From assembly GCA_902776765.1 (NCBI GenBank), contig CACYRP010000001.1, positions 25,144 through 89,143 on the forward strand: DNA of 64,000 nucleotides, in the 5' to 3' direction. The translations under genes were made by a program, and so were the position numbers. Shown piece after piece: positions 1 to 64,000 of the stretch; position 1 is the stretch's first letter, and each line of letters opens with the position of its first letter. Below the pieces are notes generated by a model. That model had not been told where the DNA came from. It made no database searches and worked only from the letters and a program-made list of their open reading frames with translations. The DNA is from Fibrobacter succinogenes. Its GTDB lineage: Bacteria > Fibrobacterota > Fibrobacteria > Fibrobacterales > Fibrobacteraceae.

Positions 1-27
1 CGCACCGAAGGTGCCAAATTTCGCCCC

Positions 28-47
28 AAAGGCTTGTGAAACAAGCC
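28..47 (-). terminator. possible intrinsic terminator after lnt
   Basis: Stem GGCTTGT/ACAAGCC with a 3-nt loop about 35 nt past the lnt stop. On the minus strand it is followed only by TTTG, so the T-tract is weak. Confidence 0.3.
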
Positions 48-81
48 GACCTCATAGCTCAAAGCGATGCGTGCCCATAGC

Positions 82-2025
82 TCAAGCGAAGCGACCCAGT
101 AACCTCTTTTCCAGCTTTGCTACTGCGAACAGCGCTATAAGATAAATCGCAAAGAACCATAGCAGTGATTTTTCGAAAGCGTCACCGATAGATGTATAGA
201 ATGTGCTCCTTGTCTTGAGGGGCATTTTTCGTTGTATGACGCGTGTTTCAAAAATCTTGGTGTTTTGGTCGTAGTGCCCGTACTGGTCGATGAATGCGGA
301 AACGCCACTGTTGGCAAGGCGCGCGACTGGATAACCATAAGAAATGGCGAGGTGGCGCACGATGTTCAAGTGCTGGAACGGTGCCGTGCTCCGTCCGAAC
401 CAACCATCGTTCGTGATGTTCACCATCAGGCGTGAACCTGCGTTGATTGCTTCGCGGACGAGGTCTCCAAAAATGGCATCGTAGCAAATGTAGGGAGTCC
501 AATTGTAAGGGCCGTAAACGGGAGTTTCTTTTCCAGGAACAAAGTCTCCTTCGCCAAGATCCACGTAGTTCAGAATCGGGAACACATCATCGAAGGGAAT
601 GCGTTCGCTAAATGGAACGAGGTGTTTTTTGATGTAGCGCTGTGGGAAGGAGTTATTGCCTGGTGTAAAGAGGAACGAAGCGTTGTAGATGTCGAAGCGG
701 CGCGGATTGTTTTTGTCTAAGGAAACCTGCTTATAGTCCAGTGCACCGGTCAGAATGCTTGCGTTTCTCATGTCTGCCATCTGGTGCAATCGTCTGATAA
801 CTTCGTGCTGTCTACGGATGTGATCGGGAACGGCGGTCTCGGCAAGGAGAATGAGGTCTATGTCGGGGGTTGTGCTGTCCATTGCCATTTTGAATGTTTT
901 GTTGACTATGGAATCAAAGCGCTCCTTGCTCCATTTGGCGCCTTGGGCAATGCTGGGTTGCACCATTGCTATGGCCGGATTCTCTTGTGCTTGGGCGTTA
1001 TAGAACGGGGCTGTCTCCGGTGCTGAAAGAACGCAGCTTCCGTGAATCAAGAGGGCTGCGAAAATTATAATCGGAGCTGCAAAGAGAGCGATTTTTTTGC
1101 GGCTCTTTAGCAAGAAGGCGTAAGCGACAATTTGGTTTGAAGCGACAATGAGAATCGTGTAACCGAAAACGCCGATAATCGAAAGTGCTTGGAGTAATTC
1201 AATATGGTTTCCGAATGTGTAACCCAAGTGATTCCATGGGAAAGCGAAATCGCCGGTGGTGCGGTGTACTTCGATGGAGGCATAGAAAATGGGGAAGAGA
1301 ATGAGCAGGTAGGCCTTCCCTTTAATCTTTAAATTCTTGGCGGTCGAGTAAACGAATGAGGCGAGGACGTTGAACAAGCTAAGGTAGGCGATGAGGAGAA
1401 TGAGCCCGAGAAAAATGAGGCCGGAAGGTGCTGTTTCCACGTTCATCACATTGCGAATCCAATAGTAGTTCACGGTGTTGTAGATCATGCTTGCCCAGAA
1501 AGTCGCAAAGACTGCTGTTTCGCGATTGTATTTGTTCAAGACGATGAACCATGGCACAAGTAAAATAAGCATTGCGGGGCCGAGCGGAAGAGGCGGGAAT
1601 GCGAATGCGACAAAACCCCAGGAGAGCGTTGCAAGCGCGAGTGCTATGCGGGCTTCTTTTTGCCTGAATAGTTTGGCGTTCCAACGTGCGAAAAGCGAAA
1701 ACCAATAAAGCATCATCGGGATGAATGTCGCTACAATCTGGAAAAGACCGGCATGGCTACGCGTAAGGTAATCTATGGCGAGGAATGCAAAGACGATGAT
1801 GCCGTAAGTATTCATGTATCGCGAAAACGGACGGCGGACATTCTTCACGAATAAGAACGGGAGCGCAGCAACAATGGGCAACAACTGTGGAAGTTGTATG
1901 TAAAGACCCGGTGTTTCCGGTCGCACAAAGAACAGAACAAGTTCTATAGCCGCAAGTACAGAAGCGTAAATCTTATACGCTCGCGGAAGAGATTTAAGTT
2001 TGTTGAAAATTTCGTTTTTATTCAT
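82..2025 (-). CDS. lnt: apolipoprotein N-acyltransferase (Lnt) with extra N-terminal membrane segment
   Basis: 647 aa. Polytopic membrane N-half (AFAFPPLPLGP..). C-terminal CN-hydrolase domain (LILLAETAVP, YIKKHLVPFSERIP, ICYDAIF). An internal Met104/105 start would give a canonical length. Confidence 0.85.
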   Translation of the reverse strand: MNKNEIFNKLKSLPRAYKIYASVLAAIELVLFFVRPETPGLYIQLPQLLPIVAALPFLFVKNVRRPFSRYMNTYGIIVFAFLAIDYLTRSHAGLFQIVATFIPMMLYWFSLFARWNAKLFRQKEARIALALATLSWGFVAFAFPPLPLGPAMLILLVPWFIVLNKYNRETAVFATFWASMIYNTVNYYWIRNVMNVETAPSGLIFLGLILLIAYLSLFNVLASFVYSTAKNLKIKGKAYLLILFPIFYASIEVHRTTGDFAFPWNHLGYTFGNHIELLQALSIIGVFGYTILIVASNQIVAYAFLLKSRKKIALFAAPIIIFAALLIHGSCVLSAPETAPFYNAQAQENPAIAMVQPSIAQGAKWSKERFDSIVNKTFKMAMDSTTPDIDLILLAETAVPDHIRRQHEVIRRLHQMADMRNASILTGALDYKQVSLDKNNPRRFDIYNASFLFTPGNNSFPQRYIKKHLVPFSERIPFDDVFPILNYVDLGEGDFVPGKETPVYGPYNWTPYICYDAIFGDLVREAINAGSRLMVNITNDGWFGRSTAPFQHLNIVRHLAISYGYPVARLANSGVSAFIDQYGHYDQNTKIFETRVIQRKMPLKTRSTFYTSIGDAFEKSLLWFFAIYLIALFAVAKLEKRLLGRFA

Positions 2026-2151
2026 TGTTCAATAGTCTTTGGTGCTTTTGTCTTTTTTAGCTATGGGGTCGGCGCTTTGCTTTGATGTTGTCAGGTCTCG
2101 GATTGTGAGTATCTTTTCCTAATCCTTAAAACCTACAACCTATAACCTATC

Positions 2152-2838
2152 TCACAGTCCGCTTTTATCTTTTGGATTGAACACAAGCACGAATTCGCCT
2201 TTGGGCGGGTGCACCTTGAAGTGCGCCGAAATTTCCGTGGGCGTTCCGATGAGGTGCTCCTCGAACTTCTTGGTGAGCTCGCGCATGAGCGCTATCTTGA
2301 TGTCGCCAAAGACTTGCTTGATTTCTTCGACGAACTTGTCGATGTTGTGCGGGCTTGCGTAGAAAATCTGCGTCGCTTCTTCGTCTTTCAGTTTTTCGAG
2401 CAAGTGGATGCGTTGGGCACTCTTCTTGGGCGAAAAATACTGGAATGTAAAATGGTCCGTCGGCATGCCGCACGAAACGAGTGCGGTAATCATGGCGCAA
2501 GGGCCTGGGATGGCGCGCACGTCAATGCCTTCGCGCACGCATTCGCGGACGAGATTGAATGCCGGGTCTGCAACGCCGGGCGTTCCTGCGTCGCTTACAA
2601 GCGCTATGTCGCCTGTGTTCTTCAAGTATTCGATGTACTTCGGCGTGACTTTTTCTTTGTTGAAGTCATGGTAGGCTTCCATGGGAGTCGTGATGCCGTA
2701 ATTGTCAAAGAGAATTCTCGAATGGCGAGTGTCTTCGGCAAGGACGAGAGGAACTTCCTTGAGGATCCGCACGGCGCGGTAGGTGATGTCTTCCATGTTC
2801 CCGATGGGAGTCGCTACGATATATAAAGTATAGGCCAT
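2152..2838 (-). CDS. rsmI: 16S rRNA (cytidine1402-2'-O)-methyltransferase RsmI
   Basis: MAYTLYIVATPIGNMEDITYRAVRILKEVPLVLAEDTRHS is the typical RsmI N-terminus. I start at Met34 of the track ORF because the upstream 33 codons lie in a repeat element. Confidence 0.9.
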   Translation of the reverse strand: MAYTLYIVATPIGNMEDITYRAVRILKEVPLVLAEDTRHSRILFDNYGITTPMEAYHDFNKEKVTPKYIEYLKNTGDIALVSDAGTPGVADPAFNLVRECVREGIDVRAIPGPCAMITALVSCGMPTDHFTFQYFSPKKSAQRIHLLEKLKDEEATQIFYASPHNIDKFVEEIKQVFGDIKIALMRELTKKFEEHLIGTPTEISAHFKVHPPKGEFVLVFNPKDKSGL

Positions 2839-2860
2839 GTGGTAAAGATAGATTTTAGAC

Positions 2861-2950
2861 GACAACTGCGTAGGGCGAATATCGCGCCAAAAACATGTTT
2901 TTGGCATGATTGAGCCCAGTAGTTGGGACTTGAGCAAAGCGAAAGTCCAA
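2861..2950. repeat. family D intergenic element, copy 1
   Basis: GCGAATATCGC-[palindrome CCAAAAACATGTTTTTGG]-GGCATGATTGAGCCCAG..TTGGGACTTG..TCCAAAG. A second copy at about 38741-38820 has a different central palindrome. Confidence 0.7.
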
Positions 2951-2959
2951 AGATAGTAA

Positions 2960-3060
2960 ATGAAAGTGGTTGGTGGTTAGTGATTAGTGGTTAGTAGGAT
3001 GTAGTCAGTAGGAAGTTTTAATGATCGCGGCCTTGCCGCCTAACTATTCCTGCCCACTGC
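2960..3060. repeat. low-complexity heptamer-type array plus GC core (family B, partial)
   Basis: GGTTGGTGGTTAGTGATTAGTGGTTAGTAGG.. followed by the core ATCGCGGCCTTGCCGCC. This resembles the cores at 21449 and 9946. Confidence 0.6.
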
Positions 3061-3063
3061 AAC

Positions 3064-3113
3064 TTCTCTTTTGTCTTTCGTCTGTAGGACCGTAGGTCCG
3101 TTCTTTCGTCTCA
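3064..3113 (-). repeat. family C 3'-flank element (GACGARAGA - hairpin - TACAGACGARAGA)
   Basis: Minus-strand reading: TGA-GACGAAAGAAC-GGACCTACGGTCC-TACAGACGAAAGA. It abuts the stop of the 3111..3683 gene. Related copies at 24384-24432 and 40191-40250. Confidence 0.65.
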
Positions 3114-3683
3114 CTCCGCCCAATCGCTTGCGCTGTTCAGATCGGTGAGTCTGTTCGAGTTGAGTTCGAATGTCAACCGTTGCACGAGCTTGCGGTGCAT
3201 TTCGTTTGAAGCTTTGTTCACGAGGTCGGTGCGTAACCGTCCATATAATATAGCGTTGATGTCTTGCTGTTCTATGAATTCTACATGGCGAACGAGAGTG
3301 CCGTTGCAAAACACACGTGCCGAAAGCGCATAAGTCCAGGATTCGTTGACGGGAAGAACCGGCCAGAATGGAATTAGCACTCCGAGATACCATGCGGACG
3401 TTGGCTTGTTTTGTAGGACTGTCGCCTTGATAGTTGCTTCGCCTCGGCAGGCCTCTCGTGGGAATTCTGTTTCGCTCACCGCTTTGGTGTAAGCGCGTAA
3501 CAGGTCTTGCGAAAGCTCCAAAGAATCGTTCCCGTACAAAAAGGGAATGTTCCCGAAAAAGCTGAACTTTTCGTCGGTTAGGGGGATTCCTTCGAGGTCG
3601 CCTTGCGTGAGTTTCATGGAACATCCAGAAAGAATGGCCGAAAAAACGAGCGCAAAACTCAAAAATTTAACGATGGAGCGCAT
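3111..3683 (-). CDS. hypothetical lipoprotein
   Basis: 190 aa. Signal peptide plus lipobox MRSIVKFLSFALVFSAILSGC. I recognise no family. Confidence 0.6.
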   Translation of the reverse strand: MRSIVKFLSFALVFSAILSGCSMKLTQGDLEGIPLTDEKFSFFGNIPFLYGNDSLELSQDLLRAYTKAVSETEFPREACRGEATIKATVLQNKPTSAWYLGVLIPFWPVLPVNESWTYALSARVFCNGTLVRHVEFIEQQDINAILYGRLRTDLVNKASNEMHRKLVQRLTFELNSNRLTDLNSASDWAE

Positions 3684-3735
3684 GACCTAAAGATATAAAA
3701 AAACGAACGCCATCGAATTTATTAAGATTGTTAGT

Positions 3736-4455
3736 ATGGATTTGCCTGCTTATTTTATTAGTGACGCCCATTTGGGTATTGAACCTCCCGGAGCAGTTCC
3801 CAATAGGGAACAAAAATTAATAGAACTCCTTTCTTCGTGGAAAGGCAAGGCTAGCCATGTTGTCGTGATTGGCGACCTATTTGAATTCTGGTATGAGTAT
3901 AATTATTATATAGCGTCGGCGCATTTCGATTTGTACCGCGCCTTTGCCGAGCTTGTGGAGTCTGGTGTCGAGGTTCATCTTTTGCAAGGCAACCATGATT
4001 TTGCCTATGGCGATTTTTTCCCGAAGAAACTTGGCGTACAGGTTCACAAATCCGTAATCCTTGAAATTCAAGGCAAACGTATTTTTGTGACTCACGGCGA
4101 TGGCGTTCCCAAGTCCGATTGCGGTTACCGTTTTTTACGCAAAGTGCTGGATTTTCCGCTCAACCGGTTCCTCTTTAAGCAAATACATCCAGATTGGGGG
4201 ATGGGACTTGCTCGTTTTGTAGGGCGTAACAGTCGTAAGTACGGCGAAAACCGTGCGATTAAGCTAGAGGAATATTTGGAATGGGGCGACCGCATGTTGA
4301 AGAAGGAACACTGTGATTTCTGCATTCACGGTCATCACCATATTTCGGGTATTTGGAAAACGCCGAATGGCGTGGTAGCGTCTCCAGGGGAGTTTATAAA
4401 AAAGCCCACCATCCTCAGCTTGGAGAATGGCGGGTTGAAATTGGTTTCGCTTTAA
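3736..4455 (+). CDS. lpxH: UDP-2,3-diacylglucosamine diphosphatase LpxH
   Basis: Calcineurin-like metallophosphoesterase motifs in LpxH order: FISDAHLG, GDLFEFW, GNHDF, THGDG. Length of 239 aa fits. Confidence 0.85.
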   Translation: MDLPAYFISDAHLGIEPPGAVPNREQKLIELLSSWKGKASHVVVIGDLFEFWYEYNYYIASAHFDLYRAFAELVESGVEVHLLQGNHDFAYGDFFPKKLGVQVHKSVILEIQGKRIFVTHGDGVPKSDCGYRFLRKVLDFPLNRFLFKQIHPDWGMGLARFVGRNSRKYGENRAIKLEEYLEWGDRMLKKEHCDFCIHGHHHISGIWKTPNGVVASPGEFIKKPTILSLENGGLKLVSL

Positions 4456-4470
4456 GCGGAGCTATGTAAA

Positions 4471-4902
4471 TTATTCAGTAATATCGCTTGCACGACTTTC
4501 GGTGGATTGAATCATCTTTTTCTTAGATTCAGAACCCCAAAGTTTAGCGATAATGTCTGTGCCTGCAAATGATTGCCAATATTCTTCTACCCAGCACCAA
4601 TGGTGGACTTCGCCTTTTTCATCGGTGATTGTCCAATTATGCTTTGCCGAGAAGCTCATTGTCTGAACTTGCGGGGTAAAGTAAGGATCGGACGTTTTTT
4701 CCGGTTCAATGGTGATTGTCCAAACTTTGTCGGCTGTACGCTTGTAAATAGCGATATTGAATACCAACAGAATTGCAAGGAAAATCAGGCTCCACTTAAA
4801 GTTTTTCTTCGTCAGCAGATATATTACTAGTAGAACTAATAATATACTGACTGCTGCGAAGTTGTAGTGAGTCGGATAAAATACTTTGAATACATCAATC
4901 AT
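4471..4902 (-). CDS. hypothetical membrane protein
   Basis: 143 aa. Two predicted N-terminal TM helices (AAVSILLVLLVIYLL, SLIFLAILLVFNIAI) and a Trp-rich soluble tail. Confidence 0.5.
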   Translation of the reverse strand: MIDVFKVFYPTHYNFAAVSILLVLLVIYLLTKKNFKWSLIFLAILLVFNIAIYKRTADKVWTITIEPEKTSDPYFTPQVQTMSFSAKHNWTITDEKGEVHHWCWVEEYWQSFAGTDIIAKLWGSESKKKMIQSTESRASDITE

Positions 4903-4929
4903 TTTATCTGTCCTCTAGCAGTTTGAAGA

Positions 4930-5667
4930 TTACTTCTTCTTGGCGGCCTTCTGCTGTGCAACGAGAGCTGCGACACTGAACGTAAGAACATTCTTGTCGA
5001 CTTGGCTTTCGGTACGGAAGCTCTTGAGCGGGAGAGCTATGCCGTGAGAAGAAAGTGTGCCCATGAAGGAGGCGTTAGCATGGCTAGCAATGGTACGGAC
5101 GTTGATGAATCCCTTGTTCTTGCTGAAGGTCAGCTTGAAGGTCTTCTTGGACGCATCGTATTCGGCAACCATGGTCTTGTTTTCCTTGGTATTCAGAGCA
5201 TTCTTGGTGTTGTGGTCAAAAATGATGGTACCACGGGTATCGATGGAGAGCATGGTCTTGTTGCCCACGGCGTTACGGCATGCGAGAGTCGTCCATTCGC
5301 CCTTCTTCTTTGCGCCCTTAGCGGTGAAGACATACTTGTTGCCTTCCTTGACGAGCGTGTAGGCGCCAGTTGCGACCGGAAGACCGATGGCATTGAATGC
5401 GCCCTTGAAATAAAGGAATTTGGACTTGGAGCCGATGATTCCGTTAATGAAGCGGAATGAAGTGGACTTCGGGGTCTTAATAGGCGTGATAGCCACGCGC
5501 TTGCCAACCGGGTCGACTTCGACGTCTACGTAAGGACCCACATCGACGGTGCGGCCATCATCAGTCTTTGTCTGAGTGGCAAGCTTGTCGAGCTTGAGTG
5601 CCTTGACGGCTTCTTCCGGGAATCTGATGAAGCCACGGACATCCATTTTTACGATTACGTTTTCCAT
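4930..5667 (-). CDS. hypothetical Lys-rich protein with internal duplication
   Basis: 245 aa, no signal peptide, C-terminal QQKAAKKK. The halves resemble each other (MDVRGFIRFPEEAVKALKLD vs SIDTRGTIIFDHNTKNALNTK). AT-rich upstream region. Confidence 0.6.
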   Translation of the reverse strand: MENVIVKMDVRGFIRFPEEAVKALKLDKLATQTKTDDGRTVDVGPYVDVEVDPVGKRVAITPIKTPKSTSFRFINGIIGSKSKFLYFKGAFNAIGLPVATGAYTLVKEGNKYVFTAKGAKKKGEWTTLACRNAVGNKTMLSIDTRGTIIFDHNTKNALNTKENKTMVAEYDASKKTFKLTFSKNKGFINVRTIASHANASFMGTLSSHGIALPLKSFRTESQVDKNVLTFSVAALVAQQKAAKKK

Positions 5668-5850
5668 TTACACCTCTTTTGTTTGTTTGATTGACGATAA
5701 AATAATAATTTATTGCCCAAATGTCAAAGATTTTCACAAAAAAAGCATGTACAAAGGATAAAAATAGCTTTTTCGTAACCAATAACATTTGTTGTATAAA
5801 AAATAATAATAAAAATGTAAAATGTTGCAACAAATGAAAAAATTTTTTCT

Positions 5851-6627
5851 TTATTTGCTGAATATCACGCTAGAAAGGCTTTCTGAAAGGGTTTTAGAGG
5901 CTCGATATGACTCTTTTACACCTTGAAATTGGCTTTTAACGGCTTGTGTGCGGTCTTTAAAGCGCGCTCTATCCGAGACAATTATTACGTTTTGCGTTCC
6001 TGAAATGTCATTTGCATTGATTTCTACGTTAGCTCGAACGAGAAATTTAGGGTAAAGAATACGGTATTTGTCAGAAATCGCAACGGCAATACTCAACACT
6101 GGATCGATTAGAAATGTTGTTTTGGCGTTTTTGGCGTGTCGAGAGGCTAAAATAGCGCCTACGCCGCGCCCTGCAACGATTTCGGGGGCTTTGCCGTTTA
6201 TTTGCGAGGCGCATTCATAGATCATTTGGGCATCGGGCTCGAATGTTTCTTGTGAGGGTGTTCCTTTATTGTTCCCGCTGCCGCGATAGTTGAATGTTAC
6301 GGTAGCGTAACCAGGGAGGCTGTCGAGTTCGGCGAGGAACTGGGCGGCATCTTCGTCGGCATCAGGATAATAGAGAAGAACGTTATCATGTTTGTTTCCG
6401 ATAACAAAACCTTCAAGAACGGTGTTGTCGTCGAGGGTGCAGGAGATGCTTTGAGCCTTGTCTGCAATGGCGGCGCGGGCTTCGTTGTGGGTGATTGCTC
6501 GCGGGAAGGCGTTCCTTCGTTCGGTTAAAGCAAGGTAAAACACCATACTAATATATATAATAAGGAGAATGCCTGTGAATCGCAGAATGCGACTCAATAT
6601 TCCGAGAGTAGCTTCTTTTATTTTCAT
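5851..6627 (-). CDS. membrane-anchored alpha/beta-hydrolase-fold protein, probably non-catalytic
   Basis: 258 aa. N-terminal TM, then NYRGSGNNKG and AGRGVGAILA where this fold normally has YRGxGxSxG and GxSxG. The nucleophile Ser and the HG motif are absent. Confidence 0.55.
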   Translation of the reverse strand: MKIKEATLGILSRILRFTGILLIIYISMVFYLALTERRNAFPRAITHNEARAAIADKAQSISCTLDDNTVLEGFVIGNKHDNVLLYYPDADEDAAQFLAELDSLPGYATVTFNYRGSGNNKGTPSQETFEPDAQMIYECASQINGKAPEIVAGRGVGAILASRHAKNAKTTFLIDPVLSIAVAISDKYRILYPKFLVRANVEINANDISGTQNVIIVSDRARFKDRTQAVKSQFQGVKESYRASKTLSESLSSVIFSK

Positions 6628-6654
6628 GAGGTGTTACTGGTTGTTGGTTGTAAT

Positions 6655-6985
6655 GAATTTAGTAAAAGTTACTAGATGGGAATTAGGAATTCTGAGTTAC
6701 TAGTTCTAAGTTACTAGTTACTAGGAGCTGGTCATCCTCCGTTAGGAGGATCCATACGCTTAGAAGTGTGGAATTGCTAGAGGGGAATCCATACATTGCG
6801 GGGTTATGTCGTGATGAGTTATGGGGAAAGTATGGATTCTTGCTGCGCGAGAATGACTGTAGCCTGTTGGCTAAGAAAGCTCAAATGTGTAGGGAGGTTC
6901 CGGCTTCCTTTGACTTGGCTCGGGACAGACTCTGGTCGGAATGATATTGCCGCTAGGTTCCGGCTCGGAGGCCAGAATGACGTTG
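6655..6985. repeat. mosaic of intergenic repeats (TTACTAG-type array plus family A units)
   Basis: GAGTTACTAGTTCTAAGTTACTAGTTACTAGG, GTCATCCTCCGTTAGGAGGATCCATA (6731-6756), inverted TATGGATTCTTGCTGCGCGAGAATGAC (6831-6857), and two AGGTTCCGGCT copies. Confidence 0.7.
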
Positions 6986-7236
6986 AAAAAAAAGAAACGC
7001 CTACAAGGCGAGAGTAAACGAGAAACGCACAAATGCGTAGGTTGAGAGTCGCGGCCAAGCTTGCGTGATTATACTTAAGTCAGCAATATTGATTAAAAAA
7101 CACAAACGCCTAAGGCGAGTGAAGCGGGACCGCTTGCGGGCCCATTTCCGAGCCGTCGCGTTTGGTATATGAGCCAAAGGCGAATATACAAAAGGACTCC
7201 CGGTGGAGTACAACCGGGAGTCCGAGGGATGGGATT

Positions 7237-7377
7237 GGGTGTTCCTTTAAATTACGCTATTTTTTTTGAAAGCGTATCACTTTAAAAATAAAAAGTGTTC
7301 CCAAGGTGTTCTTTTTTCGCAATCTATAAGGAACAGGGGGCGTTTAAGGTGTATTTCTAAAAAATAAGTGTTCCCAA
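7237..7377. promoter_or_regulatory. cluster of GTGTTCC/GGAACAC motifs upstream of the TIGR02147 gene
   Basis: AAGTGTTCCCAA occurs twice (7293-7304, 7366-7377). Variants GGTGTTCC (7238), GGTGTTC (7305), GGTGTAT (7348) and inverted GGAACA (7330). Function unknown. Confidence 0.35.
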
Positions 7378-7407
7378 AAAATTCAAAAAAAATTAGATTT
7401 TCTATTG

Positions 7408-8277
7408 ATGAACGTATACGCCTATTATAATTATCGAAAGTATCTCCAGGATTACTACGAGTACCGTAAGTCTGTCCAAAGGTATTTCTCGTACCGGTCT
7501 TTTGCTAAGAAGGCTGGGTATTCTTCGTCCGGTTTGTATCTGGATTTGATTCGTGGTCGAAAGTCGCTTACCCAACAAATGATTCCGAAGTTCATCGAAG
7601 CTCTCGGACTTAGCGAAAGGGAAGGCCGCTACTTTGCGTTGATGGTAGATTTCACGCATGCCACGACCGCGTCTTCGAAGCAGCAAATCTTTGACCAGAT
7701 GTCGGCTTTACTCCCGCGCACCATCAAGAACTTGACCAAGAACCAGCAAGAATATTACAGTAAGTGGTATTATGTTGTAGCGCGCGAAGCTCTTGCCGTA
7801 TTGAAGATTAACGACAAGAACGTTCAGGAACTAGCACTTTTCTTGAATCCGAAGATTTCTCTCCCGCAGGCTAAGCAAACTATTCAGCTTCTTCTTAATT
7901 TGGGACTTATAGAGCTCGGCGAAGATGGATTCTACCATTCCGTAAACAAGGCGATTACGAATGGCAGTGAAATTGCCCCGCTTTTCGTTCATCAGTTCCA
8001 AAAGCAGATGATTGATTTGGGAAAAGATGCTTTGGATCACTACAGCACCGAACGCAGAAATGTATCTTGTATGACGATGAGCGTCTCGGCGCAGGGATTG
8101 GAAAGAATCATCAGCAAGATTGATTTGTTCCGCAAGGAGATTGTGGATATTGTTCGCTCTGATGAGGGTGAATCTATGGTCTGCGAATTGAACATCCAGT
8201 TCTTCCCGCTGAGCAAGGAAAAGGTGGCTCTGCCTCCAGAAGCGGACGTAGAGGAGGGTGTTGATGAAATTGATTAA
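7408..8277 (+). CDS. TIGR02147 (Fsuc_second / DUF4423) family protein
   Basis: The N-terminus YRKYLQDYYEYRKSVQRYFSYRSFAKKAGYSSSGLYLDLIRGRKSLT matches my memory of this family's signature. ATG at codon 2 of the track ORF. Confidence 0.7.
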   Translation: MNVYAYYNYRKYLQDYYEYRKSVQRYFSYRSFAKKAGYSSSGLYLDLIRGRKSLTQQMIPKFIEALGLSEREGRYFALMVDFTHATTASSKQQIFDQMSALLPRTIKNLTKNQQEYYSKWYYVVAREALAVLKINDKNVQELALFLNPKISLPQAKQTIQLLLNLGLIELGEDGFYHSVNKAITNGSEIAPLFVHQFQKQMIDLGKDALDHYSTERRNVSCMTMSVSAQGLERIISKIDLFRKEIVDIVRSDEGESMVCELNIQFFPLSKEKVALPPEADVEEGVDEID

Positions 8278-9727
8278 GTCGTACATTGGGCTGTTGGCTG
8301 CAGTTTGTGCCGGCATGCTCGCTTGCTCAAGCGACCATGATGTCGCTGGCACTGTTACGGATACGGGTAATACAATTGCTCTCGGTGGCGTTGTGACTCG
8401 TACCGATGGTTCGCCTGCTGTTTCTGCCTTGGTTCGCGTTGCTAGTGAACCTGCTGTTGGCGATTCTCTTGTTGAAGCTGAATACATTGAAACGGTTACG
8501 GATTCGCATGGCGTGTTCTCGTTTGATTCTGTATTTGCCGATACGTTCCAGTTAGCGGTTGTTGATGCGGAATACCAGGAGATTTCGTACAAGCCGCGTG
8601 CTACAAAGAATGCTGGCAAGCCGGACAGCATCAAGCTTGAAAAGGCTGCTGTGTTTAGTAGCGTACTGTATTACGAAGATATGGTCGAACCTTCTATGGC
8701 GGTTGGTTCTCACTTCAAGGTGTACGTGCCGGGAACTCCGTTCTCGCAGAGCGTTTTTGCTGGCGATTCGTTCTCGATTCTTATTCCAGAAGGTGAATGG
8801 TGGCTTGGGTTCTGCCCGGGCGATCCGCAGATCGTGGCTCGACTTGCAAATTCCGGTGTCGCGGATTCGTTAATTTATCGTACATGGAATATTGACGGTA
8901 AAGTCAAGTCTGGCGATACGATTTCGAAGGGGCCGTTTATCTGGAGTCCGACGATGGAAGTCGATTCCTTGATAAAGCTTGAAGAGCAGAAGAAAAAGGA
9001 AAAGAAACCGGCCTACTTGTCGGGTGTCGTGACTTGCAAAAAAGATAGCCTGTGCTCGAATGTTCAGGTGCAAATGATTACGGACCTTTATGGCTTTGAA
9101 TTTGTCGAAGGTGATTCCACTCGCTTTGTGATGCAGACCCAGACGAACGATTCTGGCCGCTGGTTCTTGCAGGTGCCGAAGTCTGTTCCGTATGATAGTC
9201 TCCGCATGGAATACCGTTTGCTTGATGACAAAGGCAATGTGGCTTTGGCTGGACTAAGTCGCTATGTGCGTGCTTCGGAACTCAAGGATTTGAAGGACAC
9301 GCTTTTGGTGGATACGGTTGAGTTGACTAAAACTTCTGTTCTTGTTAGTGGTGTGATGCTGGCTATCAATGCTGCTACGGATTCTGCTAAAACCGTAGAA
9401 GAGCAAGCGTTAAATCAGCCCGATAATTCGATCCAGTCGGATAACTGTAAGGTAAACAGCTTGAATAGCGTTGTTGTTGGCCTCAAGGGAACGTCCCATT
9501 TTGTAAGAGATGTGACTTGCAATATGTTTAAGATCGATAATCTCCCTGCAGGCGGGCATGACCTCGTCCTTTACTCGGGCGACCCCAAGGTGGTCAAGAC
9601 GCTTAGGGATGTTGGGCTTGCTTTGGACTCTATCGTGACGATAACGCATGTGCAATTGCCCAAGGGCGATACTTTGGACCAGCAGTGGATGACTTTTGAG
9701 CCGCCAACTTTAAAGACTGATAAATAA
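8264..9727 (+). CDS. hypothetical lipoprotein with carboxypeptidase-regulatory-like repeats
   Basis: MKLIKSYIGLLAAVCAGMLAC lipobox. GTVTD..GGVVTRTDGSPAVSALVRV is CarboxypepD_reg-like. GAGGAGGG lies 6 nt before the ATG. Overlaps the upstream gene by 14 nt. Confidence 0.65.
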   Translation: MKLIKSYIGLLAAVCAGMLACSSDHDVAGTVTDTGNTIALGGVVTRTDGSPAVSALVRVASEPAVGDSLVEAEYIETVTDSHGVFSFDSVFADTFQLAVVDAEYQEISYKPRATKNAGKPDSIKLEKAAVFSSVLYYEDMVEPSMAVGSHFKVYVPGTPFSQSVFAGDSFSILIPEGEWWLGFCPGDPQIVARLANSGVADSLIYRTWNIDGKVKSGDTISKGPFIWSPTMEVDSLIKLEEQKKKEKKPAYLSGVVTCKKDSLCSNVQVQMITDLYGFEFVEGDSTRFVMQTQTNDSGRWFLQVPKSVPYDSLRMEYRLLDDKGNVALAGLSRYVRASELKDLKDTLLVDTVELTKTSVLVSGVMLAINAATDSAKTVEEQALNQPDNSIQSDNCKVNSLNSVVVGLKGTSHFVRDVTCNMFKIDNLPAGGHDLVLYSGDPKVVKTLRDVGLALDSIVTITHVQLPKGDTLDQQWMTFEPPTLKTDK

Positions 9728-9784
9728 TTTTCAAAATACCCCTTGCAAGATTGAAAATTATTTTCTAAAATTGGTGCGCACTGA

Positions 9785-9855
9785 TGAGCTATGGTGTAAC
9801 GGTAGCACAACAGATTCTGACTCTGTTTGTCTTGGTTCGAATCCAGGTAGCTCAA
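9785..9855 (+). tRNA. tRNA-Gln (anticodon CTG)
   Basis: Manual fold: acceptor TGAGCTA/TAGCTCA, D-stem GTGT/GCAC, anticodon stem ACAGA/TCTGT with loop TTCTGAC, T-arm CTTGG-TTCGAAT-CCAGG. CCA is not encoded. Confidence 0.85.
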
Positions 9856-9862
9856 CGAAAGA

Positions 9863-9900
9863 CTCTTTGCTCATACTCCTGAGCAGAGAGTTTTTTATTT
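9863..9900 (+). terminator. intrinsic terminator after tRNA-Gln
   Basis: CTCTTTGCTCA-TACTCC-TGAGCAGAGAG (one mismatch) followed by TTTTTTATTTTT. Confidence 0.7.
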
Positions 9901-10027
9901 TTAGGTTAATAGGTGTTAGGGTTTAGGTGTTAGGTTGGAATTTGCGGCTACGCCGTTTGTTATAGACGTGCGGAGCACGTGATATTATTCCTATATCCTG
10001 TAACCTATAACCTAATACCTATATTTG
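9901..10027. repeat. family B composite imperfect palindrome
   Basis: Left arm TTAGGTTAATAGGTGTTAGGGTTTAGGTGTTAGG. Core TTGCGGCTACGCC..GTGCGGAGCACGTG. Right arm CCTATATCCTGTAACCTATAACCTAATACCTATA. Confidence 0.7.
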
Positions 10028-10031
10028 TACC

Positions 10032-10793
10032 ATGGAATTTTTCGATTACTTTGAAGAGGTTTACGGCGAGCGCTGGCCTGCGTTGTTGGAATCGCTGAAG
10101 GGCGATGGCTGCGCCACAAAGCTCCAGTTTGCCGATGACCTGGAACCGTATTTTTTGGACGAGGCATCGGTCTTTGCTGCTAATGCGCTTGGCGTTGAAC
10201 CTGGAATGGATGTGCTCGATATGTGTGCCGCTCCGGGAGGAAAGTCGCTTGTGATAGCGTCGATGCTCAAGGGCGAAGGTTCTCTCCAATGCAACGATCG
10301 TTCACCGGATAGAAGGCTTCGCTTGCAGCATGTGCTCGAGAATTCCTTGCCGCAGTCTTGGCGCTCGATTATCAACGTGACGGGTTACGATGGCGTGAAG
10401 TTCGGTATGCACAAGAAGGAATGTTTCGACCGCATTTTGCTCGATGCTCCGTGTTCGTCGGATAGGCATGTGCTCAACTCGCCATCACATTTGGAAGTGT
10501 GGTCGGTGAAGCGTGTGAAGCGACTTTCGGTGGAGCAGGGATCGCTTTTGGCTTCGGCTGTTGATGCACTTAGGCCGGGTGGCGAGCTGATTTACGGGAC
10601 TTGCGCGCTTTCGCCGTTGGAAAATGACGCCGTGGTGGCAAAAATCTTGAAAAAGCGCAAAATGATGGAATTTGTTCGTATTGAAGGCTTGCCGGAGGGC
10701 GCGGACCGCACTGAACTTGGGGTGCATATCTTACCGGACAAGGCTCACGGCTGCGGCCCAATCTATTGCGCGAAGATGCGGAAGGTGTGTTAG
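10032..10793 (+). CDS. RsmB/RsmF (NOL1/NOP2/Sun) family RNA m5C methyltransferase, short form
   Basis: SAM motif DMCAAPGGKS. Catalytic-region motifs LLDAPCSSD and GGELIYGTCALSPLEND. 253 aa. Confidence 0.8.
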   Translation: MEFFDYFEEVYGERWPALLESLKGDGCATKLQFADDLEPYFLDEASVFAANALGVEPGMDVLDMCAAPGGKSLVIASMLKGEGSLQCNDRSPDRRLRLQHVLENSLPQSWRSIINVTGYDGVKFGMHKKECFDRILLDAPCSSDRHVLNSPSHLEVWSVKRVKRLSVEQGSLLASAVDALRPGGELIYGTCALSPLENDAVVAKILKKRKMMEFVRIEGLPEGADRTELGVHILPDKAHGCGPIYCAKMRKVC

Positions 10794-10925
10794 AGCTTAG
10801 AACTTAGAACTTAGAACTTAGAACACTCCTTTTGCTCTAAAAGAAAATAACTAAGTTCTAAGAGCGAAGCGGGCTAAGTTCTGCCTACTAATCACTAACC
10901 ACAAATCACTAAATACTAATAATTG
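10793..10925. repeat. CTTAGAA heptamer array with inverted TTCTAAG arm, then ACTAAYC-type array
   Basis: GAGCTTAGAACTTAGAACTTAGAACTTAGAAC starts at the stop codon. The inverted arm is CTAAGTTCTAAG..GGCTAAGTTCTG, followed by TACTAATCACTAACCACAAATCACTAAATACTAAT. Confidence 0.75.
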
Positions 10926-10957
10926 CTATATTGCTATCGGTAAATAGGAGATTTTTT

Positions 10958-11281
10958 ATGGCTGCTTTAAATCTTACTGCAGAATCCTTTGATCAGGTTA
11001 TTTCTAGTGGTCAACTTGTGCTTGTTGACTTTTGGGCTACTTGGTGCCGTCCGTGCATGATGATGGGACCGATTGGTGAAGAACTGTCAGATGAATTTGA
11101 TGGACGCGTCGTTGTTGCGAAGATTAACGTCGATGAAGAAGGCGTTTCGGACATTTGCGGTCGCTTTGGCATCACGAACATCCCGAATATGAAGCTGTTC
11201 AGAAATGGTGTCGAAGTGGGTAACGTTGTCGGTGCCGTGCCGAAGGCAACGCTCAAGAGCGCTATTGAAAAGAACCTGTAA
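10958..11281 (+). CDS. trxA: thioredoxin (active site WCRPC)
   Basis: LVDFWATWCRPCMMMGPIGEEL, ..NIPNMKLFRNG. 107 aa. AGGAG precedes the ATG at codon 10 of the track ORF. Confidence 0.9.
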   Translation: MAALNLTAESFDQVISSGQLVLVDFWATWCRPCMMMGPIGEELSDEFDGRVVVAKINVDEEGVSDICGRFGITNIPNMKLFRNGVEVGNVVGAVPKATLKSAIEKNL

Positions 11282-11457
11282 TTAGAACTTGGATGGCGGA
11301 TTGTGTCCGCCATGACGATCCGTCATCATTCTGAGTTTAATTCGGAATCTGCCAACAGCGGCTTGCGGCCCTAGCCACTAACCACAGTTTACCCACCTAA
11401 AGGTGGCCATGTTCACTAAGGCCTAAAGGCCAAGTGACCAAAGGTAACCACTAAGTT

Positions 11458-12249
11458 ATGCTCACAAAACGTTTAATTGTCTGCTTGGATGTGCGTAATC
11501 GCAAGGTTACGAAGGGTGTAAAGTTTAAAGGCAATATCGACATTGGCGATCCCGTAGAAATGGGAGCGCGTTACAGTGATGATGGTGTCGATGAACTCGT
11601 CTTTTACGATATTACTGCGAGTGCCGAGAATCGTCCGTGCGACATGGAAATGATTCGCCAGATTGCAAAGCGCGTGTTTATTCCGTTTGCTGTTGGCGGT
11701 GGTATCCGCAACTTGGACGATATGCATGAAGCTCTTTTGGCTGGTGCCGAAAAGGTGAGCGTGAACAGCCTTGCCGTGTTGCACCCGGAAATCATTGCCG
11801 AAGGTGCCAAGGCTTTTGGACGCCAGTGCATTGTGCTTGGCATGGATGCGAAGTTCGTGGGCGTATCGGACAAGATTCCGAGCGGTTACGAAGTGTTTAT
11901 TCGCGGCGGTCGTCAGGCGATGGGCATTGATGCTTTGCAGTGGGCAAAGCGAGCCGAGGAGCTTGGTGTGGGCGAAATTTGTTTGAACTCCATCGATACG
12001 GATGGCGTTAAGAACGGTTACGAACTCACGATTACCGACATGATTGCCAAAGCGGTGCAGGTGCCTGTGATTGCAAGCGGTGGTGCCGGAACGCCGGACC
12101 ACATTGTAGATTTGTTCCGTAAGACGAGTGCCGATGCGGCTTTGGTCGCATCGATGGTGCATTTTGGCGATTATACAGTGCCGGGAATCAAGAGCGAAAT
12201 GCTTGCAGCCGGAATCCCTGTACGCAAGAAGATGAACGGCGAGGTATAA
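11458..12249 (+). CDS. hisF: imidazole glycerol phosphate synthase cyclase subunit HisF
   Basis: KRLIVCLDVRNRKVTKGVKF..DPVEMGARYSDDGVDELVFYDITAS, ..VIASGGAG. Full-length HisF pattern, 263 aa. Confidence 0.95.
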   Translation: MLTKRLIVCLDVRNRKVTKGVKFKGNIDIGDPVEMGARYSDDGVDELVFYDITASAENRPCDMEMIRQIAKRVFIPFAVGGGIRNLDDMHEALLAGAEKVSVNSLAVLHPEIIAEGAKAFGRQCIVLGMDAKFVGVSDKIPSGYEVFIRGGRQAMGIDALQWAKRAEELGVGEICLNSIDTDGVKNGYELTITDMIAKAVQVPVIASGGAGTPDHIVDLFRKTSADAALVASMVHFGDYTVPGIKSEMLAAGIPVRKKMNGEV

Positions 12250-12250
12250 G

Positions 12251-13651
12251 TTGAATCCAGAAGTTGCCGTAAAGATTTTTGAAGCTGGCAAAAATGCCGG
12301 GGCTGACTTTGTTGAAATTTTCGAAGAGGAAACCCGCAGTTCAAGCCTCGGCTTGAAAGATCGCCAGATTGAAACCGCGACCGCGGGTACCGAGTACGGT
12401 ATCGGCGTTCGCCTTTTGTACGGGACGGAAGTTTTGTACGGCTTTACGAGCGACGATAGCGAAGAGGCGCTGGTAAAGCTTGTGAAAACGCTTGCGTTCG
12501 GGCGCATTGCCGCAGCGGCGGGGGCGGAAGGCTCGGCCGCAAGGCCTTTTGAATTTGCTCCTGAAAAGCGCGTTTGCGATTTTAATGTTGCGGCCTATAA
12601 AGATCCGCGTGTGCTGGGTCAGGCCATGAAGCAGGATTTCTTGTTTCGTGCAGATAAAGCGGCTCGTGCGCTTTCGTCGAAGATTGCGCAAGTGGGCGCG
12701 AGCGTGACGGATAGTTGCACTTCGATTTCGCTTATGAACAGCGAAGGCTTGCACCTCGAAATGACGCGCGGTCGCTTGCGCGTGAATGTGAACGTGACTG
12801 CAACGGACGGAACGGAACGTTTGACAACGCACGAAGCTCCGGGCGCTCTCGGCGGCTACGAACTTTTAACAAACTATTCTCCAGAAGCGTTGGCCACGGT
12901 ATGCGGCGAGCGCGTGCTGCGCATGTTGGATGCCGGTTATATTGCTGGTGGCCAGATGCCGGTGGTGATGGGAAATGGCTTTGGCGGCGTGATTTTCCAC
13001 GAAGCTTGTGGACATCCGCTTGAAACGGAATCGGTGCGCCGTAATGCAAGTCCGTTCTGCGGAAAGCTTGGCGAAGCTATTGGCCAGCCGTGCCTTACTG
13101 CCATTGATGATGGTACGATGGATGGCGTATGGGGTAGCCTCAAGTATGACGACGAAGGTACGCCTACACAACGTACGGTGCTGATTGAAAACGGAATCTT
13201 GAAGACCTACATGAGTGACCGCGTGGGCGCTATGGAAGTGGGCATAGCTCGTACAGGAAGTGCCCGCCGCGAAAGCTACAAGTATGCTCCTGTGAGCCGC
13301 ATGCGCAATACTTTTATTGCCCCAGGCAAGGATACGCTCGAATCCATGATTGCAAGCGTCGATAACGGACTTTATGCGGCTCGCATGGCTGGCGGTTCCG
13401 TGAATCCGGCAACGGGCGAGTTTAACTTTGCCGTGGATGAAGGTTATGTCATTCGTAATGGCAAAATTTGCGAACCGGTGCGTGGAGCTACGCTTATCGG
13501 CAAAGGCCACGAAATCATGCCGCGTATTAGCATGGTGGGCTCGGACTTTGAGCAAGCCGCTGGCGTTTGTGGCGCATCGTCGGGACATGTGCCCGTAACG
13601 GTGGGGCAGCCCTCTATCAAGGTCGATCAGATTCTTGTGGGTGGAAGGTAA
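12251..13651 (+). CDS. tldD: TldD family metalloprotease
   Basis: 466 aa with the HEACGHPLE zinc motif and the C-terminal GxC..GQPSIKVDQILVGG typical of TldD/PmbA. TTG start one nt after the hisF stop. Confidence 0.85.
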   Translation: MNPEVAVKIFEAGKNAGADFVEIFEEETRSSSLGLKDRQIETATAGTEYGIGVRLLYGTEVLYGFTSDDSEEALVKLVKTLAFGRIAAAAGAEGSAARPFEFAPEKRVCDFNVAAYKDPRVLGQAMKQDFLFRADKAARALSSKIAQVGASVTDSCTSISLMNSEGLHLEMTRGRLRVNVNVTATDGTERLTTHEAPGALGGYELLTNYSPEALATVCGERVLRMLDAGYIAGGQMPVVMGNGFGGVIFHEACGHPLETESVRRNASPFCGKLGEAIGQPCLTAIDDGTMDGVWGSLKYDDEGTPTQRTVLIENGILKTYMSDRVGAMEVGIARTGSARRESYKYAPVSRMRNTFIAPGKDTLESMIASVDNGLYAARMAGGSVNPATGEFNFAVDEGYVIRNGKICEPVRGATLIGKGHEIMPRISMVGSDFEQAAGVCGASSGHVPVTVGQPSIKVDQILVGGR

Positions 13652-13736
13652 GGAACCGCTTGGATCCTCAACGGAGTTTGCCCTGAGTTTATCGAAGGGG
13701 CTGATGACGAATAAACACAAGTTGTCCATATAATGG

Positions 13737-13762
13737 AAAAAGCCCTCGTAAGAGGGCTTTTG
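13737..13762. terminator. bidirectional-looking hairpin terminator
   Basis: AAAAAGCCCTC-GTAA-GAGGGCTTTT. Confidence 0.55.
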
Positions 13763-13837
13763 AGTATTATGGGTTGTCATCGCGATGCAATGTACAAAAC
13801 GATTTCGAATAAAACAAGAAAACTATGTAAAAAAGAA

Positions 13838-13871
13838 ACAACGGCATCTCGTGAGAGGTGCCGTTGTTTTG
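13838..13871 (+). terminator. second hairpin plus T-tract
   Basis: AACAACGGCATCTC-GTG-AGAGGTGCCGTTGTTTT, about 75 nt after the first hairpin. Confidence 0.5.
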
Positions 13872-14112
13872 GTGTATGGGATGTTTGGTTTTGTATCCTT
13901 AAAATAGTTTAATTTGGAATAATTGTGGTCGATTTTGGTGTTTTTTCTGATGTAAAGCTTTACAACACTTTTCAACATTTTTCTTGTATAAATTCAATAA
14001 TTGCGTTTTGAAAAACCACCTGAATTAGGGAAAAACGCTGAAAATTGCCCATTTTGTTGTTTTTTGTAACCTTTTTGTACGAAAATGATTTTTTTTTCTA
14101 ATTTGTGAAGTG

Positions 14113-15270
14113 ATGGAACATCTTGAAAATGAAGCCTTATACGAACTTTTGCGGATGGCAGTCGATGAAGATTGCACGTTGAGCTTTTCGCATAGGCTGA
14201 GTTCGAAAGACTGGGAAAACCTGCATTCGGAATGTTTGAAGCAGCTTATTGCTGGCGTTGCCTATCAAGCTATTAGTCGTTTGCCTCGGGATTTACAGCC
14301 TCCTCATAAAATCGTATTGCGTTGGGCTCTCGAAGCGGAAGCCATTAAGGGGCAGAATAAGCTTTTGAATGCGGAAGCTGCTAGGCTTACGGAATTGTTT
14401 GCCGCACAAGGGTGCAAAACGGCTGTGCTCAAGGGGCCTGCCAATGCTTTGCTTTACCCGGACCCCTATATTCGTCAGGTTGGAGATATTGACTTGTGGG
14501 TTGATGGCGGGCGCGACCACGTTTTTGCGGTAATGAGAAAAATGGGGTATAAAATTCACGAAAGGGATTTATACTCGCCGCACCATGTTCACTTGGATCC
14601 TGAAGAAAATGGGATTCCCGTTGAAATCCATTACCGGCCGTCTTCTGGAATTAGGAATCTGTTTGCGAGTGCGCGCCTCCTGCGTTTTTTGGAAAGCGAA
14701 ATCCAGAATGTAGAACGAGGGAGCGAAGGCTTTTACGTTCCGTCTATAAAGTTTGCGCTTGCTATGCAGTTGGCCCATATTCAGCTTCATTTTATTAAGG
14801 ATGGCATTGGGTTTAAGCAAATTCTGGATTACTACATGTTGCTGAAGCATTCTTCCGAGGATAATCGTCGCGAAATTGCAAATAGACTTTCGGATTTTGG
14901 AATTTTGAGAGTTTGCAGGGCGCTCATGTGGATCATGGGTTACGTGTTTGAACTCGATGAATCCATGATGCTTTGCAAACCTGATGAAAAACTTGGCCGA
15001 AAAATGCTCGCCATCATACAAAAAGGCGGAAATTTTGGTATTTATGAAATGGATTCGCTGAATGAAATTTCAAAGAACTTTGTTGTTCGATTTTTGAAGC
15101 ATCGTTGGCGTAATTTTAGCGTGTTTTGGTTTGCGCCAATTGATGTTATGGTGAGCGAATTGGATTATTGGAAGGAGTTTTTTAAATCTATTTCTGTTCG
15201 GATTAAATTGCGGCGATGGTCGCTTTGGGATTTGTCTCACTCTAAATATGTAAAGAAAGAAGCTCGATGA
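14113..15270 (+). CDS. NTP_transf_5-type uncharacterised nucleotidyltransferase
   Basis: 385 aa. VGDIDLWVDGGRDHVFAVMRKMGYKIH..VEIHYR matches the GDxDL..(G-Y)..(ELH) pattern of PF14907 as I recall it. Confidence 0.65.
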   Translation: MEHLENEALYELLRMAVDEDCTLSFSHRLSSKDWENLHSECLKQLIAGVAYQAISRLPRDLQPPHKIVLRWALEAEAIKGQNKLLNAEAARLTELFAAQGCKTAVLKGPANALLYPDPYIRQVGDIDLWVDGGRDHVFAVMRKMGYKIHERDLYSPHHVHLDPEENGIPVEIHYRPSSGIRNLFASARLLRFLESEIQNVERGSEGFYVPSIKFALAMQLAHIQLHFIKDGIGFKQILDYYMLLKHSSEDNRREIANRLSDFGILRVCRALMWIMGYVFELDESMMLCKPDEKLGRKMLAIIQKGGNFGIYEMDSLNEISKNFVVRFLKHRWRNFSVFWFAPIDVMVSELDYWKEFFKSISVRIKLRRWSLWDLSHSKYVKKEAR

Positions 15271-16190
15271 CTAAGAAGTTTTTTAAAGTTGCTGAACATT
15301 TTTTTGCGGTAGAAGCCGACGAAGAAATTATGTCGCAAATGGGTAATTACGCTCCGTTTGCGGTTGATTCGTGCGAAAATCCTGTGTTTTCGGTTGCGGT
15401 GCAAGAAGCTTCTGCGCCCGGATACACCGAAGAAATCAGTCAGGATGAAGAAGGACAATCGATTTTATGCGGGCGCACGGCAGATGGTTTGCTTGCGTTT
15501 GACTTTTTGTTGTTCGGCGTATCTACGGGTGTGTTGGTGTGCGATAGTACGCTAAAACAGTCTACGTTGTTTTTGACTCCACGAGATGTTTTGGCGATGT
15601 CGACTGATGATGTCCAGCGAAAGCATGTCTTTGCTTTGAACAATTCGTTGATGGTTTTATTTGCGCTTGCGACCTCTGAATTGGATACGGCCTTGTTCCA
15701 TGCGGCGGGGATCCGCTATAAGGGGCTTGGCTATTTATTCTTGGGCAAGAGCGGAACGGGAAAGAGCACCCATGCAAGGCTCTGGCTCAAGTATAACGAG
15801 GGCTCCGAGCTGTTCAATGATGATAATCCTGTAGTGCGTTTGTTCAAAAATGCGGATGGAAAGCCGGTTGCTAAAGTTTTCGGTTCGCCGTGGAGCGGTA
15901 AGACGCCTTGCTACAAGAATGTCGAAATGGAAATGGGCGGATTCGTATTGCTATCGCAGGCGCCGTTCAATAAGATTTCGCCGTTGAAAGGTGTTGCGGC
16001 ATACGCTGCTATTTTGCCTTGTATTTCTGGAATGCGGTGGGATAAAAAGATGGCTGATGGTTTGCATAAAACGCAAAACGGTCTTGCAACGTGTGTTCCA
16101 TCGTGGTATTTGGAATGCCTGCCGGACGAAGAGGCGGCCACGTTGTGTTGTAAAACAGTCGTTTATGAAAATGGAGATTCCGCGCCATGA
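15267..16190 (+). CDS. HPr kinase C-terminal-like P-loop protein
   Basis: FHAAGIRYKGLGYLFLGKSGTGKSTHARLW..FNDDNPVV is like HprK-related kinases of RiPP/lasso clusters. 4-nt overlap with the upstream gene. Confidence 0.6.
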   Translation: MTKKFFKVAEHFFAVEADEEIMSQMGNYAPFAVDSCENPVFSVAVQEASAPGYTEEISQDEEGQSILCGRTADGLLAFDFLLFGVSTGVLVCDSTLKQSTLFLTPRDVLAMSTDDVQRKHVFALNNSLMVLFALATSELDTALFHAAGIRYKGLGYLFLGKSGTGKSTHARLWLKYNEGSELFNDDNPVVRLFKNADGKPVAKVFGSPWSGKTPCYKNVEMEMGGFVLLSQAPFNKISPLKGVAAYAAILPCISGMRWDKKMADGLHKTQNGLATCVPSWYLECLPDEEAATLCCKTVVYENGDSAP

Positions 16191-16648
16191 GCGGTTCGGG
16201 AAAAAAGGATGACTCGCTGATTCTTGCCGAGGCGATTCGCCTGGTCAAGAGTGGCGTAAGCGTCACGTTTCCGGTAAACGGGCGGAGCATGTTGCCGTTT
16301 ATCGTGGGCGGGCGCGATAGCGTGATTCTGGAAAAACCGAAAGCTTTACGGCGTGGTGATGTGGTGCTTGCGCTTGTCAAAACGAATGCTCCGGGAAACC
16401 ATTATGTTGTGCACCGGATTGTTTCGTTGGATGGTGAGCATGTGGTACTCATGGGCGATGGAAATCTTGCTTTGCGGGAACATTGTGACGTTTCGGATGT
16501 TTGTGCCAAGGTGATTTGCGTTGTAAAACCGAATGGGAAAAAATACGCTATGGCAGCTTTGCGATACCGAATCGCTGCAAAAATATGGTATATTCTGTTA
16601 CCGGTTAGACGTTATTTACTATGGATTTATAGGAAGATAAAAAAATGA
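16187..16648 (+). CDS. S24/S26 peptidase, SipW/archaeal-type (Ser-His) signal-peptidase-like
   Basis: VNGRSMLPFI (nucleophile Ser), RGDVVLA, YVVHRIV (His where bacterial SPase I has Lys), MGDGNLALRE. C-terminal hydrophobic helix. 4-nt overlaps on both sides. Confidence 0.6.
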   Translation: MSGSGKKDDSLILAEAIRLVKSGVSVTFPVNGRSMLPFIVGGRDSVILEKPKALRRGDVVLALVKTNAPGNHYVVHRIVSLDGEHVVLMGDGNLALREHCDVSDVCAKVICVVKPNGKKYAMAALRYRIAAKIWYILLPVRRYLLWIYRKIKK

Positions 16649-16914
16649 AAATCAAGAAAGGTTTTGTGCTGCGCGATGTGTGTGGTGAACAGGTGATTAT
16701 GGGTGAAGGTATTGGTGCTCTTGATTTTGGACGCCTCCTTTGCTTGAACGAAACGGCAGCTTGGCTTTGGAAACAGGCCGAACAGCAAGGTGAATTTACC
16801 GTAGATTCCCTTGCTGAAGCGCTTTGCGGCGAATACGACGTTGGCGCAGAACAGGCTAAGGCCGATGTGGCTGCGATTGTCGCCGAATGGCAAAAGGTGA
16901 ACGTGCTCGAATGA
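16645..16914 (+). CDS. PqqD family protein (RiPP recognition element-like)
   Basis: 89 aa. LCLNETAAWLWKQAEQQGEFTVDSLAEALCGEYDVGAEQAKADVAAIVAEWQKVNVLE fits the PqqD/RRE winged-helix pattern. Confidence 0.7.
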   Translation: MKIKKGFVLRDVCGEQVIMGEGIGALDFGRLLCLNETAAWLWKQAEQQGEFTVDSLAEALCGEYDVGAEQAKADVAAIVAEWQKVNVLE

Positions 16915-18605
16915 AATATATCGCTTGGCTGTGGCACGGAACGAAAGGCTTCCGGATAAATATTGTCGTTCGCATTTTGGCGGGAATCGCACGCGTTGCA
17001 TGCGGTCTTTTGATGATATGGCTGAGCAAGCGGTTTATTGATGAAACGATACGCACGGGTTCGCAAGATGATATTGTGCGTATGATTGCGTTTCTTGTTT
17101 TTACTGTGGTGGGGACAATTGTCCTTAGACTCTTGTATTATTACATGACCGCCTCTGCTATGGTGAAGATGACCAATGCGCTAAGGTTGTTTTATTTTGG
17201 CACGTTGTTTAAGCGGCCGCTTTTTGACGGTCATGAATTGCATTCGGGCGATGTGTCGTCGAGACTTTCGAAGGATATTGAAACGGTTTCGACTTCGGTA
17301 ATCGATACGCTCCCGCAGATGGCGGTGACGGGAATCCAGCTTGTGGGTGCGTTCCTTTTGATGCGCTGGTTTGACGCTCGTTTAGCGTGGGCGCTGCTGT
17401 TGCTTACACCTGTAATGGTTGTGGTGGGTAAGCTGATTTCACGCAAGTTGCGCAAGATGACGCTTGATATTCGCGAAGGCGAAAGCCGCATCCAGATGCA
17501 GGTGCAAGAAGGTGTGGAATACAATGCTGTGTTGCGTTCGCTGGAAAGCGAAAGCTGGGTGACGGAACGGCTTGGTTTAAAACAAAATAAACTTGAACGC
17601 GATGTGCTGCGGCGGACTCGCTTTACGACGGTCGCGCGTTTTGCAATAGGCTCTGCGTTTGGACTTGGCTATTTGCTTGCGTTTGTGTGGGGCGGGCTTG
17701 GGCTGCGTGATGGGACGATTACGTTTGGCGTGATGACATCTTTTTTGCAGTTGGTCGGGCAAATCCAGCACCCGATTTTGACGTTGCTTGGGATGGTGCC
17801 GCAATTGGTACATTCGACGGCTAGCATTGATCGTTTGGATGAGTTGACTAAAAAGGTCGTGGATGATGCTGGGGCGTGCGCGGGTGAAACGTGCGGAAAT
17901 GAGCGCGGAAATGAACTGCGCGGGCGCTTGGGCTTACGGCTAGAGAATGTGCGCTTTGGATACGCTGGCGGCGACCTCGAAATAGTCCGTAATTTTTCGC
18001 ACGATTTTATGCCTGGGAGCAAGGCTGCGATTATGGGCGAGACCGGTAAAGGCAAGACAACCTTGTTTAGGCTTTTGCTTGGGTTCGTGAAGCCGGATAG
18101 TGGACGAATGGTAATTTATTCGAAATCCGCTGTAGCGAATGTAGGCTCGGGCGAACGTTCGGAAATGCGCGGAGAATCGGTTGATGTTTCGGAAGAGACT
18201 CGTTCGAATTTTGTGTATGTGCCGCAAGGCAACACGCTGATGAACGGCTCTGTGCGCTACAATTTGCAGTTGGCAAAAACCGATGCGACTGAAGAAGAAA
18301 TGCTCCGCGTTTTGCACATTGCTTGTGCGGAATTTGTGGAGACGTTGCCCGATGGAATTGATACAGAAATTGGGGAACGCGGGCATGGGCTTAGTGAAGG
18401 CCAGGCACAGCGTATTGCAATTGCGCGTGGGCTTTTACGTCCCGGAAACATTTTGCTTTTTGATGAAATTAGTTCTTCGCTGGACGAGGCGACTGAGGCG
18501 GAACTTTACCGTCGCATATTCGAAGCCTTCCCGGAAAAGACGATGATTTTTGTAACGCACCGCACTGCTATTTGCGAAATGTGCGACGAGACCGTGCGCT
18601 TGTAG
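16911..18605 (+). CDS. ABC exporter, fused permease/ATPase
   Basis: Six-TM N-half. Walker A GETGKGKTT, signature LSEGQAQRIAIARG, Walker B ILLFDE. ATGA overlap with the pqqD-like stop. Confidence 0.9.
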   Translation: MKYIAWLWHGTKGFRINIVVRILAGIARVACGLLMIWLSKRFIDETIRTGSQDDIVRMIAFLVFTVVGTIVLRLLYYYMTASAMVKMTNALRLFYFGTLFKRPLFDGHELHSGDVSSRLSKDIETVSTSVIDTLPQMAVTGIQLVGAFLLMRWFDARLAWALLLLTPVMVVVGKLISRKLRKMTLDIREGESRIQMQVQEGVEYNAVLRSLESESWVTERLGLKQNKLERDVLRRTRFTTVARFAIGSAFGLGYLLAFVWGGLGLRDGTITFGVMTSFLQLVGQIQHPILTLLGMVPQLVHSTASIDRLDELTKKVVDDAGACAGETCGNERGNELRGRLGLRLENVRFGYAGGDLEIVRNFSHDFMPGSKAAIMGETGKGKTTLFRLLLGFVKPDSGRMVIYSKSAVANVGSGERSEMRGESVDVSEETRSNFVYVPQGNTLMNGSVRYNLQLAKTDATEEEMLRVLHIACAEFVETLPDGIDTEIGERGHGLSEGQAQRIAIARGLLRPGNILLFDEISSSLDEATEAELYRRIFEAFPEKTMIFVTHRTAICEMCDETVRL

Positions 18606-18660
18606 ATGGGTAATCCGAAGAGCTTGTTTCGGTGTTTTGGTGCCGAGTGCTCTTATCCAC

Positions 18661-18717
18661 GCGTTTCAAAAAAAGGCTATGAACCGTTGCTTTTGAAACG
18701 CTAGCGTGTTATTTTTT
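18661..18717 (+). terminator. operon terminator
   Basis: Perfect 11-bp stem GCGTTTCAAAA/TTTTGAAACGC with a 19-nt loop, then GTTATTTTTT. Confidence 0.5.
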
Positions 18718-18846
18718 GAATAGGTGGGGGCTTTGAAACGGCTTGAAAAGGCTTTTTTTTTCGAAAATCGCGATTTTTGGGGTGCTAGGGGACTTTTGGC
18801 ACATTGTTTGCAATAGGGAAGGGGAAAAAAGAAAAGCGAGGATAAA

Positions 18847-21414
<2,568 letters not shown>

Positions 21415-21524
21415 GTTATAGGTGATAGGTAATAGGTTTTAGGAAAATAATCGCGGCTATGCCACCCATTAGAAATGTGCGTAGCACGTGTAATACCTAA
21501 CCCCTACAGCCTAAAACCTAATTC
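21415..21524. repeat. family B composite imperfect palindrome between convergent genes
   Basis: GGTTATAGGTGATAGGTAATAGGTTTTAGG - core ATCGCGGCTATGCC..GTGCGTAGCACGTG - CCTAACCCCTACAGCCTAAAACCTAATTCCTAC. Confidence 0.7.
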
Positions 21525-22232
21525 CTACAACGCTGTCATAACGTAAAGAGCAATGGTCTTATGATCATTGTTCTTTTCTTGCATTACGCCCACGTCAAAG
21601 TCGATGCGCACATGCGTTCCGCCGAATGTCAGTTCGAACTTCGGGATGATATCGACCATAAAGTCGTTGCGGAGATTTCCAATACTTGCCGACGTGTTGA
21701 TTTCAAGGAAAATGCGGAACATTTGTCCGAAAACGAGTGTCGGAATCATGGCTCCAGAAAACTTGACGTAACCTTCTTCGCCGTTGTACCTTGTTGCTCC
21801 GTCGAGGAATCCGGCGCGGAGTTCATAGTAGTTGGCAAAGCATTTTGCGATGAATTGCTGTGTACCGACCGTGAACACGATTGCGCTTGCGCTGATGTCG
21901 CTCAAGTCCAGGTAACCATCGAACGCGAGGAAGGAACTCGGTTTGTAACGATAGCGAACGCCAAGGTCTAGGGCTGTTTTTGTTTCGTTTAATTGGTTGT
22001 ATGTGTTGATATCGAGCTTTGCGCCGACATCAAATTGTTTGTTGAGTCGGGTTGTAAAGTTGATGGGGAATAGGACGTTCGAATTGAACGGGGAGCGGAT
22101 ACCGATACCGAGACCAATCTTTGGGGATGGGCGGCTTTCGGCACCGAAGGTGTACCTCATGTCCCACATGTGGTCGAGTGCAAAAGCGTTGGTCGCTAAA
22201 AAGATAAATAGTAGGCAAAGAATGTGCTTCAT
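21525..22232 (-). CDS. hypothetical outer-membrane beta-barrel protein
   Basis: Only the last 235 aa of the 631-aa track ORF. Signal peptide MKHILCLLFIFLATNAFA, then alternating beta-strand-like sequence. The rest of that ORF is antisense to hisC. Confidence 0.6.
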   Translation of the reverse strand: MKHILCLLFIFLATNAFALDHMWDMRYTFGAESRPSPKIGLGIGIRSPFNSNVLFPINFTTRLNKQFDVGAKLDINTYNQLNETKTALDLGVRYRYKPSSFLAFDGYLDLSDISASAIVFTVGTQQFIAKCFANYYELRAGFLDGATRYNGEEGYVKFSGAMIPTLVFGQMFRIFLEINTSASIGNLRNDFMVDIIPKFELTFGGTHVRIDFDVGVMQEKNNDHKTIALYVMTAL

Positions 22233-22286
22233 GATTATCAAAGTTAGATAAAACCTCTGGTAAAAGCTAAATTTACACGCGTTAAA

Positions 22287-23384
22287 ATGGAGGTATTTGT
22301 GGTCGATCCGCGTCCAGAACTTTCTAAACTTTCCGATTATGTCCCTGGCAAGTCCATCGACGAAATTCGTGAACGTTATGGTCTTAAGAATGTTGTAAAG
22401 CTTGCGTCTAACGAAAACCCGCTCGGCGCTTCCCCGAAGGCGGTGGAAGCGTTCCATGAAATTGCAAATTCGTTGCACTTGTACCCGCGCGGCGATGCTC
22501 CGAAGTTGATTGATGACATAGCTAAAAGATTTGGCGTAAACAAGAACCAGATTGTTATTGGTAATGGTTCTGATGAAATCATCGACATGGTGGGTAAGGC
22601 TTTTATCCGTCAGGGCGACAACTGCATTGGCATAACGCCGACGTTCTCGGTTTACAAGTTTACGACGCTTTCGAACGGCGCTGATTTTATTGGCGTGGGC
22701 GAGGGCGATGAACGTGCTAGCCTTGATAAGCTTGCGGCTGCTATTAATGACAATACTCGTGTGGTGTTCATTTGCAACCCGAACAACCCGACCGGCCATT
22801 ACTACAATGAAGCTGAAATTCGTGCGTTCCTTGCTAAGGTGCCGAAGAACGTTCTCGTGTTCTTGGACGAAGCTTACGCGGAATTTGCGACGGCTCCGGA
22901 TTTCCCGAAGCTTGCATCTGCGTTGGACGAGTTCCCGAACTTGTTCATCAACCGCACGTTCAGTAAGATTTATGGATTGGCTGGGCTCCGCGTGGGTTAT
23001 GCCATTGCAAGTGCCGAAGTGATTCGCGCCATGTGGAAAATCAAGCCGCCGTTTGACGTGAACCAGGCTGCTCAGGTAGCTGCGATTGCGGCTTTCGCCG
23101 ACACGGACCACGTGGAAGCAACGCGCAAGAACAACGCTATCGGATTTGAATATTTGAACCGCGAATTTACGGCGCTTGGTTTCAAGGTGCTCCCGACGCA
23201 GGCTAACTTCATTTGTGTTCACATTGGCGATAAGGCCAAGGAACTTGTTTTGTTCTTGGAACAGAACGGCATGATTGTTCGCGGGCTTACGAGCTTTGGC
23301 ATGCCGGAACACATCCGTATTACGGTTGGCAAACCCGAAGAAAATGAACTGCTTGTTTCGCTTGTTAAAAAGTGGGTCGGCTAG
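22287..23384 (+). CDS. hisC: histidinol-phosphate aminotransferase
   Basis: 365 aa. KLASNENPLG, NPNNPTG, and the PLP-Lys region RTFSKIYGLAGLRVGY. Confidence 0.9.
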   Translation: MEVFVVDPRPELSKLSDYVPGKSIDEIRERYGLKNVVKLASNENPLGASPKAVEAFHEIANSLHLYPRGDAPKLIDDIAKRFGVNKNQIVIGNGSDEIIDMVGKAFIRQGDNCIGITPTFSVYKFTTLSNGADFIGVGEGDERASLDKLAAAINDNTRVVFICNPNNPTGHYYNEAEIRAFLAKVPKNVLVFLDEAYAEFATAPDFPKLASALDEFPNLFINRTFSKIYGLAGLRVGYAIASAEVIRAMWKIKPPFDVNQAAQVAAIAAFADTDHVEATRKNNAIGFEYLNREFTALGFKVLPTQANFICVHIGDKAKELVLFLEQNGMIVRGLTSFGMPEHIRITVGKPEENELLVSLVKKWVG

Positions 23385-23392
23385 GAGATCGC

Positions 23393-24247
23393 ATGTTCGA
23401 AATGGAAAGTCGAATTGCAAGGGATGAAGTTGCTCCTGAAAATCTGGAACTCTTGAAGATTGCGCTCAAGACAGCGGAATTGGCTGAAGAAAACATCCTC
23501 AAGTTCTACCAGAAAGATGTGGGCGTTGAATGGAAGGCCGACAAGACGCCGGTCACGATTGCGGACAAGGGAACCGAAGAACTGGCGCGCAAATTTTGGG
23601 CCAAGGAAACTCCAGGTTTTGGTGTCATTGGCGAAGAATTTGGCATTGAAAGCCCTGATGCGGAATACCAGTGGGTGATTGACCCGATTGATGGTACAAA
23701 ATCGTTTATCCATGGTGTTCCGTTGTTTGGAACGCTCATTGCGCTTTACCACAAGAATGAGCCGATTGCAAGCGTCATCCGATTGCCGGCAATGAAGAGC
23801 GCTGTGTGGGCAGTGAACGGCGGCGGCGCTTTTTTGGATGGTCGCGAAGTTCGCATTTCGAAGGTGTCGCAATTGAGCGATGCGCTTGTGCTTTCGGGAA
23901 CTGTTAATACGATGGAAGACAAGGGTTTTGGTGAAGGCTTTACGAAACTCCGCCGCAGCGCCCGTTTGCATCGCGGTTGGGGCGACTGCTACGGCTATTA
24001 TCTCGTGGCGGCAGGTCGTGCTGAAATCATGGTGGATCCGGTCGTTTCGTTGTGGGACATCGCCCCGTTCCCGCTCTTGATGAAAGAAGCGGGCGGCAAG
24101 TTCAGTACGATTGACGGCAAGACGGAACTCTTCGATGCTACGGGAACGCCGACGGCGCCCATTTACGAAGGGTTCACGAGTATCGCCTCGAACGGACTGT
24201 TGCACGGTGCAGCACTGGAATGCCTTACACGTCGTTCTGAAGGCTGA
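23393..24247 (+). CDS. inositol monophosphatase family protein, possibly histidinol-phosphatase (HisN-type)
   Basis: EEFG, WVIDPIDGTKSFIHG, and WDIAP are IMPase motifs. AGGAG lies before the ATG at codon 8. Immediately downstream of hisC. Confidence 0.7.
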   Translation: MFEMESRIARDEVAPENLELLKIALKTAELAEENILKFYQKDVGVEWKADKTPVTIADKGTEELARKFWAKETPGFGVIGEEFGIESPDAEYQWVIDPIDGTKSFIHGVPLFGTLIALYHKNEPIASVIRLPAMKSAVWAVNGGGAFLDGREVRISKVSQLSDALVLSGTVNTMEDKGFGEGFTKLRRSARLHRGWGDCYGYYLVAAGRAEIMVDPVVSLWDIAPFPLLMKEAGGKFSTIDGKTELFDATGTPTAPIYEGFTSIASNGLLHGAALECLTRRSEG

Positions 24248-24432
24248 AAGCCTGAAGAATCCAGTTAAGTTAAGTACCCACAAGATTTGACTGGATCCCT
24301 CGTCGCTTCGCGTCTTGGGATGACAGCTCCAATAAACCGTTCTCTTCCTACTATTTCCTAACCTCTAAAACCTATTCAAAACCTCTCTCGTCTGTAGCCC
24401 GAAGGGCGTTCTCTCGTCTTTCGTCTAACTCA
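24231..24432. repeat. intergenic region built entirely of repeat families A, B and C
   Basis: GTCGTTCTGAAGGCTGAAAGCCTGAAGAATCCAGT contains the upstream stop codon. Then inverted ACTGGATCCCTCG..GGGATGAC, a CCTA-type array, and a family C element abutting the comEC stop. Confidence 0.7.
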
Positions 24433-26940
24433 CTCCCACATCGTTGTATAGCTCACAGAATCTGGGACGAACGTGAACGTTATCGTCCCTTTTTGGGCGG
24501 TGTTGATGTAAGGTATGTGGAGCGAATCGAGGCGGTCGGTGACTTGTTTGTGCGGGTGGCGGAAACGGTTTTTGCGACCGCTTGGGATAATGGCGTATGT
24601 GGGGGCGACTGCGGTCAGGAATGGAAGACTGCTAGATGTTTTGGAACCGTGGTGCCCGAGTTTTAGCACATCGCTTTTCAGATAAATGTCGGTTTTCATA
24701 ATCGTTTTTTCTCCGGCGGTGGTGAGGTCTCCGGTGAGGATGGCTGAATGCCCAAGTCCCTTGAGCCTAAGCGTTATGCTCCCTTCGTTTGCTTCGGTAC
24801 AAATATCTTCGACGGGATGGATGGTGCGGATTTCAAAGAAATTCTCTTTCCAAAGAATGCCGCGATGGACATTGCGAATAGGAATGTTGCGTTTATTTGC
24901 TTCGCGGAGGACTTGTTGCCAATCGGGTTTGCGTTCTTTTAACGAACACTTGCTAGCCCAAATTTCTTTGACAGGGAACATTTTTATTAGCGAGAGGGCG
25001 CCTCCGAAATGGTCCTTGTCGGGATGCGTGATGATTAAGGCGTCGAGTTCACGAATGCCAATGTGGTGCAAAAAGGGAACGATGATGTCTTTGCCGGAAT
25101 CTTGCCTGCTATTGTCGCCCGCGTCAACGAGGAAATGCTTGCCGGATGGCGCCTTGACGAGATGGCTGTCGCCTTGCCCGACATCAATTGTGGTGAGTGT
25201 CCACGACGGGTGCAAAATTTCGTGATAGCTGTTGTATGCGAAAATGGCAGATGCTGCGAGCACACAGAAAAAGGCATACTTGCGTGCGATGTAATTCTTG
25301 CGGCAAATCGGCAAAAGTAAAATCAAGAATCCGAGCGCGAGCAATACCGGTGGCGAAAACGGCCCGACGGTCATCGAGGCGGCTGCACTGTCCGAGAGAA
25401 TGCGCGTGAGGAGCGAGGCGAGCCGCAAAAAGAATTGTGCGGCGGCGCAGAATGTGCCGCTGATAAAGTCAATGGGGGAAAGCTGCGCGAAAAGCCCCGC
25501 TTGCATGCCGAGCGAAATGGCCGGAACGATGATGATGTTTCCGAACCATGCGAACGGCGAAAGCGTTTTGAAATGATGGATCAGGAATGGCGCTGTGGCA
25601 AGTGTCGCGCAAAGCGTGACGTATGTAGGGTCAATCGCGAATGCTTGGATTTTTTGCCAGAGCTTGTTGCGGCTAAGGCTTTCGGGCAAATATTTTGTCG
25701 GGTTGTGAGGGGTGCCGATGATGATGCCCGCCGTGGCTGCAAAAGAAAGCTGGAATCCCGGATTCCAAATAACGCTGGGTTCCGGCAAAATGATGAGGAG
25801 CAACGCGACGCCTAAGCTGTTGAGCGTGTTGGCCGGTTTCCCGAATAGCGTCCCGATTTGCGGGATGGCAAACATCATGACCGCGCGCCTGACTGCTGGC
25901 GAACCGCCTGTGACGGGAACGTAAACCGCGAGGAGCGCCGTTGCAATGAGAATGACGATTTTATGCGGAAGGCCTGTTGCTTTAAGGAATACCATGAGCA
26001 TCCCGGCGAGCAAAACAACGTGAAAACCGCTGATGGCAAGCACATGCACAAGCCCCGAACGTTGAAAATCGCTTCGCAGAACCTCTGGAATGCCCGAGCG
26101 GTCGCCCGCCAAAAGCCCCATCAAGAGTCCTGTTTCGGCGGGATCGAGGAACTTTGCAAATCGCGCTTGCAGAAATTGCCGGAACTTGAAGAAACTCCGT
26201 TCGAAAGTCCAATCGCCGGAGTACGATTCCCAGTGCTTGAATTTCCCGTAGGCGGCGAGATTCTGGGATTTGAGCCATCCTTGCGTGTCGAACGCTCCGG
26301 GGACGCTCGGCGGTGTTACGGGGTACCATGATGCTTCGTAGCAAATGGAATCGCCCGGTTCGGGAAGGTTCGGCATGTCCCGCTTTTCGGTCAATCGCAC
26401 TTTGTAGTGAACATCGCGAGCCGCTTCGAATGAATTTGTGGTTCCGTCTGCCGCTCCTTCAATTTTTTCTTGCGAAACGTTGATTATAAATGCGGTTCCC
26501 TTGGGGCGCGGCAGGCGCGTTTCGACTTTCCCACAGCCAAAATTGCTCGTTTTCGCGCATTTTCCATTACGATTTCCCACGCCTTTTTCTGCGCATTCCC
26601 CCGCGTATTCCCGGGCGCCTTTTTCATTTCCCCAAAGTGTACCAAAACTCGGTATTCCCTCATGGACTACAATCCCGACGGCCATAGAAATAAAAATCAC
26701 CCATTGCAGATGCCGCCGGAAAGAATGCGTGAGCAAAAATACCATTCCAAGCAGGAATATGGCGAAATTTGGCATATCTAGAGATGCCAAAGTCGCTGTT
26801 AGAATGATGGCGCTCACAAGGGCCGGTTTCCCGTCGAGTGGTGCAATAAGTTCCTTAAATGCTTTAAATATTTTTTCTTTAATATTTTTATTCATTTTCT
26901 TAATTCTTTTGTATTTTAAGTGAGTCTGTATTTTATACAC
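24430..26940 (-). CDS. comEC: DNA internalization competence protein ComEC/Rec2
   Basis: 836 aa. DUF4131-like OB region, polytopic competence domain (SGLVHVLAISGFHV) and a C-terminal metallo-beta-lactamase domain (IDVGQGDS, ITHPDKDH, GHHGS). Met16 is an alternative start. Confidence 0.9.
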   Translation of the reverse strand: MYKIQTHLKYKRIKKMNKNIKEKIFKAFKELIAPLDGKPALVSAIILTATLASLDMPNFAIFLLGMVFLLTHSFRRHLQWVIFISMAVGIVVHEGIPSFGTLWGNEKGAREYAGECAEKGVGNRNGKCAKTSNFGCGKVETRLPRPKGTAFIINVSQEKIEGAADGTTNSFEAARDVHYKVRLTEKRDMPNLPEPGDSICYEASWYPVTPPSVPGAFDTQGWLKSQNLAAYGKFKHWESYSGDWTFERSFFKFRQFLQARFAKFLDPAETGLLMGLLAGDRSGIPEVLRSDFQRSGLVHVLAISGFHVVLLAGMLMVFLKATGLPHKIVILIATALLAVYVPVTGGSPAVRRAVMMFAIPQIGTLFGKPANTLNSLGVALLLIILPEPSVIWNPGFQLSFAATAGIIIGTPHNPTKYLPESLSRNKLWQKIQAFAIDPTYVTLCATLATAPFLIHHFKTLSPFAWFGNIIIVPAISLGMQAGLFAQLSPIDFISGTFCAAAQFFLRLASLLTRILSDSAAASMTVGPFSPPVLLALGFLILLLPICRKNYIARKYAFFCVLAASAIFAYNSYHEILHPSWTLTTIDVGQGDSHLVKAPSGKHFLVDAGDNSRQDSGKDIIVPFLHHIGIRELDALIITHPDKDHFGGALSLIKMFPVKEIWASKCSLKERKPDWQQVLREANKRNIPIRNVHRGILWKENFFEIRTIHPVEDICTEANEGSITLRLKGLGHSAILTGDLTTAGEKTIMKTDIYLKSDVLKLGHHGSKTSSSLPFLTAVAPTYAIIPSGRKNRFRHPHKQVTDRLDSLHIPYINTAQKGTITFTFVPDSVSYTTMWE

Positions 26941-26970
26941 GCTTTTGAGGAGTTTTTGGATTAGGAGTTT

Positions 26971-28275
26971 ATGAAAAAGTTTTGTAAAAAAGTGTGGATT
27001 TGTGGGCTTCTTTGCTTTTTGTGGGCAAGCTTATTTACGTCGTGCTCGGAAGTTGTTGAAGCTGATGGTAGTCCAGAGCTTTCGCCTGATCCGAGTCACC
27101 CCATTGCCTTTAAACTTTATCCGAACGACATGGCAAGAAATGATTCCGCAGCGGCTAATCTTGCTCGCGGAATTGCGCTTATTGTTCATCCGGGGGCGTC
27201 CTATACACTTTCTTTTGATATTGATTCAACGCAACCGGCTCCAGAATTGCAGTTGTTCCACACTTATGATTTGAAATATTCAAAAGATCTTGTAGGATCT
27301 ACAAGGGTAAGGACTTTATCGCCTACGGTTGTCGGGAACCGCTATGTTTATTCTTTTACTTGTGAAGAAAATAAAATGACGATTTGGCTTACTTCGCTTG
27401 GCGTGGATGGTGAGTATTTCAAGGGTAAAGTAGATAACATCAGATTTCAGGGAATTGGTTCATATAGCGATCATTTCTCGATTAATTTGATTGTTGTGGG
27501 CTCTATGGATAAAACGCTTGACGGCAAAAATGTTGATGAGCTGGCGAGCGACATGCTGAGACTTTTCCGTGAAAAATATTATGGCATAACAGTCGATACC
27601 CTTTATGTTCGCTATGCCCACAATCACCCGACTTTGGGCTCGTATTATCCGGCTGATCAACCGTGGGTGGCTGGTGTGAGCTCTGATGATTTGTTTGTTA
27701 GTGAACTGGCTGGCTGGCCCGAAGAAGGACTTCGCAATGCGCTGAACATTGTTCTTGTCCATAGCATAAAAAATAAAGATGTCATGGGGTATTCTCATGT
27801 ATTTTCGGGAATTTTAGGGGCCGGCAACCAAAGCTCTGTTGTGATTGGTGAATATGTTAAAAAGAGTGATGGGTATGAGTTGCTTTCGTCGTACAATATT
27901 ATAATGACGGCGGTTCACGAAACAGGGCATTTCTTTGGACTTAGGCATACTTCGACCACAAGGCGTGATTTGGGACTGCTTGCCGATTCTGGAGAAGACA
28001 ACGGCAATGTTGGTGATTTGTCGAACATCGAGGACGGTTTGACGGATACTCCGTTCTGTGAATATATTTTCAGAAGTGGCCTTTATAAGAGCGGCGAAAG
28101 TGCCGGTGGCTATGCCCTTGAACGAGGCTCTTACTTGTCGAAGTCGGGTATACATGCATGCCCTGATCAAAATAACATAATGTTTCCTGTGACGCTTGAT
28201 GACGCGGGCACGGTTTCTTTTTCAAAACAGCAGATGGAAATTATACGTTCGTCGTTGATGATTTTCCCGCATTAA
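26971..28275 (+). CDS. lipoprotein zinc metalloprotease (metzincin, M43/pappalysin-like)
   Basis: Lipobox LFTSC. HETGHFFGLRH is the extended HExxHxxGxxH metzincin motif. Confidence 0.7.
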   Translation: MKKFCKKVWICGLLCFLWASLFTSCSEVVEADGSPELSPDPSHPIAFKLYPNDMARNDSAAANLARGIALIVHPGASYTLSFDIDSTQPAPELQLFHTYDLKYSKDLVGSTRVRTLSPTVVGNRYVYSFTCEENKMTIWLTSLGVDGEYFKGKVDNIRFQGIGSYSDHFSINLIVVGSMDKTLDGKNVDELASDMLRLFREKYYGITVDTLYVRYAHNHPTLGSYYPADQPWVAGVSSDDLFVSELAGWPEEGLRNALNIVLVHSIKNKDVMGYSHVFSGILGAGNQSSVVIGEYVKKSDGYELLSSYNIIMTAVHETGHFFGLRHTSTTRRDLGLLADSGEDNGNVGDLSNIEDGLTDTPFCEYIFRSGLYKSGESAGGYALERGSYLSKSGIHACPDQNNIMFPVTLDDAGTVSFSKQQMEIIRSSLMIFPH

Positions 28276-28278
28276 AAA

Positions 28279-28815
28279 ATGAAAGCTTCTCAATTTTCTG
28301 AAAATGCGCAGTTGATTGCGTTTGTGTTGCAGAAGGGTGCCGAATGGGACCCGAATGTTATTGAACTCCTTGAAAAAACGTGGGGCAAAATTCGCCATAA
28401 AGGGCGCCTCTTTGCGTTTGACAAGACGGATTATTACAAGCCTGAGATGGGTGATGATTTGTATCGCGGTGTGGTCTCGTTTGAGCGTGAAATCCCGCCG
28501 GAGACGATTGCCGAAGAAAAGGAACGCAGCAATGCGTTGGAACTCACGACCGCTTCGGCAGATGCGCCAGAACTCCGCCATGTGAACATTGACATTGGCT
28601 ATATGGACATGGACAAGGTGGTGCTGCCAAGCTACAAGCGCGGGCCGTTTAAACTTTATGCCGGCAAGGGCGTTTGGCTCGACATGCTTTTGACGTATGC
28701 GAAGGGCGTTTTCCACCCGACGGCGTGGGCGTTTGACGATTTTGTTAGAAATCCGTACCAGCATGACTTGCAGTTAATTCGTGAAAAATTCAAGAAAGCT
28801 AGAAAAAACGGTTAA
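28279..28815 (+). CDS. DUF4416 family protein
   Basis: 178 aa. YYKPEMGDDL..NIDIGYMDMDKVVLPSYKRGPFKLY..WAFDDF matches my recollection of DUF4416. Confidence 0.55.
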   Translation: MKASQFSENAQLIAFVLQKGAEWDPNVIELLEKTWGKIRHKGRLFAFDKTDYYKPEMGDDLYRGVVSFEREIPPETIAEEKERSNALELTTASADAPELRHVNIDIGYMDMDKVVLPSYKRGPFKLYAGKGVWLDMLLTYAKGVFHPTAWAFDDFVRNPYQHDLQLIREKFKKARKNG

Positions 28816-28918
28816 TGGGGAATTTGGATCTTTGAATTCAGAATTCTAACTAGATTTACCTCTATTTGCAGTTATCTAGCAACTATTAACTAGTGACTAA
28901 TAACTATATTGCATATTG

Positions 28919-30127
28919 ATGAAAAAGAATTCCTTATTCCTGGGACTCTTGTCCCTTACGCTTTTCGCGTGCTATAGCCCTGATCCGTTTGTTGCGGATT
29001 ATTCCGAAAATTCTGGTTCAGGCAGCGAAGAAACTGCAATCGGAAAATTATTTCCGGTAGATGGTGACGAAAATAATGCTGAGCAAACCTGCAATCCTTC
29101 GGTCTCGCAAGATACCGTGAATTTCCCGGCATCGATGCTTTGGCTCAACTTTAGCAATCTTAATGTGAAAAAGCATGATGCAGGCTATTCTATGACTAAC
29201 GTAAGGCAGCATGACCGTTTGACGGTTTCGGATACCGCGAATAATGTAAAGTGGTATTTGATGCGCGACCTTTCCAAGGGCGAGTGCCAGTTCCAAGATC
29301 CGGAATGGAGTACGCATCCTGATTTCATTATTGCGTTGCGCGGTCAAGACCCTGATGGTAGCACGAGTTGCCCGGATGTTTTGGACTTTGGCATATTTGC
29401 TGTTCGTACCGCAGATAAAGCCAAGTTTTGGTTCTTCGATAAGGGAATTATCGAAACGGCTACGCCGCATTTGTGGGTGAATCCTGCAGCCAAGTTTGAT
29501 AAGGATGGTGATATCTCGACCGTGGAAGGCTTCTTTGGCACGAACAATGTTCGCTTGACCTATGTTGATGGCGATAATAATAGTTCGCAACATATCGTGT
29601 TTATCGATTTTGCGAATGGTGGTAAAGAGAAGGCTATTAAGCTAAAGAAACCTAAAGACCGTAGCGATTGGGGCGTTGAAAGCCCGATGATTTCCCCGGA
29701 TGGAAACTTTGTCGTTTATGCAATGGAAAAGAATGCGAGTACGTGGGAATCTTATATTCAGGAACTTTCGGAAAGTGCCGAACCGATTAAGATTGAACGC
29801 ACGAAGGATATGGTGTCGGACCCGTCTCAACCGCATTGGTTTGAATTTGGTGGCCGCTTGTTTGTGCTGTGGACGGAGTTCACGTCTACCGAGGGCGGTT
29901 ATTTCAATACAATCGATTTGAATGAATCGTCTGCACAAGATGGTTCTGTTGGACGAACGGTGATGCGTGAAATTCGTTTAACGGCTGGCGCTCCGAAAGA
30001 CATCTTTATGGAATGGGTCGGGGGGAACATTGAACTTGCTCCGATTCCCATGATTGGTGGCCGTACTCCTGATGGCAAGTTCCTGGCGACTGGTTATAAA
30101 TACGCGTATTTGCTTAAGCTTCCGTGA
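28919..30127 (+). CDS. hypothetical lipoprotein (possible beta-propeller)
   Basis: MKKNSLFLGLLSLTLFAC lipobox. ISPDGNFVVYA resembles a TolB/WD40-like blade. Confidence 0.55.
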   Translation: MKKNSLFLGLLSLTLFACYSPDPFVADYSENSGSGSEETAIGKLFPVDGDENNAEQTCNPSVSQDTVNFPASMLWLNFSNLNVKKHDAGYSMTNVRQHDRLTVSDTANNVKWYLMRDLSKGECQFQDPEWSTHPDFIIALRGQDPDGSTSCPDVLDFGIFAVRTADKAKFWFFDKGIIETATPHLWVNPAAKFDKDGDISTVEGFFGTNNVRLTYVDGDNNSSQHIVFIDFANGGKEKAIKLKKPKDRSDWGVESPMISPDGNFVVYAMEKNASTWESYIQELSESAEPIKIERTKDMVSDPSQPHWFEFGGRLFVLWTEFTSTEGGYFNTIDLNESSAQDGSVGRTVMREIRLTAGAPKDIFMEWVGGNIELAPIPMIGGRTPDGKFLATGYKYAYLLKLP

Positions 30128-30135
30128 GGTTCGAC

Positions 30136-31257
30136 ATGAAAAAGAATTTTTTGATTGAAGGTTGTTCTCTTGTCGCACTTGTTGCGGTTGCTTTTTATGC
30201 AGGTTTCAATTCTCCTGTAGCGCCTTCGACTCCGTGGGAGTCCATCGGCGGTTGCGGTGCTGGCGGTTCTGGTGGCGGTTCTGGCGATGGCATCAAGTGG
30301 ATTGGCCAAGGCGTTTCTGGCGGTTATCTTGAGGCGGAAGTCTTTACGAAGTACAATGTGGGGCAAAATTTCTCTGCTCTGACTGTGACGCCGCATTTCT
30401 CGATTAAGCCGACATGGGATACGAAGGTTGGCATTTCGATTCCGTTCATGAGCCATCAGGGCGAAGTGCAGTATCGTAGCAACCAACCTCCGGCGGACCG
30501 TAGCACCGGCGGCTTTGGCGATATCTCGTTTGATTTTTCGAAGACGATTGGCAGTGGCGGTGCAGCATCGCTTTCGGCATCGCTCTCGATTCCGACGGGG
30601 CAGTACGATATCAAGCGCGGTAAGGATGGCGGTAAGGAAATCTTGCCGAGCAGTTTCCAGAAGGGGAGCGGTCTTTATTCACTGACGCTTGGATGGGACT
30701 ACAGCCGCGATACGGACAAGGGCATCTGGCTCTATAGCTTGAGCTACACGCACCCGTTTGCGATGCATCTTTTCTCGGGCGAAAATGAATTTAACGACAG
30801 CTACTGGAGTAATCTCAATAAACATGGGGACCGCTTCAAGTACCGCTTTAAGCCGTATGGCGAAAACGATCTCGGCGCATTTACGCCGCCGTCTATTGGT
30901 GGTTCTATCGCTTATGGTTACCGTGGACGTTCTGGCATTGTGCAATCGTTTGGCCTGAACTTCTCGATTCCGCTGGGTGTGGCATGGATTTCTTCTGAAT
31001 CTGTTGGAAAATATGACCCGAGGCCGGATCCGGATCACCAGGCTTGGTCTATCTCGCTTGTGTACGGCTTGGAATTCTCGAACCCAGATTTCCCGGTGTT
31101 CCTCGCGTTCTCGCTCCCGATTCATGACAAGGCGGGTGGTGCCGATCCTATGAACGAGTATAGCGAAAAGCCCATGAAAAAATGGAACGCTCCGGACTGG
31201 AGCGATATCGGCCAACAGTGGACCATCGCCGTTGGCGTTAAGGGTAGCTTCTTCTAG
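30136..31257 (+). CDS. hypothetical outer-membrane beta-barrel protein
   Basis: N-terminal hydrophobic leader, Gly-rich linker, alternating-strand sequence, and a C-terminal GVKGSFF with terminal Phe typical of OMPs. Confidence 0.5.
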   Translation: MKKNFLIEGCSLVALVAVAFYAGFNSPVAPSTPWESIGGCGAGGSGGGSGDGIKWIGQGVSGGYLEAEVFTKYNVGQNFSALTVTPHFSIKPTWDTKVGISIPFMSHQGEVQYRSNQPPADRSTGGFGDISFDFSKTIGSGGAASLSASLSIPTGQYDIKRGKDGGKEILPSSFQKGSGLYSLTLGWDYSRDTDKGIWLYSLSYTHPFAMHLFSGENEFNDSYWSNLNKHGDRFKYRFKPYGENDLGAFTPPSIGGSIAYGYRGRSGIVQSFGLNFSIPLGVAWISSESVGKYDPRPDPDHQAWSISLVYGLEFSNPDFPVFLAFSLPIHDKAGGADPMNEYSEKPMKKWNAPDWSDIGQQWTIAVGVKGSFF

Positions 31258-31308
31258 TTTATATAAAATAGCGGCTTGACCGCAGTTGAAATTTTGAAAG
31301 GAGGAAGA

Positions 31309-32931
31309 ATGAAGATCTTTGCAGATAAAGACTTTTTGACTGTTTTGAAACGTTTTGCCCTGATGGGAACGGTCGCGCTTTTTGCGGCCTGCGGGGACGA
31401 TACCTCTTCCGTAAAACCGGTGGACGACGATCCTGGTTCGGAAATTTCGTCTTCGTCCGAAGAACCGAGCAGTTCTTCCGAGGACGTCGCCCGGAGTTCT
31501 TCAAGTTCGCTCAACGATGCATCCAGTAGTTCCGCCAAGTCGTCTTCGTCAGAACAGTCTTCGTCCGAACAGTCGAGCAGTTCTTCCAAGGGCGATGCCT
31601 TGAGTAGCGGTGCAGAATCCAGCAGCAGTAGCGAAACAGATGTGTCCAGCAGTTCTGTAACCTTGAAGGAGTTCCCTCTAGAATCATACACGAAGGACAG
31701 CTTCAAGAATCCGGACATTGAATACCAGACAATGACGGACGAGCGCGATGGCCATGTCTACAGGATAGTGACTATCGGTACGGGCGACAGCGCGATGACC
31801 TGGATGGCGGAGAACCTGAACTTCTCGGAAAATACAACGGACAGCGCGCTATCAATAAATCTGAAATCCCAGACGTCGTGCCCGTTCGGGAAGGCGGAAA
31901 GTTGCGGTATTCTAGGGCGTCTCTACACTTGGACTGCTGCCATGAACATCAGCGAAGGCTACAAGGATTCCATTCCGAGCGCAAAAAAGATTGTGCCAAT
32001 CAGGAACCATCAGGGGGTCTGCCCTGCTGGCTGGCATGTGCCGACAATGGACGAGTACCTGTCGCTGTATCACAGGGTAGAAGAAAAGCTTGGCCTAAGC
32101 AAGCAGGGACTTGCACTGAAGTCGAAGGCGGGCTGGGATGATTCCCTGAGTGCGGATAACGATATTTTTGGTCTTTCGTTTGTTCCTGGGTATGCTTCTG
32201 AATGGGGCGAATTCATGGGCTATGCTTGGCTAGCCGATGTAGATTATGCGAGATCGAATTCGACGACGAGGATTGTTTTCGAAACAAATGTCAATTACAC
32301 CTTCTTTAATGGTGGACTTGCCGAATGGGATGCCTATGTCCGCTGCGTGAAGAATAAGGACGTGGCTTCCGGAAAGTTCAAGGATTCTCGTGACGGAAAA
32401 TATTACAAGTACGCCTATATCGGGAATACAAGGTGGATGGCGGAAAACCTGAATTATGGAAACGATAGCCTGGGGAAGTGCTTCTGGGATGACGACGAAA
32501 ACTGCTCGGAGTATGGCCGGTTCTATACTTATGAAGAAGCCCGGACAGTTTGCCCCGACGGCTGGAGATTGCCGACCGAAAATGATTTCTCTGAACTTGT
32601 GGAGAATGTTGGCGGGTCGGAAAATGCCGCCGTTTACCTGCGTTCGACGGAATGGGGTGGAGATTTGCCGGGCATAAATGCTTATGGCTTTTCTGCAAAG
32701 CCGACCGGTTTATTCCGTTGGGGAAAAACTACAGATAATTTTGGCCGCGTAGAACCGCAGTTGGGCTTCAGTTCCGGGTCGTTCCATATGTGGCTAAGTT
32801 CCGTGAATGGCTTGCTTATGGTGACGATATTGGATTGGTCGAATTCTTCTTATAGCGTAATGGGAGCGTTATCCATCAACATAGATGGCGTAAACGAATC
32901 GCCTCTTATCCCGGTCCGCTGCGTCCAGTAA
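31309..32931 (+). CDS. FISUMP (TIGR02145) domain lipoprotein, two domain copies
   Basis: Lipobox LFAAC and a Ser-rich linker. Two copies of ..DGxxY..IG...WMAENLN..C..YGRLYTW..CP.GWHVPT. GGAGG precedes the ATG at codon 12. Confidence 0.8.
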   Translation: MKIFADKDFLTVLKRFALMGTVALFAACGDDTSSVKPVDDDPGSEISSSSEEPSSSSEDVARSSSSSLNDASSSSAKSSSSEQSSSEQSSSSSKGDALSSGAESSSSSETDVSSSSVTLKEFPLESYTKDSFKNPDIEYQTMTDERDGHVYRIVTIGTGDSAMTWMAENLNFSENTTDSALSINLKSQTSCPFGKAESCGILGRLYTWTAAMNISEGYKDSIPSAKKIVPIRNHQGVCPAGWHVPTMDEYLSLYHRVEEKLGLSKQGLALKSKAGWDDSLSADNDIFGLSFVPGYASEWGEFMGYAWLADVDYARSNSTTRIVFETNVNYTFFNGGLAEWDAYVRCVKNKDVASGKFKDSRDGKYYKYAYIGNTRWMAENLNYGNDSLGKCFWDDDENCSEYGRFYTYEEARTVCPDGWRLPTENDFSELVENVGGSENAAVYLRSTEWGGDLPGINAYGFSAKPTGLFRWGKTTDNFGRVEPQLGFSSGSFHMWLSSVNGLLMVTILDWSNSSYSVMGALSINIDGVNESPLIPVRCVQ

Positions 32932-32937
32932 CTATGC

Positions 32938-33867
32938 CTACGCTCGCGGGTGAGTCTTTTTGAAGGCCTCGCGGAGGCGTTCGGCGTTCACGTGCGTGTA
33001 GATTTGCGTTGTCGAGATGTTCGAATGCCCAAGCATTTCTTTTACGCTCATGATTTCGGCGCCGTTTTCGAGCAGGTGCGTGGCGAAGCTGTGGCGCAGC
33101 ACGTGCGGGCTCGCTTTGCCTTCCCAGCCGATTTCTCGTAACAAATTATGGATGTCGCTCCTGAGAGTGCGAACATCGTAAGGTTTTCCGTTTTCATTTA
33201 AGAATACAGGACTTGTGATGCTTGGTGCATGTCCTGCTTCAATTTCAGCGGTGCGGAACTGCTCTAGCCAAGAAATTAGTGTGTCTGTGATGGGAACGAT
33301 GCGTTCCTTATTGCCTTTACCGATAACACGAACGAGTTTTTCTTTTATTTGTAATTGGTTCCAGCAAAGACTTTGGCATTCCGAAATTCGGAGCCCAGAC
33401 CCGTAAATGAGTTCCAGCAAAAACCTTGCACGGATTTGCTGTAGCGTTGGTTTTTCTGGCAACTCGGGGAACTTCTCTTGGGCGAGGTCTTTTTGCCCGA
33501 GGAATGACACAAGCCGCTTGGGGCGCTTGGGCATGGGGACTGCTTCGGCGGGATTCTTGTTGAGAATCTTGGAGCGGACGAGGTATTTCCCGAAACTTTT
33601 GAGTGCGGCGAGGTGCTCGCAGATGCTGGTCGGCGCCAGTTTCTGCTTGATTTTTAAATCCCACACAAAATTTTTAACGTTTGTTTCGGAAAATGTGTCT
33701 AGCGTCACATTGTTAGCGATATCACTTTGGGCGGTATGTCCATTACCTACAAGCATCGAATGGTATTTTTCTAGCGATTTTCGGTATGTTTCGACCGTTC
33801 TTTCGGAATACCTTCGCTGTGTTTGCAGGTATATCAAAAAATTTTGGATGTATTCGTTTAAAAGCAT
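32938..33867 (-). CDS. tyrosine site-specific recombinase, XerC/XerD family
   Basis: 309 aa. N-terminal SAM-like domain (FLIYLQTQRRYSERTVETYRKSL), GLRISE, HVLRHSFATHLLENGAEI..LGHSNISTTQIYTHV. Confidence 0.85.
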   Translation of the reverse strand: MLLNEYIQNFLIYLQTQRRYSERTVETYRKSLEKYHSMLVGNGHTAQSDIANNVTLDTFSETNVKNFVWDLKIKQKLAPTSICEHLAALKSFGKYLVRSKILNKNPAEAVPMPKRPKRLVSFLGQKDLAQEKFPELPEKPTLQQIRARFLLELIYGSGLRISECQSLCWNQLQIKEKLVRVIGKGNKERIVPITDTLISWLEQFRTAEIEAGHAPSITSPVFLNENGKPYDVRTLRSDIHNLLREIGWEGKASPHVLRHSFATHLLENGAEIMSVKEMLGHSNISTTQIYTHVNAERLREAFKKTHPRA

Positions 33868-33918
33868 TTTTTTTTATTGTTTACGAAAGAAAAAATAATC
33901 TATCTTAGATGTCACCAA

Positions 33919-35274
33919 ATGTCTTTTTTGAAAAAAAATATTTCTTTGCGGTCTTGTTTCCTTGCCTGTGCGCTTGTTTCGTCGGCTTATGCTGCCGATC
34001 GCGTGGTGGGCGCGAATGCAACTCTTGATATTCAGCCAGGTGCGCGTTCTGCGGCCTTGGGTTCAACGACTTTAGCGGTTGAAGGTGATTATCTTGGACT
34101 TGGCACGAATGCGTACCAGCTTACGCAGGCTAAGTATATGTGGGCGTCTTTCTCGCATACGGCGTACTACGAAGATACCAAGTACGATTACGCGTCGATG
34201 GTTATCCCGCTCCCGAAAAATCAGGGTATCGGAGTTTCGTTCTCTAGATTTGGTGCCGATGATATACCCTACATTCGCGAAGGCGATCCGCTGCCGGAAG
34301 GTTCGGACTACAATACGCTTTCGATTGCGGACTGGGTATTCTCAGTAGCATGGGGCCGCCGCATTATTGACCGCTTGGACTTGGGTATTGCCTTCCATGT
34401 GCTTTACCGCGATATGGACCAGAGCGGCTGGGGTTTCCGTGGCGATGCGAGTGCGCGTTACCAGATTAAGGATGACTTTTATGTCGCGGGCCTTTTGAAA
34501 GGCTGGACTTCGTCGGCTGTAACTTGGGAATCGGGCGAGTTTGAATATTCCTCACCTGAGTTTTACGTGGCTTTGAGCTATGGCCTGCCTGTGCAATACC
34601 TTTATGGCAAGTTCAATTTCTATTGGCAGAGTGCTGGATTTTTCCATCGAGAAGCTAGGGATTTGGATTATGAGACCGATAGAAACGGCAAACGCATTTG
34701 GGAAAATCCCCTGGATTGGCTGTCTGGCGGTCGTGGTGGTGTCGAATTTGCATTTGACTTTGGGCTCAAGTTGCGCGCTGGTCTCAGCAGCTTTACGACG
34801 TTCAAAAGTGTAACGGCGGGTGCCGGTCTTACGATTGCGAATTTCTTCGTCGTGGATTACGCGTTTGAATCGCATCCTGTGTTCTCTCCGGTGCATCGCG
34901 TGAGCGTGAGCTTTAGCCCGTACCTCTTTGGACATAAGCCAAGAGAAGAAGGCCACTTGAGCAAGACTGCTGCCGCAAAGAAACTTGTGACCGAAGAAGA
35001 ATTGCCTGCTGAAGATTTTGTGGAAGAACGTGTTCCGGAACCGGTTGTGGAACCTGTTGCTCCGGTGGTTGCCCCTGTGGATTCTGTTGTGAAAGCAACT
35101 TCGACAGCGCCTGCGAATTCTGTAGCGCCTGTGGTTTCTCCGGTGGCTCCTGAAGTGAATGCTCCGGCATCGACGCCTGCAACGTCAACAACTCCCCAAG
35201 CTCCTGCCAATGTGCCCGTGACTCCTGCACCAACAACTCCGATTATCGAAACTGATGATGAAATATTGGAATAA
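33919..35274 (+). CDS. outer-membrane beta-barrel, PorV/PorQ-like, with Pro/Val/Ala-rich tail
   Basis: Signal peptide ..LVSSAYA. DIQPGARSAALGSTTLAV resembles the PorV/PorQ family N-motif. The C-terminal 90 aa or so are low complexity (PVVEPVAPVVAPV..). Confidence 0.4.
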   Translation: MSFLKKNISLRSCFLACALVSSAYAADRVVGANATLDIQPGARSAALGSTTLAVEGDYLGLGTNAYQLTQAKYMWASFSHTAYYEDTKYDYASMVIPLPKNQGIGVSFSRFGADDIPYIREGDPLPEGSDYNTLSIADWVFSVAWGRRIIDRLDLGIAFHVLYRDMDQSGWGFRGDASARYQIKDDFYVAGLLKGWTSSAVTWESGEFEYSSPEFYVALSYGLPVQYLYGKFNFYWQSAGFFHREARDLDYETDRNGKRIWENPLDWLSGGRGGVEFAFDFGLKLRAGLSSFTTFKSVTAGAGLTIANFFVVDYAFESHPVFSPVHRVSVSFSPYLFGHKPREEGHLSKTAAAKKLVTEEELPAEDFVEERVPEPVVEPVAPVVAPVDSVVKATSTAPANSVAPVVSPVAPEVNAPASTPATSTTPQAPANVPVTPAPTTPIIETDDEILE

Positions 35275-35289
35275 CGCAATGGAGTAGTT

Positions 35290-35937
35290 ATGGCTGATTT
35301 AAAGAAGGTCGGTTTATTCATTTTGCTTCCAGCTCCACTCAATCCGATTGGGGCGTTCGATGCCGAAGTCTTCAAGGCTTATTTTCACTCTGTAATAGCT
35401 TCAAATTCCAAAGTCAAGTTTGTTGCTGTGGATTTGTCGGGCCTAGATTTTGTTTATAGCGATGCGTACAATGCCTTTATGCAGTTCCATCAGGAACTAT
35501 TGAAGAGAAAAGGGACGTTTGCGGTCATTACGAATAAGGAATCCCTTGCGAAAAGCCTCAAAAAAGTAGGACTCGAACGCTTTATTCGAATTTTCAAGAG
35601 CGAAAAGGACTTGCTGGATTACGTTCCTGTGGATATTTCGACGGTCAAGGTGCCGACTGTTCCTGCGGTTCGGCGGGTAAAGAAAGTTCCTTTGGTAAGG
35701 AAGAGCACTGTCTTGCCTGTTGCGCCTAAACCGATGCCTAAGCCTGTTGCCGCCCCAAAACCTCAGCTGGTAGAATCTCGACTTTTAGAGGTTGAATCTA
35801 GACTATTAGAGGTCGAATCAAGACTTTTGGATAAGAACCCGTTGGTGGATGAATCATCGTCGTCGAAGGGGCCTCTCGTTGTCATAATCGTGCTGTTGCT
35901 CATTGTAGTAGCTCTAGTTTGTTATCTTGTCTTGTAA
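35290..35937 (+). CDS. STAS-domain protein with tandem heptad repeats and C-terminal TM anchor
   Basis: VKFVAVDLSGLDFVYSDAYNAF..FAVITNKESLAKSLKKVGLERFIRIF is SpoIIAA-like. (VESRLLE)x3. Terminal LVVIIVLLLIVVALVCYLVL. Confidence 0.55.
   Translation: MADLKKVGLFILLPAPLNPIGAFDAEVFKAYFHSVIASNSKVKFVAVDLSGLDFVYSDAYNAFMQFHQELLKRKGTFAVITNKESLAKSLKKVGLERFIRIFKSEKDLLDYVPVDISTVKVPTVPAVRRVKKVPLVRKSTVLPVAPKPMPKPVAAPKPQLVESRLLEVESRLLEVESRLLDKNPLVDESSSSKGPLVVIIVLLLIVVALVCYLVL
35770..35832 (+). repeat. 3 x 21-nt in-frame tandem repeat
   Basis: GTAGAATCTCGACTTTTAGAG / GTTGAATCTAGACTATTAGAG / GTCGAATCAAGACTTTTGGAT. The differences are largely synonymous. Confidence 0.85.
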
Positions 35938-35940
35938 GCG

Positions 35941-36855
35941 ATGGCTGTAGAATTTTCAGAGTATCAAGGGAAAAAAAGAAAAAAGCGGGTTCGTCGTAAA
36001 TTCCCGTTGATAAGGATTGTTTTAGTCTTTTCCTTGATTATTGTGGCCTATACAAACGGTTGGTTCCACAAGTTGGTGGATAAGCTTCCGTTGCCTGGGA
36101 ACGAAGAAATCCCGGCTCCGGTTGTTGAAGAATGGATTGCCGGTTGCACATCGTATGACGGTACTCCGTTCGAACTCAAGAAAGGCTATGCGCAGTGTTC
36201 GTGGATCGTTAATGATTCTTTAGAACTCCCGAACGCTTTTTTGCGCTATGTAAAGAACCTGGTTAGCGATGGTGCGAAAATCCATTGGGTGGCATCCAAG
36301 AGAGATTTTGGCGATGCGCTCCTTGTCGTGCTTGAGGATTCTACTCGTCATGTTTTTTTGCATATGAAACGTGAGGATTCTTCGAAGGTCTGGATTTCGA
36401 GCAAGACCGGTTGCCTATTCCCTGGGCCGTGCCCGCATGTTCCGCTGGGTTGGTCGGCCCTTGCGATTGTCGATAACTTTGACTTTGAAGGCCTGGAACA
36501 GTTGCTTTCGGCAGATTTGTTTAAGGGCCTTGGCGAAGCTCCGATTTACCCGGTATTGCCGGGAATTGTGCTTGAAGCGGGGCGCGATTCGCTAGGTATG
36601 TTTGTGGAATTTGACCACGGCAATGGAATTACTTCGCGCATGTTCGGTATAGGCTCTTGGAAAATGGCACCTACTGTTGGCAAGAGGCTTGGCATCGATG
36701 ATGCTGTGGGGCGCCTCTCGCCGCAAGATAGCGCATCGTTTTTCTTGACCGTCCGCCAAAACGGTTTATTCGTGCGCTGGAAAGATTTTTACAAGGCGAC
36801 GCATCCGGTAGATTCAGCCCAAATTGCTATATTCAAAAAGAATCTGCCTTTTTGA
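35941..36855 (+). CDS. membrane-anchored protein with degenerate LytM/M23-like domain
   Basis: N-terminal basic stretch plus TM. GMFVEFDHGNGITSRMFGIG..VGKRLGIDDAVGRL follows the M23 layout but lacks the HxH metal ligands. Confidence 0.45.
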   Translation: MAVEFSEYQGKKRKKRVRRKFPLIRIVLVFSLIIVAYTNGWFHKLVDKLPLPGNEEIPAPVVEEWIAGCTSYDGTPFELKKGYAQCSWIVNDSLELPNAFLRYVKNLVSDGAKIHWVASKRDFGDALLVVLEDSTRHVFLHMKREDSSKVWISSKTGCLFPGPCPHVPLGWSALAIVDNFDFEGLEQLLSADLFKGLGEAPIYPVLPGIVLEAGRDSLGMFVEFDHGNGITSRMFGIGSWKMAPTVGKRLGIDDAVGRLSPQDSASFFLTVRQNGLFVRWKDFYKATHPVDSAQIAIFKKNLPF

Positions 36856-36865
36856 GTGAGTCTGT

Positions 36866-37984
36866 ATGAAGCGTAAGTTCGCAGCGATTTTCCCGGTTTA
36901 TTTGCTTTCTTTATTGATGGCGTTTTTTGCCTCGTGCGCACAGGATGGTGACGGCCCTCTCGATGTGATGCCGAACGGGGAACGCATCGAAGGCAGTGGG
37001 TACTTTTTGGGCGCTACGCTTGATTCTGGAAAGACGCTTCACCTGATTTCGGATACGCTCTATGTAACGCTTTCGCAGATTTGGTCTTTCTCGAATTGCT
37101 CGCTCACGTCGATCGATTTGAACGAAAGCGTAATCGATTCGCAGTTTGTGATTGCTCCGAAAATCAATATCAAGGTGAATACGGATGATTGCCCGGCGCC
37201 TATGTACCGCCCGGATACGACTTTCAAAATGGTGCTGAAAGATTTGCCTTCGCAGGTGACCCATGTGATTGTCAAGAACGATGTGGATTCTTTGCTGGAT
37301 TCTATCTTGCTGCGCCGTGGAAAACTGCAGCGCGATACGTTCAGCATCTTTATCGATTCCGCTTTTGCTGTGCATGATTCGCTCCCGTTGCGTACAAAAG
37401 AATCGCCTTCGATTTTGCGAGTGCTTGATTCCATTACGCCGCAAAAATTTTTCTGGCGAACGCTCCGTGCGAATTGCACGATGCGCGTTGATATGTGCAA
37501 CGAAGTTGTTGCCGATACAATTTATCCTAAGAGCTGGGATGTTTACGATACGGCGCTTGTGCCGGTGCGTTACGCCTGTGCTTCGTCGGATTCCGTTTAC
37601 TGCTTGAATACCAAGTGGGAATATGACTCGACTGCGCTTGGAAAGGTCAATGAACGATTGGATACGGTTTGGCACATGAGCACGTATTACGTCGAAAACA
37701 TTCCTTCGTGTGCTATGATGAATGGCTTTGCTAATAATGGTGGCTTTTTCTATAACAGTAAGGCTACTTTTGTACGTGAACTTTTTGTGCCTGATGAAAG
37801 CGAAAGCTCTTGCGGTCCTTCGACAAAGAAAGATTGGATAGCTTACCGATTAGAGAGCTATAACGTCTTGACGGAAAGTGCGGACGGCGAAAATAAAACA
37901 CAAATAGATAGTTTGTATAAAGTCTGGAAGTCGGCAACGGTTGCTCCTGATACGCTCCGTGCCGATACGACGGAGTCGAAATGA
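36866..37984 (+). CDS. hypothetical lipoprotein
   Basis: MKRKFAAIFPVYLLSLLMAFFASC lipobox. 372 aa, Cys-rich. I recognise no family. Confidence 0.5.
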   Translation: MKRKFAAIFPVYLLSLLMAFFASCAQDGDGPLDVMPNGERIEGSGYFLGATLDSGKTLHLISDTLYVTLSQIWSFSNCSLTSIDLNESVIDSQFVIAPKINIKVNTDDCPAPMYRPDTTFKMVLKDLPSQVTHVIVKNDVDSLLDSILLRRGKLQRDTFSIFIDSAFAVHDSLPLRTKESPSILRVLDSITPQKFFWRTLRANCTMRVDMCNEVVADTIYPKSWDVYDTALVPVRYACASSDSVYCLNTKWEYDSTALGKVNERLDTVWHMSTYYVENIPSCAMMNGFANNGGFFYNSKATFVRELFVPDESESSCGPSTKKDWIAYRLESYNVLTESADGENKTQIDSLYKVWKSATVAPDTLRADTTESK

Positions 37985-38694
37985 TTGAATATACCTTTGC
38001 TGCGGAAATTCCCGAAGAAGATAAACCGATAATTCTCGAAAGCAAGATTTACAAGCAGTGGCTTAATGCGACTGAAAAAAAGTTCAACATTACAAAGGTG
38101 CATTTTGCTGCGGTCGATTACTTTAGCAAAAAGCATGAGCCGCTGTTTATCAAGCTGAACGCGACGGCGTTCTTGCCGGATGGAAAACCGGTGCACGGGA
38201 TTGTGCTTGTGCGCGGGCATGCCGTGGGTGTGCTCGTTGTGCTCCATTGCGAAGGTAAGCGCTATTTGCTCCTGGTGCGCCAACCGCGATTTGCCATTTC
38301 AGAAACGGCATCGCTCGAAATCCCGGCGGGGATTCTCGATTGGACTGGCGATTTCCGCAAGGTGGCGCTTTCGGAACTAGAAGAAGAGGCGCAAATCAAG
38401 GCCGACGATTCTGAACTCATTGACTTGATGGACTTTTGGTATAAGGGTAAAAGCGATGGCTTTGCCGGAAGCTGCGGGCTTTTGGACGAGCGCATTCGCC
38501 TTTATGCGATTGAACGCCATGTGACGCGTGCTGAACTTGAAGCAATGGATGGCAAGAACCAGACTTACACCGACGAGAACGAATGGATCCGTACGGAAGT
38601 GCTGCCTTACGAAGAGGCTGCGCACCAGTTCATTGACGGAAAGAACTTTATTGCGCTGTTCTTGTACGAACGCTGGCTCGCATCTAGACGATAG
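37981..38694 (+). CDS. NUDIX hydrolase (ADP-ribose pyrophosphatase-like)
   Basis: Nudix box GILDWTGDFRKVALSELEEEAQI (Gx5Ex7REUxEExGU-like). ATGA overlap with the upstream gene. Confidence 0.8.
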   Translation: MIEYTFAAEIPEEDKPIILESKIYKQWLNATEKKFNITKVHFAAVDYFSKKHEPLFIKLNATAFLPDGKPVHGIVLVRGHAVGVLVVLHCEGKRYLLLVRQPRFAISETASLEIPAGILDWTGDFRKVALSELEEEAQIKADDSELIDLMDFWYKGKSDGFAGSCGLLDERIRLYAIERHVTRAELEAMDGKNQTYTDENEWIRTEVLPYEEAAHQFIDGKNFIALFLYERWLASRR

Positions 38695-38740
38695 AACGCT
38701 GCTTAGGTTGGTGAGCCTGCCGAACCACGTAGCTACAGAC

Positions 38741-38820
38741 GACTAATGCGTCCGGCGAATATCGCAATCAAGCTTGCTTGGGCATGATCGAGCCTAGCAT
38801 TTGGGACTTGTCCAAAGACG
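38741..38820. repeat. family D intergenic element, copy 2
   Basis: GCGAATATCGC-[CAAGCTTG-centred palindrome]-GGCATGATCGAGCCTAG..TTGGGACTTGTCCAAAG. Compare 2861-2950. Confidence 0.7.
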
Positions 38821-38847
38821 AACGAATTGGTTCGTAACTACTGAACG

Positions 38848-39057
38848 CTAGAAAATCAAGTTGTTGATGGTGAGGCCGGCGAAGAAGATAATCAAATAGC
38901 CGTACCAGAGTCCGGTCGGGACGTAGTTCAGTATGCGCTTGTACTTTTTCGGTTCATCCTTATTCTTATCCTTGATGCGGATAATGTTTTTCTTGAGATA
39001 AAAACCGCAGAGCGCAAGCCCGCCGATGCTGATAAGAATGAGAAGTACGTATGCCAT
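38848..39057 (-). CDS. small two-TM membrane protein
   Basis: 69 aa. Helices VLLILISIGGLALCGFYL and LWYGYLIIFFAGLTI separated by a Lys-rich loop. Confidence 0.45.
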   Translation of the reverse strand: MAYVLLILISIGGLALCGFYLKKNIIRIKDKNKDEPKKYKRILNYVPTGLWYGYLIIFFAGLTINNLIF

Positions 39058-39070
39058 GATTTAAATATAG

Positions 39071-39110
39071 TATTTAGAACTTAGAACTTAGAGCTTAGAA
39101 CTTAGAAAAG
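39071..39110. repeat. CTTAGAA heptamer array, second locus
   Basis: TATTTAGAACTTAGAACTTAGAGCTTAGAACTTAGAAAAGG is near-identical to the array at 10793-10826. Confidence 0.75.
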
Positions 39111-39243
39111 GTTTTATTTTTGAGTGCTTTGGACCATAGTATTGACGTATAAATGCCCAAAGTGTGATATGTACCCATGAACGTGATGTAGGACAAACCA
39201 CAGTGCAAAGTGGTTTGACGACTTTTTCTAAAAATGTTACTTT

Positions 39244-40179
39244 ATGAGTATGAACCGCTTACTTTTTGCTATCTTAATATTTTTCCTTTCCATAAATGCA
39301 TCGGCAGCCTTTGTAGCTGTGCTTGAAACGGCGGCGGATGGCAGTGCCAAGGATAGTGTGTCGTTTTTGGACCGTCAGTACCTTACGAATGTGTTGCGAG
39401 AGCAAGCCGTTAAGGAACTCCCGGCGGTGCAGAATTACACCATCATGACTCGTGAAAACATCCAGCAGATGTTGCCACCGAGCAAGGCTCTTGAAGACTG
39501 CGAAGGGAGCTGCCTTGTAGAAACGGGCAAGAATATTGCCGCCGATTATGTTTGTCAAGCCCGCGTGGGTCGCTTCGGGACTTCGCTTACGCTCTCGGCG
39601 GAACTCTACGAAACTGCAGGGAACAAGCTCATTGCGAGTTTTAACGGGCGCGGTTCAGACGTGAATGAACTTTTGGCTGTTATTGAAGCGAAGGCTCCTG
39701 AATTTTTCCATAGCGTTAAAGAATTGGAAATGTTCAAAAGAGGTAAGGCAGAAACTTCTGTAGTTAAAGAACCGGTGGTGGCTGATTCAAGTGTAGCTCC
39801 GTTGCCAGATTCGGCGCAAACAAAAATTTCTGTTGTTGAGACTCCGCTTGCCCCAAAAACAGAAGCGGTGAGCGAAAATAAAGTTGGTGAAAGTATCCCC
39901 GCGAATGTTGGGTCGCAGGCTCCGGCGAAGGAAAAGTCTGCAAAGAAAGGCATCCGTTGGGTGCCGTTGAGCATCGGAGCTGCCGCGACGGTGACCGGTG
40001 TTGTGCTTGCCGTGGTCGGAAACAGCAAGGCGAAGAATGCTTCCGAGAAAAAGTATTCGACTGAAGCTGAATACAAGAAGAATCATGACGATGCCAAATC
40101 TGGACAGACTTTGCGTGGCGTGGGTATTGGTATTGCGATTGCCGGTGCTGTTGGTATTGGGCTTAGCTTTGCGTTCTAG
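39244..40179 (+). CDS. paralogous-family secreted/C-terminally anchored protein (copy A)
   Basis: 311 aa. Signal peptide, VAVLET..DRQYLTNVLRE..NYTIMTRENI..EDCEGSCLVETGKNIAADYVCQARV, and a C-terminal GVGIGIAIAGAVGIGLSFAF helix. About 75% identical over some 135 aa to 58919..59779. Confidence 0.6.
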   Translation: MSMNRLLFAILIFFLSINASAAFVAVLETAADGSAKDSVSFLDRQYLTNVLREQAVKELPAVQNYTIMTRENIQQMLPPSKALEDCEGSCLVETGKNIAADYVCQARVGRFGTSLTLSAELYETAGNKLIASFNGRGSDVNELLAVIEAKAPEFFHSVKELEMFKRGKAETSVVKEPVVADSSVAPLPDSAQTKISVVETPLAPKTEAVSENKVGESIPANVGSQAPAKEKSAKKGIRWVPLSIGAAATVTGVVLAVVGNSKAKNASEKKYSTEAEYKKNHDDAKSGQTLRGVGIGIAIAGAVGIGLSFAF

Positions 40180-40190
40180 GAGGGGATTAT

Positions 40191-40290
40191 GTTAGACGAG
40201 AGACGAAAGACTAGAGACGAGAGAACGGGTGAAACTTTACAGATGAAATACGAGAGAAAAAACGTCATTGCGAGCGTAGCGAAGCAATCT
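40191..40290 (+). repeat. family C element plus GTCATTGCGAGC..GAAGCAATC unit, overlapping the 5' end of the next CDS
   Basis: TTAGACGAGAGACGAAAGACTAGAGACGAGAGAAC..TACAGATGA starts 11 nt after the upstream stop. It is followed by GTCATTGCGAGCGTAGCGAAGCAATC. Confidence 0.65.
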
Positions 40291-42099
40291 ATAATTATTT
40301 TATCCGTAGCGTCTTTCTTTTCCGCTTGTACAGATTATGCCTCGCAAATGGAAGATGATTTTGGGGAATGGAAAAAAACGCATTCGGAAATTGAATCAGA
40401 CGAATCTTCGTCTAGTGTAAAATCGAATGGCTCTAGTGCAGACTATGATTGCTCTGTGTCGAATGGCGTGAAAGTTGTTTATCCTGCTGGGGGCGAAAAA
40501 TTCAAGGTTGGACAAACGATTGATGTTGTGTTTGGTACATCTGTGGAGGATAATGGCTATCGCATCATTTTCAAGAAAAATACTAGTGATGCAGGTGCGG
40601 ACTTGCTCGACGAATTCTTCGATTTGAATGGCCCGGCCGATGGCAAAACTTGTTATACGGTAAAGGTCAAGCTCTCTGGCAGCGTGGGCGTAGAACCGAC
40701 TATGCATGGCATTATCCGCGTTGCTCCGTACAATAGGCAGAACAAGGGTGCGAGCTCGAAAGAATTTGTGGTTGAAAAAGAATTAAATGAAGAACCTTCA
40801 TCGTCATCAATAGAGTCTTCTTCGTCGGTAAAGGGAACATCGTCTTCTGCGGTTGTTTCGTCATCTTCAGTAAGTAGCTCTTCGATAATAACATTGGCAT
40901 CTGGCGCTGTTGTCCAAAAAGATGTTTCGCTTTATTGGGATGATTATTCGGAATCATATGATATTGTTACGATTGGTTCTCAGACATGGATGGCAGAAAA
41001 TCTTTATTCTCAATATATGTCTCCTTACTGTTTCCAGAATCGAACAGACTATTGCGAAATGTATGGTCGGCTTTATACGTTCAGTTTGACGGAGGATGCT
41101 TGCCCTGATGGATGGCATGTGCCGGATACGACGGACTGGAAAATTTTACTTGAAGTCGTTGGTAATAAATCTGCTAAAAAGCTCAAGTCTGAACAGTGGG
41201 CGGGGTCGGATGAATTCGGATTTGGAGTTCTTCCTGCTGGCTCTGGCAAAGTTAGTGATGATTGGAAACAGAGTTACGATGCCTCAGAATCATGTTTCTG
41301 GACTAGTAGCGAAACAGATGGAGAAAATGTGGCTGTTCTGTGTTTCTCTTCCGATGAAAACGAGGCTAAGTGGCAGAAAAGGTCAAAAACGTCCTTGTAT
41401 TCTATTCGCTGCATTAAGGGCGAAAAAAAGATGGATCCCAAGTCGTCAAGCAGTTCAGTGCAGTCCTCTTCGTCATTCTCTGTCTCGAAGCTGTCCGCAA
41501 CGATTCTTGGCGACTCCTACTCGATTGTCGATTACAATGCCGAGGAGGGGAATATGAATCTTCATCAAAAATGGATGGCGGAAAACTTGCAGTATTGGAA
41601 TGATAGTTTTACATCAACAGAAAAGACGTGCTTTGATGATTATTACGCTTATGATTATGACAATGGCGTTGATTTTTGCGAAAAGTATGGCCGCTATTAT
41701 AATGCAGAGGAGGCTCTTTTCATCCATAGGTTGTCAACGAATCCGAATGATTGCTGGGTCTTGCCGGACTCGCAAGAAGTTAAGGGACTGATAGGTATTG
41801 TTGGTAAAGATGTGAAGAAACTTTATTCTGAAGAAATGGGTGGGGACAACGAATCTAAGTTTAATCTTCTCCCAGCCGGTTACTACGATCGTGAAGCTGT
41901 GTTTTTGAGTTTGACGGGCAATAAAAAACTTAAAACCTGTTTCTGGATAAGGTTAGATAGTCCGAGTAATCCAAGTAAATTGGCCGCTTACTGCTTCTAT
42001 GAAGATGGTAAGGCGGCGGTTGAGATGACGGATGAAGTAAGAAAAGCTCGTTTACCCATTCGCCTTATTTACGATAGGAATTTCTGCCTTACGCATTGA
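40243..42099 (+). CDS. FISUMP (TIGR02145) domain lipoprotein with novel N-terminal domain
   Basis: I start at MKYERKNVIASVAKQSIIILSVASFFSAC (lipobox). N-domain DYDCSVSNGVKVVYP..IIRVAPYNRQNKG. Ser-rich linkers. Two WMAENL-containing domains. Confidence 0.75.
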   Translation: MKYERKNVIASVAKQSIIILSVASFFSACTDYASQMEDDFGEWKKTHSEIESDESSSSVKSNGSSADYDCSVSNGVKVVYPAGGEKFKVGQTIDVVFGTSVEDNGYRIIFKKNTSDAGADLLDEFFDLNGPADGKTCYTVKVKLSGSVGVEPTMHGIIRVAPYNRQNKGASSKEFVVEKELNEEPSSSSIESSSSVKGTSSSAVVSSSSVSSSSIITLASGAVVQKDVSLYWDDYSESYDIVTIGSQTWMAENLYSQYMSPYCFQNRTDYCEMYGRLYTFSLTEDACPDGWHVPDTTDWKILLEVVGNKSAKKLKSEQWAGSDEFGFGVLPAGSGKVSDDWKQSYDASESCFWTSSETDGENVAVLCFSSDENEAKWQKRSKTSLYSIRCIKGEKKMDPKSSSSSVQSSSSFSVSKLSATILGDSYSIVDYNAEEGNMNLHQKWMAENLQYWNDSFTSTEKTCFDDYYAYDYDNGVDFCEKYGRYYNAEEALFIHRLSTNPNDCWVLPDSQEVKGLIGIVGKDVKKLYSEEMGGDNESKFNLLPAGYYDREAVFLSLTGNKKLKTCFWIRLDSPSNPSKLAAYCFYEDGKAAVEMTDEVRKARLPIRLIYDRNFCLTH

Positions 42100-42293
42100 T
42101 AAATTTTATACACTATCCAATAATTATCCCCTATTTTATATAATTACAGTTGCCTGAGTGCAAAAAAATTTCTCTATTTGTATCGGTTTTTAGACTGTTC
42201 GTGGATTTTTTCCGTTGAAACCCCGGATTTCGGTCCAAAAGGTTTCTGGAGAAGGTCCGTAAGCGAACGTCTATTTTAATATAAGAGGTTTAT

Positions 42294-42746
42294 TTGGTCG
42301 CCCAAGAAAAACTGAATTCTCTCATTGCCGACGCTTGCAAGTCTGCATCTGTGACGCTTGTAGAAGCTGATGTGTTCCGTGCCGGCAAGCGCAAGACATT
42401 GCGGATTTTTATCGACAAGCCCGAGGGGGTTACTATCGATGATTGCACGAGCGTGAGTCATTTCCTTTCGGATGCGCTGGACCTGGATCCCGAGTTGATC
42501 GAGGGCGCCTACACGCTTGAAGTCTCATCCCCGGGATTGGACCGCCCCCTCAAGTCTTTGGCGGATTTTAACCGCAACAAGGGCCGTCTGCTCCGCGTGA
42601 CCCGCTCGACGGGTAAGCCTGTGACTGGCGAACTTTTAGATGCCGACGAAGAAAATTTGAAGCTCAAGCTCAAGGGCAATGCCGGCGAAATCGTCATACC
42701 GAGGTCCGAGGTGCTTTCGGCCAAGGTCGAAGTAGAAATTAAATAG
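42294..42746 (+). CDS. rimP: ribosome maturation factor RimP
   Basis: 150 aa. LRIFIDKPEGVTIDDCTSVSHFLSDALD..YTLEVSSPGLDRPL. TTG start with AAGAGG upstream. Precedes nusA. Confidence 0.85.
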   Translation: MVAQEKLNSLIADACKSASVTLVEADVFRAGKRKTLRIFIDKPEGVTIDDCTSVSHFLSDALDLDPELIEGAYTLEVSSPGLDRPLKSLADFNRNKGRLLRVTRSTGKPVTGELLDADEENLKLKLKGNAGEIVIPRSEVLSAKVEVEIK

Positions 42747-42758
42747 GAAGGTCAACTT

Positions 42759-43970
42759 ATGAAGAACGAACCGAAAGTAAACTTGCTCGACGTGCTCAAG
42801 GAAGTCGTTGAAGACAAGAGTGTCGATGATTCCGTGATTTTGGACGCCCTCAAGAAGGCTCTTATTTCTGCGGCTCGCAAGTATCTGCACATCGAAAAGA
42901 AAATCAACGTCGATATCGACATGGAAACAAACGAAGTCCATGTGTTCTTGAACGTTGAAGTTGTCGATGACTATCCGGACTACGATCCGAACATGACTGC
43001 CGAAGAAGTTGCTGAAATGGATGAAGGCTACATGCTCGTTGATGAAGCTCGCGACTTTAACGAAGATGCTCAGGCAGGCGACAGCCTTTATATGGAACTC
43101 CCGACTTCCTCTTTTGGTCGTCAGGCCATCCAGACTGCAAAGCAGCTTTTGACACAGCATATCCGCAGCGCTGAATGCCAGCGCATTATGGATATTTACC
43201 GCAGCCGCATTGGTACGATCATTAACGGTACGGTTCTTCGTTTGGAACAACGTAACGTCATCGTTGACCTTGGCAACAAGATTGAAGCTGAACTCCCGGC
43301 TCGCGAACAGATCCCGCACGAACGCTTGACTCAGGGCGCTTCTGTGAAGGCCGTGATTGCCCGCGTCGAAGAATCGACAAAGAGCGGTGCTCAGGTTATT
43401 TTGTCCAGATCGAACGCAGACTTCCTCAAGGCTTTGCTCCGCCAGGAAGTTCCGGAAATCTACGAAGGCACTGTCGAAATCAAGGCTGTGGCTCGTGACT
43501 CCAAGAATCGTCGTGCAAAGATCGCTGTTTACTCTCGCGACGAAAAGATCGACCCGGTTGGCGCTTGCGTCGGCATGAAGGGTGCTCGCGTCCAGACGAT
43601 TGTTCGCGAACTTGGCAACGAACGTATCGACATCGTTCACTGGGACGAAAACTTCGACGTGTTCGTACAACGTTCTTTGGCTCCGGCATCTGTCCTCAAG
43701 ATGTTCCCGGTTCCGGATACAGATCGTATCGTGATTATTGTCGATGACGAAAACCTCGCTCAGGCTATCGGTAAGGGTGGCCAGAACGTGGAACTCGCTG
43801 GTCGTCTCGTAGATCGCAAGCTCGATGTTCACGGCGAACAGGAATGGTCTCAGATGGATGAAGAATCCAAGAACAGCATCCTCGCCGCAAACTATGAGGA
43901 TGAAAGAAGAATGAGAGCGAAGCGCATGGACGAAGACAGAAAGGCAAAGGCTGTCAAGGGTAACGCTTAA
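42759..43970 (+). CDS. nusA: transcription termination/antitermination factor NusA
   Basis: 403 aa with NusA N-domain, S1 and two KH regions (DPVGACVGMKGARVQTIVRELGNERIDIV, AIGKGGQNVELAGRL). Confidence 0.95.
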   Translation: MKNEPKVNLLDVLKEVVEDKSVDDSVILDALKKALISAARKYLHIEKKINVDIDMETNEVHVFLNVEVVDDYPDYDPNMTAEEVAEMDEGYMLVDEARDFNEDAQAGDSLYMELPTSSFGRQAIQTAKQLLTQHIRSAECQRIMDIYRSRIGTIINGTVLRLEQRNVIVDLGNKIEAELPAREQIPHERLTQGASVKAVIARVEESTKSGAQVILSRSNADFLKALLRQEVPEIYEGTVEIKAVARDSKNRRAKIAVYSRDEKIDPVGACVGMKGARVQTIVRELGNERIDIVHWDENFDVFVQRSLAPASVLKMFPVPDTDRIVIIVDDENLAQAIGKGGQNVELAGRLVDRKLDVHGEQEWSQMDEESKNSILAANYEDERRMRAKRMDEDRKAKAVKGNA

Positions 43971-44033
43971 AAACTTTTGCGCAGGGCAAATAGTTTAACG
44001 GAAGAATAAGAAAAGGAATTGAATAGGCTATTC

Positions 44034-47000
44034 ATGACGAATGAATCTCAAATGAAACCTAAGGATTGGGCTGACGCTCATGGATTGAAGGTTGATGTGG
44101 TGATGAAGCTGCTCCGCGATGCAGGCGTTGCAGTTCGTACCCATATGTCCAAATTGGATATGGCAGACTTTGAAAAGATTGAGGAGGCTGCCGCTGCCGA
44201 AAAACAGAAGCAGGATGCCCGCAACAAGAATCTGAAGAGGCCGACTGCTTCTGAAGCTGATTCTTCCGCTTCCGCTCCTGCAAAGAAGAAGGAAACGTCG
44301 GTTGCGACGAACAAGCTCGGCTTGAAGGTGAGCCTTAAGAAAGGCCCGGGCGCCCGCAAGGAAGCCCCGAAGGCTGTCGCAAAACAGGATCCGAAGTCCC
44401 CGATAGCAAAGCCCGCAGCTCCGACTTTTGTGAAGCCTGCTGCACCAGCTCCTGCTCAGGTCGCTCCGGCACCGAAGCCCGCTGCACCGGCTCCGGTTCA
44501 GGCGGCTCCCGCTCCTGCACCGGTCGCAAAACCGGCTGCTCCAGCAACACCTGCACCTGCAGCTGTTAAGCCCGCAGCTCCCGCTCCGGCCGCAAATCCG
44601 GCACCGAAGCCTGCGGCTCCCGCGCCTGCTCAAGCTGCTCCGGCAAAGCCTGCCGCTCCGGCATCTGCACCGGTTCCTCCGAAGCCTGCTGCTCCGGCTC
44701 CGGCCGCTGCAAAGCCCGCTGCTCCGCAGCCGACTATGATGTCTGCTTCTACAGAACTCAAGCAGCCGCCGATGAAGGCTCAGGTGTTCAAGCCCGATGC
44801 CGCTATTCTCGCTCGTATCGAAAAGTCTCGCCAGCAGGCTCAGGCCGCTCGCAACAACCATCGTCCGAATGGCGGTCGTGGTGGTAATGGCAATGGCCAG
44901 GGCTACACGGGTACGTTTGGCCGTCTTTCGAACAACGGCAACAACAACGGTTCCGATAACCGCAACAACAATAACAACAATCGTCGTCCCAACGGCGGTA
45001 ACGCTAGCAGCAGTAGCCGCGGCTATACCGGACGTAACGGCGGTTTCTCCAGCGGTTCCATGCAGGAAGCTTTTAACGCTTCCAACAACAACAATCAGGC
45101 TCTCGGCCAGAACCAGAATGGCAAGGGCAGTGGCAAGGGTCAGAATGGCCGCCATAACAACGACAAGAACCGTCGTAGCAATACTAAAGACCGTCAGGAA
45201 ATGCAGAAGGAACAGCAGCAGGAAGTCGTACGTCAGAACGTCTCCCGCGTGATGGCATCCCTCTCCAAGAACCCGGTCAAGAAAGTTTATCACAAGGAAC
45301 ATTCCGAAAACAACTCGGGTGAAGAAAAGAAGATCCTCAAGACTTCTGACTTCATTACCGTGGGCGAACTCGCAGGCCTCATGGACCAGATGCCGGCTCG
45401 CGTTATCGCGAAGTGCATGGAAATGGGCATGATGGTGACCATCAACGCTCGCCTTGATTTCGAAACGATCCAGATTTTGGCTGATGAATTCGGTTACGAA
45501 GCTCAGCTGATGGAAGAATACGAAGAAGAAGCTCTCGGCATCGAGGAAGAATCCCAGGAAAATCTCCAGCCGCGTCATCCGGTGGTTACCGTCATGGGCC
45601 ACGTTGACCACGGTAAGACTTCTCTCCTCGACTGGATTCGTAAGACCCACGTGGTGTCTGGCGAATCGGGTGGCATTACGCAGCACATCGGTGCATACGA
45701 AGTCACCACCAAGCAGGGCAAGGTTACCTTCCTCGATACTCCGGGTCACGAAGCCTTCAGTGCTATGCGTGCTCGCGGTTCCCAGGTGACCGACGTTATC
45801 GTTCTCGTTGTGGCTGCCGATTCCATGGTGATGCCGCAGACGGTTGAATGTATTGAACTTGCAAAGCGCGAAAACGTTCCGATGGTCGTTGCCATTACGA
45901 AGATGGACCTCCCGACCGCAAATCCGGACAAGATTCGCGCCCAACTCGCAGAACGCGGTGTTGAAGTCGAACAGTGGGGCGGTCAGACCAGCTGTATCGA
46001 AGTTTCTGCACGTACGGGTCAGGGCATGGATGTCCTCCTCGAAACGCTCGCTCTCGAAGCTGAAATTTTGGAACTCAAGGCCAACCCGGATACGCATGCC
46101 CGTGGCGCTGTCGTTGAATCCAAGCTCGACGTGGGTAAGGGTTCCATGGCTACGATTCTCGTGCAGAACGGTACGCTCCATGTGGGTGACCCGTTTGTTT
46201 GCGGTATCTACGCAGGTCGTGTCCGTGCCATGTTCAATGAACGTGGTGTCCAGTTGAAGGAAGTTCCGCCATCTGCTCCGTGCCAGGTGCTCGGCTTTGA
46301 CGGTACTCCGCAGGCTGGTGATGAACTTGTCGTGGTGGAAGACGAAAAGACCGCACGTGAAATTGCTTCTAAGCGCCGTATGGCTGCTCGTGAACGCGAT
46401 CTCCGCGCTCGTAAGACAGTGTCTCTCGAAAACTCCTTCAACGCGAAGAAGGAAGGTACGCTCTCCGAACTCAACCTCATCGTCAAGGCCGACGTGGGTG
46501 GTTCTGCAGAAGCTTTGGCCGCTTCCCTCGAAAAGCTTACCAACAAGGAAGTCCGCGTCAACATCATCCGCAAGGGTGTGGGTACGATTACGGAATCCGA
46601 TATCCTGTTTGCAACGACTGCACAGGCAATCATTATCTCCTTCCACCTTATGCCGTCTCTCGCTGTCCGCGAAATGGCACAGAAGGAAGGCATCGAAATC
46701 CGCAACTACCGCGTGATTTACGACTGCATTGAAGATATCAAGAACGCTGTGGAAGGCCTCCTCAAGCCGATTATGCGCGAAGAACTCGTTGGCGAAGCCG
46801 AAATCCGCCAGGTGTTCAAGGTCCCGAAGGTCGGTCTCATCGCTGGCTGTATGGTTACCGACGGCGAAGTCGACCGTACCTCTCACGTTCGCGTTTACCG
46901 CAATGGTGTGGAACTCGGTACGACCGCAGTCCAGTCTCTCAAGCGCATGAAGGACGACGTCAAGTCTGTCGCTCGTGGCTTCGAGTGCGGTATCGGCCTC

Positions 47001-47153
47001 AAGGGTTACGACGATATCAAGGAAGGCGACAGCCTCATCTTCTTCAAGGAAGTCAAGGTTGCCCGTACGTTGGAAGACGTTGCCCGCGAAGAAGCTGAAG
47101 AAAAGGCCAAGAAGGCCGCTGAAGAAGCTGCCGCAGCGAAGGAAGATAAATAG
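44034..47153 (+). CDS. infB: translation initiation factor IF-2 with very long low-complexity N-region
   Basis: G-domain GHVDHGKTSLLD, DTPGHEAF, NKMD-like TKMD. The N-terminal 400 aa or so hold Ala/Pro repeats (KPAAPAPA) and an Asn/Gly-rich tract. Start ambiguous (44019 TTG, 44034, 44052). Confidence 0.95.
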   Translation: MTNESQMKPKDWADAHGLKVDVVMKLLRDAGVAVRTHMSKLDMADFEKIEEAAAAEKQKQDARNKNLKRPTASEADSSASAPAKKKETSVATNKLGLKVSLKKGPGARKEAPKAVAKQDPKSPIAKPAAPTFVKPAAPAPAQVAPAPKPAAPAPVQAAPAPAPVAKPAAPATPAPAAVKPAAPAPAANPAPKPAAPAPAQAAPAKPAAPASAPVPPKPAAPAPAAAKPAAPQPTMMSASTELKQPPMKAQVFKPDAAILARIEKSRQQAQAARNNHRPNGGRGGNGNGQGYTGTFGRLSNNGNNNGSDNRNNNNNNRRPNGGNASSSSRGYTGRNGGFSSGSMQEAFNASNNNNQALGQNQNGKGSGKGQNGRHNNDKNRRSNTKDRQEMQKEQQQEVVRQNVSRVMASLSKNPVKKVYHKEHSENNSGEEKKILKTSDFITVGELAGLMDQMPARVIAKCMEMGMMVTINARLDFETIQILADEFGYEAQLMEEYEEEALGIEEESQENLQPRHPVVTVMGHVDHGKTSLLDWIRKTHVVSGESGGITQHIGAYEVTTKQGKVTFLDTPGHEAFSAMRARGSQVTDVIVLVVAADSMVMPQTVECIELAKRENVPMVVAITKMDLPTANPDKIRAQLAERGVEVEQWGGQTSCIEVSARTGQGMDVLLETLALEAEILELKANPDTHARGAVVESKLDVGKGSMATILVQNGTLHVGDPFVCGIYAGRVRAMFNERGVQLKEVPPSAPCQVLGFDGTPQAGDELVVVEDEKTAREIASKRRMAARERDLRARKTVSLENSFNAKKEGTLSELNLIVKADVGGSAEALAASLEKLTNKEVRVNIIRKGVGTITESDILFATTAQAIIISFHLMPSLAVREMAQKEGIEIRNYRVIYDCIEDIKNAVEGLLKPIMREELVGEAEIRQVFKVPKVGLIAGCMVTDGEVDRTSHVRVYRNGVELGTTAVQSLKRMKDDVKSVARGFECGIGLKGYDDIKEGDSLIFFKEVKVARTLEDVAREEAEEKAKKAAEEAAAAKEDK

Positions 47154-47292
47154 GTAATAGGGATTAGGTAATAGGGATTAGGTAAAATACATGCACTTTG
47201 GGTGTCCGTAATGGACGGCGGAGCCGTGTTAATTTTCCTATAGCCTACCTCCTATAACCTACAACCTACAACCTACAACCTAAAACCTAATA
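47154..47292. repeat. family B composite imperfect palindrome inside the infB-rbfA junction
   Basis: GTAATAGGGATTAGGTAATAGGGATTAGGTAAAA - core ..GGACGGCGGAGCCGTG.. - CCTATAGCCTACCTCCTATAACCTACAACCTACAACCTACAACCTAAAACCTAA. Confidence 0.7.
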
Positions 47293-47646
47293 ATGACTAG
47301 AAGAACCGATAGATTAGGCGAACAATTCCGCGAGGAAATCGGAAAGCTCATCCAGAAGGGCTTGAAGGATCCGCGCGTGAGTTCTCTCGCGAGCATTACC
47401 CGTGTGGATATTACCGAAGACCTGAGCTATGCAAAGGCCCTCGTCTCGGTGATGGGTTCCGATAAAGAAAAGCGCGATACGCTTGTCGGGCTCAACAATT
47501 CCGCCGGCTTTATTCGTGGCGTCTTGGGCAAGTCCTTGAAAATTTTCAAGGTTCCGGAACTCAAGTTCGTTCTTGATGAAAATCTCGAACATGCCATGCA
47601 CATCGAAGAAATCCTTGCAGAACTGAAGCAGAAAGGGGAACTTTAA
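47293..47646 (+). CDS. rbfA: ribosome-binding factor A
   Basis: 117 aa. RLGEQFREEIGKLIQKGLKDPRV..ITRVDITEDLSYAKALVSV. Confidence 0.9.
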   Translation: MTRRTDRLGEQFREEIGKLIQKGLKDPRVSSLASITRVDITEDLSYAKALVSVMGSDKEKRDTLVGLNNSAGFIRGVLGKSLKIFKVPELKFVLDENLEHAMHIEEILAELKQKGEL

Positions 47647-48627
47647 TTGACCCCTTCCGGCTTCGTCCTTTTGGATAAAATAGCAGGTGAAACTTCTTTT
47701 AAGGCCCTTTTCCCTCTGAAAAGGGTCTTTTGTACTAAGCGCGTCGGCCATGCAGGAACGCTCGACTTGCGTGCAAGCGGTTTGATTATCGCGGCTATTG
47801 GCCGTGCGACACGCCTTTTGCCCTACATTGAGGCGAAAGACAAGTGCTATACGTTCCGCCTCCACCTTGGCTACGAAACCGATACCCTTGAATGGGATGG
47901 GGAAGTGGTTTCGGTAGATGAGAGACTAGAGACGAGAGACGAGAGTAGTTGTCATCCTGGAGCCGAAGGCGATAGGATCCAGTGCGGAGTGCCATCGGTG
48001 ACGCGTGCGGACCTCGAAGCTGTTCTTCCGCAGTTCATTGGCGACATTGACCAGGTTCCGCCCAATTATTGTGCCGTGAAAATCAACGGCCATCGCGCTA
48101 GCGATTTGATGAATCGTGGTCGTGATGTGGAACTCAAGCCTCGCCGTATTCATATCGAATCGCTCAAAGTTATAGGCGAGGGCCATGTGACGGAAGGCTG
48201 TACTGGTAAATGCTTTGCCACGTTTGACCTGGAATGCAATTGCAGCAAGGGTACATACATCCGTTCGCTCGGTCGTGATTTGGCACGTGCGCTCGGAACG
48301 TGTGGCTGCGTGTCTATGATCCGCCGCCATCGTATTGGCAAAGTGACCGTGGATCAAGCTGTTCGCGGGGATGCGCTTACGCAAGAACATTTGCTCCCGC
48401 TAGATCAGGTGCTGGATTTCCCGGTGGTGCGCTTGAATGATAACCAAGTCAAGGCGATACGTTTGGGGAATTGGGTTCCTTGGCGCACTCCTGTTGAAAA
48501 TTTGAGCGCTGAACCGGGCTGTGAAAAGTTTGTCTTTACCGCTGATAAAGATGGCGTTATTATTGGTCTTGGTATTTATGATCCGGGCCGCATTTGCCCC
48601 AAGTTCTATTTGGGCGAGGATGATTAG
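47647..48627 (+). CDS. truB: tRNA pseudouridine(55) synthase TruB carrying an in-frame insert
   Basis: GFVLLDKIAGETSF, catalytic HAGTLDLRASG, CSKGTYIRSL. TTG start abutting the rbfA stop. Compared with the E. coli TruB sequence as I recall it, about 25 extra aa lie between GEVV and VTRADLEAVL. Confidence 0.9.
   Translation: MTPSGFVLLDKIAGETSFKALFPLKRVFCTKRVGHAGTLDLRASGLIIAAIGRATRLLPYIEAKDKCYTFRLHLGYETDTLEWDGEVVSVDERLETRDESSCHPGAEGDRIQCGVPSVTRADLEAVLPQFIGDIDQVPPNYCAVKINGHRASDLMNRGRDVELKPRRIHIESLKVIGEGHVTEGCTGKCFATFDLECNCSKGTYIRSLGRDLARALGTCGCVSMIRRHRIGKVTVDQAVRGDALTQEHLLPLDQVLDFPVVRLNDNQVKAIRLGNWVPWRTPVENLSAEPGCEKFVFTADKDGVIIGLGIYDPGRICPKFYLGEDD
47918..47985 (+). repeat. family C plus family A repeat sequence embedded in frame in truB
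   Basis: GATGAGAGACTAGAGACGAGAGACGAGAGTAGTT-GTCATCCTGGAGCCGAAGGCGATAGGATCCAGT, translated as DERLETRDESSCHPGAEGDRIQC. Confidence 0.75.
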
Positions 48628-48670
48628 ATTCCGGCTCGAAGGCCGGAATGACAGATAAGGTGATGATTAA

Positions 48671-49564
48671 ATGAAACGCGCTGTAACAATGGGTAATTTT
48701 GATGGGTGCCATTTGGGGCATCAGGCGCTTTTCCGTACGCTCAAGGCGGTTGCCGAAGTAAATCATTTGCAGCCGACGGTCATCAGCTTTGAACCCCATT
48801 CCAATTACGTCTTGCGTGGGCCGGGCGATCCGCTATTGCTCACGACTACAGAAGAAAAACGTGAATTCGTCGAGAGCTTTGGCCTTGAATTTTTAGTGCT
48901 GCCGTTCACGCCCGAAATGGCAAAACTCCCGTTTGATAAGTTTGTCCGCACGGAATTGATTGAAAAGCGCAATGTCGTTTCGATGTTCTTTGGCCATGAC
49001 CATTGCTTTGGTGCTGGCGGCAAGGGCAATTACGAGACGATTACCGCTGCATTCCCGGAACTATCGACGCAGATGCTTTCGATGGTGCTGCACAAGGGCG
49101 AACGTGTGAGCTCTTCTGCCGTGCGCAATGCGCTTTTGAACGGCGATGTCGATCGAGCCCAGACGTATTTGGGCCGTCCGTACCGCTTGTCTGGAACAGT
49201 CGTGGTCGGCAAACGACTTGGTCATACCATTGGATTCCCGACTGCAAACGTGCAGGTGGAACAGTACAAGTTTTTGCCGAAGGGTGGCGTGTATGTGGCA
49301 AGCGCAAGGCTTTCGGACGGTCGCATTTACCGCTCTGTCGTGAATATCGGAACGCAACCGACAACGCCTGGTTCGCACAACTTGGCGATTGAAGCCTTTT
49401 TGCTCGACTTTAACGAAGACATTTACGGACAGCATTTAGCGCTGGACTTACTCGCCTTTTTGCGCCCTGAAAAGAAGTTCGCGAGCATCGAAGATTTAAT
49501 TCGCCAAATCGGCATGGACGCCGACACTGCCAAGAATTACAACGGCAACCATTGGGCGGAATAA
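48671..49564 (+). CDS. ribF: bifunctional riboflavin kinase / FMN adenylyltransferase
   Basis: 297 aa. GNFDGCHLGHQALF, then the kinase half GRKLGFPTAN-like GKRLGHTIGFPTANV and ..IEAFLLDFNEDIYGQ. Confidence 0.9.
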   Translation: MKRAVTMGNFDGCHLGHQALFRTLKAVAEVNHLQPTVISFEPHSNYVLRGPGDPLLLTTTEEKREFVESFGLEFLVLPFTPEMAKLPFDKFVRTELIEKRNVVSMFFGHDHCFGAGGKGNYETITAAFPELSTQMLSMVLHKGERVSSSAVRNALLNGDVDRAQTYLGRPYRLSGTVVVGKRLGHTIGFPTANVQVEQYKFLPKGGVYVASARLSDGRIYRSVVNIGTQPTTPGSHNLAIEAFLLDFNEDIYGQHLALDLLAFLRPEKKFASIEDLIRQIGMDADTAKNYNGNHWAE

Positions 49565-49704
49565 ATTATTTATGCTTTCGAAAAACAAACAGAAAAAAGA
49601 ATACCAGAAGCCTAGAATGAAGGTGATTCCTCTTAAAATGCAGGGAAATCTTCTTGATAGTAGTAACCCTGATAGAATGCGAGTAATCATCGTTGATTAG
49701 ATGA

Positions 49705-52700
49705 TTAAACGATCGTGTTGTCTAGCCTGAATATTTCGGCGAGTTGCTTGTCGTCCATATCGGCAAGCCATGTTTCGCCGGCGTTCACGGTCATGTTCGC
49801 AATAGCCTTCTTCGTTTCGAGGAGGGCGTTGATTTTTTCTTCGAAGGTGCCTTTAGTGATAAAGCGGTGAACCTGCACATTGCGCTTTTGGCCGATGCGG
49901 AAGGCTCGGTCGGTGGCCTGGGCTTCGATGGCGGGATTCCACCACAAATCGTAATGGATGACTTGTGAGGCCGCGACGAGGTTGAGGCCGGTGCCACCAG
50001 CCTTGAGCGAGAGAATGAGCACTTTGCAATCTGGATTTTCCTGGAAATCCTGGATCATTTCGGAGCGCTGCGTTTGTGTGCAACCGCCGTGGTAGAAGTG
50101 CGTGCGGAGGCCGAGTTCACTTTCGATGGTAGATTTGAGCAAGTGGCCCATTTCGGCAAATTGCGTAAAGATGAGCGTCTTTTCGCCTTGCTCTTGGATG
50201 GATGTGAGCAAGTCCAGGAGCATCTGCATCTTGCCAGATTCGAGCTTGCTAGACTTTTGGGACGCGGCGTTGTCGTCTAGTCCTTTCAGGAATGTCGCGG
50301 GGTGGTTGCAGATTTGCTTGAGCGCCAAAATCATCTGCAAAATGATGCCTTTGCGTTTGAATAATGCGTGGGCATCGTTCGCAAGTTCGCTCATTTGCTG
50401 TTCTTCTTCGAGCTGCGCCAAGAAATGGTCGAGGGTTCGCTTGTAAATGGCTGCCTGTGGTTTCGTGAGTTCGGCGTATTCGTCCTGGATGATTTTATCG
50501 GGCAAGTCGCTGATGATACTCTTGTCGGTTTTGAGGCGGCGCAGCATGAACGGCGCTGTGATTTTGCGGAACGTTTCTGCAACGACCTGGTTGCCGTTCT
50601 TTTGAATAGGTGTTTCGTACTTTTCGCGGAATTCGCTTGCGCTTGGGAAGAACCCATGGTTCGCAAAATCCATGATGGTCCAGAATTCCATGAGGCGGTT
50701 TTCGACCGGGGTTCCGCTCATTGCAATTTTCATCGGGGCGCGCATGCGGCGGAGTAATTTACTTTGTTCGCTGTCAGCGTTCTTGATGTTTTGCGCTTCG
50801 TCGATGATGATGGTTTGCCATTCGATTTTGTCGAGTTCCTTGAAGTCCTTGCGGAACGTGGCGTAAGTCGTGAGCAATACATCGGCGTTGAACTTTTCCA
50901 AGTTGCGGCGGCCGCCGTGGTATGCGAAGAACTTGAGTTCTGGTGCAAATTTTTTGATTTCGACTTGCCAGTTGCAGAGGAGGCCCGCAGGCATCACAAC
51001 GATGGCTTTTTTCGTCTCGAATTTGCCTTCCTGCTTCATCTTGAGGAGGAACGTGATGACTTGTAGCGTCTTGCCGAGGCCCATGTCGTCGGCAAGGATG
51101 CAACCGAACCCGATTTCCAGATTCTTGTACATCCAGGAGTAGCCGCGCATTTGGTAGGGGCGGAGTGTTGCGTTCAAATGCTCGGGCAGCGGTATTTCTG
51201 TTTCGGCACGCCAGGCGTCGAATTGTTGCTTGAAATCGCTTGCCATTTCCACAGGGATGTTGTCGCATTCGCCGGTAAAGCAAGCTTGCACCAGTTTTGA
51301 TTGCGTGATGACCGGTGCTTGATCTTCTTCGAGAATGTCGTCGTTTGTGGCATCGGAATTCGCGAGCTTTCCATCGCTTGTTTTGGCGGAATCTCCGCCG
51401 GCGTTTCCCTTGGCTTTAGCTCCCGACTTGCCTTCAATTTTATCGCGGATGGATTGTAAATCCTGCTCGGTAATTTGCACGTAACTGGACTTGTATTTTA
51501 AAAGCCCGTCCGCTTGCTCGGCAAGTTCCAAGAATTCTTTTGCCGAAATGTTCTCGTCGCCGATGGCAATTTCCCAGTCAAAATCGAGAAGGTCGCTTGC
51601 ACTGAACGCTCCGAAGCTCATGCTGCCTTGCAAGCGCATTTTGGGCTTGGGTTTGCCGATGTTCAACAAGTTTTTTGGAATTTCGGTTTGGATGCCGAAC
51701 AACTGAAGCTTTTTGAGGCAATCCTGCAAAAAGTCGAGGAGTTCTGCGCCACGCATCAAGATGGGGGCGCTGGCGTGGCGTTCCAAGTAGGCGTCGAGGG
51801 GCTTGAAACCATCGGCAATGCCGTTCAGTACGCTCAAAATCGAAAGCAGGCGAGAGTCGTGGTTTTCAAAAAGTTCCGAAAGCGGCGTGCGTCTTGCGGC
51901 ATTCAACAGTCCCGCCGCATTCTCGGCATTCCCGCTTGCACTTGTTGCGTCATTCCCGGCGGCATTTTTAGCCGCGTTCTCGCTTACACTCGTGGCATTC
52001 GCTGCAGTTCCGTCTTCATCAAGCACAAAAACGTCCAGCGCTACATCTTCATCTATTTCGCTACAGACAAAGAGAATCTGCGTACGGCAACCCAGGCAAG
52101 AATACACCGAAAGCCATTGCTGGATTTTTCCGGGAATGGCGTGCGCGTTGTTCGCAAGCTTCCCAGAAACGCTATCGAAAAAGAACGAGAGCAAGTTGCC
52201 GTGATTCGTCTTGAGCGGCGTTTTGTACGTGCGCGCGAACTTTAACAACTGCGAAATGAACAGCGAAAGAATGTGTTCCGCCGGTTCCGCAATTTCAAAA
52301 AATTCTTCGTCTTTGCTGGTCCATGCGAGTTCTCGCGGCGCTGTCACTTCGAGGTCTGCGACAATGTATAAAATTTCCGGCAACATCTCCGCAGGCAACC
52401 AGCGCATTTGCGCCACGTCTTTCCCGATCCAAAAAACTTGCGGATAAATCGCCCCAGTGCGTACGAGGTAAAATGCCACTTGCAACATCAAATGCAAATA
52501 GCGCACGGAGTAATGGTGCCACGAAAAATTGCCAGCGCTAAGGCAGCAGAGTGCGCCCATCACATTTTTGACGGTGAGGTTGCTGTCGATAACTTTATTG
52601 GCGAGCGATTGCTCAAAATTCCAGTGCCAGCCTGGCCTATGGAACAAGCGTAATTGCTCGTTTTCCATCAGGAACGTCTTGGCGTTATTCACGCGGAACT

Positions 52701-53697
52701 GTTCCGAAAATGCATCGAAATTTTCAAAGTCGCAAAAGAACTTGTGACACGCTTGTAGTTCGTCCGTAAAACTCTTACGGAAATTCCCAGCCGGGCAAAA
52801 CTTCGGAAAGTTTTGCAACATGGCGGGCAAAATGTGCGAGTAATCTTTCCAGCTCTTGAAATCGAATGTTGGCAGTTGCTTGGGTGGAATGCTGTTTTGC
52901 GATTCGCGGCCCGAGCCCTTATACCCACCAAATAAACTAGCGCTCGCGTCTTCGGCATGGGAGAGTTCTGCAGCTTGTTCCGCATCAATTTCTGCGCGGT
53001 TCCCAGCGGCTGTCTCGCCGCGATTTTCGCTTGCATTCCCGGCATCACTGGTAGAGGCGTCCTTGGCGACATTTCCGACAGCAGATGCTTTCCCAGCACT
53101 GTTCCCGCCACTTTCTCCGACAATCCTCGTTGCCTTACTGAACGACCTCACGAGATTTGCTTCGGGCGGAGCTTCCATTTCCATGGAGTCCGGTTTAAAG
53201 TCCTTGATAAACTCAAGATCAAGCCCATGAATCTTGAAAAGGACGTTCGGCTCTTTGTCCGCTTCTTCGGCAATTTTCAAAAATGTGGCAACGAGGTATT
53301 TGCACGGGCGTTCGTCGCGGCAGTCGCAACCCATGTTCACCTTGGTGGGGTCGTCAAAAAGCTGGAGCCCGCTCTTGGCCATCAAAAGTTCAAGTGAAGG
53401 GCTTAGCGCCTTGTTATTGAACGCTAAAAGTTCCGCAGGCTGCTGCTTTAAAAAGCTCACGAAGATTTCGGAAGATTCTTTTGAAAATTTCGGGAAGACG
53501 ATGTAGTTGTTGTGGAGCCCGCCATTCGGACCTTTCACCACGGAAATCACGCGGTTGTCGATAATGTCGATATTTGCGACTTGGCCACGTGCAGCGAACT
53601 TGAGCCCCTGCAAAATAGCTTGCTCACTTGCGGTTGCAAGAATCGAACTCAACCACTTGTTTGCCCACCAAGTCTTTCCATAACTTCCAAAATCCAT
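49705..53697 (-). CDS. SNF2-family helicase with N-terminal SWIM-like zinc finger
   Basis: 1330 aa. CDCRDERPCKY (CxCx5CxY). SNF2_N motifs LADDMGLGKT and DEAQNIKN. Helicase_C motifs GGTGLNL and QATDRAFRIGQ. Three Ala/Asn/Gly/Ser low-complexity inserts. Confidence 0.85.
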   Translation of the reverse strand: MDFGSYGKTWWANKWLSSILATASEQAILQGLKFAARGQVANIDIIDNRVISVVKGPNGGLHNNYIVFPKFSKESSEIFVSFLKQQPAELLAFNNKALSPSLELLMAKSGLQLFDDPTKVNMGCDCRDERPCKYLVATFLKIAEEADKEPNVLFKIHGLDLEFIKDFKPDSMEMEAPPEANLVRSFSKATRIVGESGGNSAGKASAVGNVAKDASTSDAGNASENRGETAAGNRAEIDAEQAAELSHAEDASASLFGGYKGSGRESQNSIPPKQLPTFDFKSWKDYSHILPAMLQNFPKFCPAGNFRKSFTDELQACHKFFCDFENFDAFSEQFRVNNAKTFLMENEQLRLFHRPGWHWNFEQSLANKVIDSNLTVKNVMGALCCLSAGNFSWHHYSVRYLHLMLQVAFYLVRTGAIYPQVFWIGKDVAQMRWLPAEMLPEILYIVADLEVTAPRELAWTSKDEEFFEIAEPAEHILSLFISQLLKFARTYKTPLKTNHGNLLSFFFDSVSGKLANNAHAIPGKIQQWLSVYSCLGCRTQILFVCSEIDEDVALDVFVLDEDGTAANATSVSENAAKNAAGNDATSASGNAENAAGLLNAARRTPLSELFENHDSRLLSILSVLNGIADGFKPLDAYLERHASAPILMRGAELLDFLQDCLKKLQLFGIQTEIPKNLLNIGKPKPKMRLQGSMSFGAFSASDLLDFDWEIAIGDENISAKEFLELAEQADGLLKYKSSYVQITEQDLQSIRDKIEGKSGAKAKGNAGGDSAKTSDGKLANSDATNDDILEEDQAPVITQSKLVQACFTGECDNIPVEMASDFKQQFDAWRAETEIPLPEHLNATLRPYQMRGYSWMYKNLEIGFGCILADDMGLGKTLQVITFLLKMKQEGKFETKKAIVVMPAGLLCNWQVEIKKFAPELKFFAYHGGRRNLEKFNADVLLTTYATFRKDFKELDKIEWQTIIIDEAQNIKNADSEQSKLLRRMRAPMKIAMSGTPVENRLMEFWTIMDFANHGFFPSASEFREKYETPIQKNGNQVVAETFRKITAPFMLRRLKTDKSIISDLPDKIIQDEYAELTKPQAAIYKRTLDHFLAQLEEEQQMSELANDAHALFKRKGIILQMILALKQICNHPATFLKGLDDNAASQKSSKLESGKMQMLLDLLTSIQEQGEKTLIFTQFAEMGHLLKSTIESELGLRTHFYHGGCTQTQRSEMIQDFQENPDCKVLILSLKAGGTGLNLVAASQVIHYDLWWNPAIEAQATDRAFRIGQKRNVQVHRFITKGTFEEKINALLETKKAIANMTVNAGETWLADMDDKQLAEIFRLDNTIV

Positions 53698-53887
53698 GCG
53701 CCCAAATATAGTAAAAAGTGCTCAAATGAACAAATTAAATTCGGCGCAGCTTTGGCTTCTCCTTGAAATAGGGTTTAAATAATTCTATCTTTGTGCTTGT
53801 AAATCGGTCAGTTCGAAACCATCCTGACCTTAGGCTGTGGCGACTTACGAAATCCCGCGGACCTATAAACCAAAACTAGGAGACAAC

Positions 53888-54364
53888 ATGCGTTCAGAAG
53901 CAGAACTCGAAGGTGTTACGCTCTTGGGCAACAACAAGACCCAGTACAAGACCACCTACAGCCCCGAAGTGCTCGAAAAGTTCCCGAACAAGCATCCGGG
54001 TAACGACTACATGGTCACTTTCAACTGCCCGGAATTCACGAGCCTTTGCCCGAAAACAGGCCAGCCGGACTTCGCCGAAATCAAGATCAACTACATTCCT
54101 GACCAGTATTTGGTGGAATCCAAGTCCCTCAAGCTTTACATGTTCTCGTTCCGCAATCATGGCGATTTTCATGAAGACTGTGTGAACATCATCATGAAGG
54201 ATTTGGTGAAGTTACTCGACCCCAAGTACATCGAAGTCGAAGGCATCTTTATGCCGCGCGGTGGCATTTCCCTTTACCCGTTCGCGAATTACGGCAAGCC
54301 GGGCACGGAATTCGAAGCCATCGCCAAGAATCGTCTGTTTTCTGCGATAGATCGTAGAAGATAG
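53888..54364 (+). CDS. queF: NADPH-dependent 7-cyano-7-deazaguanine reductase (type I QueF)
   Basis: 158 aa. [14 protein letters not shown] (catalytic Cys) and the QueF motif [21 protein letters not shown] lies 6 nt before the ATG at codon 18 of the track ORF. Confidence 0.9.
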
Positions 54365-54375
54365 CAATTCATAAC

Positions 54376-54475
54376 GTCATTCTGAGCAAGTGAAACGCAG
54401 CGAAGAATCCAGTTAAATGTGACTGGATCCTTCATCCCAAAAGGGATTCAGGATGACCCCGGAACAAGTCCGGGG
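54376..54475. repeat. family A inverted pair plus GC hairpin
   Basis: GTCATTCTGAGCAAGTGAAACGCAGCGAAGAATCCAGT / ACTGGATCCTTCATCCCAAAAGGGATTCAGGATGAC, then CCCCGGAACAAGTCCGGGG. Confidence 0.8.
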
Positions 54476-54537
54476 CAGGCTCAGTGAACTACCTACTGCG
54501 CCTACTAACCACTTCCTACTTCTAACTTCCTACTACT

Positions 54538-55248
54538 ATGCAAAACGAAATTATCCTCATAGCCTCCATCTTCGTGTTCTTTGGCGGCCTCGTTGCATTC
54601 TTCCGCTTCTTCGGCAAGCAGGGCATTTTCGCCTGGACCGTCATTTGCACGATTGCGGCAAACATCGAAGTGCTCATTCTCGTGCATGCCTTTGGGCTCG
54701 ACACCACGCTCGGCAACGTCATTTTCGCATCGTCATTTTTGGCGACTGACATCATGAGCGAAATTTTCGGCAAAAAAGAAGCAAGCCGCTGCGTTAAAAT
54801 CGGCATCCTTGCCAACGTCACGTTCATTCTCATTTCGCAAAGTTGGTTCTTGTACATCCCGGCCGAAGGTGATACCATGGCTGAACCCATCCGCACTGTG
54901 TTTTCGAATACGCCTCGTGTAATGATTGCTAGTTTGTTTGCATACGCCGTTTGTGAAATGTACGACGTTTGGGCTTACCACGCCGTCTGGAAATGGACCG
55001 AAAAAAAGTTTGGCAGCAAGAAGCGTTATTTGTGGCTGCGCAACAACGGTTCCACGCTGGTGAGCCAACTGATTAACGTGGTCGTGTTCAACCTACTTGC
55101 GTTTGCAGGCGTTTTCCCGTGGAATACGATTGGCGAAATTTTGATTTTTGGCTACGGCATTTTCATCGTGACATCGCTCATGGACACTCCATTTGTGTAT
55201 CTCGCTCGCCGCATTGCCGAAAAACACCCGGAACTGTTGAACGAGTAA
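54538..55248 (+). CDS. yhhQ: queuosine precursor transporter (YhhQ/VUT family)
   Basis: 236 aa polytopic protein. The pattern ..LGNVIFASSFLATDIMSEIFGKKEA..LVSQLINVVVFN.. is typical of the YhhQ family. Adjacent to queF. Confidence 0.8.
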   Translation: MQNEIILIASIFVFFGGLVAFFRFFGKQGIFAWTVICTIAANIEVLILVHAFGLDTTLGNVIFASSFLATDIMSEIFGKKEASRCVKIGILANVTFILISQSWFLYIPAEGDTMAEPIRTVFSNTPRVMIASLFAYAVCEMYDVWAYHAVWKWTEKKFGSKKRYLWLRNNGSTLVSQLINVVVFNLLAFAGVFPWNTIGEILIFGYGIFIVTSLMDTPFVYLARRIAEKHPELLNE

Positions 55249-55304
55249 AGAACGTTTTTTGTATATTAAAAGTCGTTCTACTATAAAATGGAGAAGTAAA
55301 TTTT

Positions 55305-55733
55305 ATGAAGATTTCCCTTGCTTTGATTTTGGCTAGCTCCCTTGCTTTCTTTGCTTGCGGTAGTGATGACGATTCCCCGACGGGCGCAAAGGCCGGTTAT
55401 GACTGCACCGTGTCGGACGGCGTCAAGGTTGCTTATCCGACTGTTAGCGAACAGTTCAAAGTAGGCCAAACGATTGATGTTGTTTTCGGTACGACCATTG
55501 ACGATGGTTATCGTATCGTTTTCAAGAAGAATACGGGCGATCCCGGTTATGATTTGTTCGACGAATCCTTTGATTTGACAGTTCCGGCTGATGGCAAGAC
55601 TTGCCAAACAGTGAAAGTCAAACTCGATGCCGAAAAGGGAGTTGAACCGACCTTGACCGGTATTATCCGCGTTATTCCGTACAACAAGCAGAATCAGGGT
55701 AACAATTCCGAGCTCTTCGTTGTTAAGGAATAA
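55305..55733 (+). CDS. small lipoprotein, stand-alone copy of the 40243 N-terminal domain
   Basis: Lipobox FFAC. GYDCTVSDGVKVAYP..QFKVGQTIDVVFGT..DGKTCQTVKVKL..GVEPTLTGIIRVIPYNKQNQG aligns over about 110 aa with 40189..42099 residues 85-200 or so. Confidence 0.6.
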   Translation: MKISLALILASSLAFFACGSDDDSPTGAKAGYDCTVSDGVKVAYPTVSEQFKVGQTIDVVFGTTIDDGYRIVFKKNTGDPGYDLFDESFDLTVPADGKTCQTVKVKLDAEKGVEPTLTGIIRVIPYNKQNQGNNSELFVVKE

Positions 55734-56845
55734 TGAACCTTCAGTTCAATGATTCTAGTATCACCGTAGCCGTTGTCGGTTGCGGTGGTTTTATTGGTTG
55801 TCACCTTCTTGATGCCATTTTAACGCGCACCCAGTGGCGCGTTTTTGGCGTTGATTTGGACTTTTACAGGATTCAGCATAGGCTTGGCGACGAACGTTGC
55901 GAGTTTATGGTGGCTGATCTTGCCGATAAGAGTGTCGTTGAACGAATTGCAAAATATCCGATTGTTGTGAATTTGGCGGCAATTTGCGTGCCGAGCCGCT
56001 ACATGGCGGAAGCACCCGAAGTAATCCGCAGCAATTACGACCATCCGGCAGCGTTGGCCGATGCTTGTGCAAAGTCTGGCTCTTGGCTGATTCATTTTTC
56101 GACGTCCGAAATTTACGGGCGCACGTCGGCTGATTCTGGATTGCTGTTAGAAGACGAAACCGAGTTGACTTTTGGACCTGTGACGGCGAGCCGTTGGAGT
56201 TATGCAACCGCAAAACTCCTTACGGAGCGCTATATTGCGGGTCTCAAGAATTTGAAGTGGACCGTGGTTCGACCGTTCAACTTTGTCGGGCCGTATATGG
56301 ACTTTATGCCGGGTGTTGATGGCTCGGGCATTCCGCGTGTGCTTGCGAATTTTTCGTCGGCGCTTGTGCGTGGCGAGCCGCTTAAGCTTGTGAATGGCGG
56401 TGTTGCAAAGCGCAGTTTTACAAGTGTCTTTGATGCGGTTGATTTTATGTTTGCGCTATTTGAAGTGGGTTTCTCGGCGAATGCTGTTGGAATGACTTCG
56501 AAAGCAGCGGGTAAATCGCCGTTGTCGCAAGCATTCAATATCGGTAATCCGGACAACGAACTTACGATTGCGGAACTCGCCGAGAAAATGCGCAAAATTT
56601 TTGCGGACATTAGGGGAGTGCCTGTGGATTCTATTCCTGAACCGGAAGAGGTTTCGGGCGTGGAATATTACGGCGAAGGCTACGAAGATTCCATGCGCCG
56701 TTTGCCGTCAGTCGAAAAGGCGGAGCGCTTGCTAGGCTTTAAGGCGAAGACTCCGATTGATGTTGTGCTGCGTGAATCGTTAGAGTGGTTTGTCGGACAT
56801 TACAGCAATACAAGTTATTCTGATACTGATTCTGCGTCATCCTGA
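55733..56845 (+). CDS. NAD-dependent epimerase/dehydratase, ArnA C-terminal (UDP-GlcA decarboxylase)-like
   Basis: GCGGFIGCHL Rossmann motif, HFSTSEIYG and WSYATAKLL (YxxxK) parallel ArnA FPSTSEVYG / WIYSVSKQL. The stop codon lies inside a family A repeat. Confidence 0.7.
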   Translation: MNLQFNDSSITVAVVGCGGFIGCHLLDAILTRTQWRVFGVDLDFYRIQHRLGDERCEFMVADLADKSVVERIAKYPIVVNLAAICVPSRYMAEAPEVIRSNYDHPAALADACAKSGSWLIHFSTSEIYGRTSADSGLLLEDETELTFGPVTASRWSYATAKLLTERYIAGLKNLKWTVVRPFNFVGPYMDFMPGVDGSGIPRVLANFSSALVRGEPLKLVNGGVAKRSFTSVFDAVDFMFALFEVGFSANAVGMTSKAAGKSPLSQAFNIGNPDNELTIAELAEKMRKIFADIRGVPVDSIPEPEEVSGVEYYGEGYEDSMRRLPSVEKAERLLGFKAKTPIDVVLRESLEWFVGHYSNTSYSDTDSASS

Positions 56846-56865
56846 GCTGCGCGAAGGATTCAGTT

Positions 56866-57645
56866 ATGTCTTGCTCTGCGATAGATTACTTCATCTTTGT
56901 CCCTGCGTACAACGTTGAAAAGACTCTTGCCGAAGTCCTTTCAAAAATTGATGAATTCGTTTTGTCGCGTGCCCGCGTGCTTGTGATTGACGACGGTTCC
57001 CGTGATGGAACCGTGCAAGCGTTTGAACGGTTCTTGTCGAGTTTTGAACAATGTGATGAACGCGCAGAATATGCGCTTGAGAATGCGCGTGACCTCAAGT
57101 CGCATTTTGAATATTTAAAATTTGAACAAAATAGCGGTTACGGAGCCGTGGTCAAAAAGGGAATTGCAGAAGGCCTAGCCTCAGGTGCTGCGTTTATTGC
57201 TTGCTTGCATGGCGATGGACAATACCCTGCTGAAAAGTTAGGCGAGTTCTTTGATGAAATGGAAAACAACAATCTCGATTTGCTGCAAGGTTCTCGCCAT
57301 GCGGTGGCGGGTGAGGCAAAACGCGGTGGCATGCCGCTACACAAGCGTATTGGCGGTGCGTTCTTGACGGCGTTAGAGAATATTGCTTTTCGCGTAAAAC
57401 TCACGGACCGTCATAGCGGCTTTATCGTTTATTCCTCGCGATTCCTGAAAACTGTAGATTTGAATCGCCTGAGCCCCTCGTTTGATATTGACTTGGAACT
57501 GATTTCCATTGCGGATGCTCGCCGTTTTGCGATTGCAGAACTCCCGATTCCTACGCGCTATGCCGGCGAAAAATCGAACCTGAATGTTGTCACTTACGGA
57601 CTCCGCGTGCTGAGGCAAATTTGGCGCCGTTTAATGATACACTAA
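56866..57645 (+). CDS. family 2 glycosyltransferase (polyprenyl-phosphate sugar transferase-like)
   Basis: FVPAYNVEKTL..VLVIDDGSRDGT..LHGDGQYP. 259 aa with no TM tail. Confidence 0.75.
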   Translation: MSCSAIDYFIFVPAYNVEKTLAEVLSKIDEFVLSRARVLVIDDGSRDGTVQAFERFLSSFEQCDERAEYALENARDLKSHFEYLKFEQNSGYGAVVKKGIAEGLASGAAFIACLHGDGQYPAEKLGEFFDEMENNNLDLLQGSRHAVAGEAKRGGMPLHKRIGGAFLTALENIAFRVKLTDRHSGFIVYSSRFLKTVDLNRLSPSFDIDLELISIADARRFAIAELPIPTRYAGEKSNLNVVTYGLRVLRQIWRRLMIH

Positions 57646-57724
57646 AATTGTAGTCTTTTATAAAAAACTTTGACATTTATATGTGCTTTTTCTTACATTT
57701 GTTAGGAATGAAAAAGGAGAACGC

Positions 57725-58912
57725 ATGAAACAACCCCTTATTGCCTCTGCTATAGTTGCTGTATTAGCACTCCTCTCTGGATGTGCCAAGACCATGCAAC
57801 TCGATGATCCGCAACTTTACGACCAATATCTCACTAGGAGTTACAACCAGCGTGTTGACGTGTGCTACAATGCTGTGTTGACCACTTTCAAGGAACGAGG
57901 CGTTGATCTCACTAAGGCCGATCCCATTGCTGGCCGAATCGTAACGGAAAAACATGTTGCTGCAATATATGCAGGTTATGGTGTTGTCGGCACAATTTCG
58001 CACCGCTATTACATCGACGTGAAAGGCGATACAGAAAATTGTACCATCAAGATAACTAAGTATAAGGCTTGGAAGGGTGACAATGAAGTTCCCTATGTCA
58101 AAGTCGATGACGTCTACTCCTATTATTGGGCACCCTTGTTTGGTGGCTTCGAAAGCAATTTTGATGAAGACGAAGATGATGCCATCCGCACCCGTGCTGG
58201 AATGGACGCGGTCATGAAACAGCATCGTCCGGAACTCGATGAAATCTACAATCAGTATTTAAAGAAAACGAAAAAGAAATTTGAGGGTTATGTTGCTCTG
58301 AAGTTCACAATTGCTCCCAAAGGAAATATCATTGATATTTCTATTGAAGCGACGACTACGGGCGAACTTGATTTTGACCAACTCATTAAAGCGGCTGTCA
58401 GCACTTGGAATTTTGGCGAGGTGTCTGGCGCAAATATGACCAGAATAGTTACGTTCAACTTCTCGGCTGATAATAATGAAGACTCTAGCAAGAATGGTGG
58501 ACGTCGTGCTCATGGTGATGGCGGCGATAAACTCGATAGCTTGTTGAAAACGAGTGGCGACAATGGTAGCGGAGGCATTGGCGGTTCCGTAGGTACGGCT
58601 GCAGATGACGATGTCAATGTCAATGGAAAACGCAAGGCATCGGATATAATGAAGGTTGTTGAACAACGCAAGCCTGCTCTTAGGAATATTTACAACAAAT
58701 ATCGGAAGAAAAATCCTGAATTCGAGGGCCGAATTGTCGTGAAGTTCACGATTGACGCAAATGGTGATGTCGTTAAATTTTCAATTCTTTCGTCTACGAC
58801 GAACAATGCAAAGTTCGACGGCGAAATCAAGAAGGTTATCAGTGGTTGGAAATTCGGTAAGGTTGAAGTTGGCAACACAACGGCTACAATCCCATTCACT
58901 TTCGCAGAATAA
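57725..58912 (+). CDS. lipoprotein with two TonB-C / AgmX-PglI-like C-terminal domains
   Basis: Lipobox LLSGC. The module (L)xxIYNxYxKKxxxFEGxxxxKFTIxxxGxxxxxSI..W.FG appears twice, separated by a Gly/Asp-rich linker. Confidence 0.5.
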   Translation: MKQPLIASAIVAVLALLSGCAKTMQLDDPQLYDQYLTRSYNQRVDVCYNAVLTTFKERGVDLTKADPIAGRIVTEKHVAAIYAGYGVVGTISHRYYIDVKGDTENCTIKITKYKAWKGDNEVPYVKVDDVYSYYWAPLFGGFESNFDEDEDDAIRTRAGMDAVMKQHRPELDEIYNQYLKKTKKKFEGYVALKFTIAPKGNIIDISIEATTTGELDFDQLIKAAVSTWNFGEVSGANMTRIVTFNFSADNNEDSSKNGGRRAHGDGGDKLDSLLKTSGDNGSGGIGGSVGTAADDDVNVNGKRKASDIMKVVEQRKPALRNIYNKYRKKNPEFEGRIVVKFTIDANGDVVKFSILSSTTNNAKFDGEIKKVISGWKFGKVEVGNTTATIPFTFAE

Positions 58913-58918
58913 ATTCCT

Positions 58919-59779
58919 ATGAGGCATGTTCAGCACATCTTGTTCTTTCTCTTGCTTTGCGTTTCGAGTGCTATAGCGACGCATGTAGCAGTGCTTGAAA
59001 CTGTTGCAGACCCTAGCGTTAAAAAGAAAGTGTCTTTTCCGGATCGTCAATACCTTACGAATGTACTTCGTGAAGAGGCGGTGAAGGAACTCCCCGCTTC
59101 GCAAAACTACACTATCATGACTCGCGAGAACATCCGTGAAATGTTGCCGCCGGGTAAAGCCATCGAGGATTGCGAAGGCCGTTGCCTTGTGGAAACGGGG
59201 CGGAATATTGCTGCCGATTACGTGTGCCAAGCACGTGTGAGTAGCTTCGGCTCGAAACTTGCAATTTCTGCGGAAATCTACGAGACCTCGGGGAACAAGC
59301 TTGTGGCGAGTTTCAATGGTCATGGCGCTAATGTGGAAGAGCTTTTGAAGGTGGTAAAGAATAGTGCTGCGGAATTCTTTGGCAAGGTCAAGGGGGAACA
59401 GCAAACTCCTAATTCCATGGAACGCCGTGCTGGTGCGGGCGGCATCGGCGATGCTCAAAGCTTAGATAACACTTCTGCGGAATATGATGACGAGAATTCT
59501 CGCTTTAGAAATGTGGATTTAAAGAATCTGCAAGTTGAAAAAAATACAGAAGAAGTTAAACGGTCCAATAAGCCTATTGGCGAAGTTCCTGCTGTGAAAA
59601 ATACCCGGGCTTTGGCTTGGCTACACTTTGGCTTTCTTGGCGTTGGAGGTGTGTTGCTATCGGTGGGGACTGTGCTTGCTGCTGATGTAGCAGGGGATGG
59701 AGGAAGTACGAAGCGTGGTGTCGGTATAGCGTTGGCAATTATCGGTGCTGTTGGTATGGGTGTAAGTTTTGCTTTTTAG
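58919..59779 (+). CDS. paralogous-family secreted/C-terminally anchored protein (copy B)
   Basis: 286 aa. VAVLETVADPS..DRQYLTNVLREEAVKELPASQNYTIMTRENI..EDCEGRCLVETGRNIAADYVCQARV. Terminal GVGIALAIIGAVGMGVSFAF. Confidence 0.6.
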   Translation: MRHVQHILFFLLLCVSSAIATHVAVLETVADPSVKKKVSFPDRQYLTNVLREEAVKELPASQNYTIMTRENIREMLPPGKAIEDCEGRCLVETGRNIAADYVCQARVSSFGSKLAISAEIYETSGNKLVASFNGHGANVEELLKVVKNSAAEFFGKVKGEQQTPNSMERRAGAGGIGDAQSLDNTSAEYDDENSRFRNVDLKNLQVEKNTEEVKRSNKPIGEVPAVKNTRALAWLHFGFLGVGGVLLSVGTVLAADVAGDGGSTKRGVGIALAIIGAVGMGVSFAF

Positions 59780-59863
59780 GTTCCAACGACCTATATCTAA
59801 CTATCTATCAATCATAGTTTACTAACTGCTAACGTTTGACTTTTAACTATATATATTTACTGT

Positions 59864-60775
59864 ATGGTTAAAAATCTTATACAGTCTTTAAATGGGGTGC
59901 TGCTCGGAAAATCCGAGGCGGTTGAACTTTTGGTTATGGCGCTCCTCGCCGATGGTCATGTGCTTATCGAGGATGTGCCGGGAACGGGCAAGACGACAAT
60001 TGCCAAGGCGCTCGCGACGGCGGTTGGTGCGGACTTTGCTCGTATCCAGTTTACGCCGGACTTGCTGCCTGCCGATGTGACGGGCGGTGCGGTATTCAAG
60101 GCAAATACGGGCGAGTTCGAAATTCGCAAGGGGCCTGTGTTTACGCAGGTGCTATTGGCGGACGAAATCAACCGTGCGTCCCCGCGAACGCAGAGTGCTC
60201 TCCTAGAAGCTATGGAAGAACGCCAGGTATCGCTCGAAGGTGAACGCCATGTGCTCCCGAAACTGTTCATGGTGCTTGCCACAGAAAATCCGGTGGAATT
60301 CCATGGCGTGTTCCCGCTCCCTGAGGCGCAGATGGACCGATTCTTGGTGCGCTTGTCGCTGGGGTACCCGACTGCGGATACCGAACTCAACATTTTGCGT
60401 GCGCATCGCGATGGGCGACCGCTCGATACGCTTACGGCGGTGACGACTCCGGATGAAGTTATTGCAATGCGTAACGATGTCCGCAAGATTCACATTGACG
60501 AATCGCTTGAAATGTATGTGGTTTCGCTGGTGCAGGCAACGCGTACAAATCCGGCGGTGCGCTTGGCCGCAAGCCCTCGCGCGGGAATCAACCTCATCAA
60601 GATGGCGCAATCTTGTGCATATGTGGCGGGCCGTGATTTCGTAAATCCCGATGACATCCAGCATGTGTTTTTCCCGGTGATGGAACACCGCGTGTTTGCA
60701 AAAGATTCTAACACGCCAGGTGCCTCCAGACAAATTCTCGAAGGAATCTTGAAACAGGTGCGAGTGCCGAAGTAA
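59864..60775 (+). CDS. MoxR-family AAA+ ATPase
   Basis: HVLIEDVPGTGKT (Walker A), LLADEINRA (Walker B), and AAA_3 layout. 303 aa. Confidence 0.9.
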   Translation: MVKNLIQSLNGVLLGKSEAVELLVMALLADGHVLIEDVPGTGKTTIAKALATAVGADFARIQFTPDLLPADVTGGAVFKANTGEFEIRKGPVFTQVLLADEINRASPRTQSALLEAMEERQVSLEGERHVLPKLFMVLATENPVEFHGVFPLPEAQMDRFLVRLSLGYPTADTELNILRAHRDGRPLDTLTAVTTPDEVIAMRNDVRKIHIDESLEMYVVSLVQATRTNPAVRLAASPRAGINLIKMAQSCAYVAGRDFVNPDDIQHVFFPVMEHRVFAKDSNTPGASRQILEGILKQVRVPK

Positions 60776-60781
60776 ACGTGA

Positions 60782-60898
60782 TTGGATCCTATCGAACTTC
60801 GCGCTCCGAGATGATTGTTTTGCATACGTCATCCTGAGGGCTGAAAGCCCGAAGGATCCAGTAAAAATCACTGGATTCTTCGCTACGCTCAGAATGAC
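60782..60898. repeat. three family A units after the moxR stop
   Basis: GGATCCTATCGAACTTCGCGCTCCGAGATGAT (degenerate), GTCATCCTGAGGGCTGAAAGCCCGAAGGATCCAGT, and inverted ACTGGATTCTTCGCTACGCTCAGAATGAC. Confidence 0.8.
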
Positions 60899-61007
60899 GT
60901 GCAAGGCGAGACAGCATGAACGCTTGCGTTGACGAAACCTTAAAATCAAACCCCTAAAACCTAAACTTCAAAGCGGCACTGCCGCGACCTCATACCTCAC
61001 AACCTCT

Positions 61008-62348
61008 ATGTCCTCTCTCCGTTGGTTTATAAACGCCATTCCCAGAAGTCCCAAGCGCAAGGGACTCTTGATGCGCATGTACTACCTTTGGCAAGAAGGC
61101 TTTACGCCGGTGGGGCATGCGGCGGCTGCGCTCATGATGTTCTCGATGTTTGCGGGGGCGGTGCCCGGTTTTTGGGCGGCGTGGGTGTTTTGCGGCTTGG
61201 ACTTCATGTACTTTTTAGCGCTTGTGCCAAGCCTTTTCATGACTGCACGCAAAAGCAAGTTCAAGGTAGGCGATATTGCAGTGCGCAATGTTTACGAAGG
61301 TGAAGTTGCGACGGTAAACTTGCAAGTTTATGCTGAGGATAAATTAAATGCGGTATCGCTTGGCTGCTTTCGTATGGATCCTTCGCTTCAATGTGTCGAA
61401 TCGGAGCTTGTGCAAATTGCGGCTGGCGGTTCTGCGGAATTGACTTGCAAAATACAGACGAAAAAACGTGGCGCTTTTGAAATCCCGAAGGTGGCGCTTA
61501 TTTTGCCCGAAATCAATGGGGCCTTGCGTTATGCGGCGAATGCAGGGAAGGCTGAACTGCTTGTGTTTCCGAGCCCGTTGCGCGTGTGTGCTTTCCCGTT
61601 TTTAACATCGGGGGCAAGTGGCGTTGTCTTTGCTCCACTCCTTATGCCGAGCCTCACCCGTGGAATGAATTTTGTGGGCGTGCGCGAATATCGCGAAGGC
61701 GATGCGTTGCGCGACTTGCATCACAAGGCTTTTGCTCGTTACGGGAAACCGTTTACGAAGGAATTCGAAACGGAACGCGGCGCGGGAGCGATTCTTGTGC
61801 TCGACGTGACTGCCCGAAATTTGCGCGAGAAATCTTCGGTCGAAATGTTGATTCGCTTGGCAGCGGGTATTGGCTTATGGCTCTTGGAACGAAATGCACT
61901 TGGGCGCTTTTTCATTGGCGATGATGAAATTTCGCTTGTGCAGGGCGATGGCGGCGAGAGCCTCTTGGAAGCGCTTGCGCGAATTCCGCCAGCGTCTCTG
62001 TTGGAAATGCACTTTTCGAAAGGAACGCGCGAATCTCGAAATACGGTAAACTTTCGTGATGCGGCAAATCCCAGAAGAGTGCCGAAGCTTTGGTCCCCTG
62101 CAGCGCGCCCGCTTGGCCCCGTGCTTCGCTTGGGCCTCTTTGCCACGGATGACCCGCTGGTGCATAAGCAAGTGATTTTGGATGCGCATTCCAAGTTGAC
62201 CGACGAATCGAAAACTGCAATTTCTGACGACGTTTTGTCTGTAAATGCGGCACATCTTGAAAAAGTTTTTCGTGAACGATTGCGCTTAAAGCAGGTTTCT
62301 CGCGAGCTTCCGCTTGAAAAGTCCCGCGATACGGAGGTAAGTCTATGA
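61008..62348 (+). CDS. DUF58 domain protein
   Basis: N-terminal TM pair. VREYREGDALRDLHHKAFAR is the DUF58 R-x-Y-x-x-GD signature. Follows moxR as usual. Confidence 0.8.
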   Translation: MSSLRWFINAIPRSPKRKGLLMRMYYLWQEGFTPVGHAAAALMMFSMFAGAVPGFWAAWVFCGLDFMYFLALVPSLFMTARKSKFKVGDIAVRNVYEGEVATVNLQVYAEDKLNAVSLGCFRMDPSLQCVESELVQIAAGGSAELTCKIQTKKRGAFEIPKVALILPEINGALRYAANAGKAELLVFPSPLRVCAFPFLTSGASGVVFAPLLMPSLTRGMNFVGVREYREGDALRDLHHKAFARYGKPFTKEFETERGAGAILVLDVTARNLREKSSVEMLIRLAAGIGLWLLERNALGRFFIGDDEISLVQGDGGESLLEALARIPPASLLEMHFSKGTRESRNTVNFRDAANPRRVPKLWSPAARPLGPVLRLGLFATDDPLVHKQVILDAHSKLTDESKTAISDDVLSVNAAHLEKVFRERLRLKQVSRELPLEKSRDTEVSL

Positions 62349-64000
62349 TGAACTTCCGTGAAATTTGCAAGACGATTTTCTTTTGCATCGCTTCTGTGAA
62401 TTTGGGCATTTCGAGCGGCCTGGAAATTCTCGGTATCGTTTTTGCCATCCTTTTTATCGCTATACACGTGAAGCAATATTTGCTTTCGAGGTCGGCGACG
62501 ATTCAACGAAAAATTCCTCGCTATAGAAAGCTGTTTGCGTATGGTGCGATTGTCCCGAGCGCGTTGTGGTGGGTGTTGACTCCAAGTGTCGAAAATGGCG
62601 TGTCGCCGTATTTGGTCTTTATCCCTGCGTGGTATTTACTTTATCTGTCGTGGCTGCAAAAACGCAGTCTTGGTAATGGCGGCTACGAAGTCTTTGTCGT
62701 GTTCAATGGAATCGCGGCACTCTTTATGGGCCTTTTTCAAGCGCCCCGTATTGTTGTGATAAGCGCGGCTATCGCACTTTTGCTAGCTGTGTATGCGTTT
62801 GGGCGCCCTCGCGTTGCGTTTTATAAAAGGCTTCTCTTTGTCTTGATGTATGCAAGCTTGTGCGGCTCTTCATATCTTGGATTTAAATATTGGAAAAGCA
62901 ATCACTATTACAGTGGTCGCTGGGCCGAAGATTATTATGTGCGAAATCGCGTCATGGGGTTTGATCCGGTGGCGGCGTTGGGTTCATTTTCGAGCAATTA
63001 CAACTCTAAGTACAATAACGAAATTATTCTAAGAATTTGGGATACGCTTACTCCGCCATATTTTCGCGCTGCCGCTTATGAAAAATATGTGGCCGGTATT
63101 TGGAAACTTCCGACAACTGCGGAAAAGAAACTTTATCCGGCTCGCTATCGCGTGGATTATGCGGTCTTTGAAACGGAAGATTCTATAACGGTGGCGCCAA
63201 ACGTGAAACCTATTTGGGTGCAGGCGACTTTAGACAATTTTGGTTTTATGTTTGCTGCTCCGAATGCGGTGGGTGTTGCCAGTAAAAATGCGGACTCTCT
63301 TGACTACTATTCGACAAATGTTTTTGCTGGTGCAAATGGAACGCGCAGCGATTGGTATTACTATGTGAGCGATTCTGCGGAAAAACTTGCTATAACCTCG
63401 GCGTCGTCGGATGAAGTTGATTCTGCGTTCTTGCAAATTCCAGAAAAAGATTTGAATTTGTTGGATTCTGTAGCGGCTGCGATGGCGCTTCCTACTCGCA
63501 ATTTCGAAAACGTTAATTCTGCAAATTCTGATTCCGCGGCTTTTTCAGAACCGCAATCTGAATCGCAATTTGCTGTTCAAAATCTAAAGGCTATTGAAAG
63601 TTATTTTATTAAAAATTTCAAATATTCGTATGTAGTGTCGTGGCGCAGAGGTTTTGCTGGAACTTCGATGAACGCAGGTGTTTCGAATATGAAAGACTTG
63701 CTTGCGCTCTTCTGGAAAAATAAGGAAGGCTATTGTGAATATTATGCGACGCTTGCAACGCTTCTTTTGCGCCATCAGGGAATTCCGGCGCGTTACGTGA
63801 CTGGTTTTGCGCATCCGGAACATGTCGAAGGTCGCCCTTACGTGACGTTCCGTCGTCGCCATAGCCATGCTTGGGTTGAAGTTTATATAGACCACAAGTG
63901 GTATATTTTTGACCCGACTCCGCCGGTTCTTGTGAATGCGTTTGCGGAATCGTCTTGGTTCTCGAAAAAAGTGGAAGGGCTTAAGGGGCGCGTTTCGTAT
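62345..64000 (+). CDS. transglutaminase-like domain membrane protein (3' end outside window)
   Basis: Not in the ORF track because it is open-ended. I translated it by hand with no stops over 552 codons. ATGA overlap with DUF58. Multi-TM N-part. Cys-His-Asp core GYCEYYA .. HSHAWVEVY .. FDPTP. Confidence 0.8.
   Translation, partial: MMNFREICKTIFFCIASVNLGISSGLEILGIVFAILFIAIHVKQYLLSRSATIQRKIPRYRKLFAYGAIVPSALWWVLTPSVENGVSPYLVFIPAWYLLYLSWLQKRSLGNGGYEVFVVFNGIAALFMGLFQAPRIVVISAAIALLLAVYAFGRPRVAFYKRLLFVLMYASLCGSSYLGFKYWKSNHYYSGRWAEDYYVRNRVMGFDPVAALGSFSSNYNSKYNNEIILRIWDTLTPPYFRAAAYEKYVAGIWKLPTTAEKKLYPARYRVDYAVFETEDSITVAPNVKPIWVQATLDNFGFMFAAPNAVGVASKNADSLDYYSTNVFAGANGTRSDWYYYVSDSAEKLAITSASSDEVDSAFLQIPEKDLNLLDSVAAAMALPTRNFENVNSANSDSAAFSEPQSESQFAVQNLKAIESYFIKNFKYSYVVSWRRGFAGTSMNAGVSNMKDLLALFWKNKEGYCEYYATLATLLLRHQGIPARYVTGFAHPEHVEGRPYVTFRRRHSHAWVEVYIDHKWYIFDPTPPVLVNAFAESSWFSKKVEGLKGRVSY

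Follow-up and report, generated by a model that had tools for sequence, protein, structure and literature searches.

Linear polyphosphorylated peptides and related pathways

A gene set from Paenibacillus was recently named "linear polyphosphorylated peptides" (LPP; Popov et al., Nat Commun, May 2026; PMC13381572), and its authors called the family 'restricted to the Bacillota' (PMC13381572). The core set consists of an SpI-like peptidase, a stand-alone RRE, a kinase resembling HprK, an NTP_transf_5 protein and an MsbA-like pump; the characterised cluster is lppAKBSDN of Paenibacillus alginolyticus DSM5050, and all of the assigned roles except that of the NTP transferase are backed by genetics and mass spectrometry (PMC13381572). 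In that organism the HprK-like kinase acts on the core residue Ser3, which it poly-phosphorylates, the SipW-like signal peptidase LppS removes the leader from the peptide precursor in an RRE-dependent manner, and the product is linear because no cyclase is present (PMC13381572). That lasso and LPP RREs bind a YxxP motif is established (PMC13381572), and some precursors and RREs of Bacillota LPP systems are likewise listed as unlinked (Supplementary Data 1, PMC13381572). The same resource contains pairs of an SpI and an 'other RRE' from Clostridia (SSN cluster 4; Dehalobacter, Desulfosporosinus, Anaerocolumna), for which precursor, kinase and product are entered as 'ND' (PMC13381572).

Two other described cluster types carry some of these genes. 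Phosphorylated lasso peptide clusters of Firmicutes of the paeninodin and pseudomycoidin type combine a discrete B1-type RRE for a [Y/W]xxP leader with an HprK-like kinase acting on Ser, an NTP_transf_5 protein and an ABC exporter, and in the SynChlorMet (Scm) cassette (TIGR04248-TIGR04251) a ScmC-family P-loop protein adjoins a PqqD-like protein.

A five-gene operon in Fibrobacter succinogenes

The stretch analysed here (the window) is 64,000 nucleotides of Fibrobacter succinogenes DNA. Five intact ORFs on its + strand span 14113-18605 and encode the same five enzyme types as lppAKBSDN; cyclase and B2 protease are absent from both. An ATGA overlap is present at each of the four junctions, as an earlier sequence-only reading of this DNA had noted, and with this coupling and the gene set and order the five genes form a single operon. 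Directly 3' of the last stop codon is a terminator-like hairpin (18615-18632, + strand), a consensus match from a pattern scan only. Also in agreement with that reading, neither a cyclase nor a B2 protease nor a radical SAM enzyme was found alongside the cassette, and a motif scan of the long ORFs of the window did not return SGGxDS or CxxxCxxC. The cassette thus differs from the paeninodin and pseudomycoidin-type clusters in lacking the Asn-synthetase-like cyclase and the transglutaminase-like B2 protease, and from the Scm cassette in lacking the ScmE/ScmF radical SAM/SPASM enzymes and in NCBIfam scores far under cut-off. With a serine peptidase as the leader remover, a linear product is expected.

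Strong profile matches upheld three of the original family assignments. The first gene (14113(14110)-15270) encodes a nucleotidyltransferase-fold protein of the NTP_transf_5 family (PF14907, E 1.8e-45, residues 31-278), a putative LppN-like accessory enzyme. The fourth (16645-16914) encodes a discrete RRE of the PqqD family (PF05402, E 2.8e-14). The gene of the half-size ABC exporter (16911-18605; LppD-like) overlaps it at 16911, and its product matches ABC_membrane (E 8.5e-26) and ABC_tran (E 3.2e-21) in Pfam and resembles MsbA (TIGR02203, E 6.9e-62) in NCBIfam; Pfam and NCBIfam profile searches found no C39 peptidase domain in it.

The second gene (15267-16190) encodes a candidate LppK-like peptide kinase with a P-loop. 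The proposed HprK-like identity was weak by sequence (Hpr_kinase_C, E 0.085; HprK_rel_B, E 0.0035; ScmC, E 0.006) but received support from the predicted fold: for the AF2 model (pLDDT 87), all 47 PDB hits with E <= 1e-3 in Foldseek were PEPCK or HprK/P. Its homologues carry a precomputed Pfam assignment to PF27840 (ScmC), and 15 homologues show no variation in the motifs GKSGTGKST and NDDNPVV. The P-loop is intact and the DD motif is HprK-like, both in favour of an active kinase.

The third gene (16187-16648) encodes a small signal-peptidase-I-like Ser/His protease, a candidate LppS-like leader peptidase, with a basic, hydrophobic helix at its C-terminus. Its designation as an S24/S26 peptidase reached no curated-family cut-off in Pfam or NCBIfam (S26, E 7e-4; sigpep_I_bact, E 1e-6), and an NCBIfam search gave no match to TIGR02228, whereas Bacillota SpIs match this model. 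The designation nevertheless stands by homology to the characterised LppS (WP_029196374.1; BLASTP E 2e-8, 29% identity over 105 residues), with which the catalytic Ser and His align. Ser34, His76 and Gly90-Asp91 do not vary among the FCB, clostridial and LppS sequences; within the FCB peptidases the same is true of Glu98. The column of the LppS catalytic Asp93, however, is non-acidic in FCB peptidases, with a conserved Glu one residue later, which counts against an LPP assignment. Small size, a Ser-His pair, the motifs 'SM.P' and 'HR' and, after them, a GD motif are shared with Bacillus subtilis SipW and the archaeal- and ER-type signal peptidases I (MEROPS S26B). Unlike those enzymes, the Fibrobacter peptidase has no N-terminal membrane anchor and is coupled to an RRE, and it presumably cuts a cytoplasmic peptide precursor rather than Sec signal peptides.

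A candidate precursor outside the operon

The sequence-only reading had reported no visible precursor. This is correct for the immediate flanks of the cassette, where ORF and HMM searches found no family-like small ORF, including the 5' intergenic region (13652-14112, no strand assigned). In the closest syntenic relative (L006), blastn revealed about 1.2 kb of extra sequence between the match to window positions 13729-13978 and the NTP_transf_5 gene. This insert combines a fragment of a C-terminal-domain gene with a precursor; at window positions 13652-14112 this L006 module of surface-protein gene and precursor is missing. At the syntenic locus of Fibrobacter sp. UWB7, the flanks encode housekeeping Pfam families only.

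The statement does not hold for the window as a whole. An HMM made from small ORFs adjoining related cassettes was run against 48,329 stop-to-stop segments and detected a 42-residue peptide, MLSKNKQKKEYQKPRMKVIPLKMQGNLLDSSNPDRMRVIIVD, encoded at 49572-49700 on the + strand (E 6e-10, then 5e-13 on iteration). It consists of a leader (KKEYQKP…LL), Ser30/Ser31 and a short core. Seven metagenome contigs have a gene call for it in the equivalent ribF/SNF2 gap, and its nearest non-conspecific relative (L010, 7562-7711) is directly upstream of a full cassette. The product of 49572-49700, the sole precursor-like gene in the window, is probably the missing precursor, as judged from its sequence; the 31 kb between it and the cassette count against this pairing, which we infer. 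The position fits the alternative, raised previously, of a substrate encoded elsewhere. Further cassettes or precursors may be present in the rest of the genome.

The precursor family comprises 49 small ORFs from 33 sources with the leader M-KK-x-Y-x-x-P-x-x-x-V-x-x-L…L-L-x-x-S and variable, acidic cores. One to three such ORFs occur per locus, and they stand beside the cassette in about 40% of related loci; the apparent absence at the window cassette therefore reflects the layout of this genome and not the family. No Pfam or NCBIfam model covers the family, and a search of 5.8 billion proteins with the peptide profile yielded 477 protein clusters with E <= 0.01. Like the LPP precursors, the peptides have an N-terminal (K)KxYxxP leader with a conserved Ser shortly after, number one to three per locus and are sometimes unlinked. 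The remainder of the leader differs (V-x-x-L…LL-x-x-S versus VLxHQxIxFETxxS in LPP), and the conserved Ser is 20 residues after the Tyr rather than 18. The FCB precursor HMM did not detect the Bacillota LppA sequences (best E 2.8) and detected the clostridial peptides weakly; both results weigh against an LPP assignment.

Related loci in Fibrobacter and Bacteroidales

Co-conservation in related genomes, proposed earlier as a check, was observed: of 80 related loci from Fibrobacter and Bacteroidales, 60 have kinase, peptidase, RRE and ABC genes together within 5 kb, and contig ends cut into 12 of the other 20. Some loci have these genes in a shuffled order, and co-occurrence despite this shuffling argues for functional linkage. 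The NTP_transf_5 gene adjoins the kinase gene in 17 of the 60 complete cassettes and is duplicated in Fibrobacter sp. UWB7. Precursor ORFs are mostly (42/48) just downstream of large adhesin-like surface-protein genes, whose products share a conserved, unrecognised C-terminal domain and have ordinary N-terminal signal peptides without a YxxP leader. Such genes do not adjoin the window cassette or the cassettes of L001-L004. The new elements are a cassette widespread in Fibrobacter and Bacteroidales, a precursor family of its own and an association with surface-protein genes.

The closest sequence relatives with a trace in the literature are the SSN cluster 4 pairs. Their loci resemble those of Fibrobacter in having small MK-x-Y-x-KP…VEL…AS peptides, a ScmC-family kinase, PqqD, an S24/S26 peptidase and an ABC exporter, with NTP_transf_5 nearby; they differ in their Gram-positive hosts and in lying inside exopolysaccharide loci, and the Dehalobacter locus has an extra radical SAM gene between RRE and kinase. 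The window peptidase matches the Dehalobacter SpI with E 1e-18 (31% identity), and the RRE matches its Dehalobacter counterpart over the full length (E 6e-19, 36% identity). The match of the RRE to LppB is marginal (E 4e-4 over just 30 residues), and in the PDB the profile of its family matched TfuB1 (E 7.6e-4) and PbaB1 (E 0.021), which are lasso RREs, but not entry 9X8Z; both observations speak against an LPP assignment.

A proposed pathway and its alternatives

By analogy with Paenibacillus lpp, we consider it likely that the operon encodes an LPP-type ribosomal peptide pathway, in a sister clade outside the characterised Bacillales clade. Placement outside that clade follows from a protease and RRE much nearer to the clostridial group (E ~1e-18) than to LppS (2e-8) and LppB (4e-4). 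The sister clade has ScmC-family kinases at its core and is found in Clostridia (Desulfosporosinus, Dehalobacter) and very widely in Fibrobacter and Bacteroidales. Its diderm Fibrobacterota and Bacteroidota hosts and its large surface-protein or housekeeping neighbours contrast with the Bacillota hosts and capsule loci of LPP. The original proposal of an RRE-dependent, non-lasso route to a linear, exported phosphorylated and/or nucleotidylated peptide is supported and agrees with the Paenibacillus experiments (PMC13381572). Its novelty was only partly sustained: measured against the refuting condition of that reading, a homologous cassette type has already been characterised, up to intermediates, so the pathway idea is not categorically new (PMC13381572), but the window cassette lies outside that clade.

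Each step can be modelled on the Paenibacillus system. The PqqD-type RRE would bind a small precursor, likely the 49572-49700 product, at its KKxYxxP leader, and the HprK-fold kinase would phosphorylate, probably repeatedly, the conserved Ser (Ser30 or Ser31) just after the leader LL. The SipW-like Ser/His peptidase would then cut the leader off the RRE-presented, phosphorylated precursor, probably inside the LL-x-x-S stretch. The NTP_transf_5 enzyme may decorate the phosphate further, and the MsbA-like transporter would move the linear product across the inner membrane. An MsbA-type pump by itself would leave the product in the diderm periplasm, which counts against the LPP assignment.

That the cassette instead serves neighbouring large surface proteins or a surface polymer, for instance as a dedicated SipW-like signal peptidase plus exporter, with the small peptides as regulators or by-products, is unlikely. 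The position of 42 of 48 precursor ORFs behind adhesin-like genes with a common C-terminal domain favours this idea, as do the exopolysaccharide loci of the clostridial and Bacillales relatives and the fact that B. subtilis SipW is a signal peptidase dedicated to the matrix proteins of biofilms (PMC13381572). Yet the window cassette and L001-L004 lack such a neighbour, the surface proteins, with their ordinary signal peptides, are devoid of a YxxP leader, and it is difficult to account for an RRE and a peptide kinase unless the substrate is a peptide; LppS, moreover, cleaves a peptide precursor and needs the RRE to do so (PMC13381572).

A decayed or split lasso cluster, in which these genes tailor and export a phosphorylated lasso peptide and the cyclase and B2 protease are encoded elsewhere, seems quite improbable. 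The lasso B1 proteins closest to the RRE profile in the PDB, the weak NCBIfam matches to lasso_PqqD models, the lasso-type YxxP motif and the accessory enzymes shared with paeninodin-type clusters (PMC13381572) all speak for it. The whole 64 kb, however, has no Asn-synthetase PP-loop motif, the 80 related loci have no conserved cyclase-sized neighbour, and the operon has a conserved, dedicated leader peptidase. Lasso genes are missing from two thirds of such SpI clusters in Bacillota, whose products are linear (PMC13381572), and the predicted cores are short (~11-14 residues in the window). A Scm-type remnant with radical SAM/SPASM maturases elsewhere, for which phosphorylation is not the primary chemistry, is very improbable. 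The ScmC assignment of the kinase homologues, weak matches to TIGR04249 (ScmC, E 0.006) and TIGR04248 (ScmD, E 0.01) and the radical SAM gene of the Dehalobacter relative point to it, but these scores are 15.9 and 16 bits against cut-offs of 125 and 100. The window has no CxxxCxxC-bearing long ORF, radical SAM is neither among the neighbours conserved at the 80 FCB loci nor in the Desulfosporosinus locus, and the P-loop and DD motif favour an active kinase.

The cassette and its surroundings

All five cassette genes lie on the forward strand. They encode an NTP_transf_5 protein (14113-15270; PF14907, E 1.8e-45), a candidate P-loop kinase (15267-16190; Hpr_kinase_C, weak by profile at E 0.085), an S26/S24-like peptidase (16187-16648; below the S26 and S24 cut-offs), a PqqD-type RRE (16645-16914; PF05402, E 2.8e-14) and an MsbA-like ABC exporter (16911-18605; ABC_membrane and ABC_tran, with TIGR02203 at E 6.9e-62). 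The five overlapping genes described in the sequence-only reading were confirmed: each of the four junctions is an ATGA start/stop overlap, and PF14907, PF05402 and the ABC families matched strongly. No C39 domain was found in the exporter by Pfam and NCBIfam profile search. A pattern scan placed a terminator-like hairpin 3' of the last stop codon; promoter and terminator scans gave no more matches than in shuffled sequence.

Housekeeping genes flank the cassette: one for a TldD/PmbA-family protease (12251-13651) and clpB (18847-21414). The locus of Fibrobacter sp. UWB7 is syntenic, and its remaining neighbours carry only housekeeping Pfam families. Because TldD is missing from most related loci, its position beside the cassette was judged to be lineage-specific synteny. 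The UWB7 cassette, also between TldD and ClpB, has two tandem NTP_transf_5 genes (L001 7731-9986) compared to one in the window, and an additional 137-aa ORF 3' of the exporter. The intergenic stretch downstream of TldD (13729-13978) is 89% identical to L006, the closest syntenic genome, with 83% identity at the adjacent TldD 3' end. This stretch contains two terminator-like hairpins (approximately 13738-13765 and 13841-13870), and an Rfam scan of it gave sRNA matches below threshold only (BTnc060: 33 bits; gathering score 229).

A B1-type RRE and a [Y/W]xxP leader are shared with lasso peptide systems. Unlike those systems, however, the Asn-synthetase-like cyclase (C protein) was not found: none of the long ORFs of the 64-kb window has a PP-loop SGGxDS motif, the 80 best related loci have no conserved neighbour of cyclase size, and the UWB7 flanks also lack a candidate. 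Nor did a transglutaminase-like B2 protease turn up in the syntenic locus annotated with Pfam or among the neighbours conserved in related loci. The SynChlorMet cassette was the other comparison. Matches to its models TIGR04249 (ScmC) and TIGR04248 (ScmD) reached 15.9 and 16 bits against cut-offs of 125 and 100, and no long ORF of the window has the radical-SAM CxxxCxxC motif, so the ScmE/ScmF radical SAM/SPASM partners were not found there. Within these searches, the absence of cyclase, B2 and radical SAM enzymes reported from sequence alone held up.

Conservation and spread

The kinase family comprises at least 7,600 clusters at 90% identity, and a scan of one genome per species gave 578 matching stretches. 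The best 80 of these were all from Fibrobacter or Bacteroidales (Prevotella, Bacteroidaceae, Alistipes). Kinase, peptidase, RRE and ABC exporter genes occurred within 5 kb of each other in 60 of these 80 loci; 12 of the other 20 were cut by contig ends. An NTP_transf_5 gene was present in 17 of the 60 loci with the four-gene set. Some loci have a rearranged gene order, opening with the RRE or with the peptidase or split into divergent halves, and all other surroundings vary between related loci. That content is kept while order changes points to a functional unit more than to inherited synteny. The clade is common in Fibrobacter, Prevotella, Bacteroidaceae and Alistipes, dominant fibre degraders of rumen and gut, and cultured strains are available for chemistry (Fibrobacter sp. 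UWB7 and UWB16, Prevotella sp. khp7 and P. aff. ruminicola Tc2-24).

Partial cassettes were seen in Fibrobacter MAGs (L009, L017, L019, L020, L025, L028, L029), where precursors are followed by genes for the NTP_transf_5 protein, a longer kinase (337-371 aa) and the peptidase, with no RRE or ABC exporter nearby. These may rely on a complete cassette at another site in the genome. The MAG RUG12637 has two copies (L018, L019). At L007 a single 445-aa ORF (10001-11338) spans the kinase and peptidase positions; either a fusion of the genes or a frameshift in the assembly may explain this.

A precursor peptide family

Clustering of small ORFs flanking related cassettes gave a family of precursor peptides of 35-65 residues. 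Their leader consensus is M-KK-x-Y-x-(K/A)-P-x-(M/T)-x-V-(V/I)-x-L … L-L-x-(S/G)-S, in which KK, Y and P are invariant; in 33 of 48 peptides the Tyr is followed 20 residues later by a Ser. Towards the C terminus the sequences vary and are mostly acidic. An iterated HMM collected 49 ORFs from 33 sources, with one to three per locus, and 477 clusters among 5.8 billion proteins matched the profile at E <= 0.01. All 477 are annotated as hypothetical and none has a Pfam domain. The peptides matched no NCBIfam or Pfam family model, the nearest result being one peptide against the lasso_cyano leader at E 0.077. The analysis supplies hundreds of candidate precursors overlooked by annotation and RiPP-mining rules now in use.

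The small ORFs in the cassette flanks (13640-14130 and 18590-18860) include none that resembles this family, and to that extent the earlier statement that no precursor was visible stands. It does not extend to the whole window, since the HMM matched a 42-residue ORF on the forward strand 31 kb from the cassette (49572-49700, MLSKNKQKKEYQKPRMKVIPLKMQGNLLDSSNPDRMRVIIVD; E 6e-10, then 5e-13) with the leader KKEYQKPRMKVIPL. On one side of the 140-bp gap that holds this ORF is a ribF-like gene, on the other a convergent SNF2-family helicase gene. It was gene-called at the same position in seven metagenome contigs, which differ from it by two synonymous and one non-synonymous change, too close for a dN/dS-type selection test. 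Its closest relative from another species (L010) lies directly in front of a full cassette. In L006 a precursor is immediately upstream of the NTP_transf_5 gene, on a segment of approximately 1.2 kb that the window does not have. Because precursors sit beside related cassettes and the window encodes the 49572-49700 peptide, the missing neighbour reflects the layout of this genome and not the family. In one metagenome contig, L091 (1851-1979), the same peptide is found from residue 7 on with an identical downstream flank; its N-terminus differs and its upstream sequence is unrelated, which points to recombination with its breakpoint within the start of this gene.

Relationship to linear polyphosphorylated peptides

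Clusters for linear polyphosphorylated peptides (LPPs) have been described in Bacillota (Popov et al., Nat Commun 2026; PMC13381572). Besides one to three precursors with the leader YxxPxVLxHQxIxFETxxS, their products are the signal peptidase LppS (archaeal/SipW type), the discrete RRE LppB, the HprK-like kinase LppK, the NTP_transf_5 protein LppN and the MsbA-like pump LppD. In B. subtilis, LppK placed up to four phosphates onto Ser3 of the core. LppS (S29, H68, D93) cut off the leader after Thr-1, required LppB and acted poorly without phosphorylation, and no activity was observed for LppN. The pathway was characterised as far as its intermediates, and the authors considered LPPs to be restricted to Bacillota (PMC13381572).

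The window has the same six components. Its cassette includes an NTP_transf_5 protein and an MsbA-like exporter, for which the table of that paper gives the same models (PMC13381572), and an SpI-like leader peptidase homologous to LppS. The HprK-like and S24/S26 assignments of the sequence-only reading, weak or sub-threshold by profile, gained support from fold and alignment. Homologues of the kinase are filed in the newer Pfam family PF27840 (ScmC), with an invariant P-loop (GKSGTGKST) and an NDDNPVV motif. With an AF2 model of the kinase (pLDDT 87), all 47 PDB hits at E <= 1e-3 were PEPCK or HprK/P, so that the predicted fold agrees with the HprK-like kinase of the LPP family. The peptidase aligned with LppS (WP_029196374.1) by BLASTP at E 2e-8 with 29% identity over 105 residues, and the two share overall length and a C-terminal helix. 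Its invariant Ser34 and His76 align with the catalytic Ser and His of LppS. Searching the PDB with the RRE or peptidase sequence by itself gave no informative match. Given the shared components, the window cassette most likely works as the LPP system does.

By analogy with LPP, the RRE would bind the leader at KKEYQKP, the kinase would phosphorylate Ser30 or Ser31 of the candidate precursor, and the peptidase would use Ser34/His76 to cut within or beside LL-D-S-S. The phosphate may be extended by the NTP_transf_5 protein, and the ABC pump would export the product. If the LPP spacing applies, which puts the cut three residues ahead of the phospho-Ser, the predicted core is DSSNPDRMRVIIVD or one residue shorter.

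Several features differ from LPP. The window RRE matched LppB weakly (BLASTP E 4e-4 over 30 residues, hhalign probability 59%) and its family profile matched lasso RREs in the PDB, not 9X8Z; as judged by these comparisons, it probably does not belong to the LppB clade. The HMM of the precursors from the Fibrobacter/Bacteroidales (FCB) side of the family failed to detect Bacillota LppA sequences (E >= 2.8), and only the KKxYxxP part of its leader is common to LPP (FCB consensus Y-x-x-P-x-x-x-V-x-x-L…L-L-x-x-S). The peptidase has no TIGR02228 match in a profile search; the column of LppS Asp93 holds Arg in the window and is variable in the family, whereas the next residue, Glu98, is invariant in 16 of 16 FCB sequences. 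For these reasons, the cassette falls outside the LPP clade of PMC13381572.

Much closer matches were found to SSN cluster 4, a clostridial group in the same dataset (Dehalobacter, Anaerocolumna) whose RREs are labelled 'others' and precursors 'ND' (PMC13381572): both RRE (E 6e-19) and peptidase (E 1e-18) aligned over their full length. In Desulfosporosinus meridiei (L095 3263-10191), two small ORFs (MKEYIKPTTNYVELRVEESLASMAS… and MKTYTKPRVYYVELRAEESLACTAS…) are followed by genes for an ScmC-family kinase, PqqD, an S24/S26 peptidase and an ABC exporter, with an NTP_transf_5 gene nearby. Because of the RRE and peptidase matches and the similar clostridial loci, sequence relationships place the cassette in a second LPP-like clade, built on ScmC-type kinases and comprising Clostridia and the FCB group. 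The clostridial sister clusters share this set of kinase, RRE, peptidase and exporter and carry YxKP-leader peptides, and those of Dehalobacter and D. meridiei lie inside exopolysaccharide loci. In Dehalobacter (L092/L093 5038-8477) a radical SAM gene sits between RRE and kinase, which may be a bridge to the SynChlorMet cassette.

The earlier proposal of a distinct pathway to a linear phosphopeptide gains support from LPP, although PMC13381572 reduces its newness. New here are a distinct and very widespread Gram-negative clade with its precursor family, the unlinked precursor candidate in this genome and a link to surface-protein genes; the LPP-like family is thereby widened across the Gram-positive/Gram-negative divide. 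Initial searches of the literature for ScmC, PF14907 and RiPP mining in Bacteroidales brought up nothing relevant, and the cassette is not mentioned in PMC10352776, PMC7533575, PMC4289311, RRE-Finder or the 2025 RRE structure paper.

Surface-protein genes beside the precursors

In the related loci, 42 of 48 precursor ORFs follow a large surface-type protein gene that is encoded on the same strand and ends less than 700 nt away. The encoded proteins contain Listeria-Bacteroides repeats and BspA-type LRR, Cna-B, Calx-beta and GLUG domains, and share a conserved C-terminal domain of approximately 75 residues (…LPDxIxVxL…DT.TGE…WYDLxGRxLxGKP…NGKKv.IK) for which neither Pfam nor NCBIfam has a matching model. 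Its assignment as a recognised T9SS sorting domain was likewise unsupported by Pfam or NCBIfam. No gene with this domain was found in the window.

The tight pairing of precursor and surface-protein genes is a correlation; of all observations it gives the strongest clue to a biological role, and it is a first functional lead for LPP-type peptides. We regard as a long shot a broader proposal in which the Fibrobacter/Bacteroidales cassettes would form one system together with their KKxYxxP precursors and with those large adhesin-like proteins that carry the C-terminal domain. An exported, phosphorylated and further decorated linear peptide would then be coupled to its cognate surface protein, for instance as anchor, partner, maturation factor or regulator, and some cores, including NPDRMRVIIVD of the window, would imitate the first strand of the domain. 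If true, the so-far functionless LPP-type peptides would gain a role in the cell-surface biology of gut and rumen Gram-negative bacteria.

A few cores resemble this first strand, but the idea that cores as a rule copy the C-terminal domain encoded just upstream was rejected: cognate pairs scored better than non-cognate ones in L024 alone, with L042 and L057 marginal. The window core NPDRMRVIIVD (49665-49697) weakly resembles the same first strand elsewhere, such as LPDKMRVVIV in L082, with p of approximately 0.004 against shuffles, which is not significant after 48 tests. The resemblance is clear in L024, where the core SMDVEFINRD of one precursor (ORF 8544-8678) repeats SMDVEFVNRE, with which the C-terminal domain encoded by the gene just upstream (5329-8568) opens. 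Examples of the paired module are L013 (4863-8477, with precursors at 8474-8800) and L035 (13232-20808, minus strand), and in the Prevotella locus L082 three modules follow each other in a row (3706-13492, minus strand).
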